This document shows positions 1 through 64,000 of a DNA stretch of 64,000 nt, in pieces. Made by a program: the position numbers and the translations under genes. The DNA comes from Gammaproteobacteria bacterium (GTDB taxonomy: Bacteria > Pseudomonadota > Gammaproteobacteria > Ga0077536). Within the stretch, counting starts at the first letter, position 1, and every line of letters begins with the position of its first letter. Below the pieces are notes generated by a model. The model did not search any database, was not told where the DNA came from, and saw only the letters and a program-made list of their open reading frames with translations. The stretch spans positions 28,397 through 92,396 of the forward strand of contig OZ244981.1 in the NCBI GenBank assembly GCA_965223085.1, in the 5' to 3' direction.

Positions 1-2427
1 AACTATATCGGGCTAGAGCGGGCCGAGCTCGTCGAACTGCACACCCTACGCGGCGATGCGCGGCTGGCGATGAACGATCTCGATGTAGCCGCCAGCGAAT
101 ATGCCCAGGCGCTAGCCTTGGATGAGACCGACCCCGGCGCACGACTGGGACAGGCACGGCTCACGCGCCGCCAGGGTGATGCGCTCGCGTCAAAAAAAGC
201 CGTCATGCAGTTACTCGAGGAGGACCCAGGGTACGCTGATGCATGGTCTTTTATGGGCGATTTACATCGTGGCAATCGCGATTTGGCCGCCGCCGAAGAG
301 GCCTATACACAGGCGATCGCAAACCGCGAGGATGCGGTGCGCGATCACTTGTTCCGTGCAGGTGTGCGACTCGCGCTGCAAAAAACGGACGGGTTCAACG
401 CCGATGTTGAAGCGGCGCACAAAATTGCGCCGAATGCACCTTTGACGGTTTTCTATCGCGGGGTCGCTGATTATTTAAACCGTGACTACGAGGCGGCGAG
501 CGCTAAATTCGACGAGGCGCAACCTTACCTACCGCAATATCCGCCACTGTCCTACCTCGCGGGGCTCGCGCATTTCATGCAGGGCCACAGTGAGCGCGCC
601 TTGCAGAACTTATCTCAAGTTGAAGACAGTTTGCCGAATGCGGCCCGTATGCTTGCGGTGCTTTATTTGCAAGACGGCAATTTCGACAAGGCCAAGCGCG
701 CCAGCGAACGCGCGCTCGCCGCTAATCCGGATGATCGCCTCGCGCGAGCGACGCTGACGGTGCTCGAAAACCCGGGCAGCCGTCATCAGGTCATGAACTA
801 TTTAGTCAAAGAACTCATGACAGACGAGCAAGCATCGGCTCCCAACCGGGTGCAATTTGGCTTAATGCAATTGCAAACTGGGCAAAACAAAGCGGCCGCC
901 GAAACGTTAGCAGAAGCCCTGGAAAATGACGATGAAGTGAGCGGCGATGAAGCACTGCGCGCCCACGTCGGTCTCGTTATGGCAGCGTTGCAGCAAGGCG
1001 ATGCCATGGCTGCAACCTTAGCGGCCGATAAGTTGTTGGAGAAATTTCCCCACAATGCGTCCGCCTTAAACGTCGCCGGCACCGCGTATTCGACGGTTAA
1101 TAAAGATAAAGCGCGTGCGTACTTTCAACGCGCCTTAGAGCGCGATCGTAACAGTCCCGCGCCGAAATACAATCTCGCGAACCTCGCTTTAGCCGACGGT
1201 GACACCGCCACCGGCGAGCGTTTGCTCAAGGGTATTTTGAAAACAGATCCCACCCACTTGAAAGCCGCGGTAAAACTCGCGGAGCTCGAAGCTCGTTTAG
1301 GCAAGATCGAGCAATCCCAGACCCGCTTGCAGAGCGTGATCGCGGCGCATCCACAGGCTTTACGTCCACGCATGATCCTCGCGCATTACTACAGCCAGAC
1401 GGGGCGCAGCGCGGAGGGTTTGGCGCTCTTGGAAGCGACCGAAGAACAGGCGCAGCAAAACCCGCAGTTTTTATCCGTGCTCGGGCAAGTTCAAATGCGT
1501 GCCGGGCGCAACAGCGGGGCGGTGAAAACGCTCACGAAACTCGCCGAGCTGGTGCCCCAGTCTGCGGACGTTCAATGTCGCCTTGCGGGCGCCTTGCTGA
1601 ATACCGGCCAAGCAGATGCAGCGCGCGCAGCACTCGATAAAGCGAGCAGCATTAAGGTTGATCATCTCTGTGCGACGCTGCTGGGCGCAAAACTCGCCTT
1701 GCAAACGAACGATGTCGACGCTGCAAAAGCGGCGATCGATTCGCTCGACGAGAAAGTGGCCGAGAACCCAGCGGTGGCGGTGATGGCCGCCGATATCGCG
1801 ATGCAAGAAGGTGACTTCGCCGCTGCCGAAAAACATTACCAACGTGCCGTCGCCAAGAACCCAAACCGCGAGCTGGTAAGCAAGCTTGCACAGATCAAAG
1901 CGCGGCGGGGAGGGCCGCAAGCGGGCATTGCCTATCTCGAGGAGTGGCTCGCAAAAAATCCCGGTGACACCGCCACGCGGCTGCAAAAGGCAAACTTGCA
2001 ACTCTTCGGCGGCGATTCGACGTCTGCGATCAAAACGTATAAAGAAGTTCTCGCAGCACAGCCGCGGAACGTGAATGCCTTGAACAACCTAGCCACGGCG
2101 CTGACTGAAAACCGGCCTGAAGACGCCTTGCGCTACGCCGAACAAGCCTATGAAGCGGCGCCCGAAAACCCGGCGGTACTGGATACTTATGGTTTGTTGT
2201 TGGTGAAAAACGGCTCAGCGCAACAAGGCACGCGTTTGCTGCAAAGTGCTGCAGAAGGCGCGCCACATAATGCGGCGATCAAAATGAATCTCTTAACCGG
2301 TTTGCTCACCATCGGCGACCAACAAGCCGCGCGGAAAACGCTAAAATCGCTAGAGGACAATAATAACTTGTCAGATACGCAGCAAAAGGAGCTCGCACGG
2401 ATCGGCAAGATGCTGGGCTCGAATTAA
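1..2427 (+). CDS. prsT: PEP-CTERM system TPR-repeat protein PrsT (5' partial)
   Basis: Frame is open from base 1. TPR repeats run throughout. C-terminal ALNNLA...ALRYAEQAYEAAPENPAVLDTYGLLLV is typical of PrsT (TIGR02917-like). prsK and prsR are in the same window. Confidence 0.8.
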   Translation, partial: NYIGLERAELVELHTLRGDARLAMNDLDVAASEYAQALALDETDPGARLGQARLTRRQGDALASKKAVMQLLEEDPGYADAWSFMGDLHRGNRDLAAAEEAYTQAIANREDAVRDHLFRAGVRLALQKTDGFNADVEAAHKIAPNAPLTVFYRGVADYLNRDYEAASAKFDEAQPYLPQYPPLSYLAGLAHFMQGHSERALQNLSQVEDSLPNAARMLAVLYLQDGNFDKAKRASERALAANPDDRLARATLTVLENPGSRHQVMNYLVKELMTDEQASAPNRVQFGLMQLQTGQNKAAAETLAEALENDDEVSGDEALRAHVGLVMAALQQGDAMAATLAADKLLEKFPHNASALNVAGTAYSTVNKDKARAYFQRALERDRNSPAPKYNLANLALADGDTATGERLLKGILKTDPTHLKAAVKLAELEARLGKIEQSQTRLQSVIAAHPQALRPRMILAHYYSQTGRSAEGLALLEATEEQAQQNPQFLSVLGQVQMRAGRNSGAVKTLTKLAELVPQSADVQCRLAGALLNTGQADAARAALDKASSIKVDHLCATLLGAKLALQTNDVDAAKAAIDSLDEKVAENPAVAVMAADIAMQEGDFAAAEKHYQRAVAKNPNRELVSKLAQIKARRGGPQAGIAYLEEWLAKNPGDTATRLQKANLQLFGGDSTSAIKTYKEVLAAQPRNVNALNNLATALTENRPEDALRYAEQAYEAAPENPAVLDTYGLLLVKNGSAQQGTRLLQSAAEGAPHNAAIKMNLLTGLLTIGDQQAARKTLKSLEDNNNLSDTQQKELARIGKMLGSN

Positions 2428-2505
2428 ACCTTCAGCGACGTGAATAGAATCGCGCGGCTGCGAGTCGCATACCGATTGCCCTAACACATCAACGAAGATG
2501 TGATT

Positions 2506-2577
2506 GACTGGATTCCCGCCTGCGCGGGAATGACGAGGGGGTGCGCGAATGACGAGAAGGCGCGGGAATGACATAGC
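2506..2577 (+). repeat. REP-like palindromic element (ATTCCC-N8-GGGAAT core plus tandem AATGACGAG tails), copy 1
   Basis: gactggATTCCCgcctgcgcGGGAATgacgag...; aligns over ~70 bp with the copy at 11430-11500. Confidence 0.8.
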
Positions 2578-2596
2578 AGTGCCATGTATAGGGAAA

Positions 2597-2626
2597 GACT
2601 GGATGCCGCGTCAAGCGCGGCATGAC
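2597..2626 (+). repeat. Related palindromic element (gactggATGCCGCG-tcaag-CGCGGCATgac)
   Basis: Same gactgg...tgac flanks as copy 1 around a different 8-bp stem. Confidence 0.65.
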
Positions 2627-2652
2627 GAAGGGGGTGCAAAATGCCGGGTTCG

Positions 2653-4263
2653 TTATCCGGCGTTATACCGCCCCGGGGCGAGTAAGTTGCCGGGGTCCAC
2701 GGCGGACTTGATCTCACCGAGCAATTGCAGATAGTCAGCATCGGCAGCATAGAGCGATGCCATGTGCGAAACGCCAGTGCGGTATTCGATGAAATTCGCA
2801 GCGGCGCAACGCCGTGCAAGCTCGGCCTCTAAACCGGCGGCGCGTTCGCGCTCACGCTCGTCATCACGAAAATAGAAGATCGACATCAGCACAATGGTCG
2901 AGCGCGGGTTTTGAAAGATCAGCGCCACATGAAATTCGAAGCCAAATTTCGCGTAGACCTCGCGTCCTATGTCGAAGATCCGCTGAATATCACCGGCATC
3001 GTTACGCACGATCGGTGCAAACCAAATCACGCCGCAACCGTCGCGTGCCGGGTCAATGTCTGCCGTTGGCCGCTGGGGCATTTTGAAATACGCGTGTCGC
3101 ACGAAATATTCTGTCGGACGCCCCTGCAACAAACCATGCACATACGGCACCGCTTCCAACATCGAAAAGGGTTTGTTCGCGATCATTTTTAGGATCCGTT
3201 CAAGCGCCGCCCGTCTAGCATCGGGTTGTCGTTCGGCGTAGCGCCGAAATTTCTCGATAGCAGCGACTTTTGCGTCGGACAAAAATTCCAGCCGCCCCAG
3301 GCGACCCAACGCCCGTTTAAGCTCGCGTCGCTGCGCACCAACCGCCGCTGTAGTCCCATAGAGACCCGCTGAGAGCGTCCACGGCGCGATCCCATACTCG
3401 CGCCGCAGATCCTCGATTTCGCTGTCGTTCAAACACTCGCCGGGACCGCGTGGATACTGCGCAACCAAAGACAACGACACCATGGTGTTGATCATCCGCA
3501 CGGCGCCACGCAGCGTGCCGTTCAAAAATAATCGCCGAAAGGCATTAATAATTTCAGCGAAGTCAACATGTTCATGGCTTTCGAATAAGAACGAACGAAA
3601 GCATTGTGGTTTCGGCATTAACCAGATCCCGGCTTTCACGACGACACCGAGATTGGATTGGCTGAAAAGACCGTCGATAACCGGCCCCCTACCCCAACGA
3701 TAAGTGTGCAAAGTTGCCGCCGCGCCCATCCCGCCGGTTTGAATCGTACGGCCGTTTGGCAGCAGCACTTCCAGGCCACATAGCTGGCCATAGTGATCGC
3801 CGTAAGGCGTGGGCCCCACACCGCGTTCGAGCGCATTGCCGAGCACACTGCCGTTCGGCGTACCGTCGATGCAATCGATCCACAGCTCCGGCGCGTGTTC
3901 TCGCACGTGCGCGTAGAACTCGTTGTAGGTGACACCCGGTTCGATCACCGCGTAGGCGAGTTCGCGATCTAATTCGACGATGCGATTTAGGCGCCGCAGC
4001 AGCACCACGATCGCATTTTCCGCTAACGGCACCGTCGCGCCGTAGCCCCAGTTACGCCCCTGGCTGCTCGTCCACACTTGCACGCCGGTCGCGCGCGCCC
4101 AGGTGAAGATTTCTTTGAGCGCGCGAGTATCCCCAGGCGTCACGTAGGCTAAGGGACGGCGTGCGAAGGGTGCCGTATCTTGGCGATCGGTATTGATGTC
4201 CGTGCTGATGTGCTCGGCACCGACGATTTCGGTGAGTTGCTCTACTCCTCTGTTTGCAAGCAT
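2653..4263 (-). CDS. FAD-binding oxidoreductase, VAO/p-cresol methylhydroxylase family (FeeG-like)
   Basis: SQGRNWGYG, IEPGVTY, GSVLGNALERGVGPTPYGDH, CGLEVLLPNG and DGLFSQSNLGVV motifs; C-terminal IKSAVDPGNLLAPGRY. Confidence 0.85.
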   Translation of the reverse strand: MLANRGVEQLTEIVGAEHISTDINTDRQDTAPFARRPLAYVTPGDTRALKEIFTWARATGVQVWTSSQGRNWGYGATVPLAENAIVVLLRRLNRIVELDRELAYAVIEPGVTYNEFYAHVREHAPELWIDCIDGTPNGSVLGNALERGVGPTPYGDHYGQLCGLEVLLPNGRTIQTGGMGAAATLHTYRWGRGPVIDGLFSQSNLGVVVKAGIWLMPKPQCFRSFLFESHEHVDFAEIINAFRRLFLNGTLRGAVRMINTMVSLSLVAQYPRGPGECLNDSEIEDLRREYGIAPWTLSAGLYGTTAAVGAQRRELKRALGRLGRLEFLSDAKVAAIEKFRRYAERQPDARRAALERILKMIANKPFSMLEAVPYVHGLLQGRPTEYFVRHAYFKMPQRPTADIDPARDGCGVIWFAPIVRNDAGDIQRIFDIGREVYAKFGFEFHVALIFQNPRSTIVLMSIFYFRDDERERERAAGLEAELARRCAAANFIEYRTGVSHMASLYAADADYLQLLGEIKSAVDPGNLLAPGRYNAG

Positions 4264-4284
4264 CAGCTTTTCTAGTCTAGTCGC

Positions 4285-5400
4285 TCACGACGGCACTTTG
4301 TGGTCCACATAGTAGCGCAAGGACAAGGGCACGTAGTCTTGCGCCGGCGGCGGCTGCAAATGTGCCGCGGCCAGCAGTTGCAGAGTTTGATGATTCTCGA
4401 AACGTTGATTCGCGTCCAAGTGCACTAATAGCATGGGTAGGTTGTTTATTGCCCGACGCATGCGCTCATTGACAAAGGGGGTCAACGCTTGGGTGGCAAA
4501 ACGAAACAAGCCCAAGGGCACCATGCGCTGTCGCGCAAAACGGCCGCAGGCGCGAAAAACCTTAGCGACTTCCGTGGCAAGATCGCGCACGCGCATAGCG
4601 CGGTCTTGGCCGGCGCATAAATGCAAAATCCTGCCGCTAGTATCGGGGTCGTGCATGGCGTGCACGATCGCTTGTGCGACAAAATCGACCGGCACCGTGT
4701 CGAGTAATACATCGCCGGGATCCGGCAAGATACCGCGCGTATATTTTCCCGACAAGAATTCGCAGATGTAATAGAAGATCTGAAAGTGGCGAATACGGCC
4801 CGTCGTGCTATCGCCGATCACCATGCTGGGACGATGCACGGTAACGGGAAAACCGGCTTGCGCCCGCGACCATACCGTAGCTTCGGCGCGGGCTTTGGAC
4901 GATTCGTAGGCGGTATTGAATGCACGCGGACCGAGGTCCGCGTGCTCCGGTATCGCGCCCGGCTTATTACCCGCAACCCCGAGGGTGCTGATGTACTCCA
5001 GTTTTTCGAATTGCCCGGCGGCGAGCGCGGCATCGCAGAAGTTCAGCACGCCTTGAGTTGCGTCGACGCAGATGGTCTTGGCTTCTTGGTCCGACATGCG
5101 CAGGTTAACGTTAGCCGCAGCATGAATTAGATGCGTGACCGTGTGGCTTAGCTCATCGTAGATCGACGTATCGATCCCCAAGTGCATCGCCGTCACGTCG
5201 CCGCCCACCGCGGAGACGCGCTGCTCATCCCCCGCGGTATAGTCGACGACGGTACGGCGACGGTTTTCTAGCTCACTGGCTGAGTCCGCGCGCAGCAATA
5301 ACACGACATCGGCGCTGGTCGTGGCCAGCAAAGTACGCACCAACTCGCTGCCAATGGCGCCGGTAGCGCCGGTGACCAAGACCCGCCCAGTCACCGCCAA
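4285..5400 (-). CDS. Extended SDR, fatty acyl-CoA/thioester reductase-like (NAD_binding_4)
   Basis: VLVTGATGAIG Rossmann motif, HAAA, YESSK (YxxxK), RPSMVIGDS. Confidence 0.8.
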   Translation of the reverse strand: MAVTGRVLVTGATGAIGSELVRTLLATTSADVVLLLRADSASELENRRRTVVDYTAGDEQRVSAVGGDVTAMHLGIDTSIYDELSHTVTHLIHAAANVNLRMSDQEAKTICVDATQGVLNFCDAALAAGQFEKLEYISTLGVAGNKPGAIPEHADLGPRAFNTAYESSKARAEATVWSRAQAGFPVTVHRPSMVIGDSTTGRIRHFQIFYYICEFLSGKYTRGILPDPGDVLLDTVPVDFVAQAIVHAMHDPDTSGRILHLCAGQDRAMRVRDLATEVAKVFRACGRFARQRMVPLGLFRFATQALTPFVNERMRRAINNLPMLLVHLDANQRFENHQTLQLLAAAHLQPPPAQDYVPLSLRYYVDHKVPS

Positions 5401-5431
5401 CCGCCGAAATGATTAACATGAGCCTGGCGCA

Positions 5432-7165
5432 TTATGAATCCATCATTACTACGATCGTGTTTTCTTGTTTCGGCTGCGCACCAATATTCTCCAACAGACG
5501 CGCTAAGGGCGCGGCAAAATGATCTTCAATGTTCTTGCGTTTCGTTTTGAGGTTAGGTGTGAGCTCGTCGCGTTCCATCGAAAACGGGCGCGAGGTGGCG
5601 AGAATACCGCGCACCCGTTCAGCGCCAGGAACTTCGGTTTGGGCGGCCGCTAACTCGTCACGAACGCGCGCAAGCCCGTCTTGGTCCGTCACAGCACAAT
5701 GAATCAAACCGACGACAAAAGGATGGCCATGCGCAATGGCAACCGCTTGCTCTACGCCGTTTAAACATAACAGCCGTTGCTCCGCTTGATTCAAATTCAC
5801 GCGGCGGCCGGAGCTAAGTTTCACGATCTCGCTCAAGCGCCCCGAGAGATGCAGAAAACCGTCCGCATCGAAATGCCCGGCGTCGCCAGTGTGGAGTTCG
5901 TCGTCTCGATCCGGGCGGGGCGCCGCGCTCGGCTCGAGGTAATGCCGGCAAACGCCGCTCCCGCGCACGACAATTTCGCCATCGGCGGCGATGCGAACCT
6001 CATTCTGGACTAGCGGTCGTCCAACGCTGCCTTGCCGGCAATGCTGGAGCGAGTTGAGAGCGATGGGGACGATGTTTTCGCTCACGCCGTAAGCCTCCAG
6101 GACGGGCACGCCCATGCGTTCATAAAACGCTAAAATAGGCTCGGGACAAGGCGCCGATCCCGAGATCAAGCAACGAATCTCGCCACCGAATAGTTGGCGA
6201 AAACGCGTCGCCAAATAATAATGTGTGAGTCGGTGTGCAGGACTCTTCGGTGTCGCCGCTTTTGCTACTGCCGTGAGTTGATTGCCCACGCCGTAGGGGA
6301 TCGCGCCAACGCGTTCGAAAAAACGTTGATAGATAGTTTGATATAACTTTGGTACGCCGATCAGTATCGATGGTTTGATGCTTGGCAACCCATCCATAAG
6401 TTGGCGCGGATCAGCAACCATATAAAGACCGCAACCTGCAGCCATCGCACATAAATTGATCATGCGTTGAAATAGATTCGCCAAAGGTAGCCAACATACC
6501 GTGCGGTCGTTTGCATCGATCCACGGAAATCTCGCCAGTATCGCCGTACAGGCGCTCACTACTTGTTGGTGAGAATAAGCCAAGCCCCTAGGCGCACCCG
6601 TCGTACCCGAAGTAAAAATGATCAGCGCGAGATCGCTCGCGGCGATTCTCGGCGGCTTAAATGTGGACGCAGCTTGCTCGAGCGCGCTCAACGGCAAGAT
6701 GTGTGGGTGAAGTGCAGGGACATCGTGCTTCTCGATCCCCGCGCGCACATAGATCGTCTCGATCCCGGCTAACAGCTCTGGGCCAAGATTTTGCAGCAAC
6801 TCGAGCGTCTCGACGACTAAAATCCGTGGTTGCGCGCATGTCATGACACGCTCAGCGTGTGCGCGTGGCGCATGGGTTTCTAGACCGATGACAACACCGC
6901 GGTTCGCGAGGATCGCTTTATCCAAATATTCCCAATCGGGATGTGTCGCCAACATCAGAGCGACGCGCTCGCCGGCTTGCAGACCAACTGATTGTAAGCC
7001 GGCGGCGTAACTCAGCAGTGCATCGTAATACTCGGTCCAGTTAACAGCGACCCAGTTTTGATCCTGCGTCGCGCGATAATACAGTGCTACACCCGCCGGC
7101 TGCGCGGTGCGCAAGTTGCTTATGAACGCTGGGATCGTCGTGCTATTCTGCAGCGGCGTGGACAT
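5432..7165 (-). CDS. AMP-dependent long-chain fatty acid-CoA ligase family protein
   Basis: IIFTSGTTGAPRG AMP-binding loop, EAYGVSE, HTGDAG, LTPNLKTKR. Start placed at MSTPLQ (7165) rather than 7309. Confidence 0.85.
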   Translation of the reverse strand: MSTPLQNSTTIPAFISNLRTAQPAGVALYYRATQDQNWVAVNWTEYYDALLSYAAGLQSVGLQAGERVALMLATHPDWEYLDKAILANRGVVIGLETHAPRAHAERVMTCAQPRILVVETLELLQNLGPELLAGIETIYVRAGIEKHDVPALHPHILPLSALEQAASTFKPPRIAASDLALIIFTSGTTGAPRGLAYSHQQVVSACTAILARFPWIDANDRTVCWLPLANLFQRMINLCAMAAGCGLYMVADPRQLMDGLPSIKPSILIGVPKLYQTIYQRFFERVGAIPYGVGNQLTAVAKAATPKSPAHRLTHYYLATRFRQLFGGEIRCLISGSAPCPEPILAFYERMGVPVLEAYGVSENIVPIALNSLQHCRQGSVGRPLVQNEVRIAADGEIVVRGSGVCRHYLEPSAAPRPDRDDELHTGDAGHFDADGFLHLSGRLSEIVKLSSGRRVNLNQAEQRLLCLNGVEQAVAIAHGHPFVVGLIHCAVTDQDGLARVRDELAAAQTEVPGAERVRGILATSRPFSMERDELTPNLKTKRKNIEDHFAAPLARLLENIGAQPKQENTIVVMMDS

Positions 7166-7371
7166 GGGAAGTGCTCTGGTGATGGCATACCTGGGGCAAA
7201 GCGACTCACGGAGAGTTTTCGCTGCTGCGAAAGTTCTCGTATCTAGTATAAATGGTTCTGCTGCAAAACGTCGGCGGAAGGGTGAGACCCTCGCCCAGTA
7301 AGTTGACACATATAATCCGCACCTCGACGCTGTCGAGGAATAAGAAAGCTGAGGGAAAATGCGGCTAAATA

Positions 7372-8454
7372 ATGCGCGCTAAGTGCACAAAATGCTTACT
7401 ACCCGCCCAGGCACTAGACGCCGATTTAGACGAGGCGGGCGTGTGTCGCTGGTGTCGCGACGCGGATCGCGGGCAAACAAATCAAGAAAGTGAAATAAAA
7501 CGTCGCGAATTTTTGCAGCAATTCGAAGAAACCGTTGCGCAATGTCGCGGCCACGGGGAATACGACTGCTTGGTGCCGTTTAGCGGCGGTAAAGACAGCT
7601 GTTATTTGCTGTATAAGCTGAAAGTCGAATACAAGCTCAACGTCCTTGCGTTTACCGTCAACGTTAGTATTCCCGCTCTCGCTTGGCAGAACATTCAACG
7701 CAGCATCGAAAAACTCGAAATCGATCATCTCTCCTACCAGCCGCCGCGGGCGTTCTACCGCAAGCTATTTCGATATCTATTGATGAACCAAGAAGCGCGC
7801 GGCGCGGTCTATACCGTCTCATACGTCTATGCACCGTTGTTCGAAGGTGACGCGATCAAGCTAGCCATAGAAAAAGACATTCCGTTGATCCTGGCCGGTT
7901 ATTCACCGGGCCAACCCGAGCCCGAACGCATGTTGTTTGAGTTCTCCGGACCGCTGATTACCGCGACGGATTGGACGCCGCCCCATTTGCGCGCCTGTGG
8001 TGAGTTTAGCGCGGCGGAACTGGCACGTTTTTATAACCCGGCAAACCTTCCCGCCGGCACTGCGTTCCCGCGCTACTTAGCGCCGTTTCACGCCTGGCCC
8101 TATAATCAAGAAGAGGTCATGGCCGCGGTGGTTGAGCACGGTCTCGTCGCGACGAAGCGTCACGCGAATCCGATTTTCAGTAACTATCCGATCAATTGGC
8201 TGTTGATGTATTCGGATCTAAAAAATTTCGGCTATAACCCCTACGCACCCGAATTTGCCGCACTCATTCGTGACGGCAAGGCAAGCCGTACCTACTGGCA
8301 AGTGATGGCGCCGATCGTAGACGGCATGATTCGCCATAAACAACTCCTCGGCCGCCACACAGCGTCGCACATGAAATGGCTAGACTTGCGCGACGAGGAC
8401 TTGCGCATCACGCTACCGAAGGGCGCTTACGATCCCCCTGGGGTAACGAGCTAG
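7372..8454 (+). CDS. PP-loop ATP pyrophosphatase, N-acetyl sugar amidotransferase (WbpG/PseA)-like
   Basis: N-terminal CTKC...CRWC; YDCLVPFSGGKDS PP-loop; ILAGYSPGQ. Confidence 0.7.
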   Translation: MRAKCTKCLLPAQALDADLDEAGVCRWCRDADRGQTNQESEIKRREFLQQFEETVAQCRGHGEYDCLVPFSGGKDSCYLLYKLKVEYKLNVLAFTVNVSIPALAWQNIQRSIEKLEIDHLSYQPPRAFYRKLFRYLLMNQEARGAVYTVSYVYAPLFEGDAIKLAIEKDIPLILAGYSPGQPEPERMLFEFSGPLITATDWTPPHLRACGEFSAAELARFYNPANLPAGTAFPRYLAPFHAWPYNQEEVMAAVVEHGLVATKRHANPIFSNYPINWLLMYSDLKNFGYNPYAPEFAALIRDGKASRTYWQVMAPIVDGMIRHKQLLGRHTASHMKWLDLRDEDLRITLPKGAYDPPGVTS

Positions 8455-8458
8455 AGCC

Positions 8459-10000
8459 TTGATGCTCACGCGCTGCCCCTTTTGTCATAGCCGCTATCGC
8501 CTCCACAACGGCGTTGCCGACAGTCACGGTGCGGTGTTTTGCGGCCAGTGCGACCTCGTCTTCGATGCCGTGCGTTCACTCTACGACCCCGAAGGCAAAC
8601 CGATCCCGGTGCGCGATTTTCAAGGCTTCTATACGAGCGGCGACCGCGACGTTTACGTCACAAAAGATACCCCCCTCGCCGAGCCCTATCGCGAATTGAT
8701 CGACGAGCCGTTGTACGTACCCAGCGGTGCACGCCCAACGATCCCTGCCGACACGCAGGACAGTGGCAACCTGCGATCTTTAGTATCGGCAGCGCGGCTC
8801 GCACTGCGCAATATGCTCCGTAACCGGCGACGCTCACTGTTTGCTTTAGCCGCGATTTCCTTTGGCGTCATCGCGATCTTGCTCGCCGGTGGCTTCATCG
8901 AATACCTGCTTGAGGCGATGCGGGAATCGACGATTCACTCCCAACTCGGCCACATTCAAGTCAGCCGCTCCGGCTATCATGCCGGTGGACAAGCCGATCC
9001 TTTTGCTTTTTTACTGCCCCAACGATCGCCCGAGCTCGGCGCTTTGGAAACGCTAGACCACGTGAAAGTCGTAGCACCGCGGTTGTACTTCAGCGGGCTG
9101 TTGAGTCACGACGAAACTACGGTGTCGTTTACCGGCCAAGGCATCGAAGCTGCGACGGAAACGGACTTAAACAAGGGCGTCGCCATCGTGACGGGCAACG
9201 ACTTACGGCCAGATGCTGCAAACCAGGTGATCCTCGGCGTCGGTCTCGCCCACAATGTTGGCGTAGAAGTGGGCGACGCTGTAGTTGTGCTAACCAATAC
9301 GGAAGCCGGTTCCATCAATGCCGTGGAACTTACCGTTGCAGGAACTTTTCGTACTTCGGCAAAAGCATTCGATGACAGCGCGCTGCGCATTCATATCGAC
9401 ACGGCACGGGCATTGCTCAAAGCGCAAGGCAGTCATACCTGGATCGTATTATTGGACGACACCAAGCAAACCATGCCGGTTTATCAGGCCGTTAGTAGCC
9501 AGTTGGACACGTCGACGTACGAAGTGAAACCGTGGCATGCGCTGGCGGACTTTTTCAATAAAACCGTCAAGCTTTTCGGCCGCCAAGTGATGCTCGTCGC
9601 ACTCATCATCGGTTTGCTGATCCTGCTGAGCATTTCGAACACGATGATGATGAATGTTATGGAGCGTACGAATGAAATTGGCACCTTGATGGCCGTGGGC
9701 TTGAAACGCAAACGGATTCGCACCTTGTTCTTGTGTGAAGGCCTACTGCTCGGGTTTTTGGGTGGTTTGCTGGGCGCGGGGCTCGGTTGGCTGCTCGCCC
9801 AACTGATTTCCTGGATCGGCATTCCCATGCCCGCCCCGCCCGGCATGTCGGTTGGCTTCACCGCCGAGATCTTGGTCACGCCGAAACTCATGGGCCTCGG
9901 ATTTCTAATCGCGTTCATTGCGACCACGCTTGCGACAGTGTATCCCGCAGTCAAAGCCGCACGGCACGACATCGTCGACGCCCTGCGCCACAATCGCTAA
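8459..10000 (+). CDS. LolC/E-MacB-type ABC permease with N-terminal zinc-ribbon
   Basis: ALRNMLRNRRRS, periplasmic MacB-like core, ERTNEIGTLMAVG FtsX motif; N-terminal CPFC-x17-CGQC. Confidence 0.85.
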   Translation: MMLTRCPFCHSRYRLHNGVADSHGAVFCGQCDLVFDAVRSLYDPEGKPIPVRDFQGFYTSGDRDVYVTKDTPLAEPYRELIDEPLYVPSGARPTIPADTQDSGNLRSLVSAARLALRNMLRNRRRSLFALAAISFGVIAILLAGGFIEYLLEAMRESTIHSQLGHIQVSRSGYHAGGQADPFAFLLPQRSPELGALETLDHVKVVAPRLYFSGLLSHDETTVSFTGQGIEAATETDLNKGVAIVTGNDLRPDAANQVILGVGLAHNVGVEVGDAVVVLTNTEAGSINAVELTVAGTFRTSAKAFDDSALRIHIDTARALLKAQGSHTWIVLLDDTKQTMPVYQAVSSQLDTSTYEVKPWHALADFFNKTVKLFGRQVMLVALIIGLLILLSISNTMMMNVMERTNEIGTLMAVGLKRKRIRTLFLCEGLLLGFLGGLLGAGLGWLLAQLISWIGIPMPAPPGMSVGFTAEILVTPKLMGLGFLIAFIATTLATVYPAVKAARHDIVDALRHNR

Positions 10001-10036
10001 GCTCGAGCATTTTCCGGCACGGCACCGTCATTTATC

Positions 10037-10068
10037 GACTGGATTCCCGCCGGCGCGGGAATGGCGAG
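10037..10068 (+). repeat. REP-like palindromic element, copy 2
   Basis: gactggATTCCCgccggcgcGGGAATggcgag between the two permease genes. Confidence 0.75.
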
Positions 10069-10175
10069 GATGACGCCACCACCGTCGTCCCGCCCGACCC
10101 CCTTCGGCCTGTCGCAAGCCGCCTTGCGATAGGCGATAAATTAAACGTGCACGCGGGATCCCGTAAAATCAGCCT

Positions 10176-11387
10176 ATGTTCCAACTCGCACTAAGAAACA
10201 TACTTAGACATAAAGGCAGATTCCTAATCACCCTGGGCGCGATCGTCTTCGGTGTGATGGCATTGATTTTGAGCGGTGGTTTCGTTGCCGATGTCTTCGT
10301 GCAGCTGCGCGAAGTGACGATTCATTCACAGCTCGGGCACATTCAAATTCACAAAGCCGGTTACACCAAACTCGGCCGCCGCGCGCCCTACGATTATTTG
10401 CTGGACGATCCCGCACATCTCGCCAGCGAACTCGCAACCCTTCCTCATGTCGTGAACGTATTACAGCGCCTGGAATTCTCGGGCTTGCTCTCCAAGGGGC
10501 GGGCAGATTTACCCATCATCGGCCAAGGCATCGAACCCAATAAAGAAACCGAACTCGGCACATTCTTACGCATCGCGGCGGGCCGCCATTTAACTAACGA
10601 CGATGCCGTCGGGATTTTAGTCGGTCAAGGCGTCGCCGGCGCGCTGCAATTGAGCCCCGGTGATTTTGTCATTTTAATGGTGAACACGCCCGACGGCGCT
10701 TTGAATTCATTAGAGTTCGAAGTCGTGGGTGTGTTTCAAACATTCTCCAAGGACTTTGACGATCGCGCCGTGCAGATCCCGCTCGCGGCGGCGCAAGAAT
10801 TGCTCGTTACCGACAAGGCCCATATGGCGGTATTGCATCTCGACGACAGCGCGCACGTCGATGAAGTCGTCACGAGAATCAAAGCGTCGAATCCGCCAGA
10901 GACCTTTGATGTCTTGCGTTGGGAAGACTTGGCCGATTTTTACGCTAGCACCGTGGCGCTCTATCAACGCCAATTCGGCATATTGTTATTTATTGTCTTG
11001 CTCATGGTCATCTTAGGCGTAGCCAATAGCATCAACATGGCGATCTTCGAACGCACCGGTGAGTTCGGCACGCAAAGGGCAACGGGTGATCGGGGCCGCC
11101 GTATTTTTTATTTGATCGTCACCGAAACCGCAATCTTGGGCTTCATCGGTGCCGTGTTGGGCCTGCTCATCGGCGTCGCGCTCGCGTGGGGGATCTCGCG
11201 GCTTGGTATTCCGATGCCGCCACCGCCGAATTCAAACACCGGCTATACTGCCTACATTCGCATCGTGCCCAGCGTGCTCGTTCTTTCGTGCTTGGTCGGT
11301 TTGATCGCCAGCGTACTCGCGGCGCTGCTGCCCGCGTGGCGCACCGCACGCGTATCGATTATCGATGCGCTGCGGCAAAACGTTTGA
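10176..11387 (+). CDS. LolC/E-MacB-type ABC permease (paralog of upstream gene)
   Basis: LALRNILRH, TIHSQLGHIQ shared with the upstream permease, ERTGEFGT motif. Confidence 0.9.
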   Translation: MFQLALRNILRHKGRFLITLGAIVFGVMALILSGGFVADVFVQLREVTIHSQLGHIQIHKAGYTKLGRRAPYDYLLDDPAHLASELATLPHVVNVLQRLEFSGLLSKGRADLPIIGQGIEPNKETELGTFLRIAAGRHLTNDDAVGILVGQGVAGALQLSPGDFVILMVNTPDGALNSLEFEVVGVFQTFSKDFDDRAVQIPLAAAQELLVTDKAHMAVLHLDDSAHVDEVVTRIKASNPPETFDVLRWEDLADFYASTVALYQRQFGILLFIVLLMVILGVANSINMAIFERTGEFGTQRATGDRGRRIFYLIVTETAILGFIGAVLGLLIGVALAWGISRLGIPMPPPPNSNTGYTAYIRIVPSVLVLSCLVGLIASVLAALLPAWRTARVSIIDALRQNV

Positions 11388-11429
11388 ATTTGTTGACGGC
11401 AACTCGGTAGCGCAACACGGAACATAGTC

Positions 11430-11500
11430 GACTGGATTCCCGTTTTCACGGGAATGACGAGAAGACGCGGGGTGACGAGAAGGTGTGGAAATGACATAAC
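11430..11500 (+). repeat. REP-like palindromic element, copy 3
   Basis: gactggATTCCCgttttcacGGGAATgacgagaagacgcggggtgacgagaaggtgtggaaatgacataac. Confidence 0.8.
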
Positions 11501-11657
11501 AACGCTCGGGCAACGTGCGCATAGTAAACCCGTTTCATTAGTTTCATGCCTTTCCGTCGCGCACGTGCGCTTCCGCACATGCGCGCCGCAAACCAACTGG
11601 CTGCCCGTGCATTTATTGACCATGCTTCGTTACGAAGTCACGTAGCGGAGGGTGGTC

Positions 11658-12905
11658 ATGGCCTTATATGCGTTCGATGGAACTTGGCGGGAAGACGAAG
11701 ACGCGCCGGAGGACACCACCAATGTCGTGCGTTTCCGCGATCTCTATCGCGGTAGAACGGAATACCGTGACGGCGTCGGTACGCGCTTTTCCATTTTGGG
11801 CAAATTCTTAGGCGGCCTGTTCGGCTTCGGTGGGCGCTCGCGCGTCGAACAAATGTACGAGGCCGTGCGGGAGAATTATCGTCGCGGCGATACCGTCATC
11901 GACATCATCGGCTTCAGCCGCGGTGCGGCCTTGGCGGTGCACTTCTGCCATATTCTCGCCGACCATGGCATCGAGCTCGACGCCAACAGGACCGTGAAAC
12001 CCGAAATCCGCTTCTTGGGTTTATGGGACACCGTCGCATCGTTTGGTTTGTCGTTCGACATCGGCTCGGTTATCAATTTTCAAGACATCAATCTTGGCTG
12101 GAATATCGCATCCATTCCGGACAACGTGCGCGCTTGTGCACATGCCCTCGCGCTCGATGAGCGGCGTGAGACGTTCCGACCGCAGCGTTATGATCGCGTC
12201 GGGCTAGATTCACGCATTACCGAATTGTGGTTTCGCGGTGTGCACGCCGACATTGGCGGCGGCAATAGCAATTTGGCGCGCAACGTGATCGCGCTCACCT
12301 GGATGGTCGAACAAGCGCGCCTCGCGGGTGCGCAATTCGACGACGCCGCCTGCGCCACTGTAGCCAGCAAGGCGGACGCGGGCGCGCCGATTAAATCCAA
12401 CATCGATCCCCGTATCGACCCGCGACGCGAAACCTGCCCCGTAGATCGGGTTCATCCCAGTGCAAAGGCCAAGGCCTTGGCGCCAGGCGAGCGCGCAACG
12501 TTCACCGTCAACTCCTGCGAGCACTACAACTGGGCGGCGGTGCAATTAGAAAAAGGGGCACGGTATCGTTTCGATGTCGCCGCGAGTGAATGTTGGGAAG
12601 ACGGCGGTACCACCTGCGGCGCCGATGGATGGAGTAGCGCCTCGCACCCTTTCATCGCTACCCATGCACTGCGCGGCTTTGAACCTTACCGTCGCGTGCC
12701 CGAGGCAAACTGGTTTGAGCTCATCGGTGCCCTATCGAACGACGATGAAGAACTCTTTCGCATCGGCAGCGGCGGACCCGAGCACGATTACGTCGCGCCG
12801 CGGGATGCGGAGCTTTTTGCGTTTGCAAATGATCTCAGCACCAACTACCGCAACAATATCGGCGCCATCACCGTCGGTGTCACCCGCCTTACGGAACCAC
12901 ACTAA
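11658..12905 (+). CDS. DUF2235 (Tle1-like) alpha/beta hydrolase with C-terminal beta-sandwich domain
   Basis: FDGTW, IIGFSRGA (GxSxG), FLGLWDTVAS, HALALDERR, WFRGVHADIGGG; GGAGG RBS before ATG at 11658. Confidence 0.85.
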   Translation: MALYAFDGTWREDEDAPEDTTNVVRFRDLYRGRTEYRDGVGTRFSILGKFLGGLFGFGGRSRVEQMYEAVRENYRRGDTVIDIIGFSRGAALAVHFCHILADHGIELDANRTVKPEIRFLGLWDTVASFGLSFDIGSVINFQDINLGWNIASIPDNVRACAHALALDERRETFRPQRYDRVGLDSRITELWFRGVHADIGGGNSNLARNVIALTWMVEQARLAGAQFDDAACATVASKADAGAPIKSNIDPRIDPRRETCPVDRVHPSAKAKALAPGERATFTVNSCEHYNWAAVQLEKGARYRFDVAASECWEDGGTTCGADGWSSASHPFIATHALRGFEPYRRVPEANWFELIGALSNDDEELFRIGSGGPEHDYVAPRDAELFAFANDLSTNYRNNIGAITVGVTRLTEPH

Positions 12906-15900
12906 TGGCCATCAACTTGGCAACACGCATCGGTTGTTTACGCCGAATGATATTGATCGGCTTGCTCTATGCCGGTGTCGTCTGCGCATTGCTAGGCGGC
13001 CATTTCTTGAGCAAGGCGCATTTCGAGAAGCTCGCGCACCGGCATGCGTTTAGCAATCTCACCCAGCTAACGAAGTCCGCGGCGATCAGTGCCGCATCGT
13101 TTGGTGCGGCGTTCAAGCGTCAAATCAAGCGATATTCTAACAGCGCACTTGAGCCGCAGGAGTTAAAAATTGAGCTAACAAAAGATTTGGATGCGTTTTT
13201 CAAGCAGTTCCCGCAATTTAGTTTCAATACCAACATCGATATTGCGAGCGCCTGCGAGCAAGACAGCGATGATGTTTATTTGCAAGTACGCGCGCCGTTG
13301 TCGAGCACGGGCCAGTACGCCGCGCGCTTCAGTAGCTGCCTCGGGCGCGCCGCCAGCGATTTCGGCGTTATTGCGGAGACAGATTTGAGCGCATTATTCG
13401 ATCTCAGCACCATCGACTTGCCTTTCGAGCACTTATTCCTCGTCGACGCCAAGCATAGCGTATTGCACCGCTGGCGCCGCGAAGATCTCGGGGCACGACA
13501 CCAGGCGTTGGTGAGTGCCACAAACATGGCGACCAGCGACGTTCTCGTACGCGATGCCACCTCCTTGCTGGTCGAAAACGAACACAAGAACAATCCGCAA
13601 CAAAGCACCGCAGACACCCGAGGAAGGAAGGCGCAGCCGAACTATCAACGCAACACTAACACACGCGCCGCAGCGCACAAGGTGAATGCCGCGACCGTGC
13701 TAGAGCACACTATCGCGGGCGAGGATTACGTAATCTTTGCCGTTCCGGCAAACGCGCCGTATCCGATAACATCGCGCGTTGCACCCGCCAAGTGGCTCTA
13801 TATCGGTGTGATTTCGCGCGCTGAACTCAACGCGCAAGCACGCAGTCATGCCCGGGGTTGGGGCCTCGGTATTATCGGCGCACTGATTTTTGCGCTCTGC
13901 TCCCTGCCCTTGATAAAAGTGCATTTTCAAGGCAAGCAAATGGCTTTCACGTACCGTGATCTCGTGATAGCCACCGTCTCGGGGGTGGCGCTTATCGCGG
14001 CGGTTGCCTTAGCGATCGGCGGGCGTATCGTCTGGGAACACCGTCGTGATGAATGGTATACGCAAGCGCACCAGCTAGCACACGAACTCGACAAAAACTT
14101 CGCGCGCGAAACGGCAAAATGGGCACGCTGGATCGAAGACATCGCATCACCGTCCACCGACGCCTTAGCACGCCAGAATGGCCGCACCCGGCCGCAAGAC
14201 GATGATCCACGCCCCCACCATGCTCACATCCGCACCGCAACTGAACACTGTTCGAAGTCCGAGCCCAGACACGACGGCGTCGTTCAGCATGCAAGCTGCC
14301 CCGCTTTCGATATTTTTTTCACCACCAATAACAAAGGCGAATGGCAGACCGGTTCCGCGGTGAGTAATTTACGGGTCGAGCCGCAGCCATCCTCTTTGCA
14401 CAAGCGCGCGTACTTTCAAAGCGCATCGTTCGGCGAAACGAACGCCTGTATCGGTGAGCGTGCGCCGCTCCCGATCAGTATTGAGCAAGTTCGCGCTTAT
14501 AGTTCAGGGCGCAAATTGACGGTGCTAGCGGTGCCGTGGCAAGACTTTCGTCGTCGCACGCAGCCTGGCCCGAGCTTCGTGTCAACCGATCCGACTGGCA
14601 TAAGGCCCTGTGCCGCGAGGCGCGCAATGACACCTACGAAAGTTTTTGTCGCGGCGCTAGAAACTGAGACCTTCGTAACGGCTGCGCTGCCGCCACCGTT
14701 TGCCTACGCGGTCGTGGATCGTGCCGGCAAGGTTTTGTTTCATAGCATCGACAACTTGGCATTGGTGGAGAATATCGGCGGCGCTACCGACAATAATCCT
14801 GACCTACTCGCTGCGCTCAACAAGGGGCGTTCACGGCGCCTCGCGTTCAATTATCATACGCAAGCACATATCGGGGTCACGATACCCTTAAACGGGTTGC
14901 ACGCAGCGGGTGCTTCCCCGCCGTGGCAATTAATCGTCTTTGCGCCAAAACGCGAACTCTACGAGATCTGGAAGAACACCATGATCACCGCCGATGTGAT
15001 TGTCGCCGGGTTTCTCGGCGCTAGCGTGGTGTTGCTCAGTTTACTCGTGACCGTCTGGTACCGTGTTGTGCGGCGGCCAGATCACCGGCCGCAACTACCA
15101 TGGCCGACACCAATCTATTTGAATTCTGCCCGCAAACGCCTCCTGTGCAGCGTTGCTGTGGCGCTAATCGCCGTTAGTTGTGTTTATGCGGGCGTGAATA
15201 TCAACACCACATCGCCGTACCAATGGATAGTATGGCTCGCTTTGCTCGCTTGCACCTTAGCGATCGCCGTGGTGATCGTATTTCCCGTAAAGCAACCAAA
15301 TCGGGGCGCGACGCCACCCGGCGTCGGGGAGATCCCTGCCGCTAAGCTCACCCGCCACCATAGCGTTTGCTACGGTGCGCTTGGTGCAGTTGCGTTGTGC
15401 GTGATCGTCATTGTGCCGGCAGGGCTCGCGCTCTATCAAGCACACCAGATACAATCCAACTTGTTGCAAAAACATACCGAGCTACAGCTCGAGGCAAAAG
15501 AAAAAGCCATTCAGCAACGTCTTGCGCACAAGTACGCCCATATTCTGCACACACCGCTGCCCGCACACGCCCGTGGTCCGCACACCTACCGTGTTGTCGG
15601 TAAACCGAGCGCTGAGCAGGTTTATCGAACGAGCGCGCCCGCAATGCTCGGCATATTCAACAACTCCCGGTGGGCAACATTCTGGCATGCACCACAGCGA
15701 ACACCTTTAGGTACGCCGGCACAACACGTTACCGAACAAAAAGATCTCCTCGGCACAATACCGACCTACGCGCTATGCGTGATCACGATGCTTGCCTTGT
15801 TGTGGAGCGGCCCGCGCTGGCTGGCGCGTCGGGTACTCGGATATGGAGAGCACTACGCCCGCTGTGCGCGCCTACCTACTGATCTAAATTCCCTACGGGG

Positions 15901-16807
15901 GCAAAAAGTCATCCTGCTCGACGAACAGGGCAACACCTGGGCACGCCTCCGCAACCATTTCGGTGACGACGGTGTCGTAGACTTCAGACGCAAACCCGAA
16001 AACGCGCTATGGCAATCCTGGCTTCCCGCTCGGGATGCGGAAATCTGGTTGATCGACGGTGGCGAAGCGCCAATTTATGACCCCCATGGGCGCGCTACCA
16101 TACTTGATTTTTTCGAGATGCTTAGCGACGCGCACGGGCACGCACCGCGTACCGTAATCATTCGCTCAGCAATCGAACCAACGTTTTGGTTGGACTACGC
16201 ACGCACTGCCAGCGGCGACGACACGCCGCGCTGGGGCCGCTTAACCGCCGCCGAACGGTACCGATTTGAGCGTCTCTTAGGTGATTTCGACATTTACGCA
16301 GAACCCGCGGCAGGAAGCGCGGCCCCAAACCCGCGCGCCGACACATCGATAGGTGCTGAAGTCAATTTAAATGCCGCGCAACGCGCAAGGTTTAGATATT
16401 TATGGCGACTATCAACTTCCGAAGAGCGGCTCGTGCTGCATGAGCTCGCCCTCGGTCACATTATTAACCCGAGAAATACTGCCGTGCTCGCGAGTCTCAT
16501 CGCTCGAGGTTTGATCGAAGACAGCAAGCCTTTAAATATTACCTCGCCAGCCTTACGGCACTTTGCGTTGAGCGCAGAACCAGAGCACCGCTGGCAACAG
16601 TATGCCGATCGGCGCGGGCGCAGCACTTGGGACGCCGTTCGCGGTCCGGTAATATTCTTGATCGCGGTCTTTACCGTGTTTTTGTTGGTGCAGTTTCGCG
16701 CCCAAATGCCGGGACTTATTCCCGCGTTGACGAGTCTCATCGCAATCATCCCGGTAGTTGAGAAAATGCTGGCCTTCGGACAAGGGCGCGCAAGCATAAC
16801 AGGATGA
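12905..16807 (+). CDS. Large multi-pass membrane protein with two Cache-like extracytoplasmic domains and a degenerate NTPase/winged-helix-like cytoplasmic tail
   Basis: TM-periplasmic-TM architecture occurs twice. Cache-like signatures: KRAYFQ...SIEQVRAYSSG...VLAVP and YAVVDRAGKVLFHS. Tail LWRLSTSEERLVLHELA...LASLIARGLI is wHTH-like. TAATG overlap with the upstream gene. Confidence 0.6.
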   Translation: MAINLATRIGCLRRMILIGLLYAGVVCALLGGHFLSKAHFEKLAHRHAFSNLTQLTKSAAISAASFGAAFKRQIKRYSNSALEPQELKIELTKDLDAFFKQFPQFSFNTNIDIASACEQDSDDVYLQVRAPLSSTGQYAARFSSCLGRAASDFGVIAETDLSALFDLSTIDLPFEHLFLVDAKHSVLHRWRREDLGARHQALVSATNMATSDVLVRDATSLLVENEHKNNPQQSTADTRGRKAQPNYQRNTNTRAAAHKVNAATVLEHTIAGEDYVIFAVPANAPYPITSRVAPAKWLYIGVISRAELNAQARSHARGWGLGIIGALIFALCSLPLIKVHFQGKQMAFTYRDLVIATVSGVALIAAVALAIGGRIVWEHRRDEWYTQAHQLAHELDKNFARETAKWARWIEDIASPSTDALARQNGRTRPQDDDPRPHHAHIRTATEHCSKSEPRHDGVVQHASCPAFDIFFTTNNKGEWQTGSAVSNLRVEPQPSSLHKRAYFQSASFGETNACIGERAPLPISIEQVRAYSSGRKLTVLAVPWQDFRRRTQPGPSFVSTDPTGIRPCAARRAMTPTKVFVAALETETFVTAALPPPFAYAVVDRAGKVLFHSIDNLALVENIGGATDNNPDLLAALNKGRSRRLAFNYHTQAHIGVTIPLNGLHAAGASPPWQLIVFAPKRELYEIWKNTMITADVIVAGFLGASVVLLSLLVTVWYRVVRRPDHRPQLPWPTPIYLNSARKRLLCSVAVALIAVSCVYAGVNINTTSPYQWIVWLALLACTLAIAVVIVFPVKQPNRGATPPGVGEIPAAKLTRHHSVCYGALGAVALCVIVIVPAGLALYQAHQIQSNLLQKHTELQLEAKEKAIQQRLAHKYAHILHTPLPAHARGPHTYRVVGKPSAEQVYRTSAPAMLGIFNNSRWATFWHAPQRTPLGTPAQHVTEQKDLLGTIPTYALCVITMLALLWSGPRWLARRVLGYGEHYARCARLPTDLNSLRGQKVILLDEQGNTWARLRNHFGDDGVVDFRRKPENALWQSWLPARDAEIWLIDGGEAPIYDPHGRATILDFFEMLSDAHGHAPRTVIIRSAIEPTFWLDYARTASGDDTPRWGRLTAAERYRFERLLGDFDIYAEPAAGSAAPNPRADTSIGAEVNLNAAQRARFRYLWRLSTSEERLVLHELALGHIINPRNTAVLASLIARGLIEDSKPLNITSPALRHFALSAEPEHRWQQYADRRGRSTWDAVRGPVIFLIAVFTVFLLVQFRAQMPGLIPALTSLIAIIPVVEKMLAFGQGRASITG

Positions 16808-16841
16808 TAGTATCGCAATATTTTCCGTGGGGGAGTCGGAT

Positions 16842-19800
16842 ATGTCCAAGGATGCCAATAATCCGGTCACATTTAGAACGGTCTTCTCTGCCGAACAACA
16901 AAGCATCGATAACAACCAGAACAACGGCTACCGCTTGGGCTTGGCGCTGTCTGGCGGCGGCATCCGCAGCGCGACATTTAATCTCGGCGTACTCAAAGGA
17001 CTAGCGCGACGGGGTATCTTGCGCCAAGTCGACTATTTGTCGACCGTCTCGGGTGGGGGCTACATTGGTTCGTGGCTAGCGGCGTGGGCGCGGCGAGCGC
17101 CGGGCGGGATCGCCCAAGTCCAACAACAAATTCAAGACGTCCCCGAGCCCAAGGCGATCGCCCACCTGCGTCATTATTCGAACTATCTCACGCCGCGCGT
17201 GGGATTTTTGAGCGCTGATTTTTGGACCGGTCTCGCGACGCACTTTCGTAACACAGCGTTGAACTTGTGCGTGCTCGTGCCCATGTTAATGGCCTTGTTA
17301 TGTTTGCCCTACATTTTTACTTGGATCGGCGTGCAAACTCGGGCGACGTTTTGGGCGCCCTGGACACTCGCCGCTGGCGGCGCTCTGCTCATCGCGACCA
17401 TGGTCTACGCCGGCGCGCGCGCCCGCACACCAAGCGCGGACGACTCGCATAAAAACGCCGAAAGTGAGGTGCGCGAGCGCATTTCATCCGATGCGCTAGG
17501 CGCGCTGTTGGGCGTTTTGTTCCTGTTCTCGTGCTGGTTGAGCGCCCAAGCACTGACCTCGGCGTGGCTCGCGGACATCCGGCCGCAGCACCCCGGCATG
17601 TGGGCGTTGTGCGGCGGGATCATTGCGTTCGCCACCACGATGGCGCTGGCGTTCTATTTGCTCAACCGCCGGCGCTTGTCGCAAAAATCTTACGATGGCT
17701 GCTATGTGTGGTCTTTGGCCTTAGCAAGTTTCGGTGGCGGCGCCACGAGCGGCTGTTTACTCGCCCTCATCGCCGGCGGCCTAGGTGCAAATAGTGCTAT
17801 TTGGTCACTGCTCCTCGCCACCCCTTTAGTGGTTATCGCGGTCGGCAGTGGTATCGGCATTTATATCGGTATAATGGGCGGCTTGCTGTCTGAGGCAGCA
17901 CGCGAATGGTGGGCGCGCTTCGCTGCCTGGGTCGCCATCGCGACCACGGCCTGGTGCCTATTGCACAGCTTTGCTTATGTCGTCCCACAACTTTACAAGA
18001 GCGTAGATAAGAACAACTTATACCTTAGCGTATCCTCGGTAGCCTGGACGTTGTTGAGCGTCATTGGGGTTGGCATCGGTCGCAGTCGCTTCACCGGCAG
18101 TCCCACGTCAAATGCGGTGCTGGAAATCTTTGCCCGCGCGACGCCGTATATTTTTGTTCTCGGCCTGTTTGCCGTTGCCGGTATCGCCAACAGCGTCGTG
18201 CTAAGCAAAGTCACTGACTGCCAATTTTCGGGCTTGTTGTTAGAGAGCGCGGCTATCTGTGCGGGCGGCACCGCACCTGCATTATCGTTCAGCCTCGCCG
18301 TTGGGGGGCTGTTTGTTCTCGTTGTCGTGTTTCTCGCCACGCGCATCGACATCAACTTATTTTCGTTTCATTCCTTTTATAGTAATCGGCTCATGCGCTG
18401 TTACTTGGGTGCGAGTCGCGACCCCGCGGCCCGGCGCCCGAACGGTTTTTCGCAGTTCGACCTTCATGATGATCTGGACTTGGCGCCGCCCAAGGATGAT
18501 ACGCACCCACTGAAACCGCTGCATATCGTGAACGCCGCCCTGAACGTCAGCAAAAGTGAAAACCTCGCCTGGCAGGAACGCAAAGCGCTGTCCTTTGCGT
18601 TAACGCCGTTGTACTGCGGCTACGCCACTGACCCGACGTTAGCGCACGGCGAGGATGACGGGGCCCGCAGCTACTGCCCCACCGCAGCCTTTATGAAAGA
18701 ACCTCGCTACCGCGGCGGGAAATTGGGTCTCGCTACCGCCATGGCAATATCAGGCGCCGCCGCAAGCCCCAACATGGGCCACCATACTTCGCCTGCGCTG
18801 GCATTCTTGCTCACTGTGTTCAACGTCAGGCTCGGACGCTGGATGCGCAACCCCCGCGTGCCGATAAACACCGCCCGCAACGTCAGTAACTGGCGCCGCT
18901 CGATCCAAGCCAGTGAGATATTTCGCATCCGCTATTTGTTAATGGAGCTATTTGGCGCGACCACCGAAAGCGACGACTATGTTTATCTCAGCGATGGCGG
19001 ACACTTCGATAATCTCGGCATTTATGAACTCGTGCGGCGCGGCTGTCGCTACATTATCGCGAGCGATGCGGGCGCCGATCCCAACTATCAATTCGAGGAT
19101 CTGGGTAACGCAATACGCAAATGCCGCATCGATTTCGGCGTGTCTATCGATCTCGACCCGTCCGTGATTCGGCCCCGCGATGAAACGGGTTTGAGCACTG
19201 CTACCTGCGTCATCGGCAAAATTGACTATGGCAGCTACAATCCAAGCGGCACGGCACAGAGGCTCGCGCCGGGCTGGTTGCTGTATTTGAAAGCTTCGGT
19301 GCTCGGTGCGGAAGATCCCGACGTCATGCAATATCGTAATCGCTGCCCCGATTTTCCCCACGAGCCAACGTCCGATCAGTGGTTCAGCGAATCGCAATTC
19401 GAAAGTTACAAGACCCTGGGCGAAACCATCGCGGTGCGCGCGTTTGAGTCCGTCGACAAGCTCGAGGTCATCGACGACAGCGTCTTTCACCAATTGCATA
19501 GTATTTGGGCGCCGGCGAGCGCCAGCACGCATAAGAATTTCACCCGCCACGTGCACTCCCTGCAGCAACTCACCGAGGAACTAAAAGCGAGCTCACAACT
19601 GGCGTTTCTCGATGAGCAAATCATTCCCGAATGGCCGTATCTGTTGAGTGGCGAAGCAGCCGTCGAATCGGATCCAGCGCGCATGTGGCTGCCCGAAGGC
19701 GATCATTTGCGCCGTCTCGGGTTTTATTACTGCAGCCGGTTTATCCAGCTCATGGAAGCTGTGTATTTGGATTTAGACCTGGACTCGGAGTGGCGACACC

Positions 19801-20534
19801 CCGATAACCGCGGTTGGATGAATTTGTTCAAACACTGGTCCTGGTCCGGCATGTTCCGCGCGACATGGGCGGTGAGCGCTGCTATGCACGGTGCACGTTT
19901 TCAGCGTTTTTGCCGCCAGCGGCTCGACTTAAGTTACCGCGATCCGCAAGTGCGAGGACCGCTCCGCGTTGCCAACAGTAGAGATCTGAAGAAGTTACTC
20001 GAAAACGTGCACGCCGAGCTGGAAGACGACGGCAGCAATCGCGTGAAGACGAACTTCGTCGAGAACGCCTGCATCGAAGCACGCATCAAGAAACTCCACG
20101 GTCGCGACGATGTCGCACCGGCTGAATTCTTGGTGGCGCAAATCGTGCTCTCGATCGATGTGCCGGAGATCCCGGGTAAATCTTTAGATTTCCCTATCGC
20201 CTGTGCGCTCGCGTTCAGGGCCGCCGACGCGGGTACCCAAATAGTCTATTTTCGAGTTCGCGATCACCTGCGTCGCATGGGCCTGGGCGCGCGCGGGCTT
20301 AAAGCGATTATCGACAAATACCCCGACTGGACCGTCGCCGACTTAGATCTTATCCGCGCCATCGAAAGCGCTAGCACCGCTGCTGAAACTCCTCCACGCG
20401 ATGGAGTCGACCCCATTTCGATGTTCCACGCCTTGTTCGATTCCTTGCACCGCCAGCGACGCCTGGGGGCCCAGCAAACCGACACCTGGCCGGATCCGAC
20501 CTTGCCGCCGGTGCGCCAGGTGTCGCGCCGCTAG
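16842..20534 (+). CDS. Patatin/cPLA2-like phospholipase with inserted TM bundle and C-terminal GNAT-like domain
   Basis: GLALSGGGIRSA oxyanion motif, STVSGG nucleophile, LSDGGHFDNLG catalytic Asp; many hydrophobic helices between the Ser and Asp; RVRDHLRRMGLG near the C-terminus. Confidence 0.8.
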   Translation: MSKDANNPVTFRTVFSAEQQSIDNNQNNGYRLGLALSGGGIRSATFNLGVLKGLARRGILRQVDYLSTVSGGGYIGSWLAAWARRAPGGIAQVQQQIQDVPEPKAIAHLRHYSNYLTPRVGFLSADFWTGLATHFRNTALNLCVLVPMLMALLCLPYIFTWIGVQTRATFWAPWTLAAGGALLIATMVYAGARARTPSADDSHKNAESEVRERISSDALGALLGVLFLFSCWLSAQALTSAWLADIRPQHPGMWALCGGIIAFATTMALAFYLLNRRRLSQKSYDGCYVWSLALASFGGGATSGCLLALIAGGLGANSAIWSLLLATPLVVIAVGSGIGIYIGIMGGLLSEAAREWWARFAAWVAIATTAWCLLHSFAYVVPQLYKSVDKNNLYLSVSSVAWTLLSVIGVGIGRSRFTGSPTSNAVLEIFARATPYIFVLGLFAVAGIANSVVLSKVTDCQFSGLLLESAAICAGGTAPALSFSLAVGGLFVLVVVFLATRIDINLFSFHSFYSNRLMRCYLGASRDPAARRPNGFSQFDLHDDLDLAPPKDDTHPLKPLHIVNAALNVSKSENLAWQERKALSFALTPLYCGYATDPTLAHGEDDGARSYCPTAAFMKEPRYRGGKLGLATAMAISGAAASPNMGHHTSPALAFLLTVFNVRLGRWMRNPRVPINTARNVSNWRRSIQASEIFRIRYLLMELFGATTESDDYVYLSDGGHFDNLGIYELVRRGCRYIIASDAGADPNYQFEDLGNAIRKCRIDFGVSIDLDPSVIRPRDETGLSTATCVIGKIDYGSYNPSGTAQRLAPGWLLYLKASVLGAEDPDVMQYRNRCPDFPHEPTSDQWFSESQFESYKTLGETIAVRAFESVDKLEVIDDSVFHQLHSIWAPASASTHKNFTRHVHSLQQLTEELKASSQLAFLDEQIIPEWPYLLSGEAAVESDPARMWLPEGDHLRRLGFYYCSRFIQLMEAVYLDLDLDSEWRHPDNRGWMNLFKHWSWSGMFRATWAVSAAMHGARFQRFCRQRLDLSYRDPQVRGPLRVANSRDLKKLLENVHAELEDDGSNRVKTNFVENACIEARIKKLHGRDDVAPAEFLVAQIVLSIDVPEIPGKSLDFPIACALAFRAADAGTQIVYFRVRDHLRRMGLGARGLKAIIDKYPDWTVADLDLIRAIESASTAAETPPRDGVDPISMFHALFDSLHRQRRLGAQQTDTWPDPTLPPVRQVSRR

Positions 20535-20570
20535 CGCGGATCGCGACGAGGAGTAGAAAGTCAGCAGACT

Positions 20571-20618
20571 TGTAAAAATCGCCGAAATCCGCGAAGCTGT
20601 TTGGCATTGTCGCGTGCA
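20571..20618 (+). promoter_or_regulatory. Possible PEP-CTERM-type enhancer (TGTAAAAATCGCCGAAA) and imperfect sigma-54 site
   Basis: Resembles the boxes at 33091 and 33319. In TTGGCA...TGCA the GG-GC spacing is 11 rather than 10, and the box lies very close to it. Confidence 0.3.
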
Positions 20619-20639
20619 TCAACGTACAGAGATCAGAAC

Positions 20640-21572
20640 ATGGCAAACCGCATCAGTTCAAGCCACGCTCGCCGTGGTCTTAGCGCCTCGGTCATCGTCT
20701 TTCTATTACTTTTGTGCGCCGGTCGCGCCAGTGCGTACACGCAACTCGTTGTCTTCGGCGACAGTCTTAGCGACAGCGGTAATGTTTTTGCGTCCTCGGG
20801 CGGTTTGATCCCGATAGCACCATATTTTGACGGCCGCTTCTCGAATGGACCGGTGTGGGTGGAAACCTTAGCAAGCCAGCTGGGCCTGAGCGCTACGCCC
20901 TCGTTGAGCGGCGGTACGAATTACGCCTACGGCGGTGCACGCACGGGGCCCGCGGGCGACACGCCACCGAGTCTCGTCGATCAGGCCGACACGTATTTGA
21001 TCGATGTCGCGAATGTCGCCGATCCGGGCGCGCTGTATGTTGTCGCCGGCGGCGGCAATGACGCCCGCGACGCGGACACGGCGGCGACGGTCGCGAATAT
21101 TAGTGACATTATCACGGACCTCGTGACCGCCGGCGCCGCGAGCTTCTTGGTGGCCAACGTACCCGATTTAGGTAAAACCCCGGAAGCCATCAATGATGGC
21201 AACGAGGCCGCAGCGTCAGCCTTGGCGGCGAGCGTCAACCTGGACCTGCAACTGGCACTCGCGGACCTGCGCGTCGACCTCGGCGTGACGGTGCTCGAAT
21301 TAGATGCTTTTGCGCTGTTAAACGACTTTGTTACGAACCCGGGCAACTACGGTTTTACGAATGTCGACGCCTCCTGCTTAGTGATCGTCTTTCCCTGCAG
21401 TGCGCCCGAGCAATACCTCTTCTGGGATACCCTTCATCCCACCGCGACGGCGCATGCCTTGATCGGCGATGCCGCGTACGCGGCCGTGGTACCGCTGCCA
21501 GCAACGGCGTGGCTGTTGGGATCCGCGCTTGGCATTGCCGCGTGGCGGCGACGGCGAGGTGAAACCGGATAA
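20640..21572 (+). CDS. SGNH/GDSL lipase with signal peptide and VPLPA-CTERM sorting signal
   Basis: FGDSLSD, GRFSNGPVW, NYAYGGA, GGND, FWDTLHPT; C-terminal VPLPATAWLLGSALGIAAWRRRR. Confidence 0.92.
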   Translation: MANRISSSHARRGLSASVIVFLLLLCAGRASAYTQLVVFGDSLSDSGNVFASSGGLIPIAPYFDGRFSNGPVWVETLASQLGLSATPSLSGGTNYAYGGARTGPAGDTPPSLVDQADTYLIDVANVADPGALYVVAGGGNDARDADTAATVANISDIITDLVTAGAASFLVANVPDLGKTPEAINDGNEAAASALAASVNLDLQLALADLRVDLGVTVLELDAFALLNDFVTNPGNYGFTNVDASCLVIVFPCSAPEQYLFWDTLHPTATAHALIGDAAYAAVVPLPATAWLLGSALGIAAWRRRRGETG

Positions 21573-21598
21573 GACCTCAGTCTCCCGCGCGCGGCGCC

Positions 21599-22351
21599 TT
21601 ATTTTAATTTCTGCAAATACTGTTTCGTGAAGACCTTGGCCGGTAGCTTGCGGTTTTTCATATTACTGTAATCCATGATCGAAACTTCACCGCCGCGCGC
21701 GGCGTCGGTGAGCGTCAAGCGTGTCGGGCGCACTTTGCCGCCGAGGGATTTGAATTCCCCATAGTGTGCCGTCTTCAGTAAGCGCCCCGACACGGTATAG
21801 AACTCAGCCCTGTGGGGCCAATGATTATCCGTGCGCACCCAATACATCACTTTGTGGTAGGTGACCCCGCGGCGCGCGGCGGTAAGTTCTAACACGTAGC
21901 AGCTATGTTCACCACAGGCTTCCTCACGCACGTGTTTCGGGGTGTAGTCACCGGTAAAGTTTGCGCGCGCCAGATCGCCGTTCGCCACTTGCCCGGTGAG
22001 CTTTTGCGACAAGGGCAAGCGTACCGGTTGGGATACCGCCGGCATGAACACCCACAGATCCTTGTCCCGCATCAATAACATCTGGCCACGTTCGTCCGCC
22101 GGTTCGCGCGTCAGCACCAGGGTGCGCGCGTTGCCCTTCGACAAAACCTGATAAACGCGTGCGACCTCGCGCCGTCCACGCCGCTCGCTGGTGACCCGGA
22201 TCTTGACTTGAAAGCCCGCTGTGGGAAAACGGATCTCGTCGGCTTGGGCAACGATCTGTTGTGCCAGCGGCTCCGCACCGTAAGCGTAGCTCGTGAGCAC
22301 GAGCGGGGCAAGCAAGAGGCCGATTATGACCGCAAGTTTAGATGCGTTCAT
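21599..22351 (-). CDS. Outer membrane lipoprotein-sorting protein (LolA-like fold)
   Basis: Signal peptide; EPADERGQMLLM, LWVFMP, QKLTGQVANGDL, RAEFYTVSGRLLK, VFTKQYL are typical of the family. Confidence 0.85.
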   Translation of the reverse strand: MNASKLAVIIGLLLAPLVLTSYAYGAEPLAQQIVAQADEIRFPTAGFQVKIRVTSERRGRREVARVYQVLSKGNARTLVLTREPADERGQMLLMRDKDLWVFMPAVSQPVRLPLSQKLTGQVANGDLARANFTGDYTPKHVREEACGEHSCYVLELTAARRGVTYHKVMYWVRTDNHWPHRAEFYTVSGRLLKTAHYGEFKSLGGKVRPTRLTLTDAARGGEVSIMDYSNMKNRKLPAKVFTKQYLQKLK

Positions 22352-22410
22352 GCAGATTTTCTCGTATATTTAAGTCTTTTAGAGTCAGTTTCTCGAAATT
22401 TCGTCAGATA

Positions 22411-23121
22411 ATGACCGCACACGTCGTCAAGGTGGACCAAGTCTACAAAGAATATTTTCTCGGCAACCAAAAAGTTGTCGCCTTGACGGATATTTCCCTC
22501 ATGGTGCGTGAAGGTGAGTTCTTGGCCATCTCTGGGCCTTCGGGGAGCGGCAAATCAACCTTACTCAATCTCATTGGTTGCATCGACAAACCCAGCGAAG
22601 GCCGCATCTACATCGATGCGACAGATGTTACCGAGCTACCCCCGGATGCGCTTGCCGATCTTCGTTCACGAGACATCGGTTTCATTTTTCAAACCTTTAA
22701 CTTATTGCCGGTGCTCTCGGCGGCCGAGAACGTCGAATACCCCTTGCTCAATCGACGCCTCAAACGCAGCCTACGCAAGGAGTTGGTCGACTATTATTTG
22801 AACCTCGTTGGCCTAGAGAAGTTCAAGACCCATCGCCCCAATGAGATGAGCGGCGGCCAACGCCAACGCGTCGCGATCGCACGTGCTCTGGCGATAGGGC
22901 CCCGGATCGTGCTCGCCGACGAGCCGACCGCCAACCTCGACCACAAAACCGGTCTCAGCATTTTGCAATTAATGTCACAAATAAACCACAATGAAAACAC
23001 GACATTCGTCTTCTCGACCCACGATCCGCAAGTAATGGCGATGGCTAATCGGATCGTACGTTTGACGGACGGGGTGCTCACCGATCCCGGCTATAACTTT
23101 GAAGGGGCTAAACGTGCATAG
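22411..23121 (+). CDS. LolD/MacB-type ABC transporter ATP-binding protein
   Basis: GPSGSGKS, MSGGQRQRVAIARAL, LADEPTANLD, FSTHD; start at MTAHVV. Confidence 0.92.
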   Translation: MTAHVVKVDQVYKEYFLGNQKVVALTDISLMVREGEFLAISGPSGSGKSTLLNLIGCIDKPSEGRIYIDATDVTELPPDALADLRSRDIGFIFQTFNLLPVLSAAENVEYPLLNRRLKRSLRKELVDYYLNLVGLEKFKTHRPNEMSGGQRQRVAIARALAIGPRIVLADEPTANLDHKTGLSILQLMSQINHNENTTFVFSTHDPQVMAMANRIVRLTDGVLTDPGYNFEGAKRA

Positions 23122-24736
23122 ACAGGGATCTAAACCAACATCGCACCACGCCTTACTCGGCGCGGCGTTGCTCGTCTTCATGCTACCCGGGGGACTCCGC
23201 GCCCAGTCGATGGAGGACCTTTTCGATCTCGAAGACGAAGTCCTGAGCGAAGAGACGCCAGCGGCGGCGACCGAAGCGTCTGTACCTGACACCGTCGATG
23301 CGGTCGAAGAGCACTTTGGTGTCGAGGAAGAAACGGTGCCGGCAACCCCGGAATCCGCCGAAGAGTTGTTCGGCGTCGACGAAGCGCCGGGGTCCCCCGA
23401 TGCGCGCACGGTCGAAGAAACCACGCCCGCGACACCCGCCAGCGAGCCCGATGTCGATACCGGCGTAGAGGATTTGTTCGAGCCCGAAGCGCGCACCGCG
23501 GAGGCGCCGCCGCCCACGCGCGGTTTCGAATGGCTATCGGGTTTTTGGCAAAACGAGCTGGCCTATACGGTGCCGCAAAAAGATCACTTTTCAAAGTGGA
23601 AAAACCACCTGCGTCTCGTTGCCAAAGGCGCATTGAGCGCGAACGTGAAGTGGCAGGTGAGCGGCCATCTGATCTATGACCCGATCTACGAAATCGATAA
23701 TTTCTACGGCGACGCGGTCGAAGATGAACAAAAATTCGACGGTTGGTTTCACGAAACGTTTTTGGATATTTCGCTGGGCGACTGGGAAATCCGCCTCGGT
23801 CGACAAAACATCGTGTGGGGCGAAGCCGTCGGTTTATTTTTCGCCGATGTCGTCTCCGCGCTCGATCTGCGTGAGTTCGTGCTGCCTGATTTTGATTTGA
23901 TCCGGATCCCGCAATGGGCGTTGCGCGCAGAATACTATCGCGGCGACTTTCATGGCGAAATCGTTTTCATCCCCCAGATGACGACCGATGAGATCGGCGT
24001 GCCCGGTGCAGAGTTCTATCCGTTTCAAGTCGACGCGCCAGCAGGATTCGGCGTGCGCTTCGTGGATGCGAACGAACCCGGTGATCCCGGTGAGGACTTC
24101 GGTTTCGGTACGCGCCTATCATATCTCGTCGATGGCTGGGACCTCGCGGCGTTCTACTACACCAGCCCAGACAAATCGCCGGCCTTTCAGCGCACCCTGT
24201 CAGGCGGCGCCACACCGACGATCACCTACCGCCCGCTGCACGAACGCATTCATCAACTCGGCGGCACCTTGGCAAAAGGTTTTGGTTCAACAGTGTTAAA
24301 AAGCGAGATTGTCTTCACCGCTGATCGCCTCGTCTCGGTAGCGCGGTTCGACGAACTTGATGGACTCGAGGAGACCGACGAAGTACGTTTTCTAGTCGGC
24401 CTCGACTATGTTTGGGAGCGGCATAATTTTAATGCCCAGTTTTTTCAAACGCGGTTCCTACAGCACGAGCGTTCGATGTTCTCCGATGATGTCGAGAACG
24501 GTTTTAGTTTGTTGTGGCGCAGTGAGGCGTGGCATCCCGATCTCGAGTCCGAGTTGCTGTGGATCCGCAGCCTCAATCGGGACGAATGGTTGCTCGAAGC
24601 CAAACTTACTTGGCATATTAGTGGCAACTGGCGCGGCGTGATCGGCGCGGATATTTTTGACGGTTCGCGACGCTCATTCTTGGGCCGTTTCAAAGATACC
24701 GATCGAATTTACTACGAGCTACGCTACAGCTTCTAG
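23099..24736 (+). CDS. Outer-membrane beta-barrel protein (DUF1302-like) with acidic N-terminal repeats
   Basis: Signal peptide, IRLGRQNIVWG, DVVSALDLREF, C-terminal YYELRYSF barrel signal. Confidence 0.7.
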   Translation: MKGLNVHRQGSKPTSHHALLGAALLVFMLPGGLRAQSMEDLFDLEDEVLSEETPAAATEASVPDTVDAVEEHFGVEEETVPATPESAEELFGVDEAPGSPDARTVEETTPATPASEPDVDTGVEDLFEPEARTAEAPPPTRGFEWLSGFWQNELAYTVPQKDHFSKWKNHLRLVAKGALSANVKWQVSGHLIYDPIYEIDNFYGDAVEDEQKFDGWFHETFLDISLGDWEIRLGRQNIVWGEAVGLFFADVVSALDLREFVLPDFDLIRIPQWALRAEYYRGDFHGEIVFIPQMTTDEIGVPGAEFYPFQVDAPAGFGVRFVDANEPGDPGEDFGFGTRLSYLVDGWDLAAFYYTSPDKSPAFQRTLSGGATPTITYRPLHERIHQLGGTLAKGFGSTVLKSEIVFTADRLVSVARFDELDGLEETDEVRFLVGLDYVWERHNFNAQFFQTRFLQHERSMFSDDVENGFSLLWRSEAWHPDLESELLWIRSLNRDEWLLEAKLTWHISGNWRGVIGADIFDGSRRSFLGRFKDTDRIYYELRYSF

Positions 24737-24744
24737 GCGGCCTA

Positions 24745-25725
24745 CTACACAGTAGGCTCGGGTGAGTCCCGCGATGACATTGCTTGAACGCAATTGTGAG
24801 TTCGCTTGGTCCCGCCGAGCAGTATCAAGGTGAGCTCCGCGGCGAGCAAGCGGGTGCCCGCAGCGCTTAGCGCGGCGCACGGGAAAACCCAGCTGCGAAC
24901 GTCCCGCGTGATGCTCTCGCGGGGGTTGCTAATCAGGAAACAGACGCGCGCATCGCTGCGCACGCACGCTAACGCGTCGAGATCGATTTCGATCGCGTGT
25001 TTGCTATAGACCATCGGCTCGGCGAGAAAATCGTGTCCGCGTTGGCGCGCGCGTTCGAGCAAGGCAGCGGACAGCATCGCGGCGGGAAATAAGGGCGGAA
25101 ACATGGCCCGGGACGCGATTTCGTCGATATGCCGGTTCGGATCGATGTTCGCGCCGAGGAGAAAGTTCTTGGCGTTTGCGGTCGTCAAATAACGCCGTTT
25201 CAGGAAAAACCGCCCCGCATCGAGAAACGAACAATCGGGTAGCGCTTGCACAGCTGCCAACGATGGCGATGCAATCTCGTTCAGTAAGGTCGGCCGCAGT
25301 GCCGAAGTATAAACGCCTTTAGCCGCGAGCCCGCGTGTTGTGCGGGCAACAACGCGATTGCTATAGGTTTGCCGCTGGGTGGCGAGAACAGTCGATTTAA
25401 CCTCGACAGTAGCGGTATCGTCGGTCCGTAGTGCGTCGACGAACGTCATTTTAACGCGGGAGAAGCGCGCGCGTTCGGCAGCCAAACCTTCCTCGGCACG
25501 TACGCGTTGCACGCACTCGTCGACGAACGTGCTCAGTTGAAAACCTAATGCGATGACACCGCCAAAAGGATTGCCAGACACCGTTTGCCAACGATGGCGG
25601 TCGTGAAAGGGATTGAAATCATCACTGGCGAAACGCGCAACATCGACATGCATCGGTGTAAAGCAGACCTCGAAGCACGCCGCGTCGGAGACGAGCGCCT
25701 TCTTCGCTCGGTTTCGCAGCGCCAC
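24745..25725 (-). CDS. Hotdog-fold (MaoC-like) protein
   Basis: ARFASDDFNPFHD...PFGGVIALG resembles the MaoC hydratase motif; length suggests a double hotdog. Confidence 0.55.
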   Translation of the reverse strand: MALRNRAKKALVSDAACFEVCFTPMHVDVARFASDDFNPFHDRHRWQTVSGNPFGGVIALGFQLSTFVDECVQRVRAEEGLAAERARFSRVKMTFVDALRTDDTATVEVKSTVLATQRQTYSNRVVARTTRGLAAKGVYTSALRPTLLNEIASPSLAAVQALPDCSFLDAGRFFLKRRYLTTANAKNFLLGANIDPNRHIDEIASRAMFPPLFPAAMLSAALLERARQRGHDFLAEPMVYSKHAIEIDLDALACVRSDARVCFLISNPRESITRDVRSWVFPCAALSAAGTRLLAAELTLILLGGTKRTHNCVQAMSSRDSPEPTV

Positions 25726-25734
25726 TCGGCGGCC

Positions 25735-26538
25735 TTAGGGATCCCGAACGTGATCTGCCAAGGTTGGCGTTTGGCTGCGTAATTCCTCGCGTATGTGTTC
25801 GAGCAAGGCACGCACGGAAGGCCGCAAGCTAGGGACGAAACCCTCACGTTCGAGTTGAAACGGAATGCGTTCGCCGTGGTGTTCAAATGCTGGACCAATT
25901 TGTTCGAACTGCATACCATAGGATCGCAGGCGCCGCACGAGTTTTGGTTCCATGATCGCGTAGACGCGGTCCATACCGCGAATCAGTCCCAATGCTGCAG
26001 CGGCCAAATACAAACCCATGCCGATATTGGGAAAACCGCGGCGTTCGAGCCGATCGGGTACCGGTGACCAGCCGATTTCGGTGTGGGGCTGGGTCTTTTC
26101 CCCGCGACGGTGGCGATATTGGGAGACCACGGCGATGCGCGAAATCTCACCGCAGACCTTGCGCATGTCGGCGTCGCCAAATAAATCGACCTCGGCGCCG
26201 GCGGCCTGTAAGGCGAGCTCAAACGGGAACGGGGAGCTCGGATCGTGGCGATCACTAGTCACTAAACGCACGCAGCCAATGTATTTCTTCGTCGGTCGAT
26301 GCTCCAGCAAACAATGGGCCGCGCGGCCATCAAAGGCATCCGACTCGCGACAATTTTGGAACTCGGCGCGGCTCTCCCAGGCGAGTTCCTCGGCATAGAC
26401 GCTGTAACGGATGCGGTAAGCTTCGTCGATAAGCTCCGGCGTCGCAGCCCAAACGACGCGAAAATATTTTGCGAATGACTCGACAACGCGGTCGGTTTTC
26501 GCTTCTCGAAGACTGTGCATGGCTACCGCGGATCTCAT
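25735..26538 (-). CDS. PEP-CTERM/exosortase system-associated acyltransferase (FeeM-like N-acyl amino acid synthase)
   Basis: EAYRIRYSVYAEEL, ESDAFD, GCVRLV, EISRIAV..YRHRRGE, AIMEPKLVRRL, IGPAFEHHGERIPF (TIGR03694-like). Confidence 0.88.
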   Translation of the reverse strand: MRSAVAMHSLREAKTDRVVESFAKYFRVVWAATPELIDEAYRIRYSVYAEELAWESRAEFQNCRESDAFDGRAAHCLLEHRPTKKYIGCVRLVTSDRHDPSSPFPFELALQAAGAEVDLFGDADMRKVCGEISRIAVVSQYRHRRGEKTQPHTEIGWSPVPDRLERRGFPNIGMGLYLAAAALGLIRGMDRVYAIMEPKLVRRLRSYGMQFEQIGPAFEHHGERIPFQLEREGFVPSLRPSVRALLEHIREELRSQTPTLADHVRDP

Positions 26539-26762
26539 TCTAATGAACTTAGTGCTCCGCTTACGATGTTAAAAAACTCCATTGAACAATCGCTTGCGTA
26601 CTGTCCTGGCTCGCCGCGCTATACCAGGCAAACGAGCAGATCGTCATATAGGTAAGCGGCGTCGAGGCAGAATTGTTTATGCTTTTGGTAAAAAATTGTG
26701 AACAGGTTAGTTTCAAATCAAGGTACCGCCCCGCCTGATCGGCGACAATTTCCACATGAAAA

Positions 26763-27851
26763 TTGACTATTTATTCCCAACGGCTAGCTGCCGATAGCAT
26801 AACAGCGTGTAATAAGATCCTTGACGCCATGAACGTCCCGCCCAAGCCCCTCGTTTCCTTGATCGTTCCGACCCGGGATCGGCACATGCTCTTAGAGGAA
26901 GCGCTCGCGAGCGTCGCCGCGCAAGAATTTGATGACTTGGAAGTCATCGTCATCGACGACGGCTCGACGAAACCTGTTTCACAGGCAGACCTAACGGCCT
27001 TGTCAGGACACGATGTCATCCTGCACCGCAACCCGGTTAGCTGTGGGATCGCGGCCGTTCGCGACCAAGGGGTTAAGCACGCGCGCGGCGAGTATATCGT
27101 GCAACTGGATGATGACGATCAACTAGCGCCCGGGACTCTGGTCACGTTAATCGCGGAATTGCGCAAGAATACTCAGGTTGACGTGCTTCACTTTGGCGTC
27201 GCAGCGCTTGACGATCACAGTGGCGCGTTTGCACATAAACAGCACGTCGGCGTGCAGCGAATTCTAAATTCTGCCGCAGTCAGCGCCCTCGAAGGTTCGG
27301 TTTATTATTTCGACAGCTCGATTTTTGCTGTGCTGCTCGACGGTGTACCACTGGCGTTCCAACGTCTCATGACCCGACGGAGCACTTGGCTCGACGTGCG
27401 GGAGATGATCAGCGCCGTCTACGCCGCCCCTGCGCAACGTCGCAACCACTTCAGGCCCAGTGCTCGTCGCGATTTGCTCAATGAAGCCGAATGGACGATC
27501 TACGCTGCAACTAAATATCGTCTTGCTTATCTCGATATGCCACTGTACATGCAGCGCTGCACGGGACAACGCTATTTTTCCCGCGACGACCTCCAAGGCG
27601 AAATGCTGACATCATCGATCGCGATGAAATCGACCCTGCATCACGGCGCCCAAGCAAACATTTTGCATTTCGGTAACTTAAAGGATAGCGCACGCCGTGC
27701 CTATGCCAATAGTTGCGCGCAATTTGCCTACTGGCATATGCGAGAATCACGACCCAAGTTATCCCTGGCCTATGCGAAACATTCGCTGCTGCTGCGCCCG
27801 AGCTGGTCGGCGTTTAAGACCTTTCTCAAAGCGCTACTGCGTTCGCGTTAA
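26763..27851 (+). CDS. Glycosyltransferase family 2
   Basis: VSLIVPTRDR, IVIDDGS, QLDDDD (DxD). Confidence 0.85.
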   Translation: MTIYSQRLAADSITACNKILDAMNVPPKPLVSLIVPTRDRHMLLEEALASVAAQEFDDLEVIVIDDGSTKPVSQADLTALSGHDVILHRNPVSCGIAAVRDQGVKHARGEYIVQLDDDDQLAPGTLVTLIAELRKNTQVDVLHFGVAALDDHSGAFAHKQHVGVQRILNSAAVSALEGSVYYFDSSIFAVLLDGVPLAFQRLMTRRSTWLDVREMISAVYAAPAQRRNHFRPSARRDLLNEAEWTIYAATKYRLAYLDMPLYMQRCTGQRYFSRDDLQGEMLTSSIAMKSTLHHGAQANILHFGNLKDSARRAYANSCAQFAYWHMRESRPKLSLAYAKHSLLLRPSWSAFKTFLKALLRSR

Positions 27852-30041
27852 CTGCAATAGCGAGAACTGGGCGCCACGGTGGGCCACTTCGAACACCGGC
27901 GAGGCGGGCAGATGGCGATTATCCACCAAGATATGGGTGATCGCGTGTGCCGCAGCCAAGCCTGCGAACTCATCCGCGTGCCGGTCGAGACGCGCATATT
28001 GATAGCGTTGCTGGACCCGGCGGCGATAGAGATATGCGGCGCCCAGTGCCGGATTACACACCACGCCATCGGCGTACTTCAAACCCCACCAATAGTTCCT
28101 TTTCGCAAAAACCGAAAACGTATCATCGCGCAAGGCCAAGAACACGAAAGCTTGCGGGGGCAGGCGCGCTGCGAGCGCGCGCTCGTAGTCACGCAGCGCG
28201 CGTTGCTCTACCGTTAGGTTACTCAAGGTCCCCCGCTCGGTACGGTAGAGGCCCGCCGAGATAGCCGTCGGTAAAATTAAAAAGATCGCCGCCACACTCA
28301 ACAATGCCGCGGGGCGCAGTCGCGTTTCCACTGCGCGCAGGCGCCGTAGCGCGAGGTGATCGCGGCTGATCAATAATCCCAGTACCAGGGTAAGCACCGC
28401 TAGGGCGAGTAACTGCAGCAAATGATCGGGGCGCCCTTCGGGAAGCCGCGCGAACCCAGCGACGAATTCAGATAACAACGGTAACGCCGCGGTCCCGCCC
28501 CACCCCCCGGGGCTCAGCGCAAGCATGACGACAATAGCAATTATCATCGCGGTCACGATCGCGGCACGCCGAAAGTGACCGGCACCCACATCGCGAGGTG
28601 TCAGCCAAGGCAAGGTCAACAGAACCATGAACGCTTCCAAGTGGTGCAATCCTGCGTAGTCGAAAGCAAGCGTCAAAGGAAATAAGGCGACCAACTCGTT
28701 CTTGCGCACGAGCACAAGGGCTATCAAATAGCAGGACACCAAGAGCCGCTGCAAGCGCGGCGACAAGAGCTCAGGCGTTTCCAGCCCTAGAGTCGCCACG
28801 ATCGCCGCGATCGCAAGCAGAAATCCGACGCGTAACCACAGCGGTGCCGCGCGCCCTTTGATTTGCAGGTTATGCACAAAACATATCGCCACCAACACCC
28901 ACACGCCGAGCAAAATGCAGATTGCTGCTACCCCCATCATGATTTTACTGTCGGTATCGTCGATGCGCGCGGAGTCGAAGCTGCAGCGCGCCGCGGCGAA
29001 CACGAGGCAGAAAGCCAATATCGTGATGAAGGTGTCACAACGCATGAATTGCAAGTCGAAGATAATTTTTGAGGTGACAAATAGCGGTGCAACAACCCCT
29101 ACTATAAAAAATGTTAGGTTGGTCGTGAACAGCAAAGCGACTTCGTCGCGTCGCTGAGTTAAATATAAGATGGCCATAGCGCCGGTCATTACCGACATCA
29201 CGAACGAGCCGATCGCGGTGCTGTCACTAGCCTGGATAAAATAATGGTAGGGATAAAAATTCCACAGAAAATTCAAGTAATCCTCGCCACTTGTGCCGTG
29301 CACGGTGGCGCTAAGAATATGTAATACCCAAGCGATTACCGGTAATCCGACCGCGACATAAACGAGGCCGGGTGCAAACAAGTCGCGCGGGCTAATTCTT
29401 CTACCGGACGCCAAACTTTGTCCCAACTGTGCAATATACATTGCCGCACCCGCCCATAGGCCCATAAAGACGTTGCAATTTAGCGCCAGTCCTGCCCACA
29501 GCGCCGCACCCTTGTAGCGACCTTCTAGGCCGGCGGAGTAAGATATCAGAACACAGGCGATGGCGATCGAGGTGTGATTTGCATAGGTGATCAATAAATC
29601 TGAGCGCGAGATCGGTGTAAATGTTTGCAGCGCACCAGAAAAAGAAAGGATAGTCGCACCGACTAATGCCGAAATCTTATCGTTCGACACGACATAAATA
29701 ATGCGGAAAACCGCATAGAGCGTTAAACAGCGCGCAAAAAAATGCAGCGCGAAAAATGCAGTCGGCAAATCGCGTACGAATGTCGCACGTGCCAATAGCC
29801 ACCAAATGACGGTGCAATAATTTTTTAGCGCTTCTATAAACGGATTGTCGGCGAACAGTGTCGCGTCGCGATACTTTTCTATGATTGCGATGTGCGTCGC
29901 ATTGTTGTTGATGCCAAAGTCCCAGCCTTGATAAAGAATAGAGAGCGCACTCGCAGCACATATCCATACGCACGTGAGCACGCCCCAGCCGACCTCCCGC
30001 GTCACAAACTGCGGCACACTCGCTCTTAGTGCGTGATTCAC
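27834..30041 (-). CDS. Multi-pass membrane protein, possible GT-C-fold transferase
   Basis: Many TM helices, a first periplasmic loop (FGINNNATHI...DATLFADNPF) and a soluble C-terminal domain; GTGA overlap with the upstream nucleotidyltransferase. Confidence 0.5.
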   Translation of the reverse strand: MNHALRASVPQFVTREVGWGVLTCVWICAASALSILYQGWDFGINNNATHIAIIEKYRDATLFADNPFIEALKNYCTVIWWLLARATFVRDLPTAFFALHFFARCLTLYAVFRIIYVVSNDKISALVGATILSFSGALQTFTPISRSDLLITYANHTSIAIACVLISYSAGLEGRYKGAALWAGLALNCNVFMGLWAGAAMYIAQLGQSLASGRRISPRDLFAPGLVYVAVGLPVIAWVLHILSATVHGTSGEDYLNFLWNFYPYHYFIQASDSTAIGSFVMSVMTGAMAILYLTQRRDEVALLFTTNLTFFIVGVVAPLFVTSKIIFDLQFMRCDTFITILAFCLVFAAARCSFDSARIDDTDSKIMMGVAAICILLGVWVLVAICFVHNLQIKGRAAPLWLRVGFLLAIAAIVATLGLETPELLSPRLQRLLVSCYLIALVLVRKNELVALFPLTLAFDYAGLHHLEAFMVLLTLPWLTPRDVGAGHFRRAAIVTAMIIAIVVMLALSPGGWGGTAALPLLSEFVAGFARLPEGRPDHLLQLLALAVLTLVLGLLISRDHLALRRLRAVETRLRPAALLSVAAIFLILPTAISAGLYRTERGTLSNLTVEQRALRDYERALAARLPPQAFVFLALRDDTFSVFAKRNYWWGLKYADGVVCNPALGAAYLYRRRVQQRYQYARLDRHADEFAGLAAAHAITHILVDNRHLPASPVFEVAHRGAQFSLLQLTRTQ

Positions 30042-31132
30042 GGGTTAGGTTGAAAGCTCTTGCGAAGCAAATGAGGCAGCAACAAATGCACCGGCATGCG
30101 CAAATAGTGACCGCGCACATAAAGTGCGGTGCGGGCGAGATTCGCGCGCAAAGAATCGCAACTTGGATGCCGTGGCGTGAACGCGCAACTGAACAAACGA
30201 TCCATGTACCTACGCCATGAATCCGTCCGTGCGACGGACTCCAAGCGTACGCAAAACGCATGCGGCAGTTCAGTTCCTAAGATCTTACGCGTGAAGTGCG
30301 CCGCATAGTAAAGCGATTGTTGCAAGTCTAGTTCGGCCGCGCGGTCCAGCAACGTATCCAGCGACGGGTCGCACTCGCAAACATCGCGAAACAGGTAGTC
30401 GAGATCGACCAAATCTCGCAGCCCGTGATCGAACTCGCCCTCGTGAAACAAATGCGCAGCGCTATGCAACAACATGTCTTGTGGCGACAATGTACGAAAA
30501 TTCGCAAGGTCACCGTCGAGCGGCACCGCCGCGGCGAAAAGCTGCGTCGGGTCTAATTGTTCGCGCGACGTTAGCGGCAAGATCGTGTGATGCACATCGA
30601 TGTCTGTCGCCCGTTTGATGTGCATCATCGGTGGCAGCTGATGCATCCAGGTGCGATAGTATTTTTCATCATAGGCCGAGACACCTTGCATTAACCAACC
30701 GGCGTTGCGCAGCGCTTGCTCGGCGCGCGCCAAAGCAGTTTGCGGAATGAGCACATCGACATCGCTGAATACGCGCCCACGGGCGAGTGCGATGCCGCGT
30801 GCGACATAAGCTGCACCTTTGAGGATCACGGGCTGCAGATCCAAAGGCGCCAACGCAGCGTCGATGAAACGCAGTTCTTGCAACACATCCAAACGATGTT
30901 TATCCGCTAAAATGCGCGCCGCCTCGAGATGGCGCCGCGGCGCCGCAGGGATATTTGCGATCAAGCCGCGCGCGGCAAATCGGTGCTGCAACTCCGCTAG
31001 CAACAGCACGCGACGCGCTTGGTGAACGATTTGATCCCAATCGGCGAGCGAGCAATCAACTACCCGTTCGGGGTAGCGCCACGCGCGTTCGATGATCGGT
31101 CTGGAAGCAGGCACCGCAGTGGTTCTACTCAC
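30038..31132 (-). CDS. Nucleotidyltransferase family protein (NTP_transf_5)
   Basis: VILKGAAY, GRVFSDVDVLI, IDVHH, LLHSAAHLF, GLRDLVD. Confidence 0.88.
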   Translation of the reverse strand: MSRTTAVPASRPIIERAWRYPERVVDCSLADWDQIVHQARRVLLLAELQHRFAARGLIANIPAAPRRHLEAARILADKHRLDVLQELRFIDAALAPLDLQPVILKGAAYVARGIALARGRVFSDVDVLIPQTALARAEQALRNAGWLMQGVSAYDEKYYRTWMHQLPPMMHIKRATDIDVHHTILPLTSREQLDPTQLFAAAVPLDGDLANFRTLSPQDMLLHSAAHLFHEGEFDHGLRDLVDLDYLFRDVCECDPSLDTLLDRAAELDLQQSLYYAAHFTRKILGTELPHAFCVRLESVARTDSWRRYMDRLFSCAFTPRHPSCDSLRANLARTALYVRGHYLRMPVHLLLPHLLRKSFQPNP

Positions 31133-32055
31133 GCTACGCCGTTAGCGCACTGGTGGGTGACAAAATCCGTCACCGCGGCGACACCGCGCGCCAAATGTCC
31201 GTATTCAAACGACACGCTTTCGCAATCATCGACTAAGGCAGCAACGCGCTGAAAAGCGGCCTCACCCAGCACGCCAAAATTAAACCCTTGCTCGGCGAGG
31301 TCGAGGCAGGCGCGCGCTTTCGATCGTTGCATGAACTTGGGTTCGGCATCCGGTGTGTAACGTGGCAACAATATCGCGACGGCTCGTGCCGGGCGATCTG
31401 CGGCAGCCACGCTTGCGGGCGGTGGTTTCATTAACGCAACCGTCCCCTTCGCCGTGTCGCTTGCTTCCGCGCTGAAGACCGCCTCAGGTGCAAACGCCTT
31501 GATTACGCCGATGGAAGCATTTTTTAAATTGATCGGTCTCACCAAAGGCCAAATCAAGCCGCTCGCGACATCGACCAAAGTCAGTTCATCGGATAACAAA
31601 CGCCAACCACGCGCGACGAGCCCCGCGCATAACGTGCTTTTCCCCGCCCCGGGCGGACCCGGCATGATCAGCGCTTTGTCGTCGCGCGCGATCACTGCGG
31701 CATGGATCACCAAGTACTGATGAGCGTACATCGCGACACACCAGTTCAAACCCCATTCGAACAGTGGGTAGGCCTGATCTGCCGGCAACGGTTTAAACGG
31801 CGTCGAACCGTTGAAGTAGAACAAAACTTGCGGTCGATACCAACGCCGCAGCGACTTCGGCGGTGCCACGGCCACGGGAAAATCGGCGAAACCTGAATCG
31901 TCTAGGCGATGTTCGCCATAGAGACGCACTATTTCGCGGGTCAGGGCTGCACACGGCGAGTGCGCGCGAACCACAAACGGTCCGGTGCGAAAACTCAAGC
32001 CGGCGCCCGTCAAGCGTGCCCCTACCTCACGGCGCGGCACTTCGGCTAGCTTCAT
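31129..32055 (-). CDS. HprK-related kinase A
   Basis: PLFEWGLNWC, IHAAVI, GPPGAGKSTL, GWRLLSDE, RPINLKNASI (TIGR04352-like). Confidence 0.88.
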   Translation of the reverse strand: MKLAEVPRREVGARLTGAGLSFRTGPFVVRAHSPCAALTREIVRLYGEHRLDDSGFADFPVAVAPPKSLRRWYRPQVLFYFNGSTPFKPLPADQAYPLFEWGLNWCVAMYAHQYLVIHAAVIARDDKALIMPGPPGAGKSTLCAGLVARGWRLLSDELTLVDVASGLIWPLVRPINLKNASIGVIKAFAPEAVFSAEASDTAKGTVALMKPPPASVAAADRPARAVAILLPRYTPDAEPKFMQRSKARACLDLAEQGFNFGVLGEAAFQRVAALVDDCESVSFEYGHLARGVAAVTDFVTHQCANGVA

Positions 32056-32378
32056 TCCGTTATTTCGATCAGCTGCAGTTGAGATAGTTTATCGATAATC
32101 GTCGCGATCATCGTTATCGCATTATCGGCAACTTCGGGCGTGGAATGAAGCGTGAGACGATCTTTAAGCTCGGCGACGGTAATGGTTTCACCCGCTACCA
32201 GCGCCTCGAGAACCAAGGTGTACTCTGCATCGAGATAATGCAGATCACCTGCTTGCCGATCATAGAGAACTTGTTCGCCCTGCCAGCGTTTGGCCACCAG
32301 TTCGGCGCGCTCGCGGCGCTTAACGCTGACGCCATCAAGCGCGCGCTGCGATGCGTCAGCAGTGCCGCCTTTAGACAA
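32052..32378 (-). CDS. PqqD-family peptide chaperone / RiPP recognition element of the HPr-rel-A system
   Basis: WQGEQVLYDRQAGDLHYLD...LSQLQLIE has the three-strand, three-helix RRE pattern; coupled to the kinase (TIGR04353-like). Confidence 0.75.
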   Translation of the reverse strand: MSKGGTADASQRALDGVSVKRRERAELVAKRWQGEQVLYDRQAGDLHYLDAEYTLVLEALVAGETITVAELKDRLTLHSTPEVADNAITMIATIIDKLSQLQLIEITE

Positions 32379-32895
32379 CCCCGTTCAGAATGAGTAGGTC
32401 GGGCAGGCAAGGATCGTTGGGAATTACCCACTGTCGTAACGTAATCGCGTTGATCCCGTAGGCTGATTCGCCGTACGTTGCGATATTCAGCTCGGCGGCG
32501 ACGATATTGGCAAGAATGCTCTGATCGCCCAAATCTAGGGCCGCCGCCAGAGTTAGATCAGGGTCCTGCAGCGGGATACTGTGGCCCGTGTACTGATCGC
32601 TGAACTTTATCGTCTGGTAATCGTTCGGCACGGCGCCGGAACTGACCCACTCGCTTGGTGAATCGCCCACACATTTCACCATATTGGCACCCGACATGTT
32701 GCCCGACATGCGCCCGGAGACCGAACACATGTTCGCCATCGCCGGGCGATTCGCGAGCGTCAGTAACACCGGCGCGCTCGCTGTCGCGAAGCGGCGGCGG
32801 CTCAAGTTGACGTCCTTGACGTCCGCTTGTGGTGATGTGCTTTCAGCATCCGTGCCGGCTGATCGGTGCTGTACCTCTGTATCTTGTTTGTCCAT
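32371..32895 (-). CDS. Hypothetical protein with twin-arginine-like signal and CSVSGRMSGNMS motif; candidate modification substrate
   Basis: GAGGAG RBS before ATG at 32895; SRRRF...APVLLTLANRPAMA; stop overlaps the PqqD-like gene. Confidence 0.7.
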   Translation of the reverse strand: MDKQDTEVQHRSAGTDAESTSPQADVKDVNLSRRRFATASAPVLLTLANRPAMANMCSVSGRMSGNMSGANMVKCVGDSPSEWVSSGAVPNDYQTIKFSDQYTGHSIPLQDPDLTLAAALDLGDQSILANIVAAELNIATYGESAYGINAITLRQWVIPNDPCLPDLLILNGVV

Positions 32896-32999
32896 CGTTG
32901 TTCGCTCCTCGCCGTAATTGGTCCGCATCTATGCGATCACGGCGATGCTTTAAAACGTAATTCTAAAATCTGTATAACTAAAGCCTTTGCTGCAAACCG

Positions 33000-33015
33000 T
33001 GCAAAATTCGTTCCG
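33000..33015 (-). promoter_or_regulatory. Sigma-54 promoter for the 32895-27834 operon
   Basis: Minus strand reads CGGAACGAATTTTGCA (GG-N10-GC with TTGCA at -12). Confidence 0.6.
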
Positions 33016-33035
33016 CACAATCCTTATTGCTGCAC

Positions 33036-33048
33036 TTTCAAGGTATTA
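33036..33048. promoter_or_regulatory. IHF-like site
   Basis: TTTCAAGGTATTA, one mismatch to WATCAANNNNTTR, lying between enhancer and promoter. Confidence 0.4.
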
Positions 33049-33090
33049 GGCTATTTCTCTAGCGACCTACACTATTATGGAGGCAACGCT

Positions 33091-33107
33091 TGTAAAATTC
33101 TTTGACA
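33091..33107. promoter_or_regulatory. TGT-N11-ACA enhancer (putative PrsR box)
   Basis: TGTAAAATTCTTTGACA; near-copy CGTAAAATTGCTTGACA at 33319-33335. Confidence 0.6.
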
Positions 33108-33318
33108 CGCTTGGCAGATAGTTTATGACATCGCTCGCATTTCTCGGCATCGTACCGCGCCAAAGCTCGCCGTCGTCATACTGGCCATCGCGCCTAGATA
33201 CCCGCCTAGCTTGCGGTAAACCGCAGCGGAAATCTATAGGCCATTGTAAAAAAACGATTTATTGGAACAAAAACCGCCCACCCACGACGCCTCAAGGCAA
33301 GGCAGCCGCGGTGGCCGG

Positions 33319-33335
33319 CGTAAAATTGCTTGACA
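33319..33335. promoter_or_regulatory. Second putative PrsR box
   Basis: CGTAAAATTGCTTGACA, 14/17 identical to the box at 33091. Confidence 0.45.
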
Positions 33336-33373
33336 GAATCTCCGCATCACCACGGCGCCACCCCGCTGGCGAA

Positions 33374-34726
33374 CTAGGCGCCGGACGGGAAGTTATATTT
33401 TTTCAGCAAATGATAAACGGTGGGCCGGCTGACACCGAGGATTTCCGCCGCTTTGCCGATCTGGCCGTCTGCCACCGCCAACGCTTGCTGCACCGCAGTC
33501 GATTCCGCTTCGTAGCGCACCTCACGAAGCGACTTAAAACCGATACTGGCCGGCGCGTCGAGCTCGAGGTCGTGCGCTTCGATGAGGCGGCCTTCGGCCA
33601 TGATGCTGGCTCGTTTAATACGATTTTCCAACTCACGCACATTGCCGGGCCAATCGTGGTGCTCGATCGCGGCGAGGGCGGGATCACTGAAATCTCGCGC
33701 TTGGGTTGTGCCCTCGGCGCGAAATTTGCTCAACAGCGCCCGCGCGATCAAAATAGCGTCACCGGTTCTTTCGCGTAGCGGCGGAATGGTTAACGTCAAC
33801 TCGCTGACCCGATAGTAGAGGTCTTCGCGAAAATCACCCGCGGCGATCAACGCTTGCAGGTCTTTGTGGGTCGCGCATATGACGCGAAGGTCGACCGGGA
33901 TCTCGGCGCGACCGCCGAGACGCTCGACCACGCGTTCCTGTAAGAATCGCAATAGCTTCGCTTGCAAAGCAGTGGGCAAATCACCCATTTCGTCGAGCAG
34001 CAAAGTGCCCCCATCAGCGAATTCCAACTTGCCCTTGGTTTGCTTCGAGGCCCCCGTGAAAGCCCCTTTTTCGTAACCAAACAACTCGCTTTCTAGCAAC
34101 GTCTCGGGAATCGCCGCGCAATTAATCGCGACGAACCGTGCATCGCGGCGATCGCTAAGCTCGTGCAGTGCCCGCGCGAGAATTTCTTTACCGGTGCCGC
34201 TCTCTCCTTGCAGCAGCACAGTGGTGTCGGTCGGTGCGATGCGCTCCAGGCGACGGCAAACTTCGACCATGGCGGAACTCGCGCCGATAATTCCGTCTAA
34301 GGGTTCCCGCTGTTTGGCAGTGAGCTTGAGATTTTCAGCCTCTAATTCGTGCAAATGGAACGCCCGCTCGACGATCAAGCGTAGTACATCGGCATCAATG
34401 GGCTTTTCGTAGAAGTCATAAGCGCCTTGGGCTACCGCGCGCACCGCCACTTCCCGATCGTCGTTGCCAGTCACGACAATTACTTTTGTCGTTGGCGCCG
34501 CGCCTAGGATTTCTTCGAGCGCGAGCAAACCCTCAGACGCATTGGCAGGATCGGGTGGCAAGCCGAGGTCCAGGGTTACAACTTGGGGTGCGTCCGCGGC
34601 CAGTTTTTTCAAGGCTTCAGCACGGTCCCCTGCGATTTTGACGTTATAACCCTCGAACGCCCATTTAAGTTGTTTTTGTAACCCTGGGTCGTCATCCACG
34701 ACCAAAATCGTTTGCTTTGCGGCCAT
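33374..34726 (-). CDS. prsR: PEP-CTERM-box sigma-54 response regulator PrsR
   Basis: DDDPGLQKQLKW, VTLDLGLPPDP..ASEG, GESGTGKE, GAFTGA, C-terminal HTH GVSRPTVY. Confidence 0.93.
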   Translation of the reverse strand: MAAKQTILVVDDDPGLQKQLKWAFEGYNVKIAGDRAEALKKLAADAPQVVTLDLGLPPDPANASEGLLALEEILGAAPTTKVIVVTGNDDREVAVRAVAQGAYDFYEKPIDADVLRLIVERAFHLHELEAENLKLTAKQREPLDGIIGASSAMVEVCRRLERIAPTDTTVLLQGESGTGKEILARALHELSDRRDARFVAINCAAIPETLLESELFGYEKGAFTGASKQTKGKLEFADGGTLLLDEMGDLPTALQAKLLRFLQERVVERLGGRAEIPVDLRVICATHKDLQALIAAGDFREDLYYRVSELTLTIPPLRERTGDAILIARALLSKFRAEGTTQARDFSDPALAAIEHHDWPGNVRELENRIKRASIMAEGRLIEAHDLELDAPASIGFKSLREVRYEAESTAVQQALAVADGQIGKAAEILGVSRPTVYHLLKKYNFPSGA

Positions 34727-36828
34727 TAATAAACCTCGGTAACGTGCTTCGGCTCGGCGACAACCGCGAGCGGTAGTTCGATCGTGAACACCGTTCCCAC
34801 GCCGACTTCACTAGTCACTCGGAGGTGACCACCCATAGCGTTTATCGTGTGCAGACTTTCGTACACGCCAATGCCCATGCCCGCTTTCCCTTTCGTGGTT
34901 TCGAACGGCTTAAAGAGCCGATCACGAATAAACGATCGTTCCATCCCACACCCACTGTCGGCAATTTCCAGCAAGGCTTTATCGCTCTCGATGGCAGAGC
35001 GTATCTCGATGGTACCATCATTAGCTGTTGCATCTTGGGCATTTTGCACCAGGTGCTCGATGACTGCAGCGAAACGGTCCGCCAGTCCGCGCACATAAAC
35101 ACCGGCGGTTGCGGATTGAAAATGCGGCGCCGGCGTGCGCTCACCGACGCGCGCGATCACCTCAGCGACCACCGCATCGAGTTCAAACGGAGCCGCGTCG
35201 CGCTCGACCGTCTGAGGTTGGCGCAAAGTCCCCAGCATGCGTGTCATTTTCCTGACTGCGTCGTTGATGGTGCTAAATGCATCGTCGACAAATTCTGGTT
35301 TGCCACGGTGGCGTTCCGCATTTTTTGTAACCAAAGATAACTGGGCAACAACATTTTTCAGATCGTGCACGAGAAACGCAGACAAGCGATTAAAGGCGTC
35401 AAATTGATGTGCTTCGGCTAACTCTTCGGTCGCATGCAAAAGTGCGAGATAACCTGCAGCTTGGCGACCCAGGGTGCGCAACAGCGCCCGATCTTCTGCG
35501 GTGAACGGCGCCCCGGAACGAGGTTCTTCGAGTAAGATAAACGCCAATAACTCTGCGTCAAACTGAATCGGAATAACGATCCAGGCGCGTTTGTGCTGAA
35601 TGATTTCTGATGGAATATTTCCGTCGTGTTGCATGCCGCCAAGTCTCGACGCCGGCGCCAAGTCCAGCACCGTCTCATCTGATCGCAAGCGCCGCACAAG
35701 TGCCGAAGTCTCCGCAATGCTAACGGGCAAACTAGTGCTTTCCGAGCCATAGCGCGACACAATCTCGTAGGCTCCGGTTGCCTGTTGCTGCCACATCGTA
35801 CCGCCCGTGCTGTCCATGATATTAGCGACCGCGCGCAAGATTGTGTTTTGCAGATCGCCCAGGTTCGGTCCTGCGTGAGCCAATTCGTCGGTAAAAGACA
35901 ACCACACCGAACCATAGTCGTATTTATTGCGATAAAAATGTTTGGCAAGAAATGCGCTTATTCTCGAGCGCAAACCACGTGACGATCCAAGGGCGACAAG
36001 CGTTGTGACGGTCCCGAACAAAAAAGCTACGCGCAGCGCCCCGCCCCAGGTTCCACCATAGGCCTTCAAGTAATAACCGGCGCCGGCCATCAGCAGCAGA
36101 TAAATGCCGGCGACCAACACGCTTGCGCTGTGAAAAACGACGGTTCTCGAGACAAATAGTCTCAGTTGCCATGCAACATTACGCGTGGCAGTGATCGCGA
36201 TCAGCGGCACCACGATCGCGTGCGCGATACCGCGTGCGGCGATCATGTCCGGGTTGATTTGATTGAAAAGTACCGCATCAGAATAAAGTAGAAATTCGAA
36301 TGCAAACGCTCCTGCAAGCGCGATGCAAAAATGCTTGATCGACCAGCGTGCCTCAGCCTCGGTGTTGCGATAAAGTTGTTCAGTAAGGACTAGTCCACAC
36401 AGGGAGAGGGACAGATAACAGAGCAAATTGAGTTTTGTAACCAAGGCGGGATCGTCAACCCACCGGTACCACCACGCGAAGCCGAGGCGAAAAAACACCA
36501 ACGCCGCGCCGCTCACCAGGGCCGCAGCGAGCACCAAGCGCACGCGCGAGAAATAGCCCCGACTACCAAACTGATTCAAAAGCGTCGTGAGAACGAAAAT
36601 CCACACCAGTGCGTGCGCAATTTCCAAGTAGTGCGCGACTTCTGCCGCATACCAAGCGCTGTGCCCATGTTGCACCGCTAAGGAAAACAACCATGCCGAG
36701 CTCACCGCGCTGGCAACGATCATGCGGCGGCCGATAGGGGTCCCGCGATGACTGAAGATCAATAAAACTAATAGGATCGCGAACGCGAGCGCACCGATGG
36801 AGGACGAGACAATGGTAAATTCCGGCAA
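34726..36828 (-). CDS. prsK: PEP-CTERM system histidine kinase PrsK
   Basis: N-terminal TMs, KHFYRNKYDY, GAF, QFDAFNRLSAFLVHDLKN, HLVQNAQDAT, GMGIGVYE. Confidence 0.93.
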   Translation of the reverse strand: MPEFTIVSSSIGALAFAILLVLLIFSHRGTPIGRRMIVASAVSSAWLFSLAVQHGHSAWYAAEVAHYLEIAHALVWIFVLTTLLNQFGSRGYFSRVRLVLAAALVSGAALVFFRLGFAWWYRWVDDPALVTKLNLLCYLSLSLCGLVLTEQLYRNTEAEARWSIKHFCIALAGAFAFEFLLYSDAVLFNQINPDMIAARGIAHAIVVPLIAITATRNVAWQLRLFVSRTVVFHSASVLVAGIYLLLMAGAGYYLKAYGGTWGGALRVAFLFGTVTTLVALGSSRGLRSRISAFLAKHFYRNKYDYGSVWLSFTDELAHAGPNLGDLQNTILRAVANIMDSTGGTMWQQQATGAYEIVSRYGSESTSLPVSIAETSALVRRLRSDETVLDLAPASRLGGMQHDGNIPSEIIQHKRAWIVIPIQFDAELLAFILLEEPRSGAPFTAEDRALLRTLGRQAAGYLALLHATEELAEAHQFDAFNRLSAFLVHDLKNVVAQLSLVTKNAERHRGKPEFVDDAFSTINDAVRKMTRMLGTLRQPQTVERDAAPFELDAVVAEVIARVGERTPAPHFQSATAGVYVRGLADRFAAVIEHLVQNAQDATANDGTIEIRSAIESDKALLEIADSGCGMERSFIRDRLFKPFETTKGKAGMGIGVYESLHTINAMGGHLRVTSEVGVGTVFTIELPLAVVAEPKHVTEVY

Positions 36829-37089
36829 GGGGAACTAGCCTGAATATGGCCCAAGACGCTCAGGGCGCTTGTGCCACTTCGATAAAGTTAGCGGATTTTT
36901 CATACAACAATGGTAGCTTGAAACGTACGGCCGTGTGTTATCCGCGCGTTCGTTAACACCGACCTCGCTCGCTCAGCTTCGCTTGCGCTTGTGTTCCGAC
37001 CCACCGTAGCCGTGCTTATGATTCGGCGCCCATGCGAACCTGTCCCTCTCGCCAGTACTAGCTGTCGATTCCACAGACTTTATTTAAGT

Positions 37090-38490
37090 CTAGCGCGCGC
37101 CCTTGCCCCATAAGATCACCTGGATAGTCTGCAAAATAATGTTCACGTCGAGGAACACGCTATAGTTTTTCAGATAATACAGGTCGTATTGAAGTTTCTC
37201 CCGCGCGTCTTTGATCGACGCACCGTACGGGTAAGATACCTGCGCCCAACCCGTGATCCCGGGTTTTACATGATGCCGCAGATCGTAGTAGGGGATGATA
37301 TTGGACAATTCCGCCACGAACTCGGGCCGTTCTGGGCGTGGCCCCACGAAACTCATGTCGCCGTTGAGCACGTTGAATAGCTGCGGTAACTCATCGATCC
37401 GAGTCTTGCGAACGAAATGGCCGACTCGGGTAATACGGCTGTCGTCGGTGGTCGCCCACACTGCGCGACCGTCACCCTCGGCATCTTGATACATGCTGCG
37501 AAACTTGTACAAAGTGAATGGTTTGCCGCGATGCCCAACCCGCGTCTGGCGGTAAAGAACCGGGCGACCACTCTCAAGAAGGATCAGCAGCGCAATTACC
37601 GCCGCCACCGGCAGGCTTACTACTAACAAGATCACTGCCAGAATGATGTCTAGCACGCGTTTTTCAGTGCGCTTGAGCACCGCTTGCGTAAAACCGTCGG
37701 AAAAAATCACCGTGCTGGGGCGCATCGCATCGAGGCGAATTTTACCGAGCTGGCGCTCGAAGAACTCCGCATCTTCTAGAATGCGAATGCCGCGCATTTT
37801 GCAGTTCATAACGTCGTCGACCGGCAAACCCTTGCGGCGATCCGAAATCGCGATCACGAGTTCGTCGGCGGCATAGCGCTGCGCTATCTCGTAGAGTGAT
37901 CCTTTGGTACGGATCGTTTTCTCCGCCGAGACCACCGGTGTATCTAGGCCGATATCGACGAATCCGATGAGCGTGATCCCAGAACGGTCAGAGGCGCGAC
38001 GCAAATTCTCGATTTGCTTGGCACGCTCACCGGTACCAAGCACGAGCACACGACGCGTGAAACGAGCGTCGGTGTGTCCGGCGCAAAGCATACGGCAGGT
38101 TGCGATCCCAATGAACGAGCACACGAGCGCAATCGCGAACACGGGCCACCGGACCATCAAGGGCGGGACACTAAAGTAGATGACAGTCATCACGAAAAAC
38201 CCTGACAGAAAGCTCAGGGTCAGACGCAGGATAATCACCGCGGGCGTATCGCGTTGCTCACGCTGATAAAAACCCATCGCGATCATGCCGGCGATAATGG
38301 CACTGGCAAACGCCGCCGCCTTGTGCCACAGGGGCAATGAATCTCCAAGCGGTTCAAGTACAAACGCCGGACTGTCCCAAGCAACCGCAATCACCGCACC
38401 GAGATAGATCGATACTAGCAGTATCAAAATCTCGGCGGCGCCTAACAATAATAATGTTTTTGGTATGTAGTGCCTGAAAATTCTAAGCAT
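37090..38490 (-). CDS. PEP-CTERM system-associated sugar transferase (undecaprenyl-phosphate glycosylphosphotransferase)
   Basis: [10 protein letters not shown] start, [38 protein letters not shown] (TIGR03013-like). Confidence 0.92.
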
Positions 38491-38576
38491 CGCCCACCCA
38501 ATGACTGCTGTGGCTCACCCAACCGCTCGCCGCCTCGACATGGCGCTCAAAAGCGCGCTTGGTCGCTGAATGACGC

Positions 38577-38592
38577 GCAACCCTTGTGCCAA
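38577..38592 (-). promoter_or_regulatory. Consensus sigma-54 promoter upstream of sugar transferase-prsK-prsR
   Basis: Minus strand reads TTGGCACAAGGGTTGC, an exact match to TGGCAC-N5-TTGC. Confidence 0.85.
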
Positions 38593-38651
38593 CTAGTGCG
38601 GCGCAGAAAATATCTCGGAAACGGTTTAAAGTCTCATACCTTATAACTAAT

Positions 38652-38664
38652 GATCAGCTACTTG
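38652..38664. promoter_or_regulatory. IHF-like site
   Basis: GATCAGCTACTTG in an AT-rich stretch between promoter and enhancer boxes. Confidence 0.45.
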
Positions 38665-38717
38665 ACTGTTATTTTTCTCACAAAATCTAGCATCTGCCTG
38701 AATTCGCGCCTAGTCCT

Positions 38718-38757
38718 TGTCAGGCGCCGTTGACGAAACTGTCGCTAGCAAGCGACA
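38718..38757. promoter_or_regulatory. Tandem TGTC-N10-GACA boxes (GlrR-type enhancer)
   Basis: TGTCaggcgccgttGACG (38718-38735) and TGTCgctagcaagcGACA (38740-38757), 22 bp apart. Confidence 0.7.
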
Positions 38758-38790
38758 GATCGCGTTGGCGACCGCGCCACCGATCGCCTG

Positions 38791-40926
38791 CTAACCCACG
38801 CCGTATTGCTGTAGCGCCTCGAGCAGCGTCTGCTTTTTGATCGGCTTAGTCAAGTGTGCAGAACATCCGGCTGCCAAACTTTTCGCCATTTCCTCTTTCA
38901 ATGCATGTGCAGTCAAGGCGATGATCGGTGTGGTTTTGCCCGCCGTGGCCGCTTCCAATGCCCGAATCGTTCGAGTCGCCTCGTGGCCATCCATCACCGG
39001 CATCTGCACATCCATCAAAATCAAATCGTAGGCGCCCGAACGAAACTTCGCGACCGCGGCTGCGCCATCTTGTGCTTCATCGACCTCAATGGGCGCACGC
39101 TTGAGGTAGGTTTTGATCAACAGGCGATTATCCGGATTATCTTCGACCAATAATATTCGCTTGCGCTGCGGAGACGTCGTCGGCGATGCGCCGCCCTCCG
39201 CGGCGCTCGTTGCCACCGTTGGCGGTTGACCGCGCTCGAGGGGAAACTCGAATACAAAGCGGCTGCCGTGGCCCGGCTCGCTAGTGACGCTGATATCGCC
39301 ACCCATCAATTCGACCAGCCGTTTAGAAATACTCAAACCGAGACCCGTGCCACCGTATTTTCGCGTCGTCGTCGAATCAACCTGGGTGAAACTATCAAAA
39401 ATAGTTGCCAGCTTTTGTGCCGGTATACCGATCCCGGTATCGCACACGGCGATGCGAATACTGTGTTCGCCGGCGGCACGGGTGACTAAATCGACCCGTA
39501 AGCCAATTTCTCCGCGCTCAGTGAATTTCATCGCATTGCCCAGCAAATTCAATACGATTTGACGCAAGCGGTTGGGATCACCGCGTACCCACGTGGGCAC
39601 ATCGGCTGCGATCTCAGCACCTAACGTGATGCCTTTCTCGGCACATCGTAGCGCATAGATCTGCACCGCTTGGTTGATAAGTTCGGGCAACGCATAGTCG
39701 ATCGACTCGAGCTCCAGTTGGCCGGCTTCAATTTTCGACAAGTCGAGAATGTCGTTGACCAAACTCGACAAAGCTTCACCGGCATTTTTAAACACATCGA
39801 CGTATTTCGCCTGGTCACGCGCCAAGTCCGTTTCCGCTAACAATTCCGCCATGCCGATAATCGCATTCAAAGGTGTGCGGATCTCGTGACTCATGCTCGC
39901 GAGAAAATCAGATTTCACCCGTGACGCTTCTAGCGCTTGGTCGCGGGCTTCCGCGAGTTCTCGCGTTTGCCTTCGCACTTGTTCTTCGATGACGAGATTA
40001 CGTGCGGCCAATTCGCGTGTTTGCAAGTCCTTAGCGCGGGCGAGCGCGATCAGCAGCAACGTCACACCGCTGCCTAAGATAGCCGCGGCACTTAGCAAAG
40101 CTTTGTCGAGATCACGCCACAACAAGCGTTTTTCCGCCACGAGTCGCATCGAGTAACGATCAAAACTGGCGTGCGATTCTCCAGATAGGGTTTTCAATAC
40201 CAACCCGGCGGTCGCGCGCGCGAAGGATTTTTGCATTATCAGGTTGCGGCCGCCCAATCCTTCGGATTCGGAGAAGAGTTGCACGCTCAAGCGCTCATCG
40301 ACCGCCAGCGGTCCCAGTACCGCGGCGGGATCGAGGGCAAAAATCACCACGCCGCGCGCACGTTCACTAGCGTCAGACGCAGCCACACGATGCGCGAGAT
40401 AATAGACCGCCTCGCCCGCCGCTAGCGTAGCGCGCGGCAACATCACCGGTAACGCCGCCGTGGTGGCCAGCACCGCGGGCACATCCGTCGCCGCTCCACC
40501 CGCTTCATCCAACTGCATTTCCGCTGGGAACGGGTCGCGTTGCGGCGCTGCCGTATCCACCAGCAGCAGGCGCTCAGGATTGTCAGGCGTGGCTTGATAC
40601 CACGCGACGTTGACTAAAAATTCGTGACGTGCACGGAGATCGTGAGCCATCGCGGCGAACAAGGAGGCGCTATCGTGCCGCGACGTTGCCAACGTGTTCG
40701 CCAAGAAATGAATCGCGTCATCGGTGATCCTGAATTTGCTGTTGGCTGACTCGTCGAGTGACAGCGATTCCAAGGCGAATTCGCGGTTTGCACTCTGCAA
40801 GGCGCTGCCCCACGCGAGCATCAATAGCGCGGCGAGGAACGCGACGCCGAGCGCTGCCGCGACAACGTAGAACAGGCCTATCGACGATTGGCGCATGAGA
40901 ACTTCATCACTGTCCCCTGCTTCCAT
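38791..40926 (-). CDS. Hybrid sensor histidine kinase (periplasmic sensor-HisKA-HATPase-REC)
   Basis: FLASMSHEIRTPLN, NLLGNAMKFT, DTGIGI, GGTGLGL, receiver ILMDVQMP. Confidence 0.92.
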   Translation of the reverse strand: MEAGDSDEVLMRQSSIGLFYVVAAALGVAFLAALLMLAWGSALQSANREFALESLSLDESANSKFRITDDAIHFLANTLATSRHDSASLFAAMAHDLRARHEFLVNVAWYQATPDNPERLLLVDTAAPQRDPFPAEMQLDEAGGAATDVPAVLATTAALPVMLPRATLAAGEAVYYLAHRVAASDASERARGVVIFALDPAAVLGPLAVDERLSVQLFSESEGLGGRNLIMQKSFARATAGLVLKTLSGESHASFDRYSMRLVAEKRLLWRDLDKALLSAAAILGSGVTLLLIALARAKDLQTRELAARNLVIEEQVRRQTRELAEARDQALEASRVKSDFLASMSHEIRTPLNAIIGMAELLAETDLARDQAKYVDVFKNAGEALSSLVNDILDLSKIEAGQLELESIDYALPELINQAVQIYALRCAEKGITLGAEIAADVPTWVRGDPNRLRQIVLNLLGNAMKFTERGEIGLRVDLVTRAAGEHSIRIAVCDTGIGIPAQKLATIFDSFTQVDSTTTRKYGGTGLGLSISKRLVELMGGDISVTSEPGHGSRFVFEFPLERGQPPTVATSAAEGGASPTTSPQRKRILLVEDNPDNRLLIKTYLKRAPIEVDEAQDGAAAVAKFRSGAYDLILMDVQMPVMDGHEATRTIRALEAATAGKTTPIIALTAHALKEEMAKSLAAGCSAHLTKPIKKQTLLEALQQYGVG

Positions 40927-40943
40927 GCGCGTTGAGACCGCTT

Positions 40944-41249
40944 CTAGTTAAACACCGGCTCAACCCGCGTCAAGTAGTCCGCCAACGCGTCCAGCGCACG
41001 GCGCACCCCAGTATGATCGTTAGCATCAGCGGCTCGTTCGATATCGGCGCCAAGCGTCGTAATTTCGTCAAAGCCATATCCCCCGCCGGCGCCTTTCATG
41101 CTATGACCAATAACTCGGATTTCATCAAAATCTCCGCTCTCTAACAGCTCCCCGAGACGCGTGACATCACGATGACGATTCGCAATAAAACCAGGAATAA
41201 GTGCCTCGATATCGGGATCGACGTGAACGATAATCTTATCCGTGCTCAT
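40944..41249 (-). CDS. Stand-alone Hpt domain protein
   Basis: GHSMKGAGGGYGF. Confidence 0.88.
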   Translation of the reverse strand: MSTDKIIVHVDPDIEALIPGFIANRHRDVTRLGELLESGDFDEIRVIGHSMKGAGGGYGFDEITTLGADIERAADANDHTGVRRALDALADYLTRVEPVFN

Positions 41250-41298
41250 GCACTTCTCCTATCAAAACCGTACTTGCCGGGCCGGCCGCGTGAAAAGT

Positions 41299-42657
41299 CT
41301 ACTGCAAACGAAAATCGCCAGGTTCCAGTCCGTGCGCATTCAAAAGCTTGTAGAATTCAGTCCGATTACGACCCGCCATGCGCGCAGCGCCCGCCACATT
41401 GCCGTTCGCTAAGCGCAATACACTGACTAAATAATTACGTTCGAAATCGTGTTTCGCTTCTTTGAGCGTTTGCATGCGTTCCGGCTCGCCTCGCAAGGCC
41501 TTGCGCGCCATAGTCTCCGAAATCACAGCCCCCTTCGTCAGGGTTGCGCATAACTCGACCGCGTTCATCAATTGACGAATATTACCGGGCCACTGGGCGC
41601 TTTGCAGTAATTCGAACGCCTTGACATCAAAACGCTTGGGACGCGCTTGCATGCGTTCCGCATAGCGCTGCAGAAAATGATCGAGTAGCAACGGAATGTC
41701 TTCTCGCCGCTCATCCAAACTCGGCATGTGCAGGGGCACAACGTTGAGGCGATAATACAAGTCTTCGCGAAACGCGCCATCGCGTACGCGGCTTTCAAGA
41801 TCGTTGTGGGTGGCTGAAATTATTCGCACATTGACGGCGACACTTTGTGTCGCGCCGACCGGTCGAATTTCGAAATCCTGCAACACGCGCAGCAATTTTA
41901 CTTGCAAACCTAAGGGCATATCCCCGATTTCGTCGAGAAACAAAGTGCCGTCATTCGCCGCTTTGAATAAACCGTCGCGTTGCGTTGCGGCGCCGGTAAA
42001 CGCACCCTTCTCGTGCCCGAACAGTTCGGATTCCAATAATTGCTCCGGAATAGCGCCGCAGTTAACGGCGATGAACGGTTGCGCTGCGCGCGGGCTAGCA
42101 GCATGAATCGCGCGCGCGATCACTTCTTTACCCGTGCCGGTCTCGCCGCTGATGAATACCGTAACGTCACCCCGCGCGACTAACTCGGCCTGTTCTAACA
42201 GTTCGGTCATGACCGCACTGCGGTAGATTAATTGCTCCCGAAACGCATTGTCTTGCGTGTCAGGACGTTGGCTAAACCGCAGTTGCGCGGAAATTTCCCG
42301 CAGGAACTCGCCTTTGTCTATGGGCTTCGTCAAAAACGCGGAGGTGCCCAAATGCGTGGCGCGCACGGCGTCCGGTATCTGCGCTTGCCCACTCAACATT
42401 ATCACGGGTAGGAGCGGATTCGAGGCGTGAATATTCGTCAATAGCGCCATACCATCCATGTCGTCCATAACCAGATCGGTAACGACGAGATCGGGTCGTG
42501 CGAGCGCGACTTGTGCGAGTGCAGCTTGACCGCTAGTGGCGCCGACCGTTTTGTAACCCGCGTTGCCCAACCAGGTAGACAGTAATTCGAGCATATCGGG
42601 ATCATCGTCTACGAGCAGCACGCTGGCCGACGGCAACTTATCACTAGGGATCGTCAT
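41299..42657 (-). CDS. glrR: Sigma-54-dependent response regulator, GlrR (QseF)-like
   Basis: MDDMDGMALL...PLLPVI, IPDAVRAT, IPEQLLESELFGH, FERNYL, ARMAGRNRTEFYKLL (GlrR-type HTH). Confidence 0.85.
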   Translation of the reverse strand: MTIPSDKLPSASVLLVDDDPDMLELLSTWLGNAGYKTVGATSGQAALAQVALARPDLVVTDLVMDDMDGMALLTNIHASNPLLPVIMLSGQAQIPDAVRATHLGTSAFLTKPIDKGEFLREISAQLRFSQRPDTQDNAFREQLIYRSAVMTELLEQAELVARGDVTVFISGETGTGKEVIARAIHAASPRAAQPFIAVNCGAIPEQLLESELFGHEKGAFTGAATQRDGLFKAANDGTLFLDEIGDMPLGLQVKLLRVLQDFEIRPVGATQSVAVNVRIISATHNDLESRVRDGAFREDLYYRLNVVPLHMPSLDERREDIPLLLDHFLQRYAERMQARPKRFDVKAFELLQSAQWPGNIRQLMNAVELCATLTKGAVISETMARKALRGEPERMQTLKEAKHDFERNYLVSVLRLANGNVAGAARMAGRNRTEFYKLLNAHGLEPGDFRLQ

Positions 42658-42737
42658 GGGCGCGACGCGCCTCGCGCCGCAGCACGGTGGCTAGACAGGC
42701 GTTGTTTTGTGACGACCTGTGCGTGCCGCATCGTGAG

Positions 42738-44570
42738 CTATTCCACGGTAACGGATTTCGCCAAGTTGCGGGGTTGATCGACATCCGCGCCTTTCAACAC
42801 CGCGACGTGGTAGGCGAAGAGCTGCAAAGGCACCGTGTAGACGATCGGGGCGATTTCGTCCGCGACCGGCGTCATGGGTACGACGACGATTCCGGGGGTC
42901 GAGGTCACAGGGACGCGGGAATCAGCAAAAATCGTCAACTGTCCACCGCGTGCGCGGACTTCTTCGAGATTGGACTTGAGTTTTTCTAGCAATTCGTTGC
43001 TCGGCGCGACGGCGACTACCGGCATATCATCGTCGACCAGCGCAAGCGGTCCATGCTTCAATTCTCCGGCCGGATACGCTTCGGCGTGAATGTATGAGAT
43101 CTCCTTGATTTTGAGCGCGCCCTCCATCGCGACTGGATACATGGAGCCACGCCCCAGGTATAGCGTATGGTGTTTGTTAACGAATGCTTCGGCAAGTTCC
43201 TCCACGGTATCGTTTAGCTCGAGCGCGCTATTGACGCGTCCCGGGACGCTTTCTAGAAGCTTGGTTAATGCCAGCTCTCTTTCTTTGCTCAAACCGTTAC
43301 GGCGGCCGAGCACGAGTACCAGCATCATTAAAGCCACGAGCTGAGTAGTAAACGCTTTCGTCGACGCCACACCAATTTCGGGCCCAGCTCGGGTCATGAG
43401 CACCAACTCAGATTCCCGCGTCAAAGAACTTTCCGGCACGTTGCACACTGCCAGTGTGTGCGCGAACCCCCACTGCTTCGCTTGGCGCAGGGCGGCCAAG
43501 GTATCGGCTGTTTCACCGGACTGAGAAATCGTTACAAACAGCGAACGGGCTTGCACTACGGGCTGCCGATAGCGGAATTCGGATGCTACCTCTACCGAGC
43601 ATGGGATGCCTGCGAGCCCTTCGAACCAATAGCGTGCAACCATGCCGGCATGGTAGCTGGTCCCGCAAGCGACGATCGTCACCGCGACGATGTTATCGAA
43701 TACCGCCGCGGCGTTGTCGCCAAACGTCGCATCACTCACACAAGCTTCGACGATCCGCCCTTCGAGCGTGTCGGCAACGGCGCGCGGTTGCGTGAAAATT
43801 TCCTTGAGCATGAAATGCCGATAGCCGGACTTCTCCGTGGCATCAGCGCTTAGCTTGGACACCGATTCCTGGCGTTCGACGATAGCCCCATCACCGTCGT
43901 AAATCACGATATTCTCACGCGTCAAAACGGCGACGTCGCCATCTTCGAGAAAGATAAAACGTTGTGTGACTGGCAATAATGCAAAAACATCTGAGGCGAT
44001 GAAATTTTCTCCGATGCCGAGTCCGATCACTAAAGGACTGCCACGACGAGCCGTGACGAGACGATCGGGTTCATCTTGAGTTATTACGCCTAAGGCGTAA
44101 GCGCCTTCGAAATCCGCGCTTGCAGTGCGAACCGCGGCGACCAGATCCATACCGGTGCTCAAATAGCGGTGGATTTGATTGAGCCCGACTTCGGTATCTG
44201 TGTCTGAAGAAAACCCGTAACCGGCGGTGATTTGCTCCGCTTTCAACTCGGCGTGATTTTCAATAATCCCATTGTGCACGAGGGCGATTTCGCCGCGGCA
44301 CATATGCGGGTGCGCATTCCGTACACTCGGCACGCCGTGGGTAGCCCAACGGGTGTGCGCGACACCTAAACCGCCATCCAGCGGCGTCTTTGCCAACGCG
44401 GCTTCTAAAGCCGCCACTTTGCCTTGCACGCGTAGGCGGTCGATGCACGCCGCATCGTTGAGCACCGCCATGCCGGCAGAATCATAGCCGCGGTATTCGA
44501 GCCGTTTTAATCCTTCGAGAAGAATGGGCGCCACATGGCGCTGCGCGACTGCGCCGACAATTCCACACAT
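42738..44570 (-). CDS. glmS: Glutamine-fructose-6-phosphate transaminase
   Basis: MCGIVG, LEYRGYDSAG, HTRWATHG, SQSGETADT, DQPRNLAKSVTVE. Confidence 0.98.
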   Translation of the reverse strand: MCGIVGAVAQRHVAPILLEGLKRLEYRGYDSAGMAVLNDAACIDRLRVQGKVAALEAALAKTPLDGGLGVAHTRWATHGVPSVRNAHPHMCRGEIALVHNGIIENHAELKAEQITAGYGFSSDTDTEVGLNQIHRYLSTGMDLVAAVRTASADFEGAYALGVITQDEPDRLVTARRGSPLVIGLGIGENFIASDVFALLPVTQRFIFLEDGDVAVLTRENIVIYDGDGAIVERQESVSKLSADATEKSGYRHFMLKEIFTQPRAVADTLEGRIVEACVSDATFGDNAAAVFDNIVAVTIVACGTSYHAGMVARYWFEGLAGIPCSVEVASEFRYRQPVVQARSLFVTISQSGETADTLAALRQAKQWGFAHTLAVCNVPESSLTRESELVLMTRAGPEIGVASTKAFTTQLVALMMLVLVLGRRNGLSKERELALTKLLESVPGRVNSALELNDTVEELAEAFVNKHHTLYLGRGSMYPVAMEGALKIKEISYIHAEAYPAGELKHGPLALVDDDMPVVAVAPSNELLEKLKSNLEEVRARGGQLTIFADSRVPVTSTPGIVVVPMTPVADEIAPIVYTVPLQLFAYHVAVLKGADVDQPRNLAKSVTVE

Positions 44571-44637
44571 GAATTCATTCCGTCACGTTGCTTAGATTAG
44601 TCTTGGAGCCAGATAGCCTCCTAGCAGTCTATCGGCA

Positions 44638-45120
44638 CTATTCGCTACGGGTTTGACGCATCTGGGCGTGGATCCACCTGCGAGCCACTTGAGATTGGTT
44701 TGGGGTCAGAGAATGTTCCACAAAAATCAAATAATCGCGCGCGTTCTCATTGCCCCCTTTCCAAGCTTGAAATAGCCACGCATAGGCTTTCTGATTGTCC
44801 TGCTCAACGCCTAAGCCCCGTAAATAAAGCACGCCCAAATTCTTTTGTGCATCTGCGTTTCCGCCCCGCGCCGCTTTCGAAAACCATTGTGCAGCGGTGT
44901 CGAATTCCCGCGCGACGCCTGCGCCAAGATAGTAGTGCAGCCCCAGATAATTCTGCGCACGGATGTCACCGGTTCGGGCCTGTGCCTGAAATAAACGCAA
45001 CGCCCGTGCGTAGTCACCAGCTTCAAAAAGCTGCACGGGGTTGTCACCGGCCTCGCTACAAGCACCGAGACCGAGAGTAGCGCTCCCCATTGCCAGCCAA
45101 AACAAAAACCACCGCGGCAT
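44638..45120 (-). CDS. Sel1-repeat lipoprotein
   Basis: LGAC lipobox; AQNYLGLHYYLGAGV and AQKNLGVLYLRGLGV repeats. Confidence 0.8.
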   Translation of the reverse strand: MPRWFLFWLAMGSATLGLGACSEAGDNPVQLFEAGDYARALRLFQAQARTGDIRAQNYLGLHYYLGAGVAREFDTAAQWFSKAARGGNADAQKNLGVLYLRGLGVEQDNQKAYAWLFQAWKGGNENARDYLIFVEHSLTPNQSQVARRWIHAQMRQTRSE

Positions 45121-45172
45121 CGCCTCTACCAGTAAAAAAGGGATCCAGGTTAGGCCCGGGAAACGATCAGTT

Positions 45173-45249
45173 TGGTCGGGGCGGTGAGATTCGAACTCAC
45201 GACCCCCACAACCCCATTGTGGTGCGCTACCAGGCTGCGCTACGCCCCG
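45173..45249 (-). tRNA. tRNA-Pro(GGG)
   Basis: CGGGGCGTAGCGCAGCCTGGTAGCGCA...ATGGGGT...GTTCGAATC...ACCA. Confidence 0.96.
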
Positions 45250-45325
45250 TCGACAAAACTGACTTGCTGACTATTGTGCGTGCTCAAGCGGCGCGACGCC
45301 ACAACCAACGAAGACCCACAGCGCC

Positions 45326-45682
45326 TCAGCGCCGCAAAATATCGAGCACTTCCTCGAGCTCGGTACGCAATTGCCGCACGATCTGCTGGCTCATATTACT
45401 GTCCGCCTTGACTTCGTCACCGGCCAGACGCTGGCGCGCGCCACCGATGGTGAACCCATGTTCGTAGAGCAAGCTGCGGATTTGACGGATGAGGATAACG
45501 TCCTGGCGTTGATAATAGCGTCGATTCCCACGCCGTTTGATGGGTTTTAGTTGGGGAAACTCCTGCTCCCAGTAGCGCAATACATGCGGCTTGACCGCAC
45601 ATAAATCGCTCACTTCGCCGATGGTAAAATACCGCTTACCCGGGATTGCCGGCAAAGACTCGTTATTCGACGCTTCCAGCAT
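45326..45682 (-). CDS. MerR-family transcriptional regulator (conserved ihfA neighbour)
   Basis: [30 protein letters not shown]. Confidence 0.93.
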
Positions 45683-45962
45683 AGGCTTCCACTCTGGCTT
45701 TCAATTTTTGTCCGGGTCGAAAAGTGACGACTCGACGTGCACTTATCGGGATCTCCTCACCTGTTTTAGGATTTCTCCCCGGTCGCTGGTTCTTATCGCG
45801 TAAATCGAAGTTTCCGAATCCGGAAAGCTTGACCTGGTTGCCCTGCTCTAGCGAGGCGCGCACTTCTTCGAAAAACGCCTCGACGAGCTCTTTCGCTTCG
45901 CGCTTGTTGAGCCCCAAGTCCTCGAAAAGCCTCTCGGCCATGTCTGATTTCGTCAATGCCAT
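45663..45962 (-). CDS. ihfA: Integration host factor alpha
   Basis: MALTKSDM...[35 protein letters not shown]. Confidence 0.98.
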
Positions 45963-45964
45963 TG

Positions 45965-48352
45965 CTAATTCCTCAGCGTTCCCCCCACGCGCAGCGCGAT
46001 CGCATTCAGTACCTCCGCCATGGCATCATCTACTTCAGAATCAGTTAATGTGCTCGATGCGGCCTGAAAAATCAAGCCCAATGATAAGCTTTTTTTGCCT
46101 GAATCAATGCCTTGGCCTCGATACACGTCAAACAACTGAAGGTCCCGTAACAACCCCTTAGCGGCGCCGGACACGGCTTCTTGAACGGCTACCGCAGCCA
46201 CGGATTCGTCTACCACGATGTCGATATCACGACGCACCGAGGGGAAGCGTGACAGGGGTGTGAAGCTGGTCGCCGCCGCGGGCGGTAATGCCTCCAAGTC
46301 GATTTCGAACAACCAAGTTGACTCCGGGAGCTCGAAACTGCGGGCCAAACGCGGATGCAGTAACCCTAGTGTCGCGCAGGTTATTGGGCCGGTGTCGGAG
46401 GCAACCGTCAACGCGGCCGCCTGGCCGGGATGCAAGGCAGGATGGGCGGCAGGCTTAGCCGGCGCCGCCGCGATACCCAGGGCATTCAAGCAACCAACGA
46501 CGAGGTGCTTGAGGTCAAAAAAGTCCAACTCCCGACGATCGCCACCCCAATCCCCGGGCAACACTGCGCCGGTCGCCACCCCGGCTAACACGTGGCGCTG
46601 CTGACCGCCGGCCGCATCGCCGCGGAAAATCCGCCCGATCTCGAAAAGCCGCAAATCGTGCCGCTGACGGTTGCAGTTGTAAGCGAGGGCATCGATGAGG
46701 CCGGGCCACAATGACGGTCGCATGACGGCCATATCGCTGGCGATCGGGTTGCGCAGCACCGGTGCCTGGGTACCCGGGGTGAAAGCAGCGACCTTCTCGG
46801 ACGCAATGAAACTATAAGTGATCGCCTCGTAGAAGCCGTACGCCGTCAATTGCTCGCAGGCCGCACGAGCGCGTGTCAAGGGGCCCGCAACAATGCGCGG
46901 CGTCGGCGCAATGTCGGGCAAGCTGCGCGGGATCTGCCCATAGCCGACGAGGCGTGCGATTTCTTCGATAAGATCGACCTCGGCACGGAGGTCGAAGCGC
47001 CAGGGCGGCGGCGTCACTCGCCACGGTTGGCTCGCCCGCTCGACGCGCAGCCCTAATGACTCGAGAATGGTGCCGCACCGCGACGCCGGAACCGTCACGC
47101 CGAGTAACTCGGCTACCTTGCCGGGATCAAATGCAATCACCGCCCCGGGCGATCCGTGGGCTGCTGCTTGGGTCACGATCGTAGGCCCCGGCCGCCCGCC
47201 GCAAATTTCGAGCAATAGCGCACTAGCGCGCTCGATCGCGCGCCCCTGGCCGGTGCCGTCTACGCCGCGTTCAAAGCGATGGGATGCATCCGTGTGCAGC
47301 CGATGCTGGCGCGCAACGCCCGCTATTTCCACCGGTTCAAAAAAAGCGCTTTCGAGAAAAATGTCTTGCGAGTGCTGCTCGACCCCGCTGGCGAGGCCGC
47401 CCATGATCCCCGCCAGCGCGACCGGACGCTGGTGGTCCGCGATCACTAAGGTTCGTGCATTCAAACCCAGCTCTTCACCGTCGAGCAATTGCAAACGCTC
47501 GTCGGCGTCGGCATAGCGCACGCGGATCCCCCCTTCAAGCGTGCTCAAGTCAAAGGCGTGCAGTGGTTGACCGAGCTCGAGCATCACATAGTTCGTTACA
47601 TCGACGACGGCATTGATCGCGCGCACGCCGGCACGGCGCAGACGCTCCCGCAACCATAGCGGCGTGGGTCGCCCGGCGCAGATGTCACGGATCACCCGCC
47701 CGGCGTAACAAGGACAGGCCTCCGGTGCCAGCAACTCGACGGCGAATGTCTCCTCGTGGTGAGCTGCAATCGGCGCGGGTGTGGGCAAGCTCACTAGCTG
47801 GTCGGTGAGCGCGCCGTATTCGCGCGCGAGTCCCCACAGCGACAAGCAATCACCGCGATTCGGTGTTAAGCCCACTTCGAAGATCGTATCGGGTAATTCA
47901 ATGAGTGTATTTGCGCTCGTCCCAGGGGTCAGATCAGCCGCGAGCTCGACGATCCGATCCGCTTCTTCGCCCAAATCCAGCTCTGCATACGAACACAACA
48001 TGCCGTGCGAGGTGGTACCGCGGAGGTCTCGCGCTGCGATTTCGCGGCCATCGGCCAGCGTCGTGCCGGGTAAGGCTAGCAAACTGAGTAAGCCAGCGCG
48101 CGCATTCGGTGCACCACAGACGACGGTAGCGTTAGCGCCGCTGCCCACATCGACTTCACATACGCGGAGGTTCTGTGCCCGTGGGTGCGAGGCAGCGGTT
48201 TCGATACGGGCGACGACAATGCTGGAGGCTAGCGACGCTAAGGCTTCGACGCGATCGACTTCGAGCCCCGCCATCGTTAGGCGCTCGGCAAACGCCGCTG
48301 ACGATTCGTCTATCGCGACAAACTCTGCCAACCAGTTACGTGAAAACTTCAT
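45965..48352 (-). CDS. pheT: Phenylalanine-tRNA ligase beta subunit
   Basis: [38 protein letters not shown]. Confidence 0.97.
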
Positions 48353-48391
48353 CGCTGGTTCACCTGTCGCAGCTACCCTTGGCCGTCGTGT

Positions 48392-49444
<1,053 letters not shown>

Positions 49445-49452
49445 TCATTGCG

Positions 49453-49490
49453 TGCAAATAAAACGGGGAAAGGTGGTACCTTTCCCCGTT
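49453..49490 (-). terminator. Intrinsic terminator after rplT
   Basis: 12-bp stem AACGGGGAAAGG/CCTTTCCCCGTT followed by a T-rich tail on the minus strand. Confidence 0.75.
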
Positions 49491-49517
49491 CCACGGACGC
49501 GCCTGTTTAACGGCGTA

Positions 49518-49880
49518 TCAGGGAGCGGCTAATGCTTCCTTCGCTTGTTTCGCGAGATCCGCAAAAGCTGCTTTATCGTTGACGGCAAGATCCGCCAGTA
49601 CTTTGCGATCCAACTCGATCGCCGCCCGCGAAAGGCCGTTGATAAAGCGAGAATACGACAGTCCGTGTTCGCGCGCCGCCGCATTGACGCGCACGATCCA
49701 TAAGGCTCTAAATTGCCGTTTGCGTTGCCGACGATCGCGATAAGCATACTGTCCGGCCTTGGTCACCGCTTGTTTCGCGACGCGAAAAACATTCTTGCGT
49801 CGACCGCGGTAGCCTTTCGCTTGTTTGATAACTTTTTTGTGTCGGGCGTGCGCCGTAACGCCGCGTTTTACTCGTGCCAT
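49518..49880 (-). CDS. rplT: 50S ribosomal protein L20
   Basis: [16 protein letters not shown]...[19 protein letters not shown]. Confidence 0.98.
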
Positions 49881-49954
49881 ATTGCTTGGTCCTAGCCCGG
49901 ATACTGCGCCAGGCGCTCGCTGTGCTCGTGCAAACGTGTTGAATCAATAAGCGT

Positions 49955-50152
49955 TCAAGCTTTGGGAAGCAAGCGCGAAATGCTCGCCTCATCTGCTTGT
50001 GCCACTAAAGTATTACCGCGCAAATGTCTTTTCCGCTTCTGACTCTTTTTTGTCAGAATATGACTCTTGTACGATTGGCGTCGCTTCACTCGACCGCTTG
50101 CGGTTCTCGAAAAACGTTTCGCCGCACCGCGGTTGGTACGGATTTTAGGCAT
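49955..50152 (-). CDS. rpmI: 50S ribosomal protein L35
   Basis: [14 protein letters not shown]...[14 protein letters not shown]. Confidence 0.97.
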
Positions 50153-50174
50153 TACATATCGTCCTTTGTCGCTA

Positions 50175-50693
50175 TCATTGGCGCTTCGGTGCCATCACCA
50201 TGACCATCTGTCGCCCTTCGAGCTTCGCGCGTTGCTCAATATTCGCGAGTTCGGCCAAATCTGTTTCAACCCGCTCTAGCATTTGCGCACCGAGTTCTTG
50301 ATGCGCCATTTCCCGACCACGAAAACGCAGTGTTACTTTTACTTTGTCACCGTGTTCCAAAAAACGCTTCGCGTTGCGCATTTTGATGTCGTAATCACCG
50401 ATATCGGTACCAGGGCGCAGCTTTATTTCTTTGATTTGAATCTGTTTCTGCTTTTTCTTAGCCGCATGGCGCTTCTTGTTTTGATCAAACAAAAACTTGC
50501 CGTAATCCATTACCCGACACACGGGCGGCTCTGCAGTAGGCACAATTTCGACGAGATCTAGGCCGGCTTCGAGCGCGCTGTGCAACGCGTCCGCGCTTGA
50601 AACAATGCCGACGTTTTCACCCGCGGCATCGATCAAGCGCACGCGGGCGGCGTTAATATCTTCGTTGACGCGGTTTTTTTTCTCTGCTGCGAT
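50175..50693 (-). CDS. infC: Translation initiation factor IF-3 (non-canonical ATC start)
   Basis: [23 protein letters not shown]; frame extends through NRVNEDI to ATC at 50693, with GGAG 8 nt upstream. Confidence 0.95.
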
Positions 50694-50695
50694 AT

Positions 50696-52621
50696 CTAAT
50701 TCTCCAATTCACCTGGGCTCCGACGCGCGATGTCGGTTTGCAGGTGTTCGGTGAATGTTGGTAAAGACATCGCTCCCAAATCTTCGCCCCCGCGCGTTCT
50801 CACGGCCACAGAACTAGTTGTTACTTCCCGCTCACCCACCACGAGCAAATACGGGATCCTATGCAACGTGTGCGCTCGAATTTTAAGCCCGATTTTCTCG
50901 TTTCTCAAGTCCGCGATGACCCGGAATCCTTGATTTTGCAGGGTTTCTGCGACTTGTCGAGCATATTTGGCCTGCCGATCGGTGATGTTCATCGTCACCG
51001 CCTGCAGCGGCGCCAGCCAGGTTGGAAAACGGCCTTCGAACTGTTCAATGAGGATCCCGATGAAGCGCTCCAACGAGCCCAGAATGGCGCGATGGAGCAT
51101 GACCGGGGTACGGCGCTCATTGTTTTCGGCCACGTACTCGGCGCCGAGGCGCTCGGGCATCGAGAAATCCAGCTGGATCGTGCCACATTGCCACACGCGG
51201 CCAATAGTATCACGCATCGAGAACTCGATTTTTGGCCCATAAAACGCGCCCTCACCGGGCAGCAATTCCCATTCGAGATCGGTTGCCCTGAGGGCTTGCA
51301 GTAAGGCCTGCTCGGCTTTGTCCCAAACCGCATCCGCACCGACACGTTTGGCGGGCCGCGTGGAGAGCTTGACCAAGACATCGCGAAAACCAAAATCCGC
51401 GTAGACTTTCCGGAGTAAGACGATGAACGCCGCGACTTCACTCTGGATTTGTTCCTCGGTGCAAAAAATATGACCATCGTCTTGCGTAAACGCACGCACG
51501 CGCATTAGCCCGTGCAAAGCGCCCGAGGGTTCGTTGCGGTGACAGGATCCAAATTCCGCCAAGCGCAACGGCAGATCCCGATAGCTCTTCAAGCCTTGTT
51601 TGTAAACCTGTACGTGACCGGGGCAATTCATCGGTTTTACCGCGTACTCGCGTGTTTCCGATTCCGTGACAAACATATTCTCGTGAAAATTGTCCCAATG
51701 ACCCGATAATTTCCACAACCGTGAATCTAGGATCTGGGGACAACGGACTTCCTGATACGCTTCGGCCACGAGTATCTCGCGCAGGTATTGCTCGATTTGC
51801 TGCCATATCGCCCAACCGCGTGGATGCCAGAAGACCATGCCGGGCGCGTCATCTTGCAGATGAAACAAATCGAGCTGTTTGCCGATCTTGCGATGGTCGC
51901 GTTTCTCCGCTTCTTCCAAGCGGCGCAAATAGGCTTGCAAGTTTTTTTTATCCTGCCAAGCCGTGCCGTAGATCCGTTGCAGCATTTCGTTGTTCGCGTC
52001 GCCGCGCCAATAAGCGCCGGCAATTTTCGTCAGTTTAAACGCCCGCAACTTAGCGGTACTCGGCACATGCGGCCCGCGACACAAATCGACGAAATCGCCC
52101 TGCCGATAAAGCGAGATCGTTTCCGCAGCCGGGATCGCCGCAATGATATCAGCCTTGTAGTCCTCGCCCATGTTTTTGAATAAAGCAACCGCGTCCGTGC
52201 GTGCCAAGATCTCTCGTTTGACGGGGATGTCGGCTGCTACTAATTCCGTCATCTTCGCTTCTATCGCAACTAGATCTGCGGGTGTGAAAGTCCGCTCGAA
52301 CGCAAAGTCATAGTAAAAACCGTTTTCGATAACCGGCCCGATCGTTACCTGGGCGCTCGGAAACAAGGTTTTGACGGCGTGCGCAAGGAGGTGGGCGCTT
52401 GAATGGCGAATGATCTCGAGACCTTCTGGATCGCGGTCCGTAATGATGGCGATCTGGGTGTCGTTCTCAATGACGTGAGAGAGATCGACCAGCCGCCCAT
52501 CGACACGCGCGGCGAGCGCGGCTTTGGCCAGCCCTGGTCCGATCGCGGCCGCGACCTCGGCCGCGGTTACGGCTGCGTCGAACGTCTTGTGGCTGCCGTC
52601 TGGTAAAGTGACGACCGGCAT
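50696..52621 (-). CDS. thrS: Threonine-tRNA ligase
   Basis: [42 protein letters not shown]. Confidence 0.98.
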
Positions 52622-52664
52622 GCTTGTGATCCTGAAAGTCGCTAGAGTGAGAGTCGCTAGAAAT

Positions 52665-52741
52665 TGGTAGGCGCGATTGGACTCGAACCAACGACCCCCA
52701 CCATGTCAAGGTGGTGCTCTAACCAGCTGAGCTACGCGCCT
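52665..52741 (-). tRNA. tRNA-Val(GAC)
   Basis: AGGCGCGTAGCTCAGCTGGTTAGAGCACCACCTTGACATGGTGG...GTTCGAGTCC...ACCA. Confidence 0.96.
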
Positions 52742-52872
52742 GTCGCTTTGAAGAGTTGCCAAGCATACCCAAAAGCAGATAGCTATGCCACATAAGGAGC
52801 GTTTGCCGGCACTCGGGCTCGCGACCACGGTGCTGTGCGCCGCGGGCCGCGCTTGGCCAGGCCGCGGCCCTG

Positions 52873-54933
52873 TTACTCGGTTACGCTCACGGGCGGCATC
52901 TCCAAATAAGTGTGCTTGATGCGTTCGATCTCGTCACGAAGCTGTGCGGCCTGTTCGAATTCCAAGTCACGCGCGTGGGCAAACATCTTGTGCTCGAGCT
53001 CCTTGATTTCTGCCATGAGCTTGTCATTGCTCATGCCTTCGTAACGTGACCATGGTTCGGCGACGCGACGCGCACCTCGCCCGCGACTTCCAGGCGCTGC
53101 GTAGGCGCCCTCCATGATATCGGCGACCGCTTTGCGAATTCCTTGCGGGACGATGTTGTGCTGGTGATTAAACTCGAGCTGCACGTCACGCCGACGTGAC
53201 ATCTCATCCAAAGCGCGTTGCATAGAGCCGGTAAGCTCGTCGGCATATAGGATCGCTTTGCCTTCGATATTGCGGGCAGCCCGACCGACGGTCTGAATTA
53301 ATGATCGATCGGAGCGCAAAAACCCCTCCTTATCCGCATCGAGGATCGCGACCAGCGCCACTTCGGGTATGTCGAGCCCTTCACGCAGAAGATTGATCCC
53401 CACCAAGACGTCGAATTCACCGAGACGCAGGTCACGAATTATCTCGACACGCTCCACCGTATCGATGTCGGAATGCAAATAGCGCACCCGCACGCCATGT
53501 TCGGCAAGATAGTCGGTCAAATCCTCGGCCATGCGTTTCGTCAATGTCGTCACCAATACACGCTCACCGCGCTGGGCAGTGGCATTGATTTCCGACAGCA
53601 AGTCATCCACCTGGGTACCAGCGGGACGAATTTCGACCGCCGGATCCACTAAGCCCGTCGGCCGCACGACCAGCTCGACGACCTGCCCGGCGTGTTGTTC
53701 CTCGTAGGGTCCCGGTGTAGCAGAGACAAAAATCATTTGCGGTGCCATGCGTTCGAATTCATCAAAACGCAAAGGTCGATTATCCAGGGCACACGGTAAG
53801 CGAAAACCATACTCGACGAGATTTTCTTTACGCGCTCGATCACCGCGATACATGCCGCCGAGTTGGGGGATGGTCACATGGCTTTCGTCGATCACGAGCA
53901 AGGCATCAGCGGGCAAATACTCGAATAAGGTAGGGGGTGGCTCGCCAGATTTACGGCCCGACAAATGCCGCGAATAGTTTTCGATACCGGCGCAATAACC
54001 GATCTCCAACATCATCTCGACATCAAAACGCGTGCGCTGCTCCAAACGTTGCGCTTCCACGAGCTTGTTGACGCTATTGAGTTCAGCCAAACGCTGCTGC
54101 AATTCTATTTTTATCGCCTCGACGGCATTGAGCACTGTTTCGCGCGTGGTCACATAATGCGATTTCGGATAAATGGTCAAGCGTGGTACACGGCGTTGAA
54201 TTTCGCCGGTCAAAGGATCAAAAAACGCTAAGGATTCAATTTCGTCATCAAATAGTTCAACGCGCACCGCGTCGCGCTCTGACTCCGCGGGAAAGATATC
54301 GATGACATCTCCGCGTACGCGGTAGGTACCACGGCCCAACTCCAAATCGTTACGTGTATATTGCAATTCCACTAAGCGCCGCAACAAGGCGCGCTGCGCT
54401 AGCGGATCTCCTCGCTTCAAGTGCAATACCATGGCGTGGTATTCCGTCGGATCGCCTAAACCATAAATCGCCGACACGGTCGCGACGATAATAGTGTCGT
54501 GGCGTTCCATCAAAGCTTTGGTCGCCGAAAGGCGCATCTGCTCGATGTGATCGTTGATAGAGGCGTCTTTTTCGATGTAGGTGTCTGAGGCCGGCACATA
54601 GGCCTCAGGTTGATAGTAGTCGTAGTAGGAGACGAAATATTCGACCGCATTGTGCGGAAAAAATTCTCGCATCTCACCGTAGAGTTGTGCAGCGAGGGTT
54701 TTGTTCGGCGCCAACACCAAGGTCGGGCGCTGCACCGTCTGGATGACGTTGGCGATCGTGTAAGTCTTGCCCGAACCGGTAACACCTAACAGGGTTTGGT
54801 GGGCCAAGCCGTCTTCTATGCCGGCGATCAGGTCGGCGATCGCACGCGGCTGGCCGCCCGCGGGTTGAAACGCGGATTTAAGCTGGAAAGGCTTCTCAGG
54901 TAACGTGTTCGCGGCGGTCATTGTCGAGATCAT
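52873..54933 (-). CDS. uvrB: Excinuclease ABC subunit B
   Basis: [42 protein letters not shown]. Confidence 0.98.
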
Positions 54934-55019
54934 AGATCAAGTGGGGCGGCGAGCGAGCGCTCAGCGCCATTTCATTGACCATGGAGACCGTGCTCAGTAA
55001 CATATCGATGCCCATCTAT

Positions 55020-55095
55020 TCCCCGGTAGCTCAGCTGGTAGAGCAAGTGGCTGTTAACCACTGGGTCGGCGGTTCGAGCCCGTCCCGGGGAGCCA
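55020..55095 (+). tRNA. tRNA-Asn(GTT)
   Basis: TCCCCGGTAGCTCAG...AGTGG-CTGTTAA-CCACT...GGTTCGAG...GGGGAGCCA. Confidence 0.96.
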
Positions 55096-55140
55096 ATTAT
55101 TCGCAATATCTATAAGAATACCCGCGCACAGTGTAAACCG

Positions 55141-55749
55141 TTGCTCAGCCGCGCCCCTCGAAACGCGCACGAGGCCAGCCGGCACCACGCTCAAGTCGAT
55201 GTCTTCGCGGTGAAAGGTGGCTTTTTGCGTTTAACGTCCTATCCAATAATTGCCAGTTGGATCATGCTACTGGGCACGCCGGCCACCCAGGCGCAGGATC
55301 TGATGTTTGCGTTACCGGCATTCTTGTCTTCGCCCAGTGTTTCGAACTCCTCACTCGGCACGACTTACACATATCTCGGCAAAGCACCGCACGCCCACGC
55401 TCTATTGCAACTTACGGTCTTAGACGTGCCTGGCGACTTAGCACTCGGGCAAAGCTTTACCGTCGATCGCTGCATCACGCTCTTGTTGGATGAAATCGAA
55501 CGCCAAGAGCATGGCTTTTTTGCTGCCCCCTCGAAAAGGCGCCTTACGGTCGGCGACTTGTCGCTGACGCAAATGCGTTGGACCCACAAGAAAGACGAAC
55601 GAGAAATGACCGGTATTGCCGCCTGCGGCACGCTAGGTGACCGGTATTTATCGGTATTATTTCGGGATACGTTGCGAGATGCGGTCGATAGTTTCCCAGA
55701 GATTAGAAACGCGCTGTCAACCTTAAACCCCTCCCCGACTACGCCGTGA
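55141..55749 (+). CDS. Hypothetical exported protein (start uncertain)
   Basis: Signal-like IIASWIMLLGTPATQA; GTGA overlap with the next gene. Confidence 0.5.
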   Translation: MLSRAPRNAHEASRHHAQVDVFAVKGGFLRLTSYPIIASWIMLLGTPATQAQDLMFALPAFLSSPSVSNSSLGTTYTYLGKAPHAHALLQLTVLDVPGDLALGQSFTVDRCITLLLDEIERQEHGFFAAPSKRRLTVGDLSLTQMRWTHKKDEREMTGIAACGTLGDRYLSVLFRDTLRDAVDSFPEIRNALSTLNPSPTTP

Positions 55750-56480
55750 CGAGCGCGCGGCGGCCGAACTACCGCTATTACGACTTAGTGATGGCCGCTT
55801 TCGTAACGGTGCTGATCTGTTCAAATTTAATCGGGCCAGCCAAAGTCTGCGCCCTCGAACTCCCTTTCGCTCTCCCGGTGATTGGGTCTTTGCTGGTATT
55901 CGGTGCCGGCAACATCTTCTTCCCCATTAGTTATATCTTCGGTGACATCTTGACCGAGGTCTACGGCTACGCTCGTGCCCGCAAAGTGATTTGGGCCGGT
56001 TTCGGCGCGATGTTGTTCGCCACATTTATGGCCGGCGCGGTCTTGCGTTTACCGCTGCACGCCGGCGAACCATACAATGCCGTGCTCCAACCCGCCTTAG
56101 AAACCGTTTTTGGCAGCACTTGGCGCATTGTTGCCGCCTCAATGGTGGCGTTTTGGATCGGCGATTTTGCCAATGCCTACGTGCTTGCACGCATGAAAGT
56201 GTGGATGGCAGGACGCTATCTTTGGATGCGCACCATTGGCTCCACTATCGTCGGCCAAGGCATCGACAGTTTTATTTTCTACCCGGTCGCTTTCTACGGG
56301 GTTTGGGAAACGCGCACCTTGCTCGCGGTGATCATTTTCAATTGGCTATTTAAGACTTCAATCGAAGTTTTCATGACCCCGGTGACTTACGCCGCAGTCG
56401 GCTTCCTAAAGCGCCACGAACACGAAGATTTTTTCGGCCGCGATACGAATTTCACCCCATTTTCCTTGCAAGACGAGTAG
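55746..56480 (+). CDS. yhhQ: Queuosine precursor transporter (YhhQ/VUT family)
   Basis: FFPISYIFGDILTEVYGYARARKVIWAGF, LWMRTIGSTIVGQGIDS. Confidence 0.9.
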   Translation: MTSARRPNYRYYDLVMAAFVTVLICSNLIGPAKVCALELPFALPVIGSLLVFGAGNIFFPISYIFGDILTEVYGYARARKVIWAGFGAMLFATFMAGAVLRLPLHAGEPYNAVLQPALETVFGSTWRIVAASMVAFWIGDFANAYVLARMKVWMAGRYLWMRTIGSTIVGQGIDSFIFYPVAFYGVWETRTLLAVIIFNWLFKTSIEVFMTPVTYAAVGFLKRHEHEDFFGRDTNFTPFSLQDE

Positions 56481-56527
56481 CCGATAACGGTCGATAAAGA
56501 GATGAATACGCCCGCCGCGACGGGGAG

Positions 56528-57328
56528 TTAGACAATACGCGTTACTGGCGTATCGTGCCGCGCTGCCGGCGCTAAGGCAGGTTTTAGCGCGAAGCGTTCG
56601 CCCGGATGCGCGATCCGGTAGCCGTTCGCGACGATAGCCTCACCGGCGGCGACCGATTCATAGTGATACAGCACGAGTCGCGCACGCAATTCAGACGGAT
56701 ACTCGCGCCGTAAGTCTTCTAGGCCGGTATGGGCCGGTAAACTGTGGAGGCCGCAGTCGTGAAATACGACCTCGCCGTGACTGGCGAAGTGCAGTATTAC
56801 TTCCGGGATCGGTCGCGTGTCACCGGTGTAAAGAAACGCGCCCGGCAAACATAGGCCATAAGCTTGCTCGTAGCCACTGTGGCGAGATGGGAAGACAGAA
56901 AAGAGCAAACCTTGCCACCAAAACGTATCGTTCACCGGCATTAGTTGAAACGCATCCCAGAAATTTGCGCTGCCTTCGCTTAGCACGAAAGCGGTATTCG
57001 CGATCTTCTCTGCCAAAGCCGGGATTAGCTTCGCGGGTACGAATAAAACCGGTTTGTGGGCACTATTGAAATAGGCGTCGTAGAACAACTGTTCGAGTCC
57101 GCCGACATGATCGAGGTGCAAATGAGTAATAAAAACCGCGGGTGGGAAACGATCGGGATAACATCCAGCATAGACTTCCAAGGTGCGCGGACCGCAATCG
57201 AGCAGCAACGACGGCGCTTCATCGCGTTCCAAAACCGCCGCCGCGCTGCCGATCTCGGTTGCGCGGGCGTTGCCAACGCCGAGAAACTTAAACGTTAACG
57301 CTGCGTCCATCCGATCTGATCCATTCAC
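56528..57328 (-). CDS. MBL-fold metallo-hydrolase
   Basis: LLDCG, ITHLHLDH, YTGDTRP, FHDC, LYHY. Confidence 0.85.
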   Translation of the reverse strand: MNGSDRMDAALTFKFLGVGNARATEIGSAAAVLERDEAPSLLLDCGPRTLEVYAGCYPDRFPPAVFITHLHLDHVGGLEQLFYDAYFNSAHKPVLFVPAKLIPALAEKIANTAFVLSEGSANFWDAFQLMPVNDTFWWQGLLFSVFPSRHSGYEQAYGLCLPGAFLYTGDTRPIPEVILHFASHGEVVFHDCGLHSLPAHTGLEDLRREYPSELRARLVLYHYESVAAGEAIVANGYRIAHPGERFALKPALAPAARHDTPVTRIV

Positions 57329-58323
57329 CGTTCAGAAGCCAAATGCCGTTCGGAATCCGAGGCTGTCGAGATCGGTTGCCACAAGGCACTAAACATCGAT
57401 CTGCCGAGAAGCAAACCGATCCCGATGGCAGTAACCGATCCAAACAGCACGATTTGCACTACGACCGATGCGGCGATGCCAAGAACGTCAGCATAACCGA
57501 AAACGCCCAGCACCAATACGAACACGAGCTGGTAACTGCCGAGATAGCCCGGCGCCGTAGGCACTATGGTGCTTAGCGACGCGACACTCATCAAAAGCAT
57601 AACCTGGGCCGGTGCCAGCGAGGTTCCTAGCGCTTTGATGATGGCCGTCAATGCCAAGCCTTCGCAAACCCAGATCAATAATGTTAACAAGATCACCCGT
57701 GCACGCGAACGGTTGTTTAGCGAGGCAATCCCGCGGCGCAAGTCGTCCAACAGCCGATGGATTTTAGGGTTGGAGACGAGGCGTTCAAAAACTTGCGCGC
57801 GTAGAATCAAAATCGTCGCGAGCAATGCACCGATAACAAACACGGCGTTGAGTGCGATCAATGTAAACGTGCGCATTTCTCTGGCCGGCGCCAAAACACT
57901 CAGTGTTATCAACGCCACAACCAAAATTAGCGAGATCATCGCGAGATCCGAGGCGCGTTCAACGACAATCGACCCCAGGACCGAGGTACGCGAGAAACCG
58001 AAGCGACGCTTGGCATAGTCGGCTCGAAACACTTCACCCAAACGGGCCGGTAACACATTATTTACGGCGTAACCAACAACTAGCGTTTCAGAGACCGGTC
58101 CGCGCGCCACGGGCCCGATTTCATTGAGCAACGCGCGCCAGCGCACAATGCGGAAAGCAAAACCTAACCAATAAGATGCCAGCGCGAGCAAGATGAAAAA
58201 CGCGTCAACTTTTGCCAAAATCGCGCCGAGCTGTGCGACATCGATGTCCCGCGCCGCGAGCGCCAAAAACAATACCCCTAAGGTAACGCCCCCAAGGGCC
58301 AGCGCTATTCGACGTTGCAACAC
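57325..58323 (-). CDS. Lysylphosphatidylglycerol synthase TM domain / UPF0104 flippase-like protein
   Basis: RIVRWR, NNVLPARLGEVFR, VVER, PTAPGYLG. Confidence 0.85.
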   Translation of the reverse strand: MLQRRIALALGGVTLGVLFLALAARDIDVAQLGAILAKVDAFFILLALASYWLGFAFRIVRWRALLNEIGPVARGPVSETLVVGYAVNNVLPARLGEVFRADYAKRRFGFSRTSVLGSIVVERASDLAMISLILVVALITLSVLAPAREMRTFTLIALNAVFVIGALLATILILRAQVFERLVSNPKIHRLLDDLRRGIASLNNRSRARVILLTLLIWVCEGLALTAIIKALGTSLAPAQVMLLMSVASLSTIVPTAPGYLGSYQLVFVLVLGVFGYADVLGIAASVVVQIVLFGSVTAIGIGLLLGRSMFSALWQPISTASDSERHLASER

Positions 58324-58324
58324 G

Positions 58325-59092
58325 TCAAGGCACGCGATACTTGACTAGATACCAAAGCGCTTTGACTCCGTCTTGCCAATTAATCTTTTTACCTTCGTCG
58401 TAGGTTCGTCCGAAATAGCTGATCCCAATTTCATAGATACGCCATTTCCGTGCTAAGGCTACTTGCGCGCTGAACTGCACTTCGAAACCAAAATCGTTTG
58501 CCGAAATGCGTAAACTCTCCAACACCTCTCGGGTAAACATTTTGTAACACACTTCGATATCCGTGAGCGTCTGATTGTAGAGTGTGTTGAAGATAAACGA
58601 GATCGCGCGGTTCGCCATGTAATGATGAAAATATAGTGCGCGGTGGGGGCGGCCGTAGAAGCGCGAACCATAGACGACATCCGCAACCCGACGCACCGCT
58701 ATCAGATCGTACATTTCGCGCCAATCCTCAGGATCATATTCGAGATCCGCGTCTTGGATCACGATCATGTCCCCGGTAACCCCCTGCAAACCGGTTTGCA
58801 GCGCGCCGCCTTTGCCACGGTTGGCGTCGTGATAAAAGACCTTAAAACTCAGCTTTGCACATTCGCCCGGAAGAACTTGCAAACCGCCTGCGGCTGTTTT
58901 GACAAGCTCACACTGGGCCCCTTCGAGACCTTCGACTGTGGCTTGCAGCCATTCACGGGTACCATCGCGAGAGCAATCATCCACCACGACGATCTCCTTT
59001 GCGACGGCAGGTAAGGCCGCTGCGACCCGTACCAGGCAATCAGCGATCGTCTCGATCTCGTTGTAAGCCGGGATGACGACAGAAAGCTTCAC
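58325..59092 (-). CDS. GT2 glycosyltransferase, polyprenol-phosphate sugar synthase (DPM1-like)
   Basis: LSVVIPAYNE, VDDCSRDGT, NRGKG, QDADLEYDP, GRTYDEGKKI; GTG start overlaps the upstream stop. Confidence 0.9.
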   Translation of the reverse strand: MKLSVVIPAYNEIETIADCLVRVAAALPAVAKEIVVVDDCSRDGTREWLQATVEGLEGAQCELVKTAAGGLQVLPGECAKLSFKVFYHDANRGKGGALQTGLQGVTGDMIVIQDADLEYDPEDWREMYDLIAVRRVADVVYGSRFYGRPHRALYFHHYMANRAISFIFNTLYNQTLTDIEVCYKMFTREVLESLRISANDFGFEVQFSAQVALARKWRIYEIGISYFGRTYDEGKKINWQDGVKALWYLVKYRVP

Positions 59093-59589
59093 AGCGCGAC
59101 CCGCCTCACATCGCGCGCCACCCAAGTTGCGAGCGAATCCCAGATATAGTCGATCGTCTCGCGGATATAGGTCCATGCAGCCGTGGTATTCGCTTGCCAG
59201 TCGACGATCGCTTCGTGCAAATCCAACAGCGGCTCGGTCCGTCCGTGACAAAGTTCGTTAAACAATACGCTTTGGCAATCAAACATCTGCGAGATGAATT
59301 CTTGGTGATCGGTACTCATCGCAACGACCAAACGGTTTGCCATGAAATGATCCGAGTGCAGCAATCGCGGCGCGTGCACCATTTTGCGACCACCCTTAGT
59401 TTGCAAATAGTCGTAGATCGAGGCGAAACCCTGGCCTTGATTCGCCTGGGTGCCCGCTGAGGTGACCACCAGCTCACCGTCCCTGGTGAGGCACGCGAGC
59501 GAGTATTCCGCCGCGACACTGCGGAAAATATTTCCCGTGCACACGAATAATACTGAGTTATATGCCCCGGCGACGGGCAAGTCTCTCAT
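59089..59589 (-). CDS. Low-molecular-weight phosphatase/arsenate reductase family protein
   Basis: VLFVCTGNIFRS (CX5R), SAGT. Confidence 0.75.
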   Translation of the reverse strand: MRDLPVAGAYNSVLFVCTGNIFRSVAAEYSLACLTRDGELVVTSAGTQANQGQGFASIYDYLQTKGGRKMVHAPRLLHSDHFMANRLVVAMSTDHQEFISQMFDCQSVLFNELCHGRTEPLLDLHEAIVDWQANTTAAWTYIRETIDYIWDSLATWVARDVRRVAL

Positions 59590-59770
59590 AGGTAATGTAG
59601 CGGCGTGATGTTTAATTAAAGGAAGTTCAGCATCTTATGCGACGCTGGCTTTCGTCTCAATAGGATTCGCGCGATCGGGGGCGCGAGGCCGACGGTAGTG
59701 AGCGCCGTGATGCTCGCTATCGTGAGCCACGCATCGCTGTGGAACAATATAGTAAAGAATATCAACTTCC

Positions 59771-60460
59771 ATGACTGTTTCCGGCTTACATCGCGATCCC
59801 TTTGTCCAACTAACAGACGTCACAATGCGTTACGGGGAGGTCGCGCCGGTGACCGTTTTCACCAAACTTGACTTGCGCATTGCAGCTGGAGAGTTTGTCT
59901 GCATTGTGGGTCAAAGTGGCTCCGGTAAATCTACCTTGCTGAACTTGATCGGTGCGATGGACCGCTCCCAAGCGGGAACGATCCGTGTCGGCGCGGTAAC
60001 GATCAGCGCATTGTCCGAGCGCGAACGTACCCAGTTCCGGCGACGACACCTCGGCTTTGTCTTTCAAGCCTATAACCTCATCCCTACCTTGACCTTGTTG
60101 GAAAACGTCGCCTTGCCCTTGGCGCTGAATGGACACCACGACGATCAGCCGGCACAGCGCTTACTCGAACGCGTCGGTTTAGCGCAGCGGGCCGACCATT
60201 TCCCGAGCGCATGCTCGGGCGGTGAACAACAGCGGGCAGCGATCGCGCGCGCCTTGGTGCATAGGCCCGAGTTGGTGCTCGCCGATGAGCCTAGCGGTAA
60301 TCTCGACGCTGACAGCGCCGAACGCGTTTTCAAGCTTCTACGGGAAGCCGTTGCCGAAGCGCATAAAACTTTGATCGTGGTCACCCATAACCGTGAACTC
60401 GCGCGGTACGCCACGCGCCAACTGCGCCTGGAGCACGGCCGTCTACGGCCTTATTCATGA
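59771..60460 (+). CDS. LolD-type ABC ATPase (AttE-like)
   Basis: GQSGSGKS, SGGEQQR, LADEPSGNLD. Confidence 0.9.
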   Translation: MTVSGLHRDPFVQLTDVTMRYGEVAPVTVFTKLDLRIAAGEFVCIVGQSGSGKSTLLNLIGAMDRSQAGTIRVGAVTISALSERERTQFRRRHLGFVFQAYNLIPTLTLLENVALPLALNGHHDDQPAQRLLERVGLAQRADHFPSACSGGEQQRAAIARALVHRPELVLADEPSGNLDADSAERVFKLLREAVAEAHKTLIVVTHNRELARYATRQLRLEHGRLRPYS

Positions 60461-62982
60461 CCCGACTGCTGCGCCGCGCTAGCCTACGTTACCTCCGACA
60501 CCACCCGTGGCAACTCGGATTAGCAGTGCTCGGCATCGCCTTAGGTGTGGGCGTCGCGGTCGCAGTGCAATTGCTGCAACTCAGTGTGCGCAGCGCATTT
60601 GATCTCAGCATGAATACGCTGCAAGGCGCCGCGACTCACGTGATACGCCATCGTGCCGGGGAAACCTTCGAGGAAACGCTGTATTTTTCGCTGGTATCGC
60701 AGCACCCCGAGCTGCAGGCATCGCCGATTCTACATCGTGCCGTAGTGACGGCTACGCCGCCGCGTTATCCCTTGCAGCTCTTAGGATTCGATCCACTGAG
60801 CCGGCGCATGCCCCACCCAGCAAGCCTCCCCCGCGCCGTGCCTGGTATATTGATCACGCGACCAGGCAGCGCGCTCATCACTGCCGGGACCGCGGCGCGG
60901 CTCGGGCTCGTGGAACCTGGGCCGATTGTTTTGCAAGCCGCCCACGATAAAGTCTTGGAACTCGACATCGCGGCACTCATCGACACCGCGGGCGGTTCCA
61001 CAGCGCTCACCGATGATGTCGTTATCGTCGATATCGCGACGGCTCAAGAAACGCTTGCACTCGGCGGGCAGTTGACGGGAATCGAGCTCTATGGACTCGC
61101 ACCCCACGCCGCTATTATCGCCACCATCGAGGCCCAGCTACCGAATGCGCTCGAAATCGCCGATCTCGGTGCGAGCCGTCACGGCGGTCGCGAGCTGACC
61201 CGTGCCTTTGATACCAACCTCACCGCTTTGAGCCTGCTCGCGGTCATTACTGGATTGTTTTTAATCTACAATACCGCGACGTTCCTGGTCCTCCAGCGTC
61301 ACACCGTTATCGGCCGCTTGCGCGCGCTCGGCGTCAGCAGGCGCGAGGTATTTACATTGTTAATGTTCGAAGCGCTCGCGCTCGGTGCAATCGGTGCCTT
61401 GTGCGGCGTCGTACTCGGTACCGTGTTGGCCACGGCGATGCTCGAGAGCGTTGCCACAACCGTTAACGATCTCTACTTCCAGGCAATCATAAGCGACGTT
61501 CGGATCGACACCGTAATGCTGTGCAGCGCCGTTCTCAGTGGCATGCTTGGCACCTGTATTGCCGCGCTCGGGCCCGCGTGGGAAGCGACGCGCGTACCTG
61601 TGATAGGTGCAATTCTAGATCAGCCGCGTCCTTTGGTGGGGACGCAACTAGCGCGACGCTGTCTAGCGCTCGCCGTTCTTTTGCTCGCCCTCGCGCCCCT
61701 AGCGCTCGCCATATCCGAGGTTCATCTCGTCACGAGTTTCATCGCCTTTTTGCTGGCGTTGTTAGGCGCTGCACTGTGTCTTCCAAGTATCATCACCGTG
61801 CTAACTCGTCCGCCGCACGCAGCACGCGTGCCGCGTATCGGAAACGCGCTCTACGTTGGCCTGCGTACGGTTCGTTTGAGTCTCGGTCGCAGCGCCATCG
61901 CGGCAGCAGCGCTGATGGTAGCTGCGGCGACCAGTATAGCCATGGGGGTAATGATCGCGAGCTTCCGGGCAGCGGTCGATGATTGGCTGCGTACGAGCTT
62001 GCGCGCCGATCTGTATGTCACACCAAGCGGTGATTTTGCGCGTTCGGAACTGCCCGCGATCAAAAACAACTTGCTAAATCATGACGGGATAGCGGCTATC
62101 AGTACGGTAACCCGAACGACGCTAAGTGACGGTACCGACAAAATCCGTCTCAATGCTTTCGAGTTGCCGGCGCGGGCACGCGCGGGGTTTGTCTTTATCC
62201 ACGGTGACGCCACCACAATATGGTCTCGTTGGCAAAACAACGACTGCATCATCGTGACTGAACCGTTCGCCTATCACCGACGCCTGGCCCTAAATGACAC
62301 GCTGAGTTTAGCGACCAAGAGGGGAGCACATCAATTTAGCATCATCGGCATCTATCGTGATTACGCCTCCGAGCGCGGCAGCGTTAGCATGAGCCTCGCG
62401 ACGTTCAGGCGCCATTGGGACGAGCGCCCACCCGCAGGCATAGGCGTTTATGCGAATGCGAACACCGACACCACGACGTTGCGCACGCACGTTGCCGCCG
62501 AGCTACCTCGCCCTGATCATTTTTACTTGCGTTCGGCGAACACCGTGCGCCAAGAGTCGCTTGCGATTTTCGACCGCACATTCCGGGTCACCGAACTGCT
62601 GCGCACGCTCGCGATGCTCATCGCGTTGATCGGCGTAGTCGGCGCCTTGCTGGCCCAACAATTAGAGCACGCGCGACAATACGGCATCTTGCGGGCCTTG
62701 GGATTCTACGATCACGAAATTATCGCCACCGTGATCATGCAAACGCTGTTAATTGGCGTTGCCGCCGCGTCTGTTGCGATCCCCATCGGCGTCGCTCTAG
62801 CCTATTTGCTGATCGCATTCATCAACGTGCGCGCCTTCGGTTGGACGATGCAGATTGCAATCCCGGCATTCGAATTATTGCAAGCGTGGTTACTCGTCGT
62901 CGCTGCAGCCGTGCTCGCCGGCCTCTATCCCGCCTGGCGAGCAATCCGCCGCGCGCCCGCGCCCGTGCTGCGCTATGAATAA
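60457..62982 (+). CDS. Double FtsX-like ABC permease (AttF/G-like)
   Basis: RHHPWQLGLAVLGIALGV, VDIATAQ, AFDTNLTALSLLA, IFDRTF, INVRAFGWT. Confidence 0.88.
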   Translation: MTRLLRRASLRYLRHHPWQLGLAVLGIALGVGVAVAVQLLQLSVRSAFDLSMNTLQGAATHVIRHRAGETFEETLYFSLVSQHPELQASPILHRAVVTATPPRYPLQLLGFDPLSRRMPHPASLPRAVPGILITRPGSALITAGTAARLGLVEPGPIVLQAAHDKVLELDIAALIDTAGGSTALTDDVVIVDIATAQETLALGGQLTGIELYGLAPHAAIIATIEAQLPNALEIADLGASRHGGRELTRAFDTNLTALSLLAVITGLFLIYNTATFLVLQRHTVIGRLRALGVSRREVFTLLMFEALALGAIGALCGVVLGTVLATAMLESVATTVNDLYFQAIISDVRIDTVMLCSAVLSGMLGTCIAALGPAWEATRVPVIGAILDQPRPLVGTQLARRCLALAVLLLALAPLALAISEVHLVTSFIAFLLALLGAALCLPSIITVLTRPPHAARVPRIGNALYVGLRTVRLSLGRSAIAAAALMVAAATSIAMGVMIASFRAAVDDWLRTSLRADLYVTPSGDFARSELPAIKNNLLNHDGIAAISTVTRTTLSDGTDKIRLNAFELPARARAGFVFIHGDATTIWSRWQNNDCIIVTEPFAYHRRLALNDTLSLATKRGAHQFSIIGIYRDYASERGSVSMSLATFRRHWDERPPAGIGVYANANTDTTTLRTHVAAELPRPDHFYLRSANTVRQESLAIFDRTFRVTELLRTLAMLIALIGVVGALLAQQLEHARQYGILRALGFYDHEIIATVIMQTLLIGVAAASVAIPIGVALAYLLIAFINVRAFGWTMQIAIPAFELLQAWLLVVAAAVLAGLYPAWRAIRRAPAPVLRYE

Positions 62983-64000
62983 GACCACGATGGTTATCGT
63001 TGCGCTACTGTGCGCAATTGTCGCTGTGCAGCGCGGTATTTCGAAGCGGGCGCATGAATCGGTGGCGCTCGATGCGATCGCCGCGCTGGCCGCAGAGGAC
63101 TTCGATCCCGGCTTCGCCCGCGCCCTGGCGCCGATCGCTTTCGCCTTTCCGCGCGACCACGGTCCGCATCCCGATTTCCGTCACGAATGGTGGTATGTCA
63201 CCGGCAATTTGCACACCGCGGACCAACGCGCTTTTGGATTTCAACTGACTTTCTTTCGCATCTCCTTACAACCTTCCCCGCGACCCTCGAATTCCGCATG
63301 GCGAACCCACCAGGTCATGATGGCCCACTTTGCGGTAAGCGATATCAGTAACGGGCGCTTTCACCAACACGAGCGCAGCGAACGCGTCGTCGGCACCTTG
63401 GCCGGTGCGCTCGCGAACGGCCGCCGCATTTGGTTGCGCGACAGTTCGTTAGCGCTGCTTGAACCGCGTGCGCACGACTGGCATTTAGTCGCACACGCTG
63501 CCAAGGTGCAGCTCGACCTCGAGCTAGGCGCGCGCGCGCCGCCGGTACTGCACGGCGATCGTGGTTTGTCGCAAAAAGGTGAGCAGCGAGGAAACGCCTC
63601 CTATTATTACTCGCTGCCGCGCTTAGACGCTGCCGGGACCCTGACACTCGCGGGCAAAACCCACGGCGTCGTCGGTCAGGCCTGGTTAGATCGTGAGTGG
63701 AGTACGAGCGCACTCGAACGCTCGCAGCGCGGCTGGGATTGGTTCGCGCTGCAACTCGACGACGACACGGAGCTGATGTTCTACCAATTGCGCGACCAGC
63801 GCGGACGCAGTTCGATCTTCAGCGCCGGTTCCCTGCACGAAGCCGACGGCCGCCTCACGCCTCTCCGCCGTGACGATGTGAGCATCCGCGTCATTCGCCA
63901 TTGGCGTAGCCCCCACACTAGCATCCGCTATCCATCTGCATGGCGGCTCTCGGTACCGCGCTTGGGCTTAGAGTTGCACATTGCACCCCGCATCGCCGAT
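62975..64000 (+). CDS. AttH / CrtC-like lipocalin-fold protein (3' partial; absent from the ORF track)
   Basis: ATG at 62975 translates to FPRDHGPHPDFRHEWWYVTGNL...GFQLTFFR...ASYYYS...WLDREWS...GWDWF; open to the window end. Confidence 0.88.
   Translation, partial: MNKTTMVIVALLCAIVAVQRGISKRAHESVALDAIAALAAEDFDPGFARALAPIAFAFPRDHGPHPDFRHEWWYVTGNLHTADQRAFGFQLTFFRISLQPSPRPSNSAWRTHQVMMAHFAVSDISNGRFHQHERSERVVGTLAGALANGRRIWLRDSSLALLEPRAHDWHLVAHAAKVQLDLELGARAPPVLHGDRGLSQKGEQRGNASYYYSLPRLDAAGTLTLAGKTHGVVGQAWLDREWSTSALERSQRGWDWFALQLDDDTELMFYQLRDQRGRSSIFSAGSLHEADGRLTPLRRDDVSIRVIRHWRSPHTSIRYPSAWRLSVPRLGLELHIAPRIAD

Follow-up and report, generated by a model that had tools for sequence, protein, structure and literature searches.

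Which protein is acted upon by the enzymes that accompany HprK-related kinases of the HPr-rel-A type? The HprK_rel_A/PqqD_rel_X pair has curated models, and the libraries searched name no substrate for it; a search of the open literature found no publication on the system. The window analyzed here, a 64,000-nucleotide stretch of a gammaproteobacterial contig, holds such a pair next to the gene for a 174-residue protein (Table 1). We think it fairly likely that these genes belong to a conserved, sigma-54-driven, four-gene protein-modification cassette and that its first product, composed of leader, tag and carrier, is the substrate, modified in the steps that we infer below.

Table 1. Features of the locus, in window coordinates
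Feature	Position	Strand	Remarks
ORF 1, precursor (candidate substrate)	32371-32895 (alternative start 32928)	minus	174 aa; unnamed family
ORF 2, PqqD-family peptide chaperone (RRE)	32052-32378	minus	108 aa; TIGR04353
ORF 3, HprK-related kinase A	31129-32055	minus	308 aa; TIGR04352
ORF 4, NTP_transf_5 nucleotidyltransferase	30038-31132	minus	364 aa; PF14907
ORF 5, polytopic membrane protein	27834-30041	minus	735 aa; no family match
GT2 glycosyltransferase, convergent with the membrane-protein gene	26763-27851	plus	PF00535 at 1.4e-22
PrsR (sigma-54 activator) and PrsK, directly upstream of the cassette	33374-36828	minus	TIGR02915, 681 bits; TIGR02916, 657 bits
Sigma-54-type promoter-like site CGGAACGAATTTTGCA	33000-33015	minus	CGGAAC-N5-TTGCA; 2 mismatches, GG and GC intact
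Twin-arginine leader, residues 32-54	32734-32802	minus	SRRRF, h-region APVLLTLAN, RPAMA
Candidate modification site, motif CSVSGRMSGNMS, residues 57-68	32692-32727	minus	conserved in family
C-terminal helical domain, residues 75-174	32374-32673	minus	from invariant C75; AAxLN motif

A cassette of four genes within an exopolysaccharide locus

The sequence-only reading described five overlapping minus-strand genes behind a sigma-54 promoter, and the arrangement is as it stated: ORF 1 and ORF 2 meet at TTGTCTAA, an overlap of 8 nt, and the next three junctions (ATGA, GTGA and GTGA) overlap by 4 nt each, downstream of the sigma-54-type site. We assign 174 residues to ORF 1 because a GAGGAG ribosome-binding site accompanies the ATG at 32895 and none accompanies the ATG at 32928, which stands directly 3′ of a TAG. 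Judged from sequence, the conserved core of this group is four genes, those for the 174-residue protein, PqqD_rel_X, HprK_rel_A and NTP_transf_5, and the four-gene cassette sits inside an XrtA/PEP-CTERM exopolysaccharide locus.

The kinase scores 362.6 bits against HprK_rel_A (cut-off 200), and its P-loop residues G136, G138, K139, S140 and T141, together with D156/E157, are at least 95% conserved among 18 sequences. The chaperone falls just under the cut-off of PqqD_rel_X (34.6 bits against 35) while covering positions 1-74 of the 74 in the profile, and it aligns with 15 proteins that occupy the same position in other loci. The nucleotidyltransferase reaches 159.7 bits against NTP_transf_5 (cut-off 31.2); residues G106, D124 and D126 of its G...DxD metal-binding motif are at least 95% conserved among 19 sequences, and 32 of the 33 kinase loci have the gene, the exception being cut off by a contig end.

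The promoter-like site, scored against TGGCAC-N5-TTGCW, lies roughly 105-120 nt 5′ of the precursor ATG. A lone site of this kind is not above chance, since the window holds 329 sigma-54-like sites with at most 3 mismatches where about 290 are expected. Sites with at most 2 mismatches, no more than 250 nt upstream of the precursor gene, recur at 14 of 25 other loci (10 of 19 of type A and 4 of 6 of type B, as defined below), where a background of 0.044 per 250 nt predicts about one. Conservation of the site in front of orthologous genes is above chance. The genome carries rpoN (RpoN), PrsK is encoded in 30 of the 31 kinase-bearing genomes, and at another locus (L024) PrsR and PrsK are juxtaposed with the cassette as they are in the window. 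PrsR is a candidate activator of the cassette.

The precursor family

The n-region of the precursor, with 7 Asp or Glu residues and 3 Lys or Arg residues, is followed by SRRRFATASAPVLLTLANRPAMA and then by NMCSVSGRMSGNMSG; the acidic leader with SRRRF...PAMA proposed earlier is present, as SRRRFAT...PAMA. The window leader has the S/T-R-R-x-F/L-x-K pattern, the h-region and the small -3 and -1 residues of a twin-arginine signal. Across 134 sequences the conserved positions are R33 (95%), R34 (99%), P42 (81%) and T/S46 (94%), then S49 (80%), R/K50 (92%) and P51 (85%), and at the signal-peptidase site V or A at -3 (96%) and A or G at -1 (99%). The core of the family's h-region, P-V-I-x-T-L, is unusual: only one of 45 crude Tat-like candidates in this genome has the motif, and that one is the precursor itself. 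It is present in 80 of 133 type A precursors and in 11 of 13 that are type B or short. A single leader (RR plus P-x-x-x-T-L) is common to type A, type B and short precursors, with the RRE protein adjacent, and one leader placed before different proteins is, at the level of sequence, RiPP-like logic.

Beyond the leader comes the family motif C-[ST]-x-S-G-x-x-S-G-N-x-S, in which conservation among the 134 sequences is 100% for C57, 99% for S60, 87% for G61, 99% for S64, 89% for G65, 92% for N66 and 95% for S68, and the strict serine motif is kept by 108 of 133 short representatives; these figures are inflated, because types A and B were divided by eye on the motif and the 133 representatives are the best scorers against a profile that itself contains it. 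The expectation that the serines of C-x-x-SG-x-x-SG-N-x-S are conserved was confirmed to this extent. The motif is not universal: at 7 of the 30 kinase loci that could be assessed the leader precedes some other protein, and in several members of the alignment the motif is degenerate.

The C-terminal domain is modeled by AlphaFold2 at a pLDDT of about 80-94 for residues 80-160, and no PDB match was obtained, either with Foldseek at E<=0.001 or with VIA-align, whose best Z is 3.7. The same domain is found on its own or in repeats in large proteins; those that have only this domain lack the leader and the serine motif and, where sampled, do not adjoin the kinase. Within the family the protein of the window is divergent and shortened, 174 residues long, with PSEW instead of PGYW and a C-terminal end of NGVV.

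The family profile finds 7995 representatives at E<=1e-3, a number that falls to about 250 representative clusters at E<=1e-30; the five source-named examples are all called 'hypothetical' or 'uncharacterized.' Our class sample comprises 401 genomes that are mutually related, so that the counts are not independent. HprK_rel_A occurs in 31 of them and full-length precursor relatives in 23, every one of which also has the kinase. In 22 of the 23 the precursor gene stands directly upstream of the PqqD and kinase genes, and the remaining one is split over contigs; the predicted co-occurrence of precursor homologues with the modification genes therefore held. At seven of the other eight kinase loci the same position is taken by another protein, or by a weak match to the leader, again with an RR leader of this kind; the eighth is cut off by a contig end. 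Constant adjacency to a chaperone, a kinase relative and a nucleotidyltransferase makes the precursor the likely substrate of the enzyme set, although adjacency alone is no proof of an enzyme-substrate pairing.

A proposed pathway and its alternatives

Taking pseudomycoidin as the analogue, we infer an order of events in which serine phosphorylation is followed by nucleotidyltransferase-dependent addition and then by Tat export. In the substrate, the twin-arginine leader with its predicted signal-peptidase site would be followed at once by a short tag rich in Cys and Ser (C-S-V-S-G-x-M-S-G-N-x-S), and a helical domain would serve as carrier. In the cytoplasm the leader, with its family-specific P-V-I-x-T-L h-region, would be bound by the PqqD-family chaperone, and the tag would be presented to the HprK-related kinase for phosphorylation of at least one of the three near-invariant serines. 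The NTP_transf_5 enzyme would then add a group to the phosphate, either a hexose, as with PsmN in pseudomycoidin, or a nucleotide, and the folded, modified protein would leave through Tat, with cleavage of the leader.

The exported protein might instead be a co-regulated neighbor only, such as a periplasmic EPS-associated factor, with the trio of enzymes acting on something else, which might be a small peptide not yet recognized or, from the polysaccharide pathway, a sugar or its lipid carrier. The cassette does lie in EPS loci, in genomes that nearly all encode PrsK; its recurrent neighbors include an epimerase, an asparagine synthase and an acyl-CoA ligase; and the nucleotidyltransferase family is without defined chemistry (PMC6993621). 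We nevertheless regard this explanation as unlikely. An RRE of the PqqD family implies that the ligand is a peptide or a protein, and the stretch from the promoter to the first gene contains no further small ORF. Apart from nucleotidyltransferase, kinase and precursor, the widest cluster of neighbors was seen at 7 of 26 loci (25 fetched plus the window), and one conserved leader stands before mature domains that are unrelated to each other, as would be expected if the enzymes recognize it. A further alternative takes the RR leader for a RiPP leader that merely resembles a Tat signal, the product being released by proteolysis and leaving by another exit or staying in the cytoplasm. Its h-region is indeed more constrained than the ordinary Tat signals of the same genome, the TIGR01409 model, which is very short, fails on the leader (a single hit among 20 members, with E 0.073), and a sister system with tandem peptides of 66-87 residues carries the same leader. 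Against this stand the fit to S/T-R-R-x-F/L-x-K with a basic residue before the c-region, the observance of the -3/-1 rule at the frequencies given above, the lack of any dedicated protease or transporter recurrent in the cassette neighborhoods, and the presence of TatC in the genome (229.8 bits); an imitation of a Tat signal seems improbable to us.

The sequence-only reading also enlisted the membrane protein, as a GT-C-like enzyme that would add a glycan or join the modified protein to an envelope polymer. The GTGA overlap with the nucleotidyltransferase gene suggests co-translation, and the membrane-protein gene is probably co-transcribed with the cassette here; the structure model, too uncertain (pLDDT 38.7) for a comparison of folds, suggests a polytopic protein with a C-terminal soluble part, and the conserved neighbor of the protein is a glycosyltransferase. 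This five-gene version is not supported by the distribution of the membrane protein, and we consider it very improbable. The 32 other kinase loci (26 of them with only about 1.5 kb of flank) yield no match by tblastn, and the protein belongs to none of the recurrent neighbor clusters of the 25 wider loci. Its homologues form just two clusters among 5.8 billion proteins, both of which (L052 and L053) adjoin a GT2 homologue with 37% identity to that of the window, and within 8 kb of the homologue in L053 there is no kinase, nucleotidyltransferase or precursor match. No family was matched at E<=0.01, only chance-level rows appeared at E<=10, and a GT-C family was not among the matches; the 'GT-C-like' label is an interpretation. 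By these sequence comparisons the 735-residue protein has been added locally and goes together with the neighboring GT2; it is not among the cassette's conserved members.

The four-gene pathway can be carried one speculative step further. In a class of RiPP-style substrates of protein size, a single twin-arginine sequence might do two jobs, as PqqD leader and as Tat signal. The precursor would be retained by the chaperone until kinase and nucleotidyltransferase have turned the tag serines into an activated phosphodiester (Ser-P-NMP or Ser-P-sugar), and after export this group would link the protein to, or prime, the XrtA/PEP-CTERM-associated exopolysaccharide. We hold this extension to be a minor possibility; if true, bacteria would have a counterpart of protein phosphoglycosylation.

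Relation to known systems and significance

With respect to the HPr-rel-A system of NCBIfam, the window kinase is a clear member and the PqqD protein is at the expected position; the neighboring precursor has no Pfam or NCBIfam model (0 of 20 members match). To those models the present analysis adds a candidate substrate, its leader, a universal nucleotidyltransferase partner, sigma-54 control and nesting in PrsK genomes.

TorD and DmsD are Tat proofreading chaperones, and the likeness to them is a functional analogy only: here, too, a twin-arginine leader would stay in the grip of a cytoplasmic protein up to the end of maturation, but with another fold (the PqqD winged helix) and with covalent side-chain modification instead of cofactor insertion. 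Other parallels are found among lasso peptides. An HPr-kinase homologue phosphorylates a serine of lasso precursors while these are linear, and in pseudomycoidin the hexose on that phosphate depends on the NTP transferase PsmN (PMC8498205, PMC6993621). The paeninodin and pseudomycoidin systems, like the window, combine an HPr-kinase homologue with a PqqD-type RRE and an uncharacterized NTP transferase (PMC8498205, PMC6993621). Lasso precursors are short and end in the modified C-terminal serine, whereas the candidate substrates here have 170-300 residues and an export signal, with the candidate serines at the mature N-terminus. The earlier statement that lasso peptidase and cyclase are missing agrees with our searches: the B2 leader peptidase (Transglut_core3, PF13471) has no match in this 99.9%-complete genome, and the large ORFs scanned in window positions 1-49417 include none named as an Asn-synthetase-like lasso cyclase. 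Bufferins are RiPP precursors with Sec signals that fold as small proteins; their modification takes place in the cytoplasm and involves an RRE-like partner (PMC11626156), and in its small folded precursors, general export signal and cytoplasmic modification with such a partner our proposal resembles them. They differ in using a Sec signal, an MNIO and cysteines where the cassette has a predicted Tat signal, a kinase with a nucleotidyltransferase and candidate serines.

For a curated kinase-chaperone pair, a concrete and widespread candidate substrate is now offered, for which the leader and the residues to be mutated are defined and a regulator is predicted. If it is confirmed, leader-guided RiPP enzymology would extend to folded, Tat-exported proteins, a new extracytoplasmic helical domain, present in large repeat proteins as well, would be recognized, and serine phospho-modification would be tied to the PEP-CTERM systems with which environmental bacteria form flocs and EPS.

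Gene layout of the cassette and its surroundings

The sequence-only reading described five minus-strand genes that each overlap their neighbour, and the junctions TTGTCTAA, ATGA, GTGA and GTGA can indeed be read in the sequence, in that order from the gene for the proposed substrate (the precursor) through the PqqD_rel_X, HprK_rel_A kinase and NTP_transf_5 nucleotidyltransferase (NTase) genes, which with it make up the cassette, to the gene for a large membrane protein. The start codon assigned to the precursor, an ATG at 32895, is preceded by a GAGGAG ribosome-binding site; an upstream ATG at 32928, abutting a stop codon and having no ribosome-binding site, was rejected. By their predicted gene content, the surroundings of the cassette are an XrtA/PEP-CTERM exopolysaccharide (EPS) locus.

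Features of the window, with the profile score set against the family cut-off where one was obtained
Feature	Position	Strand	Length (aa)	Match or remark
PrsT	70-2427
Three successive ORFs	11652-20534	plus	417, 1300, 1235	no NCBIfam match at 1e-10; adjoin LolCE-like permease genes, upstream of the LolD-like ATPase gene
LolD-like ATPase gene	22342-23121
Exosortase-system acyltransferase	25735-26538
GT2 gene	26763-27851
Membrane protein gene	27834-30041	minus	735	ORF; no family in HMM scans
NTP_transf_5 (PF14907)	30038-31132	minus	364	159.7 bits; cut-off 31.2
HprK_rel_A (TIGR04352)	31129-32055	minus	308	362.6 bits; cut-off 200
PqqD_rel_X (TIGR04353)	32052-32378	minus	108	34.6 bits; cut-off 35; full profile
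Precursor gene	32371-32895	minus	174	ORF; no family in HMM scans
C-terminal domain of precursor	32374-32673
Sigma-54-like site CGGAACGAATTTTGCA	33000-33015	minus		two mismatches to consensus
PrsR + PrsK	33374-36828			directly upstream of precursor gene
TIGR03013 priming glycosyltransferase	37090-38490
Hybrid histidine kinase and second sigma-54 response regulator	38791-44570			adjoining glmS; regulator best matches GlrR, 576 bits, under the cut-off of 763

The GT2 and membrane-protein genes adjoin in each of the three genomes in which the membrane protein occurs (window 26763-30041, and the loci L052 and L053 of other genomes). Only two homologue clusters of this protein were found among 5.8 billion proteins, at 40% identity. 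In both L052 and L053 its homologue comes after a gene homologous to the window's GT2 (37% identity), the two genes being convergent in the window. The 8-kb flank of L053 holds no kinase, NTase or precursor match near the homologue, and the record of L052 extends over just 5.5 kb. The GTGA overlap points to the protein being expressed with the cassette in the window; the comparative evidence puts this predicted membrane protein with the GT2 and not with the kinase system, and the earlier picture of a membrane enzyme coupled to that system finds no support in these loci. Family HMMs gave no match to the protein, and an AlphaFold2 model built from 4 sequences was unusable (pLDDT 38.7). An Atlas feature search with it pointed to clusters bearing DUF6798, a lead only; the Pfam HMM for that domain had no match in the protein even at E<=10.

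A candidate precursor family that accompanies the kinase

Searching a word index with the precursor returned only the query, a false negative of that method that tblastn and profile searches overturned. By tblastn and ORF maps, kinase loci of related genomes encode a protein of 170-300 aa immediately upstream of the PqqD and kinase genes, and 19 proteins from such positions were aligned with the window precursor. C57, C75 and N137 are invariant in these 20 sequences, and R33, R34, S60, S64, G77, P80, W83, A134 and L136 are at least 90% conserved; none of the 20 has a meaningful Pfam or NCBIfam match at E<=1. Run against 1.84 billion representatives, the profile of this alignment matched 7995 at E<=1e-3, 4573 at E<=1e-10 and 246 at E<=1e-30. 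The best 149 matches include 133 short proteins (164-305 aa, the window protein excluded), almost all with the layout of the precursor; source names, available for five of ten representatives looked up, were all "hypothetical" or "uncharacterized". A weak profile match in genome G249 was rejected as a false positive, lying inside a large membrane-protein gene that adjoins NADH-dehydrogenase-like genes.

Conservation of the serines of the C-x-x-SG-x-x-SG-N-x-S tag had been put forward as a check, and they are conserved in a re-alignment of these 133 with the window precursor; the figures tabulated are upper bounds, because the sequences were picked by their high scores against a profile that itself includes the motif. 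Of the 133, 108 carry the strict pattern C-[TSA]-x-S-[GA]-x-x-S-[GA]-N-x-S.

Conservation among 134 precursor sequences (upper bounds)
Region	Positions
RR motif	R33 95%, R34 99%, F/L36 89%, K38 65%
h-region	P42 81%, T/S46 94%, S49 80%, R/K50 92%, P51 85%
Cleavage site	position 52 V/A 96%, position 54 A/G 99%
Ser tag	C57 100%, S60 99%, G61 87%, S64 99%, G65 89%, N66 92%, S68 95%
Domain start	C75 100%, G77 99%, P80 89%, W83 96%

Co-occurrence of precursor homologues with the kinase, RRE and NTase genes had been put forward as a further check, and a single sample of 401 class genomes bore it out. HprK_rel_A is above cut-off in 31 genomes; full-length matches to the precursor profile occur in 23, every one of them among these 31, and in 22 the match sits upstream of the kinase at a distance of a few hundred bases (in the other, G381, the two genes are at the ends of different contigs). 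Six of the eight remaining kinase genomes encode, at the same position, a different protein with an RR leader of the same kind, which we call type B to distinguish it from precursors with leader, Ser tag and helical domain (type A); one of the six, G238, also has a weak, leader-only profile match. Such a match beside the kinase is all that the profile finds in G396, and the last locus is cut off by a contig end. Matches confined to the C-terminal domain belong to larger proteins away from the kinase. Since full-length matches are linked to the kinase and domain-only matches are not, it is the module of leader and tag that goes with the kinase, and not the helical domain. Of 33 kinase loci, 32 encode the NTase, either downstream of the kinase or divergent from the precursor gene, and the 33rd locus ends at a contig edge. 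Clustering the ORFs of 25 wider loci and the window showed no neighbour besides NTase, kinase and precursor recurring in more than seven of the 26; those that do recur are ordinary EPS-locus genes (epimerase, trypsin-like protease, acyl-CoA ligase, asparagine synthase). The trypsin-like serine protease gene is near the cassette in six of the 26 loci (L062, L064, L069, L073, L074 and L078), and it directly adjoins the NTase gene in L064 and L078.

An AlphaFold2 model of the precursor from the 20-sequence alignment has a mean pLDDT of 70.5. Confidence is low over residues 1-74, and ten-residue block means are 78-94 over residues 81-160, which are modelled as a helical domain. Foldseek found no match to the model in the PDB at E<=0.001, and VIA-align gave none that convinces (best wide Z 3.7). 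The C-terminal domain, G-C-[ST]-P-G-[YF]-W ... A-A-L-L-N-A ... C-P-L, is found in large secreted proteins too, either singly or in two to six tandem repeats (profile-search proteins P0005, P0021, P0027 and P0058); one protein of 808 aa contains six repeats.

Leader, mature kinds and regulation

The predicted leader of the precursor agrees with the twin-arginine consensus and with the -3/-1 rule of signal peptidase I, and TatC is encoded in the genome; the Tat pathway, unlike Sec, transports folded and bulky cargo. An h-region motif, P-[VA]-[IV]-x-[TS]-[LV]-x-[SAN], is found in 80 of the 133 type A representatives and in 11 of 13 type B and short precursors; among 45 crude Tat-like candidates of the window's own genome, the precursor is the only one to have it. 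In the type B loci L020, L022, L023, L024, L043 and L058, the NTase gene is divergent from the precursor gene rather than placed after the kinase. Two genomes without a full HprK_rel_A match carry a sister system (L055:5775-8178, L054:5609-8141), in which one to three tandem peptides of 66-87 aa with the same RR / A-P-x-I-L-T-L leader accompany a PqqD of lasso type and a kinase whose TIGR04352 score, 72-85 bits, is under cut-off; no NTase was found in the flanks examined. One leader before three unrelated mature kinds, always beside PqqD, follows the logic of RiPP enzymes guided by a leader. Judged by eye, each of the three kinds has a Cys and a nearby Ser/Thr within about a dozen residues of the predicted cleavage site, and most type B proteins carry G-x-C-x-x-S-[ILF] a few residues short of the C-terminus. 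A predicted complex of PqqD with precursor residues 20-80 scored 0.02 against a mark of 0.32, a result uninformative for or against binding.

Taken alone, the site CGGAACGAATTTTGCA, scored against the sigma-54 consensus, is not significant. A scan of the 250 nt that precede the precursor gene in other loci, with GG and GC required intact, gave sites with at most two mismatches in 10 of 19 type A and 4 of 6 type B loci (background 0.044 per 250 nt, measured on the compared loci themselves; about one expected over the 25), and with at most three in 14 of 19 and 6 of 6 (background 0.19). RpoN is present in the genome, and PrsR, a sigma-54 activator, lies directly upstream of the cassette in the window and in L024. 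PrsK occurs in 30 of the 31 kinase genomes, the exception being a genome 75% complete, and is above cut-off in 98 of 400 genomes scored, 68 of them without the kinase (roughly one in five such genomes), counts that come from related and not independent genomes. Kinase and PrsK lie between 3 kb and over 1 Mb apart.

A proposed modification pathway and its nearest relatives

Because the kinase P-loop and the NTase residues G106, D124 and D126 are conserved, and because lasso peptides offer a precedent, we propose that the PqqD chaperone would bind the precursor leader, the kinase would phosphorylate S60, S64 and/or S68, the NTase would make a further addition to the phosphate, and Tat would export the modified protein. 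In lasso systems, an HPr-kinase homologue is reported to phosphorylate a Ser of the linear precursor (PMC8498205, PMC6993621), and the presence of one or two hexoses on that phosphate then requires PsmN, the NTP transferase of pseudomycoidin, an enzyme whose activity needs the pair D134/D136 (PMC6993621), to which D124/D126 correspond in kind. PDB sequence searches with the kinase and the NTase gave nothing significant. A lanthionine-type cross-link, formed by elimination of phospho-Ser and addition of Cys57, seems only remotely possible, since lyase and cyclase are absent.

The kinase is a member of the HPr-rel-A system, which has been defined computationally, and PqqD, scoring just under its cut-off, probably is as well. 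Together with the NTase they resemble the enzymes that tailor phosphoglycosylated lasso peptides; here, however, the proposed substrate is an exported protein, and, as had been read from the window, there is no lasso peptidase, the B2 peptidase domain being absent from the genome. Bufferins, RiPPs whose precursors are described as carrying signal peptides and folding into small proteins (PMC11626156), provide a precedent for a signal-peptide-bearing precursor of protein size such as we propose. No paper on the HprK_rel_A/PqqD_rel_X system was found in the open literature, a scope without supplements, non-open papers and ~1.7 million PMC articles; the partly matching open papers concern lasso peptides and radical-SAM systems, and, to go by their titles and abstracts, none of them deals with this system. 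The enzyme families, in other words, are known; what is newly recognised is a candidate substrate family bearing a Tat leader, together with its regulation.
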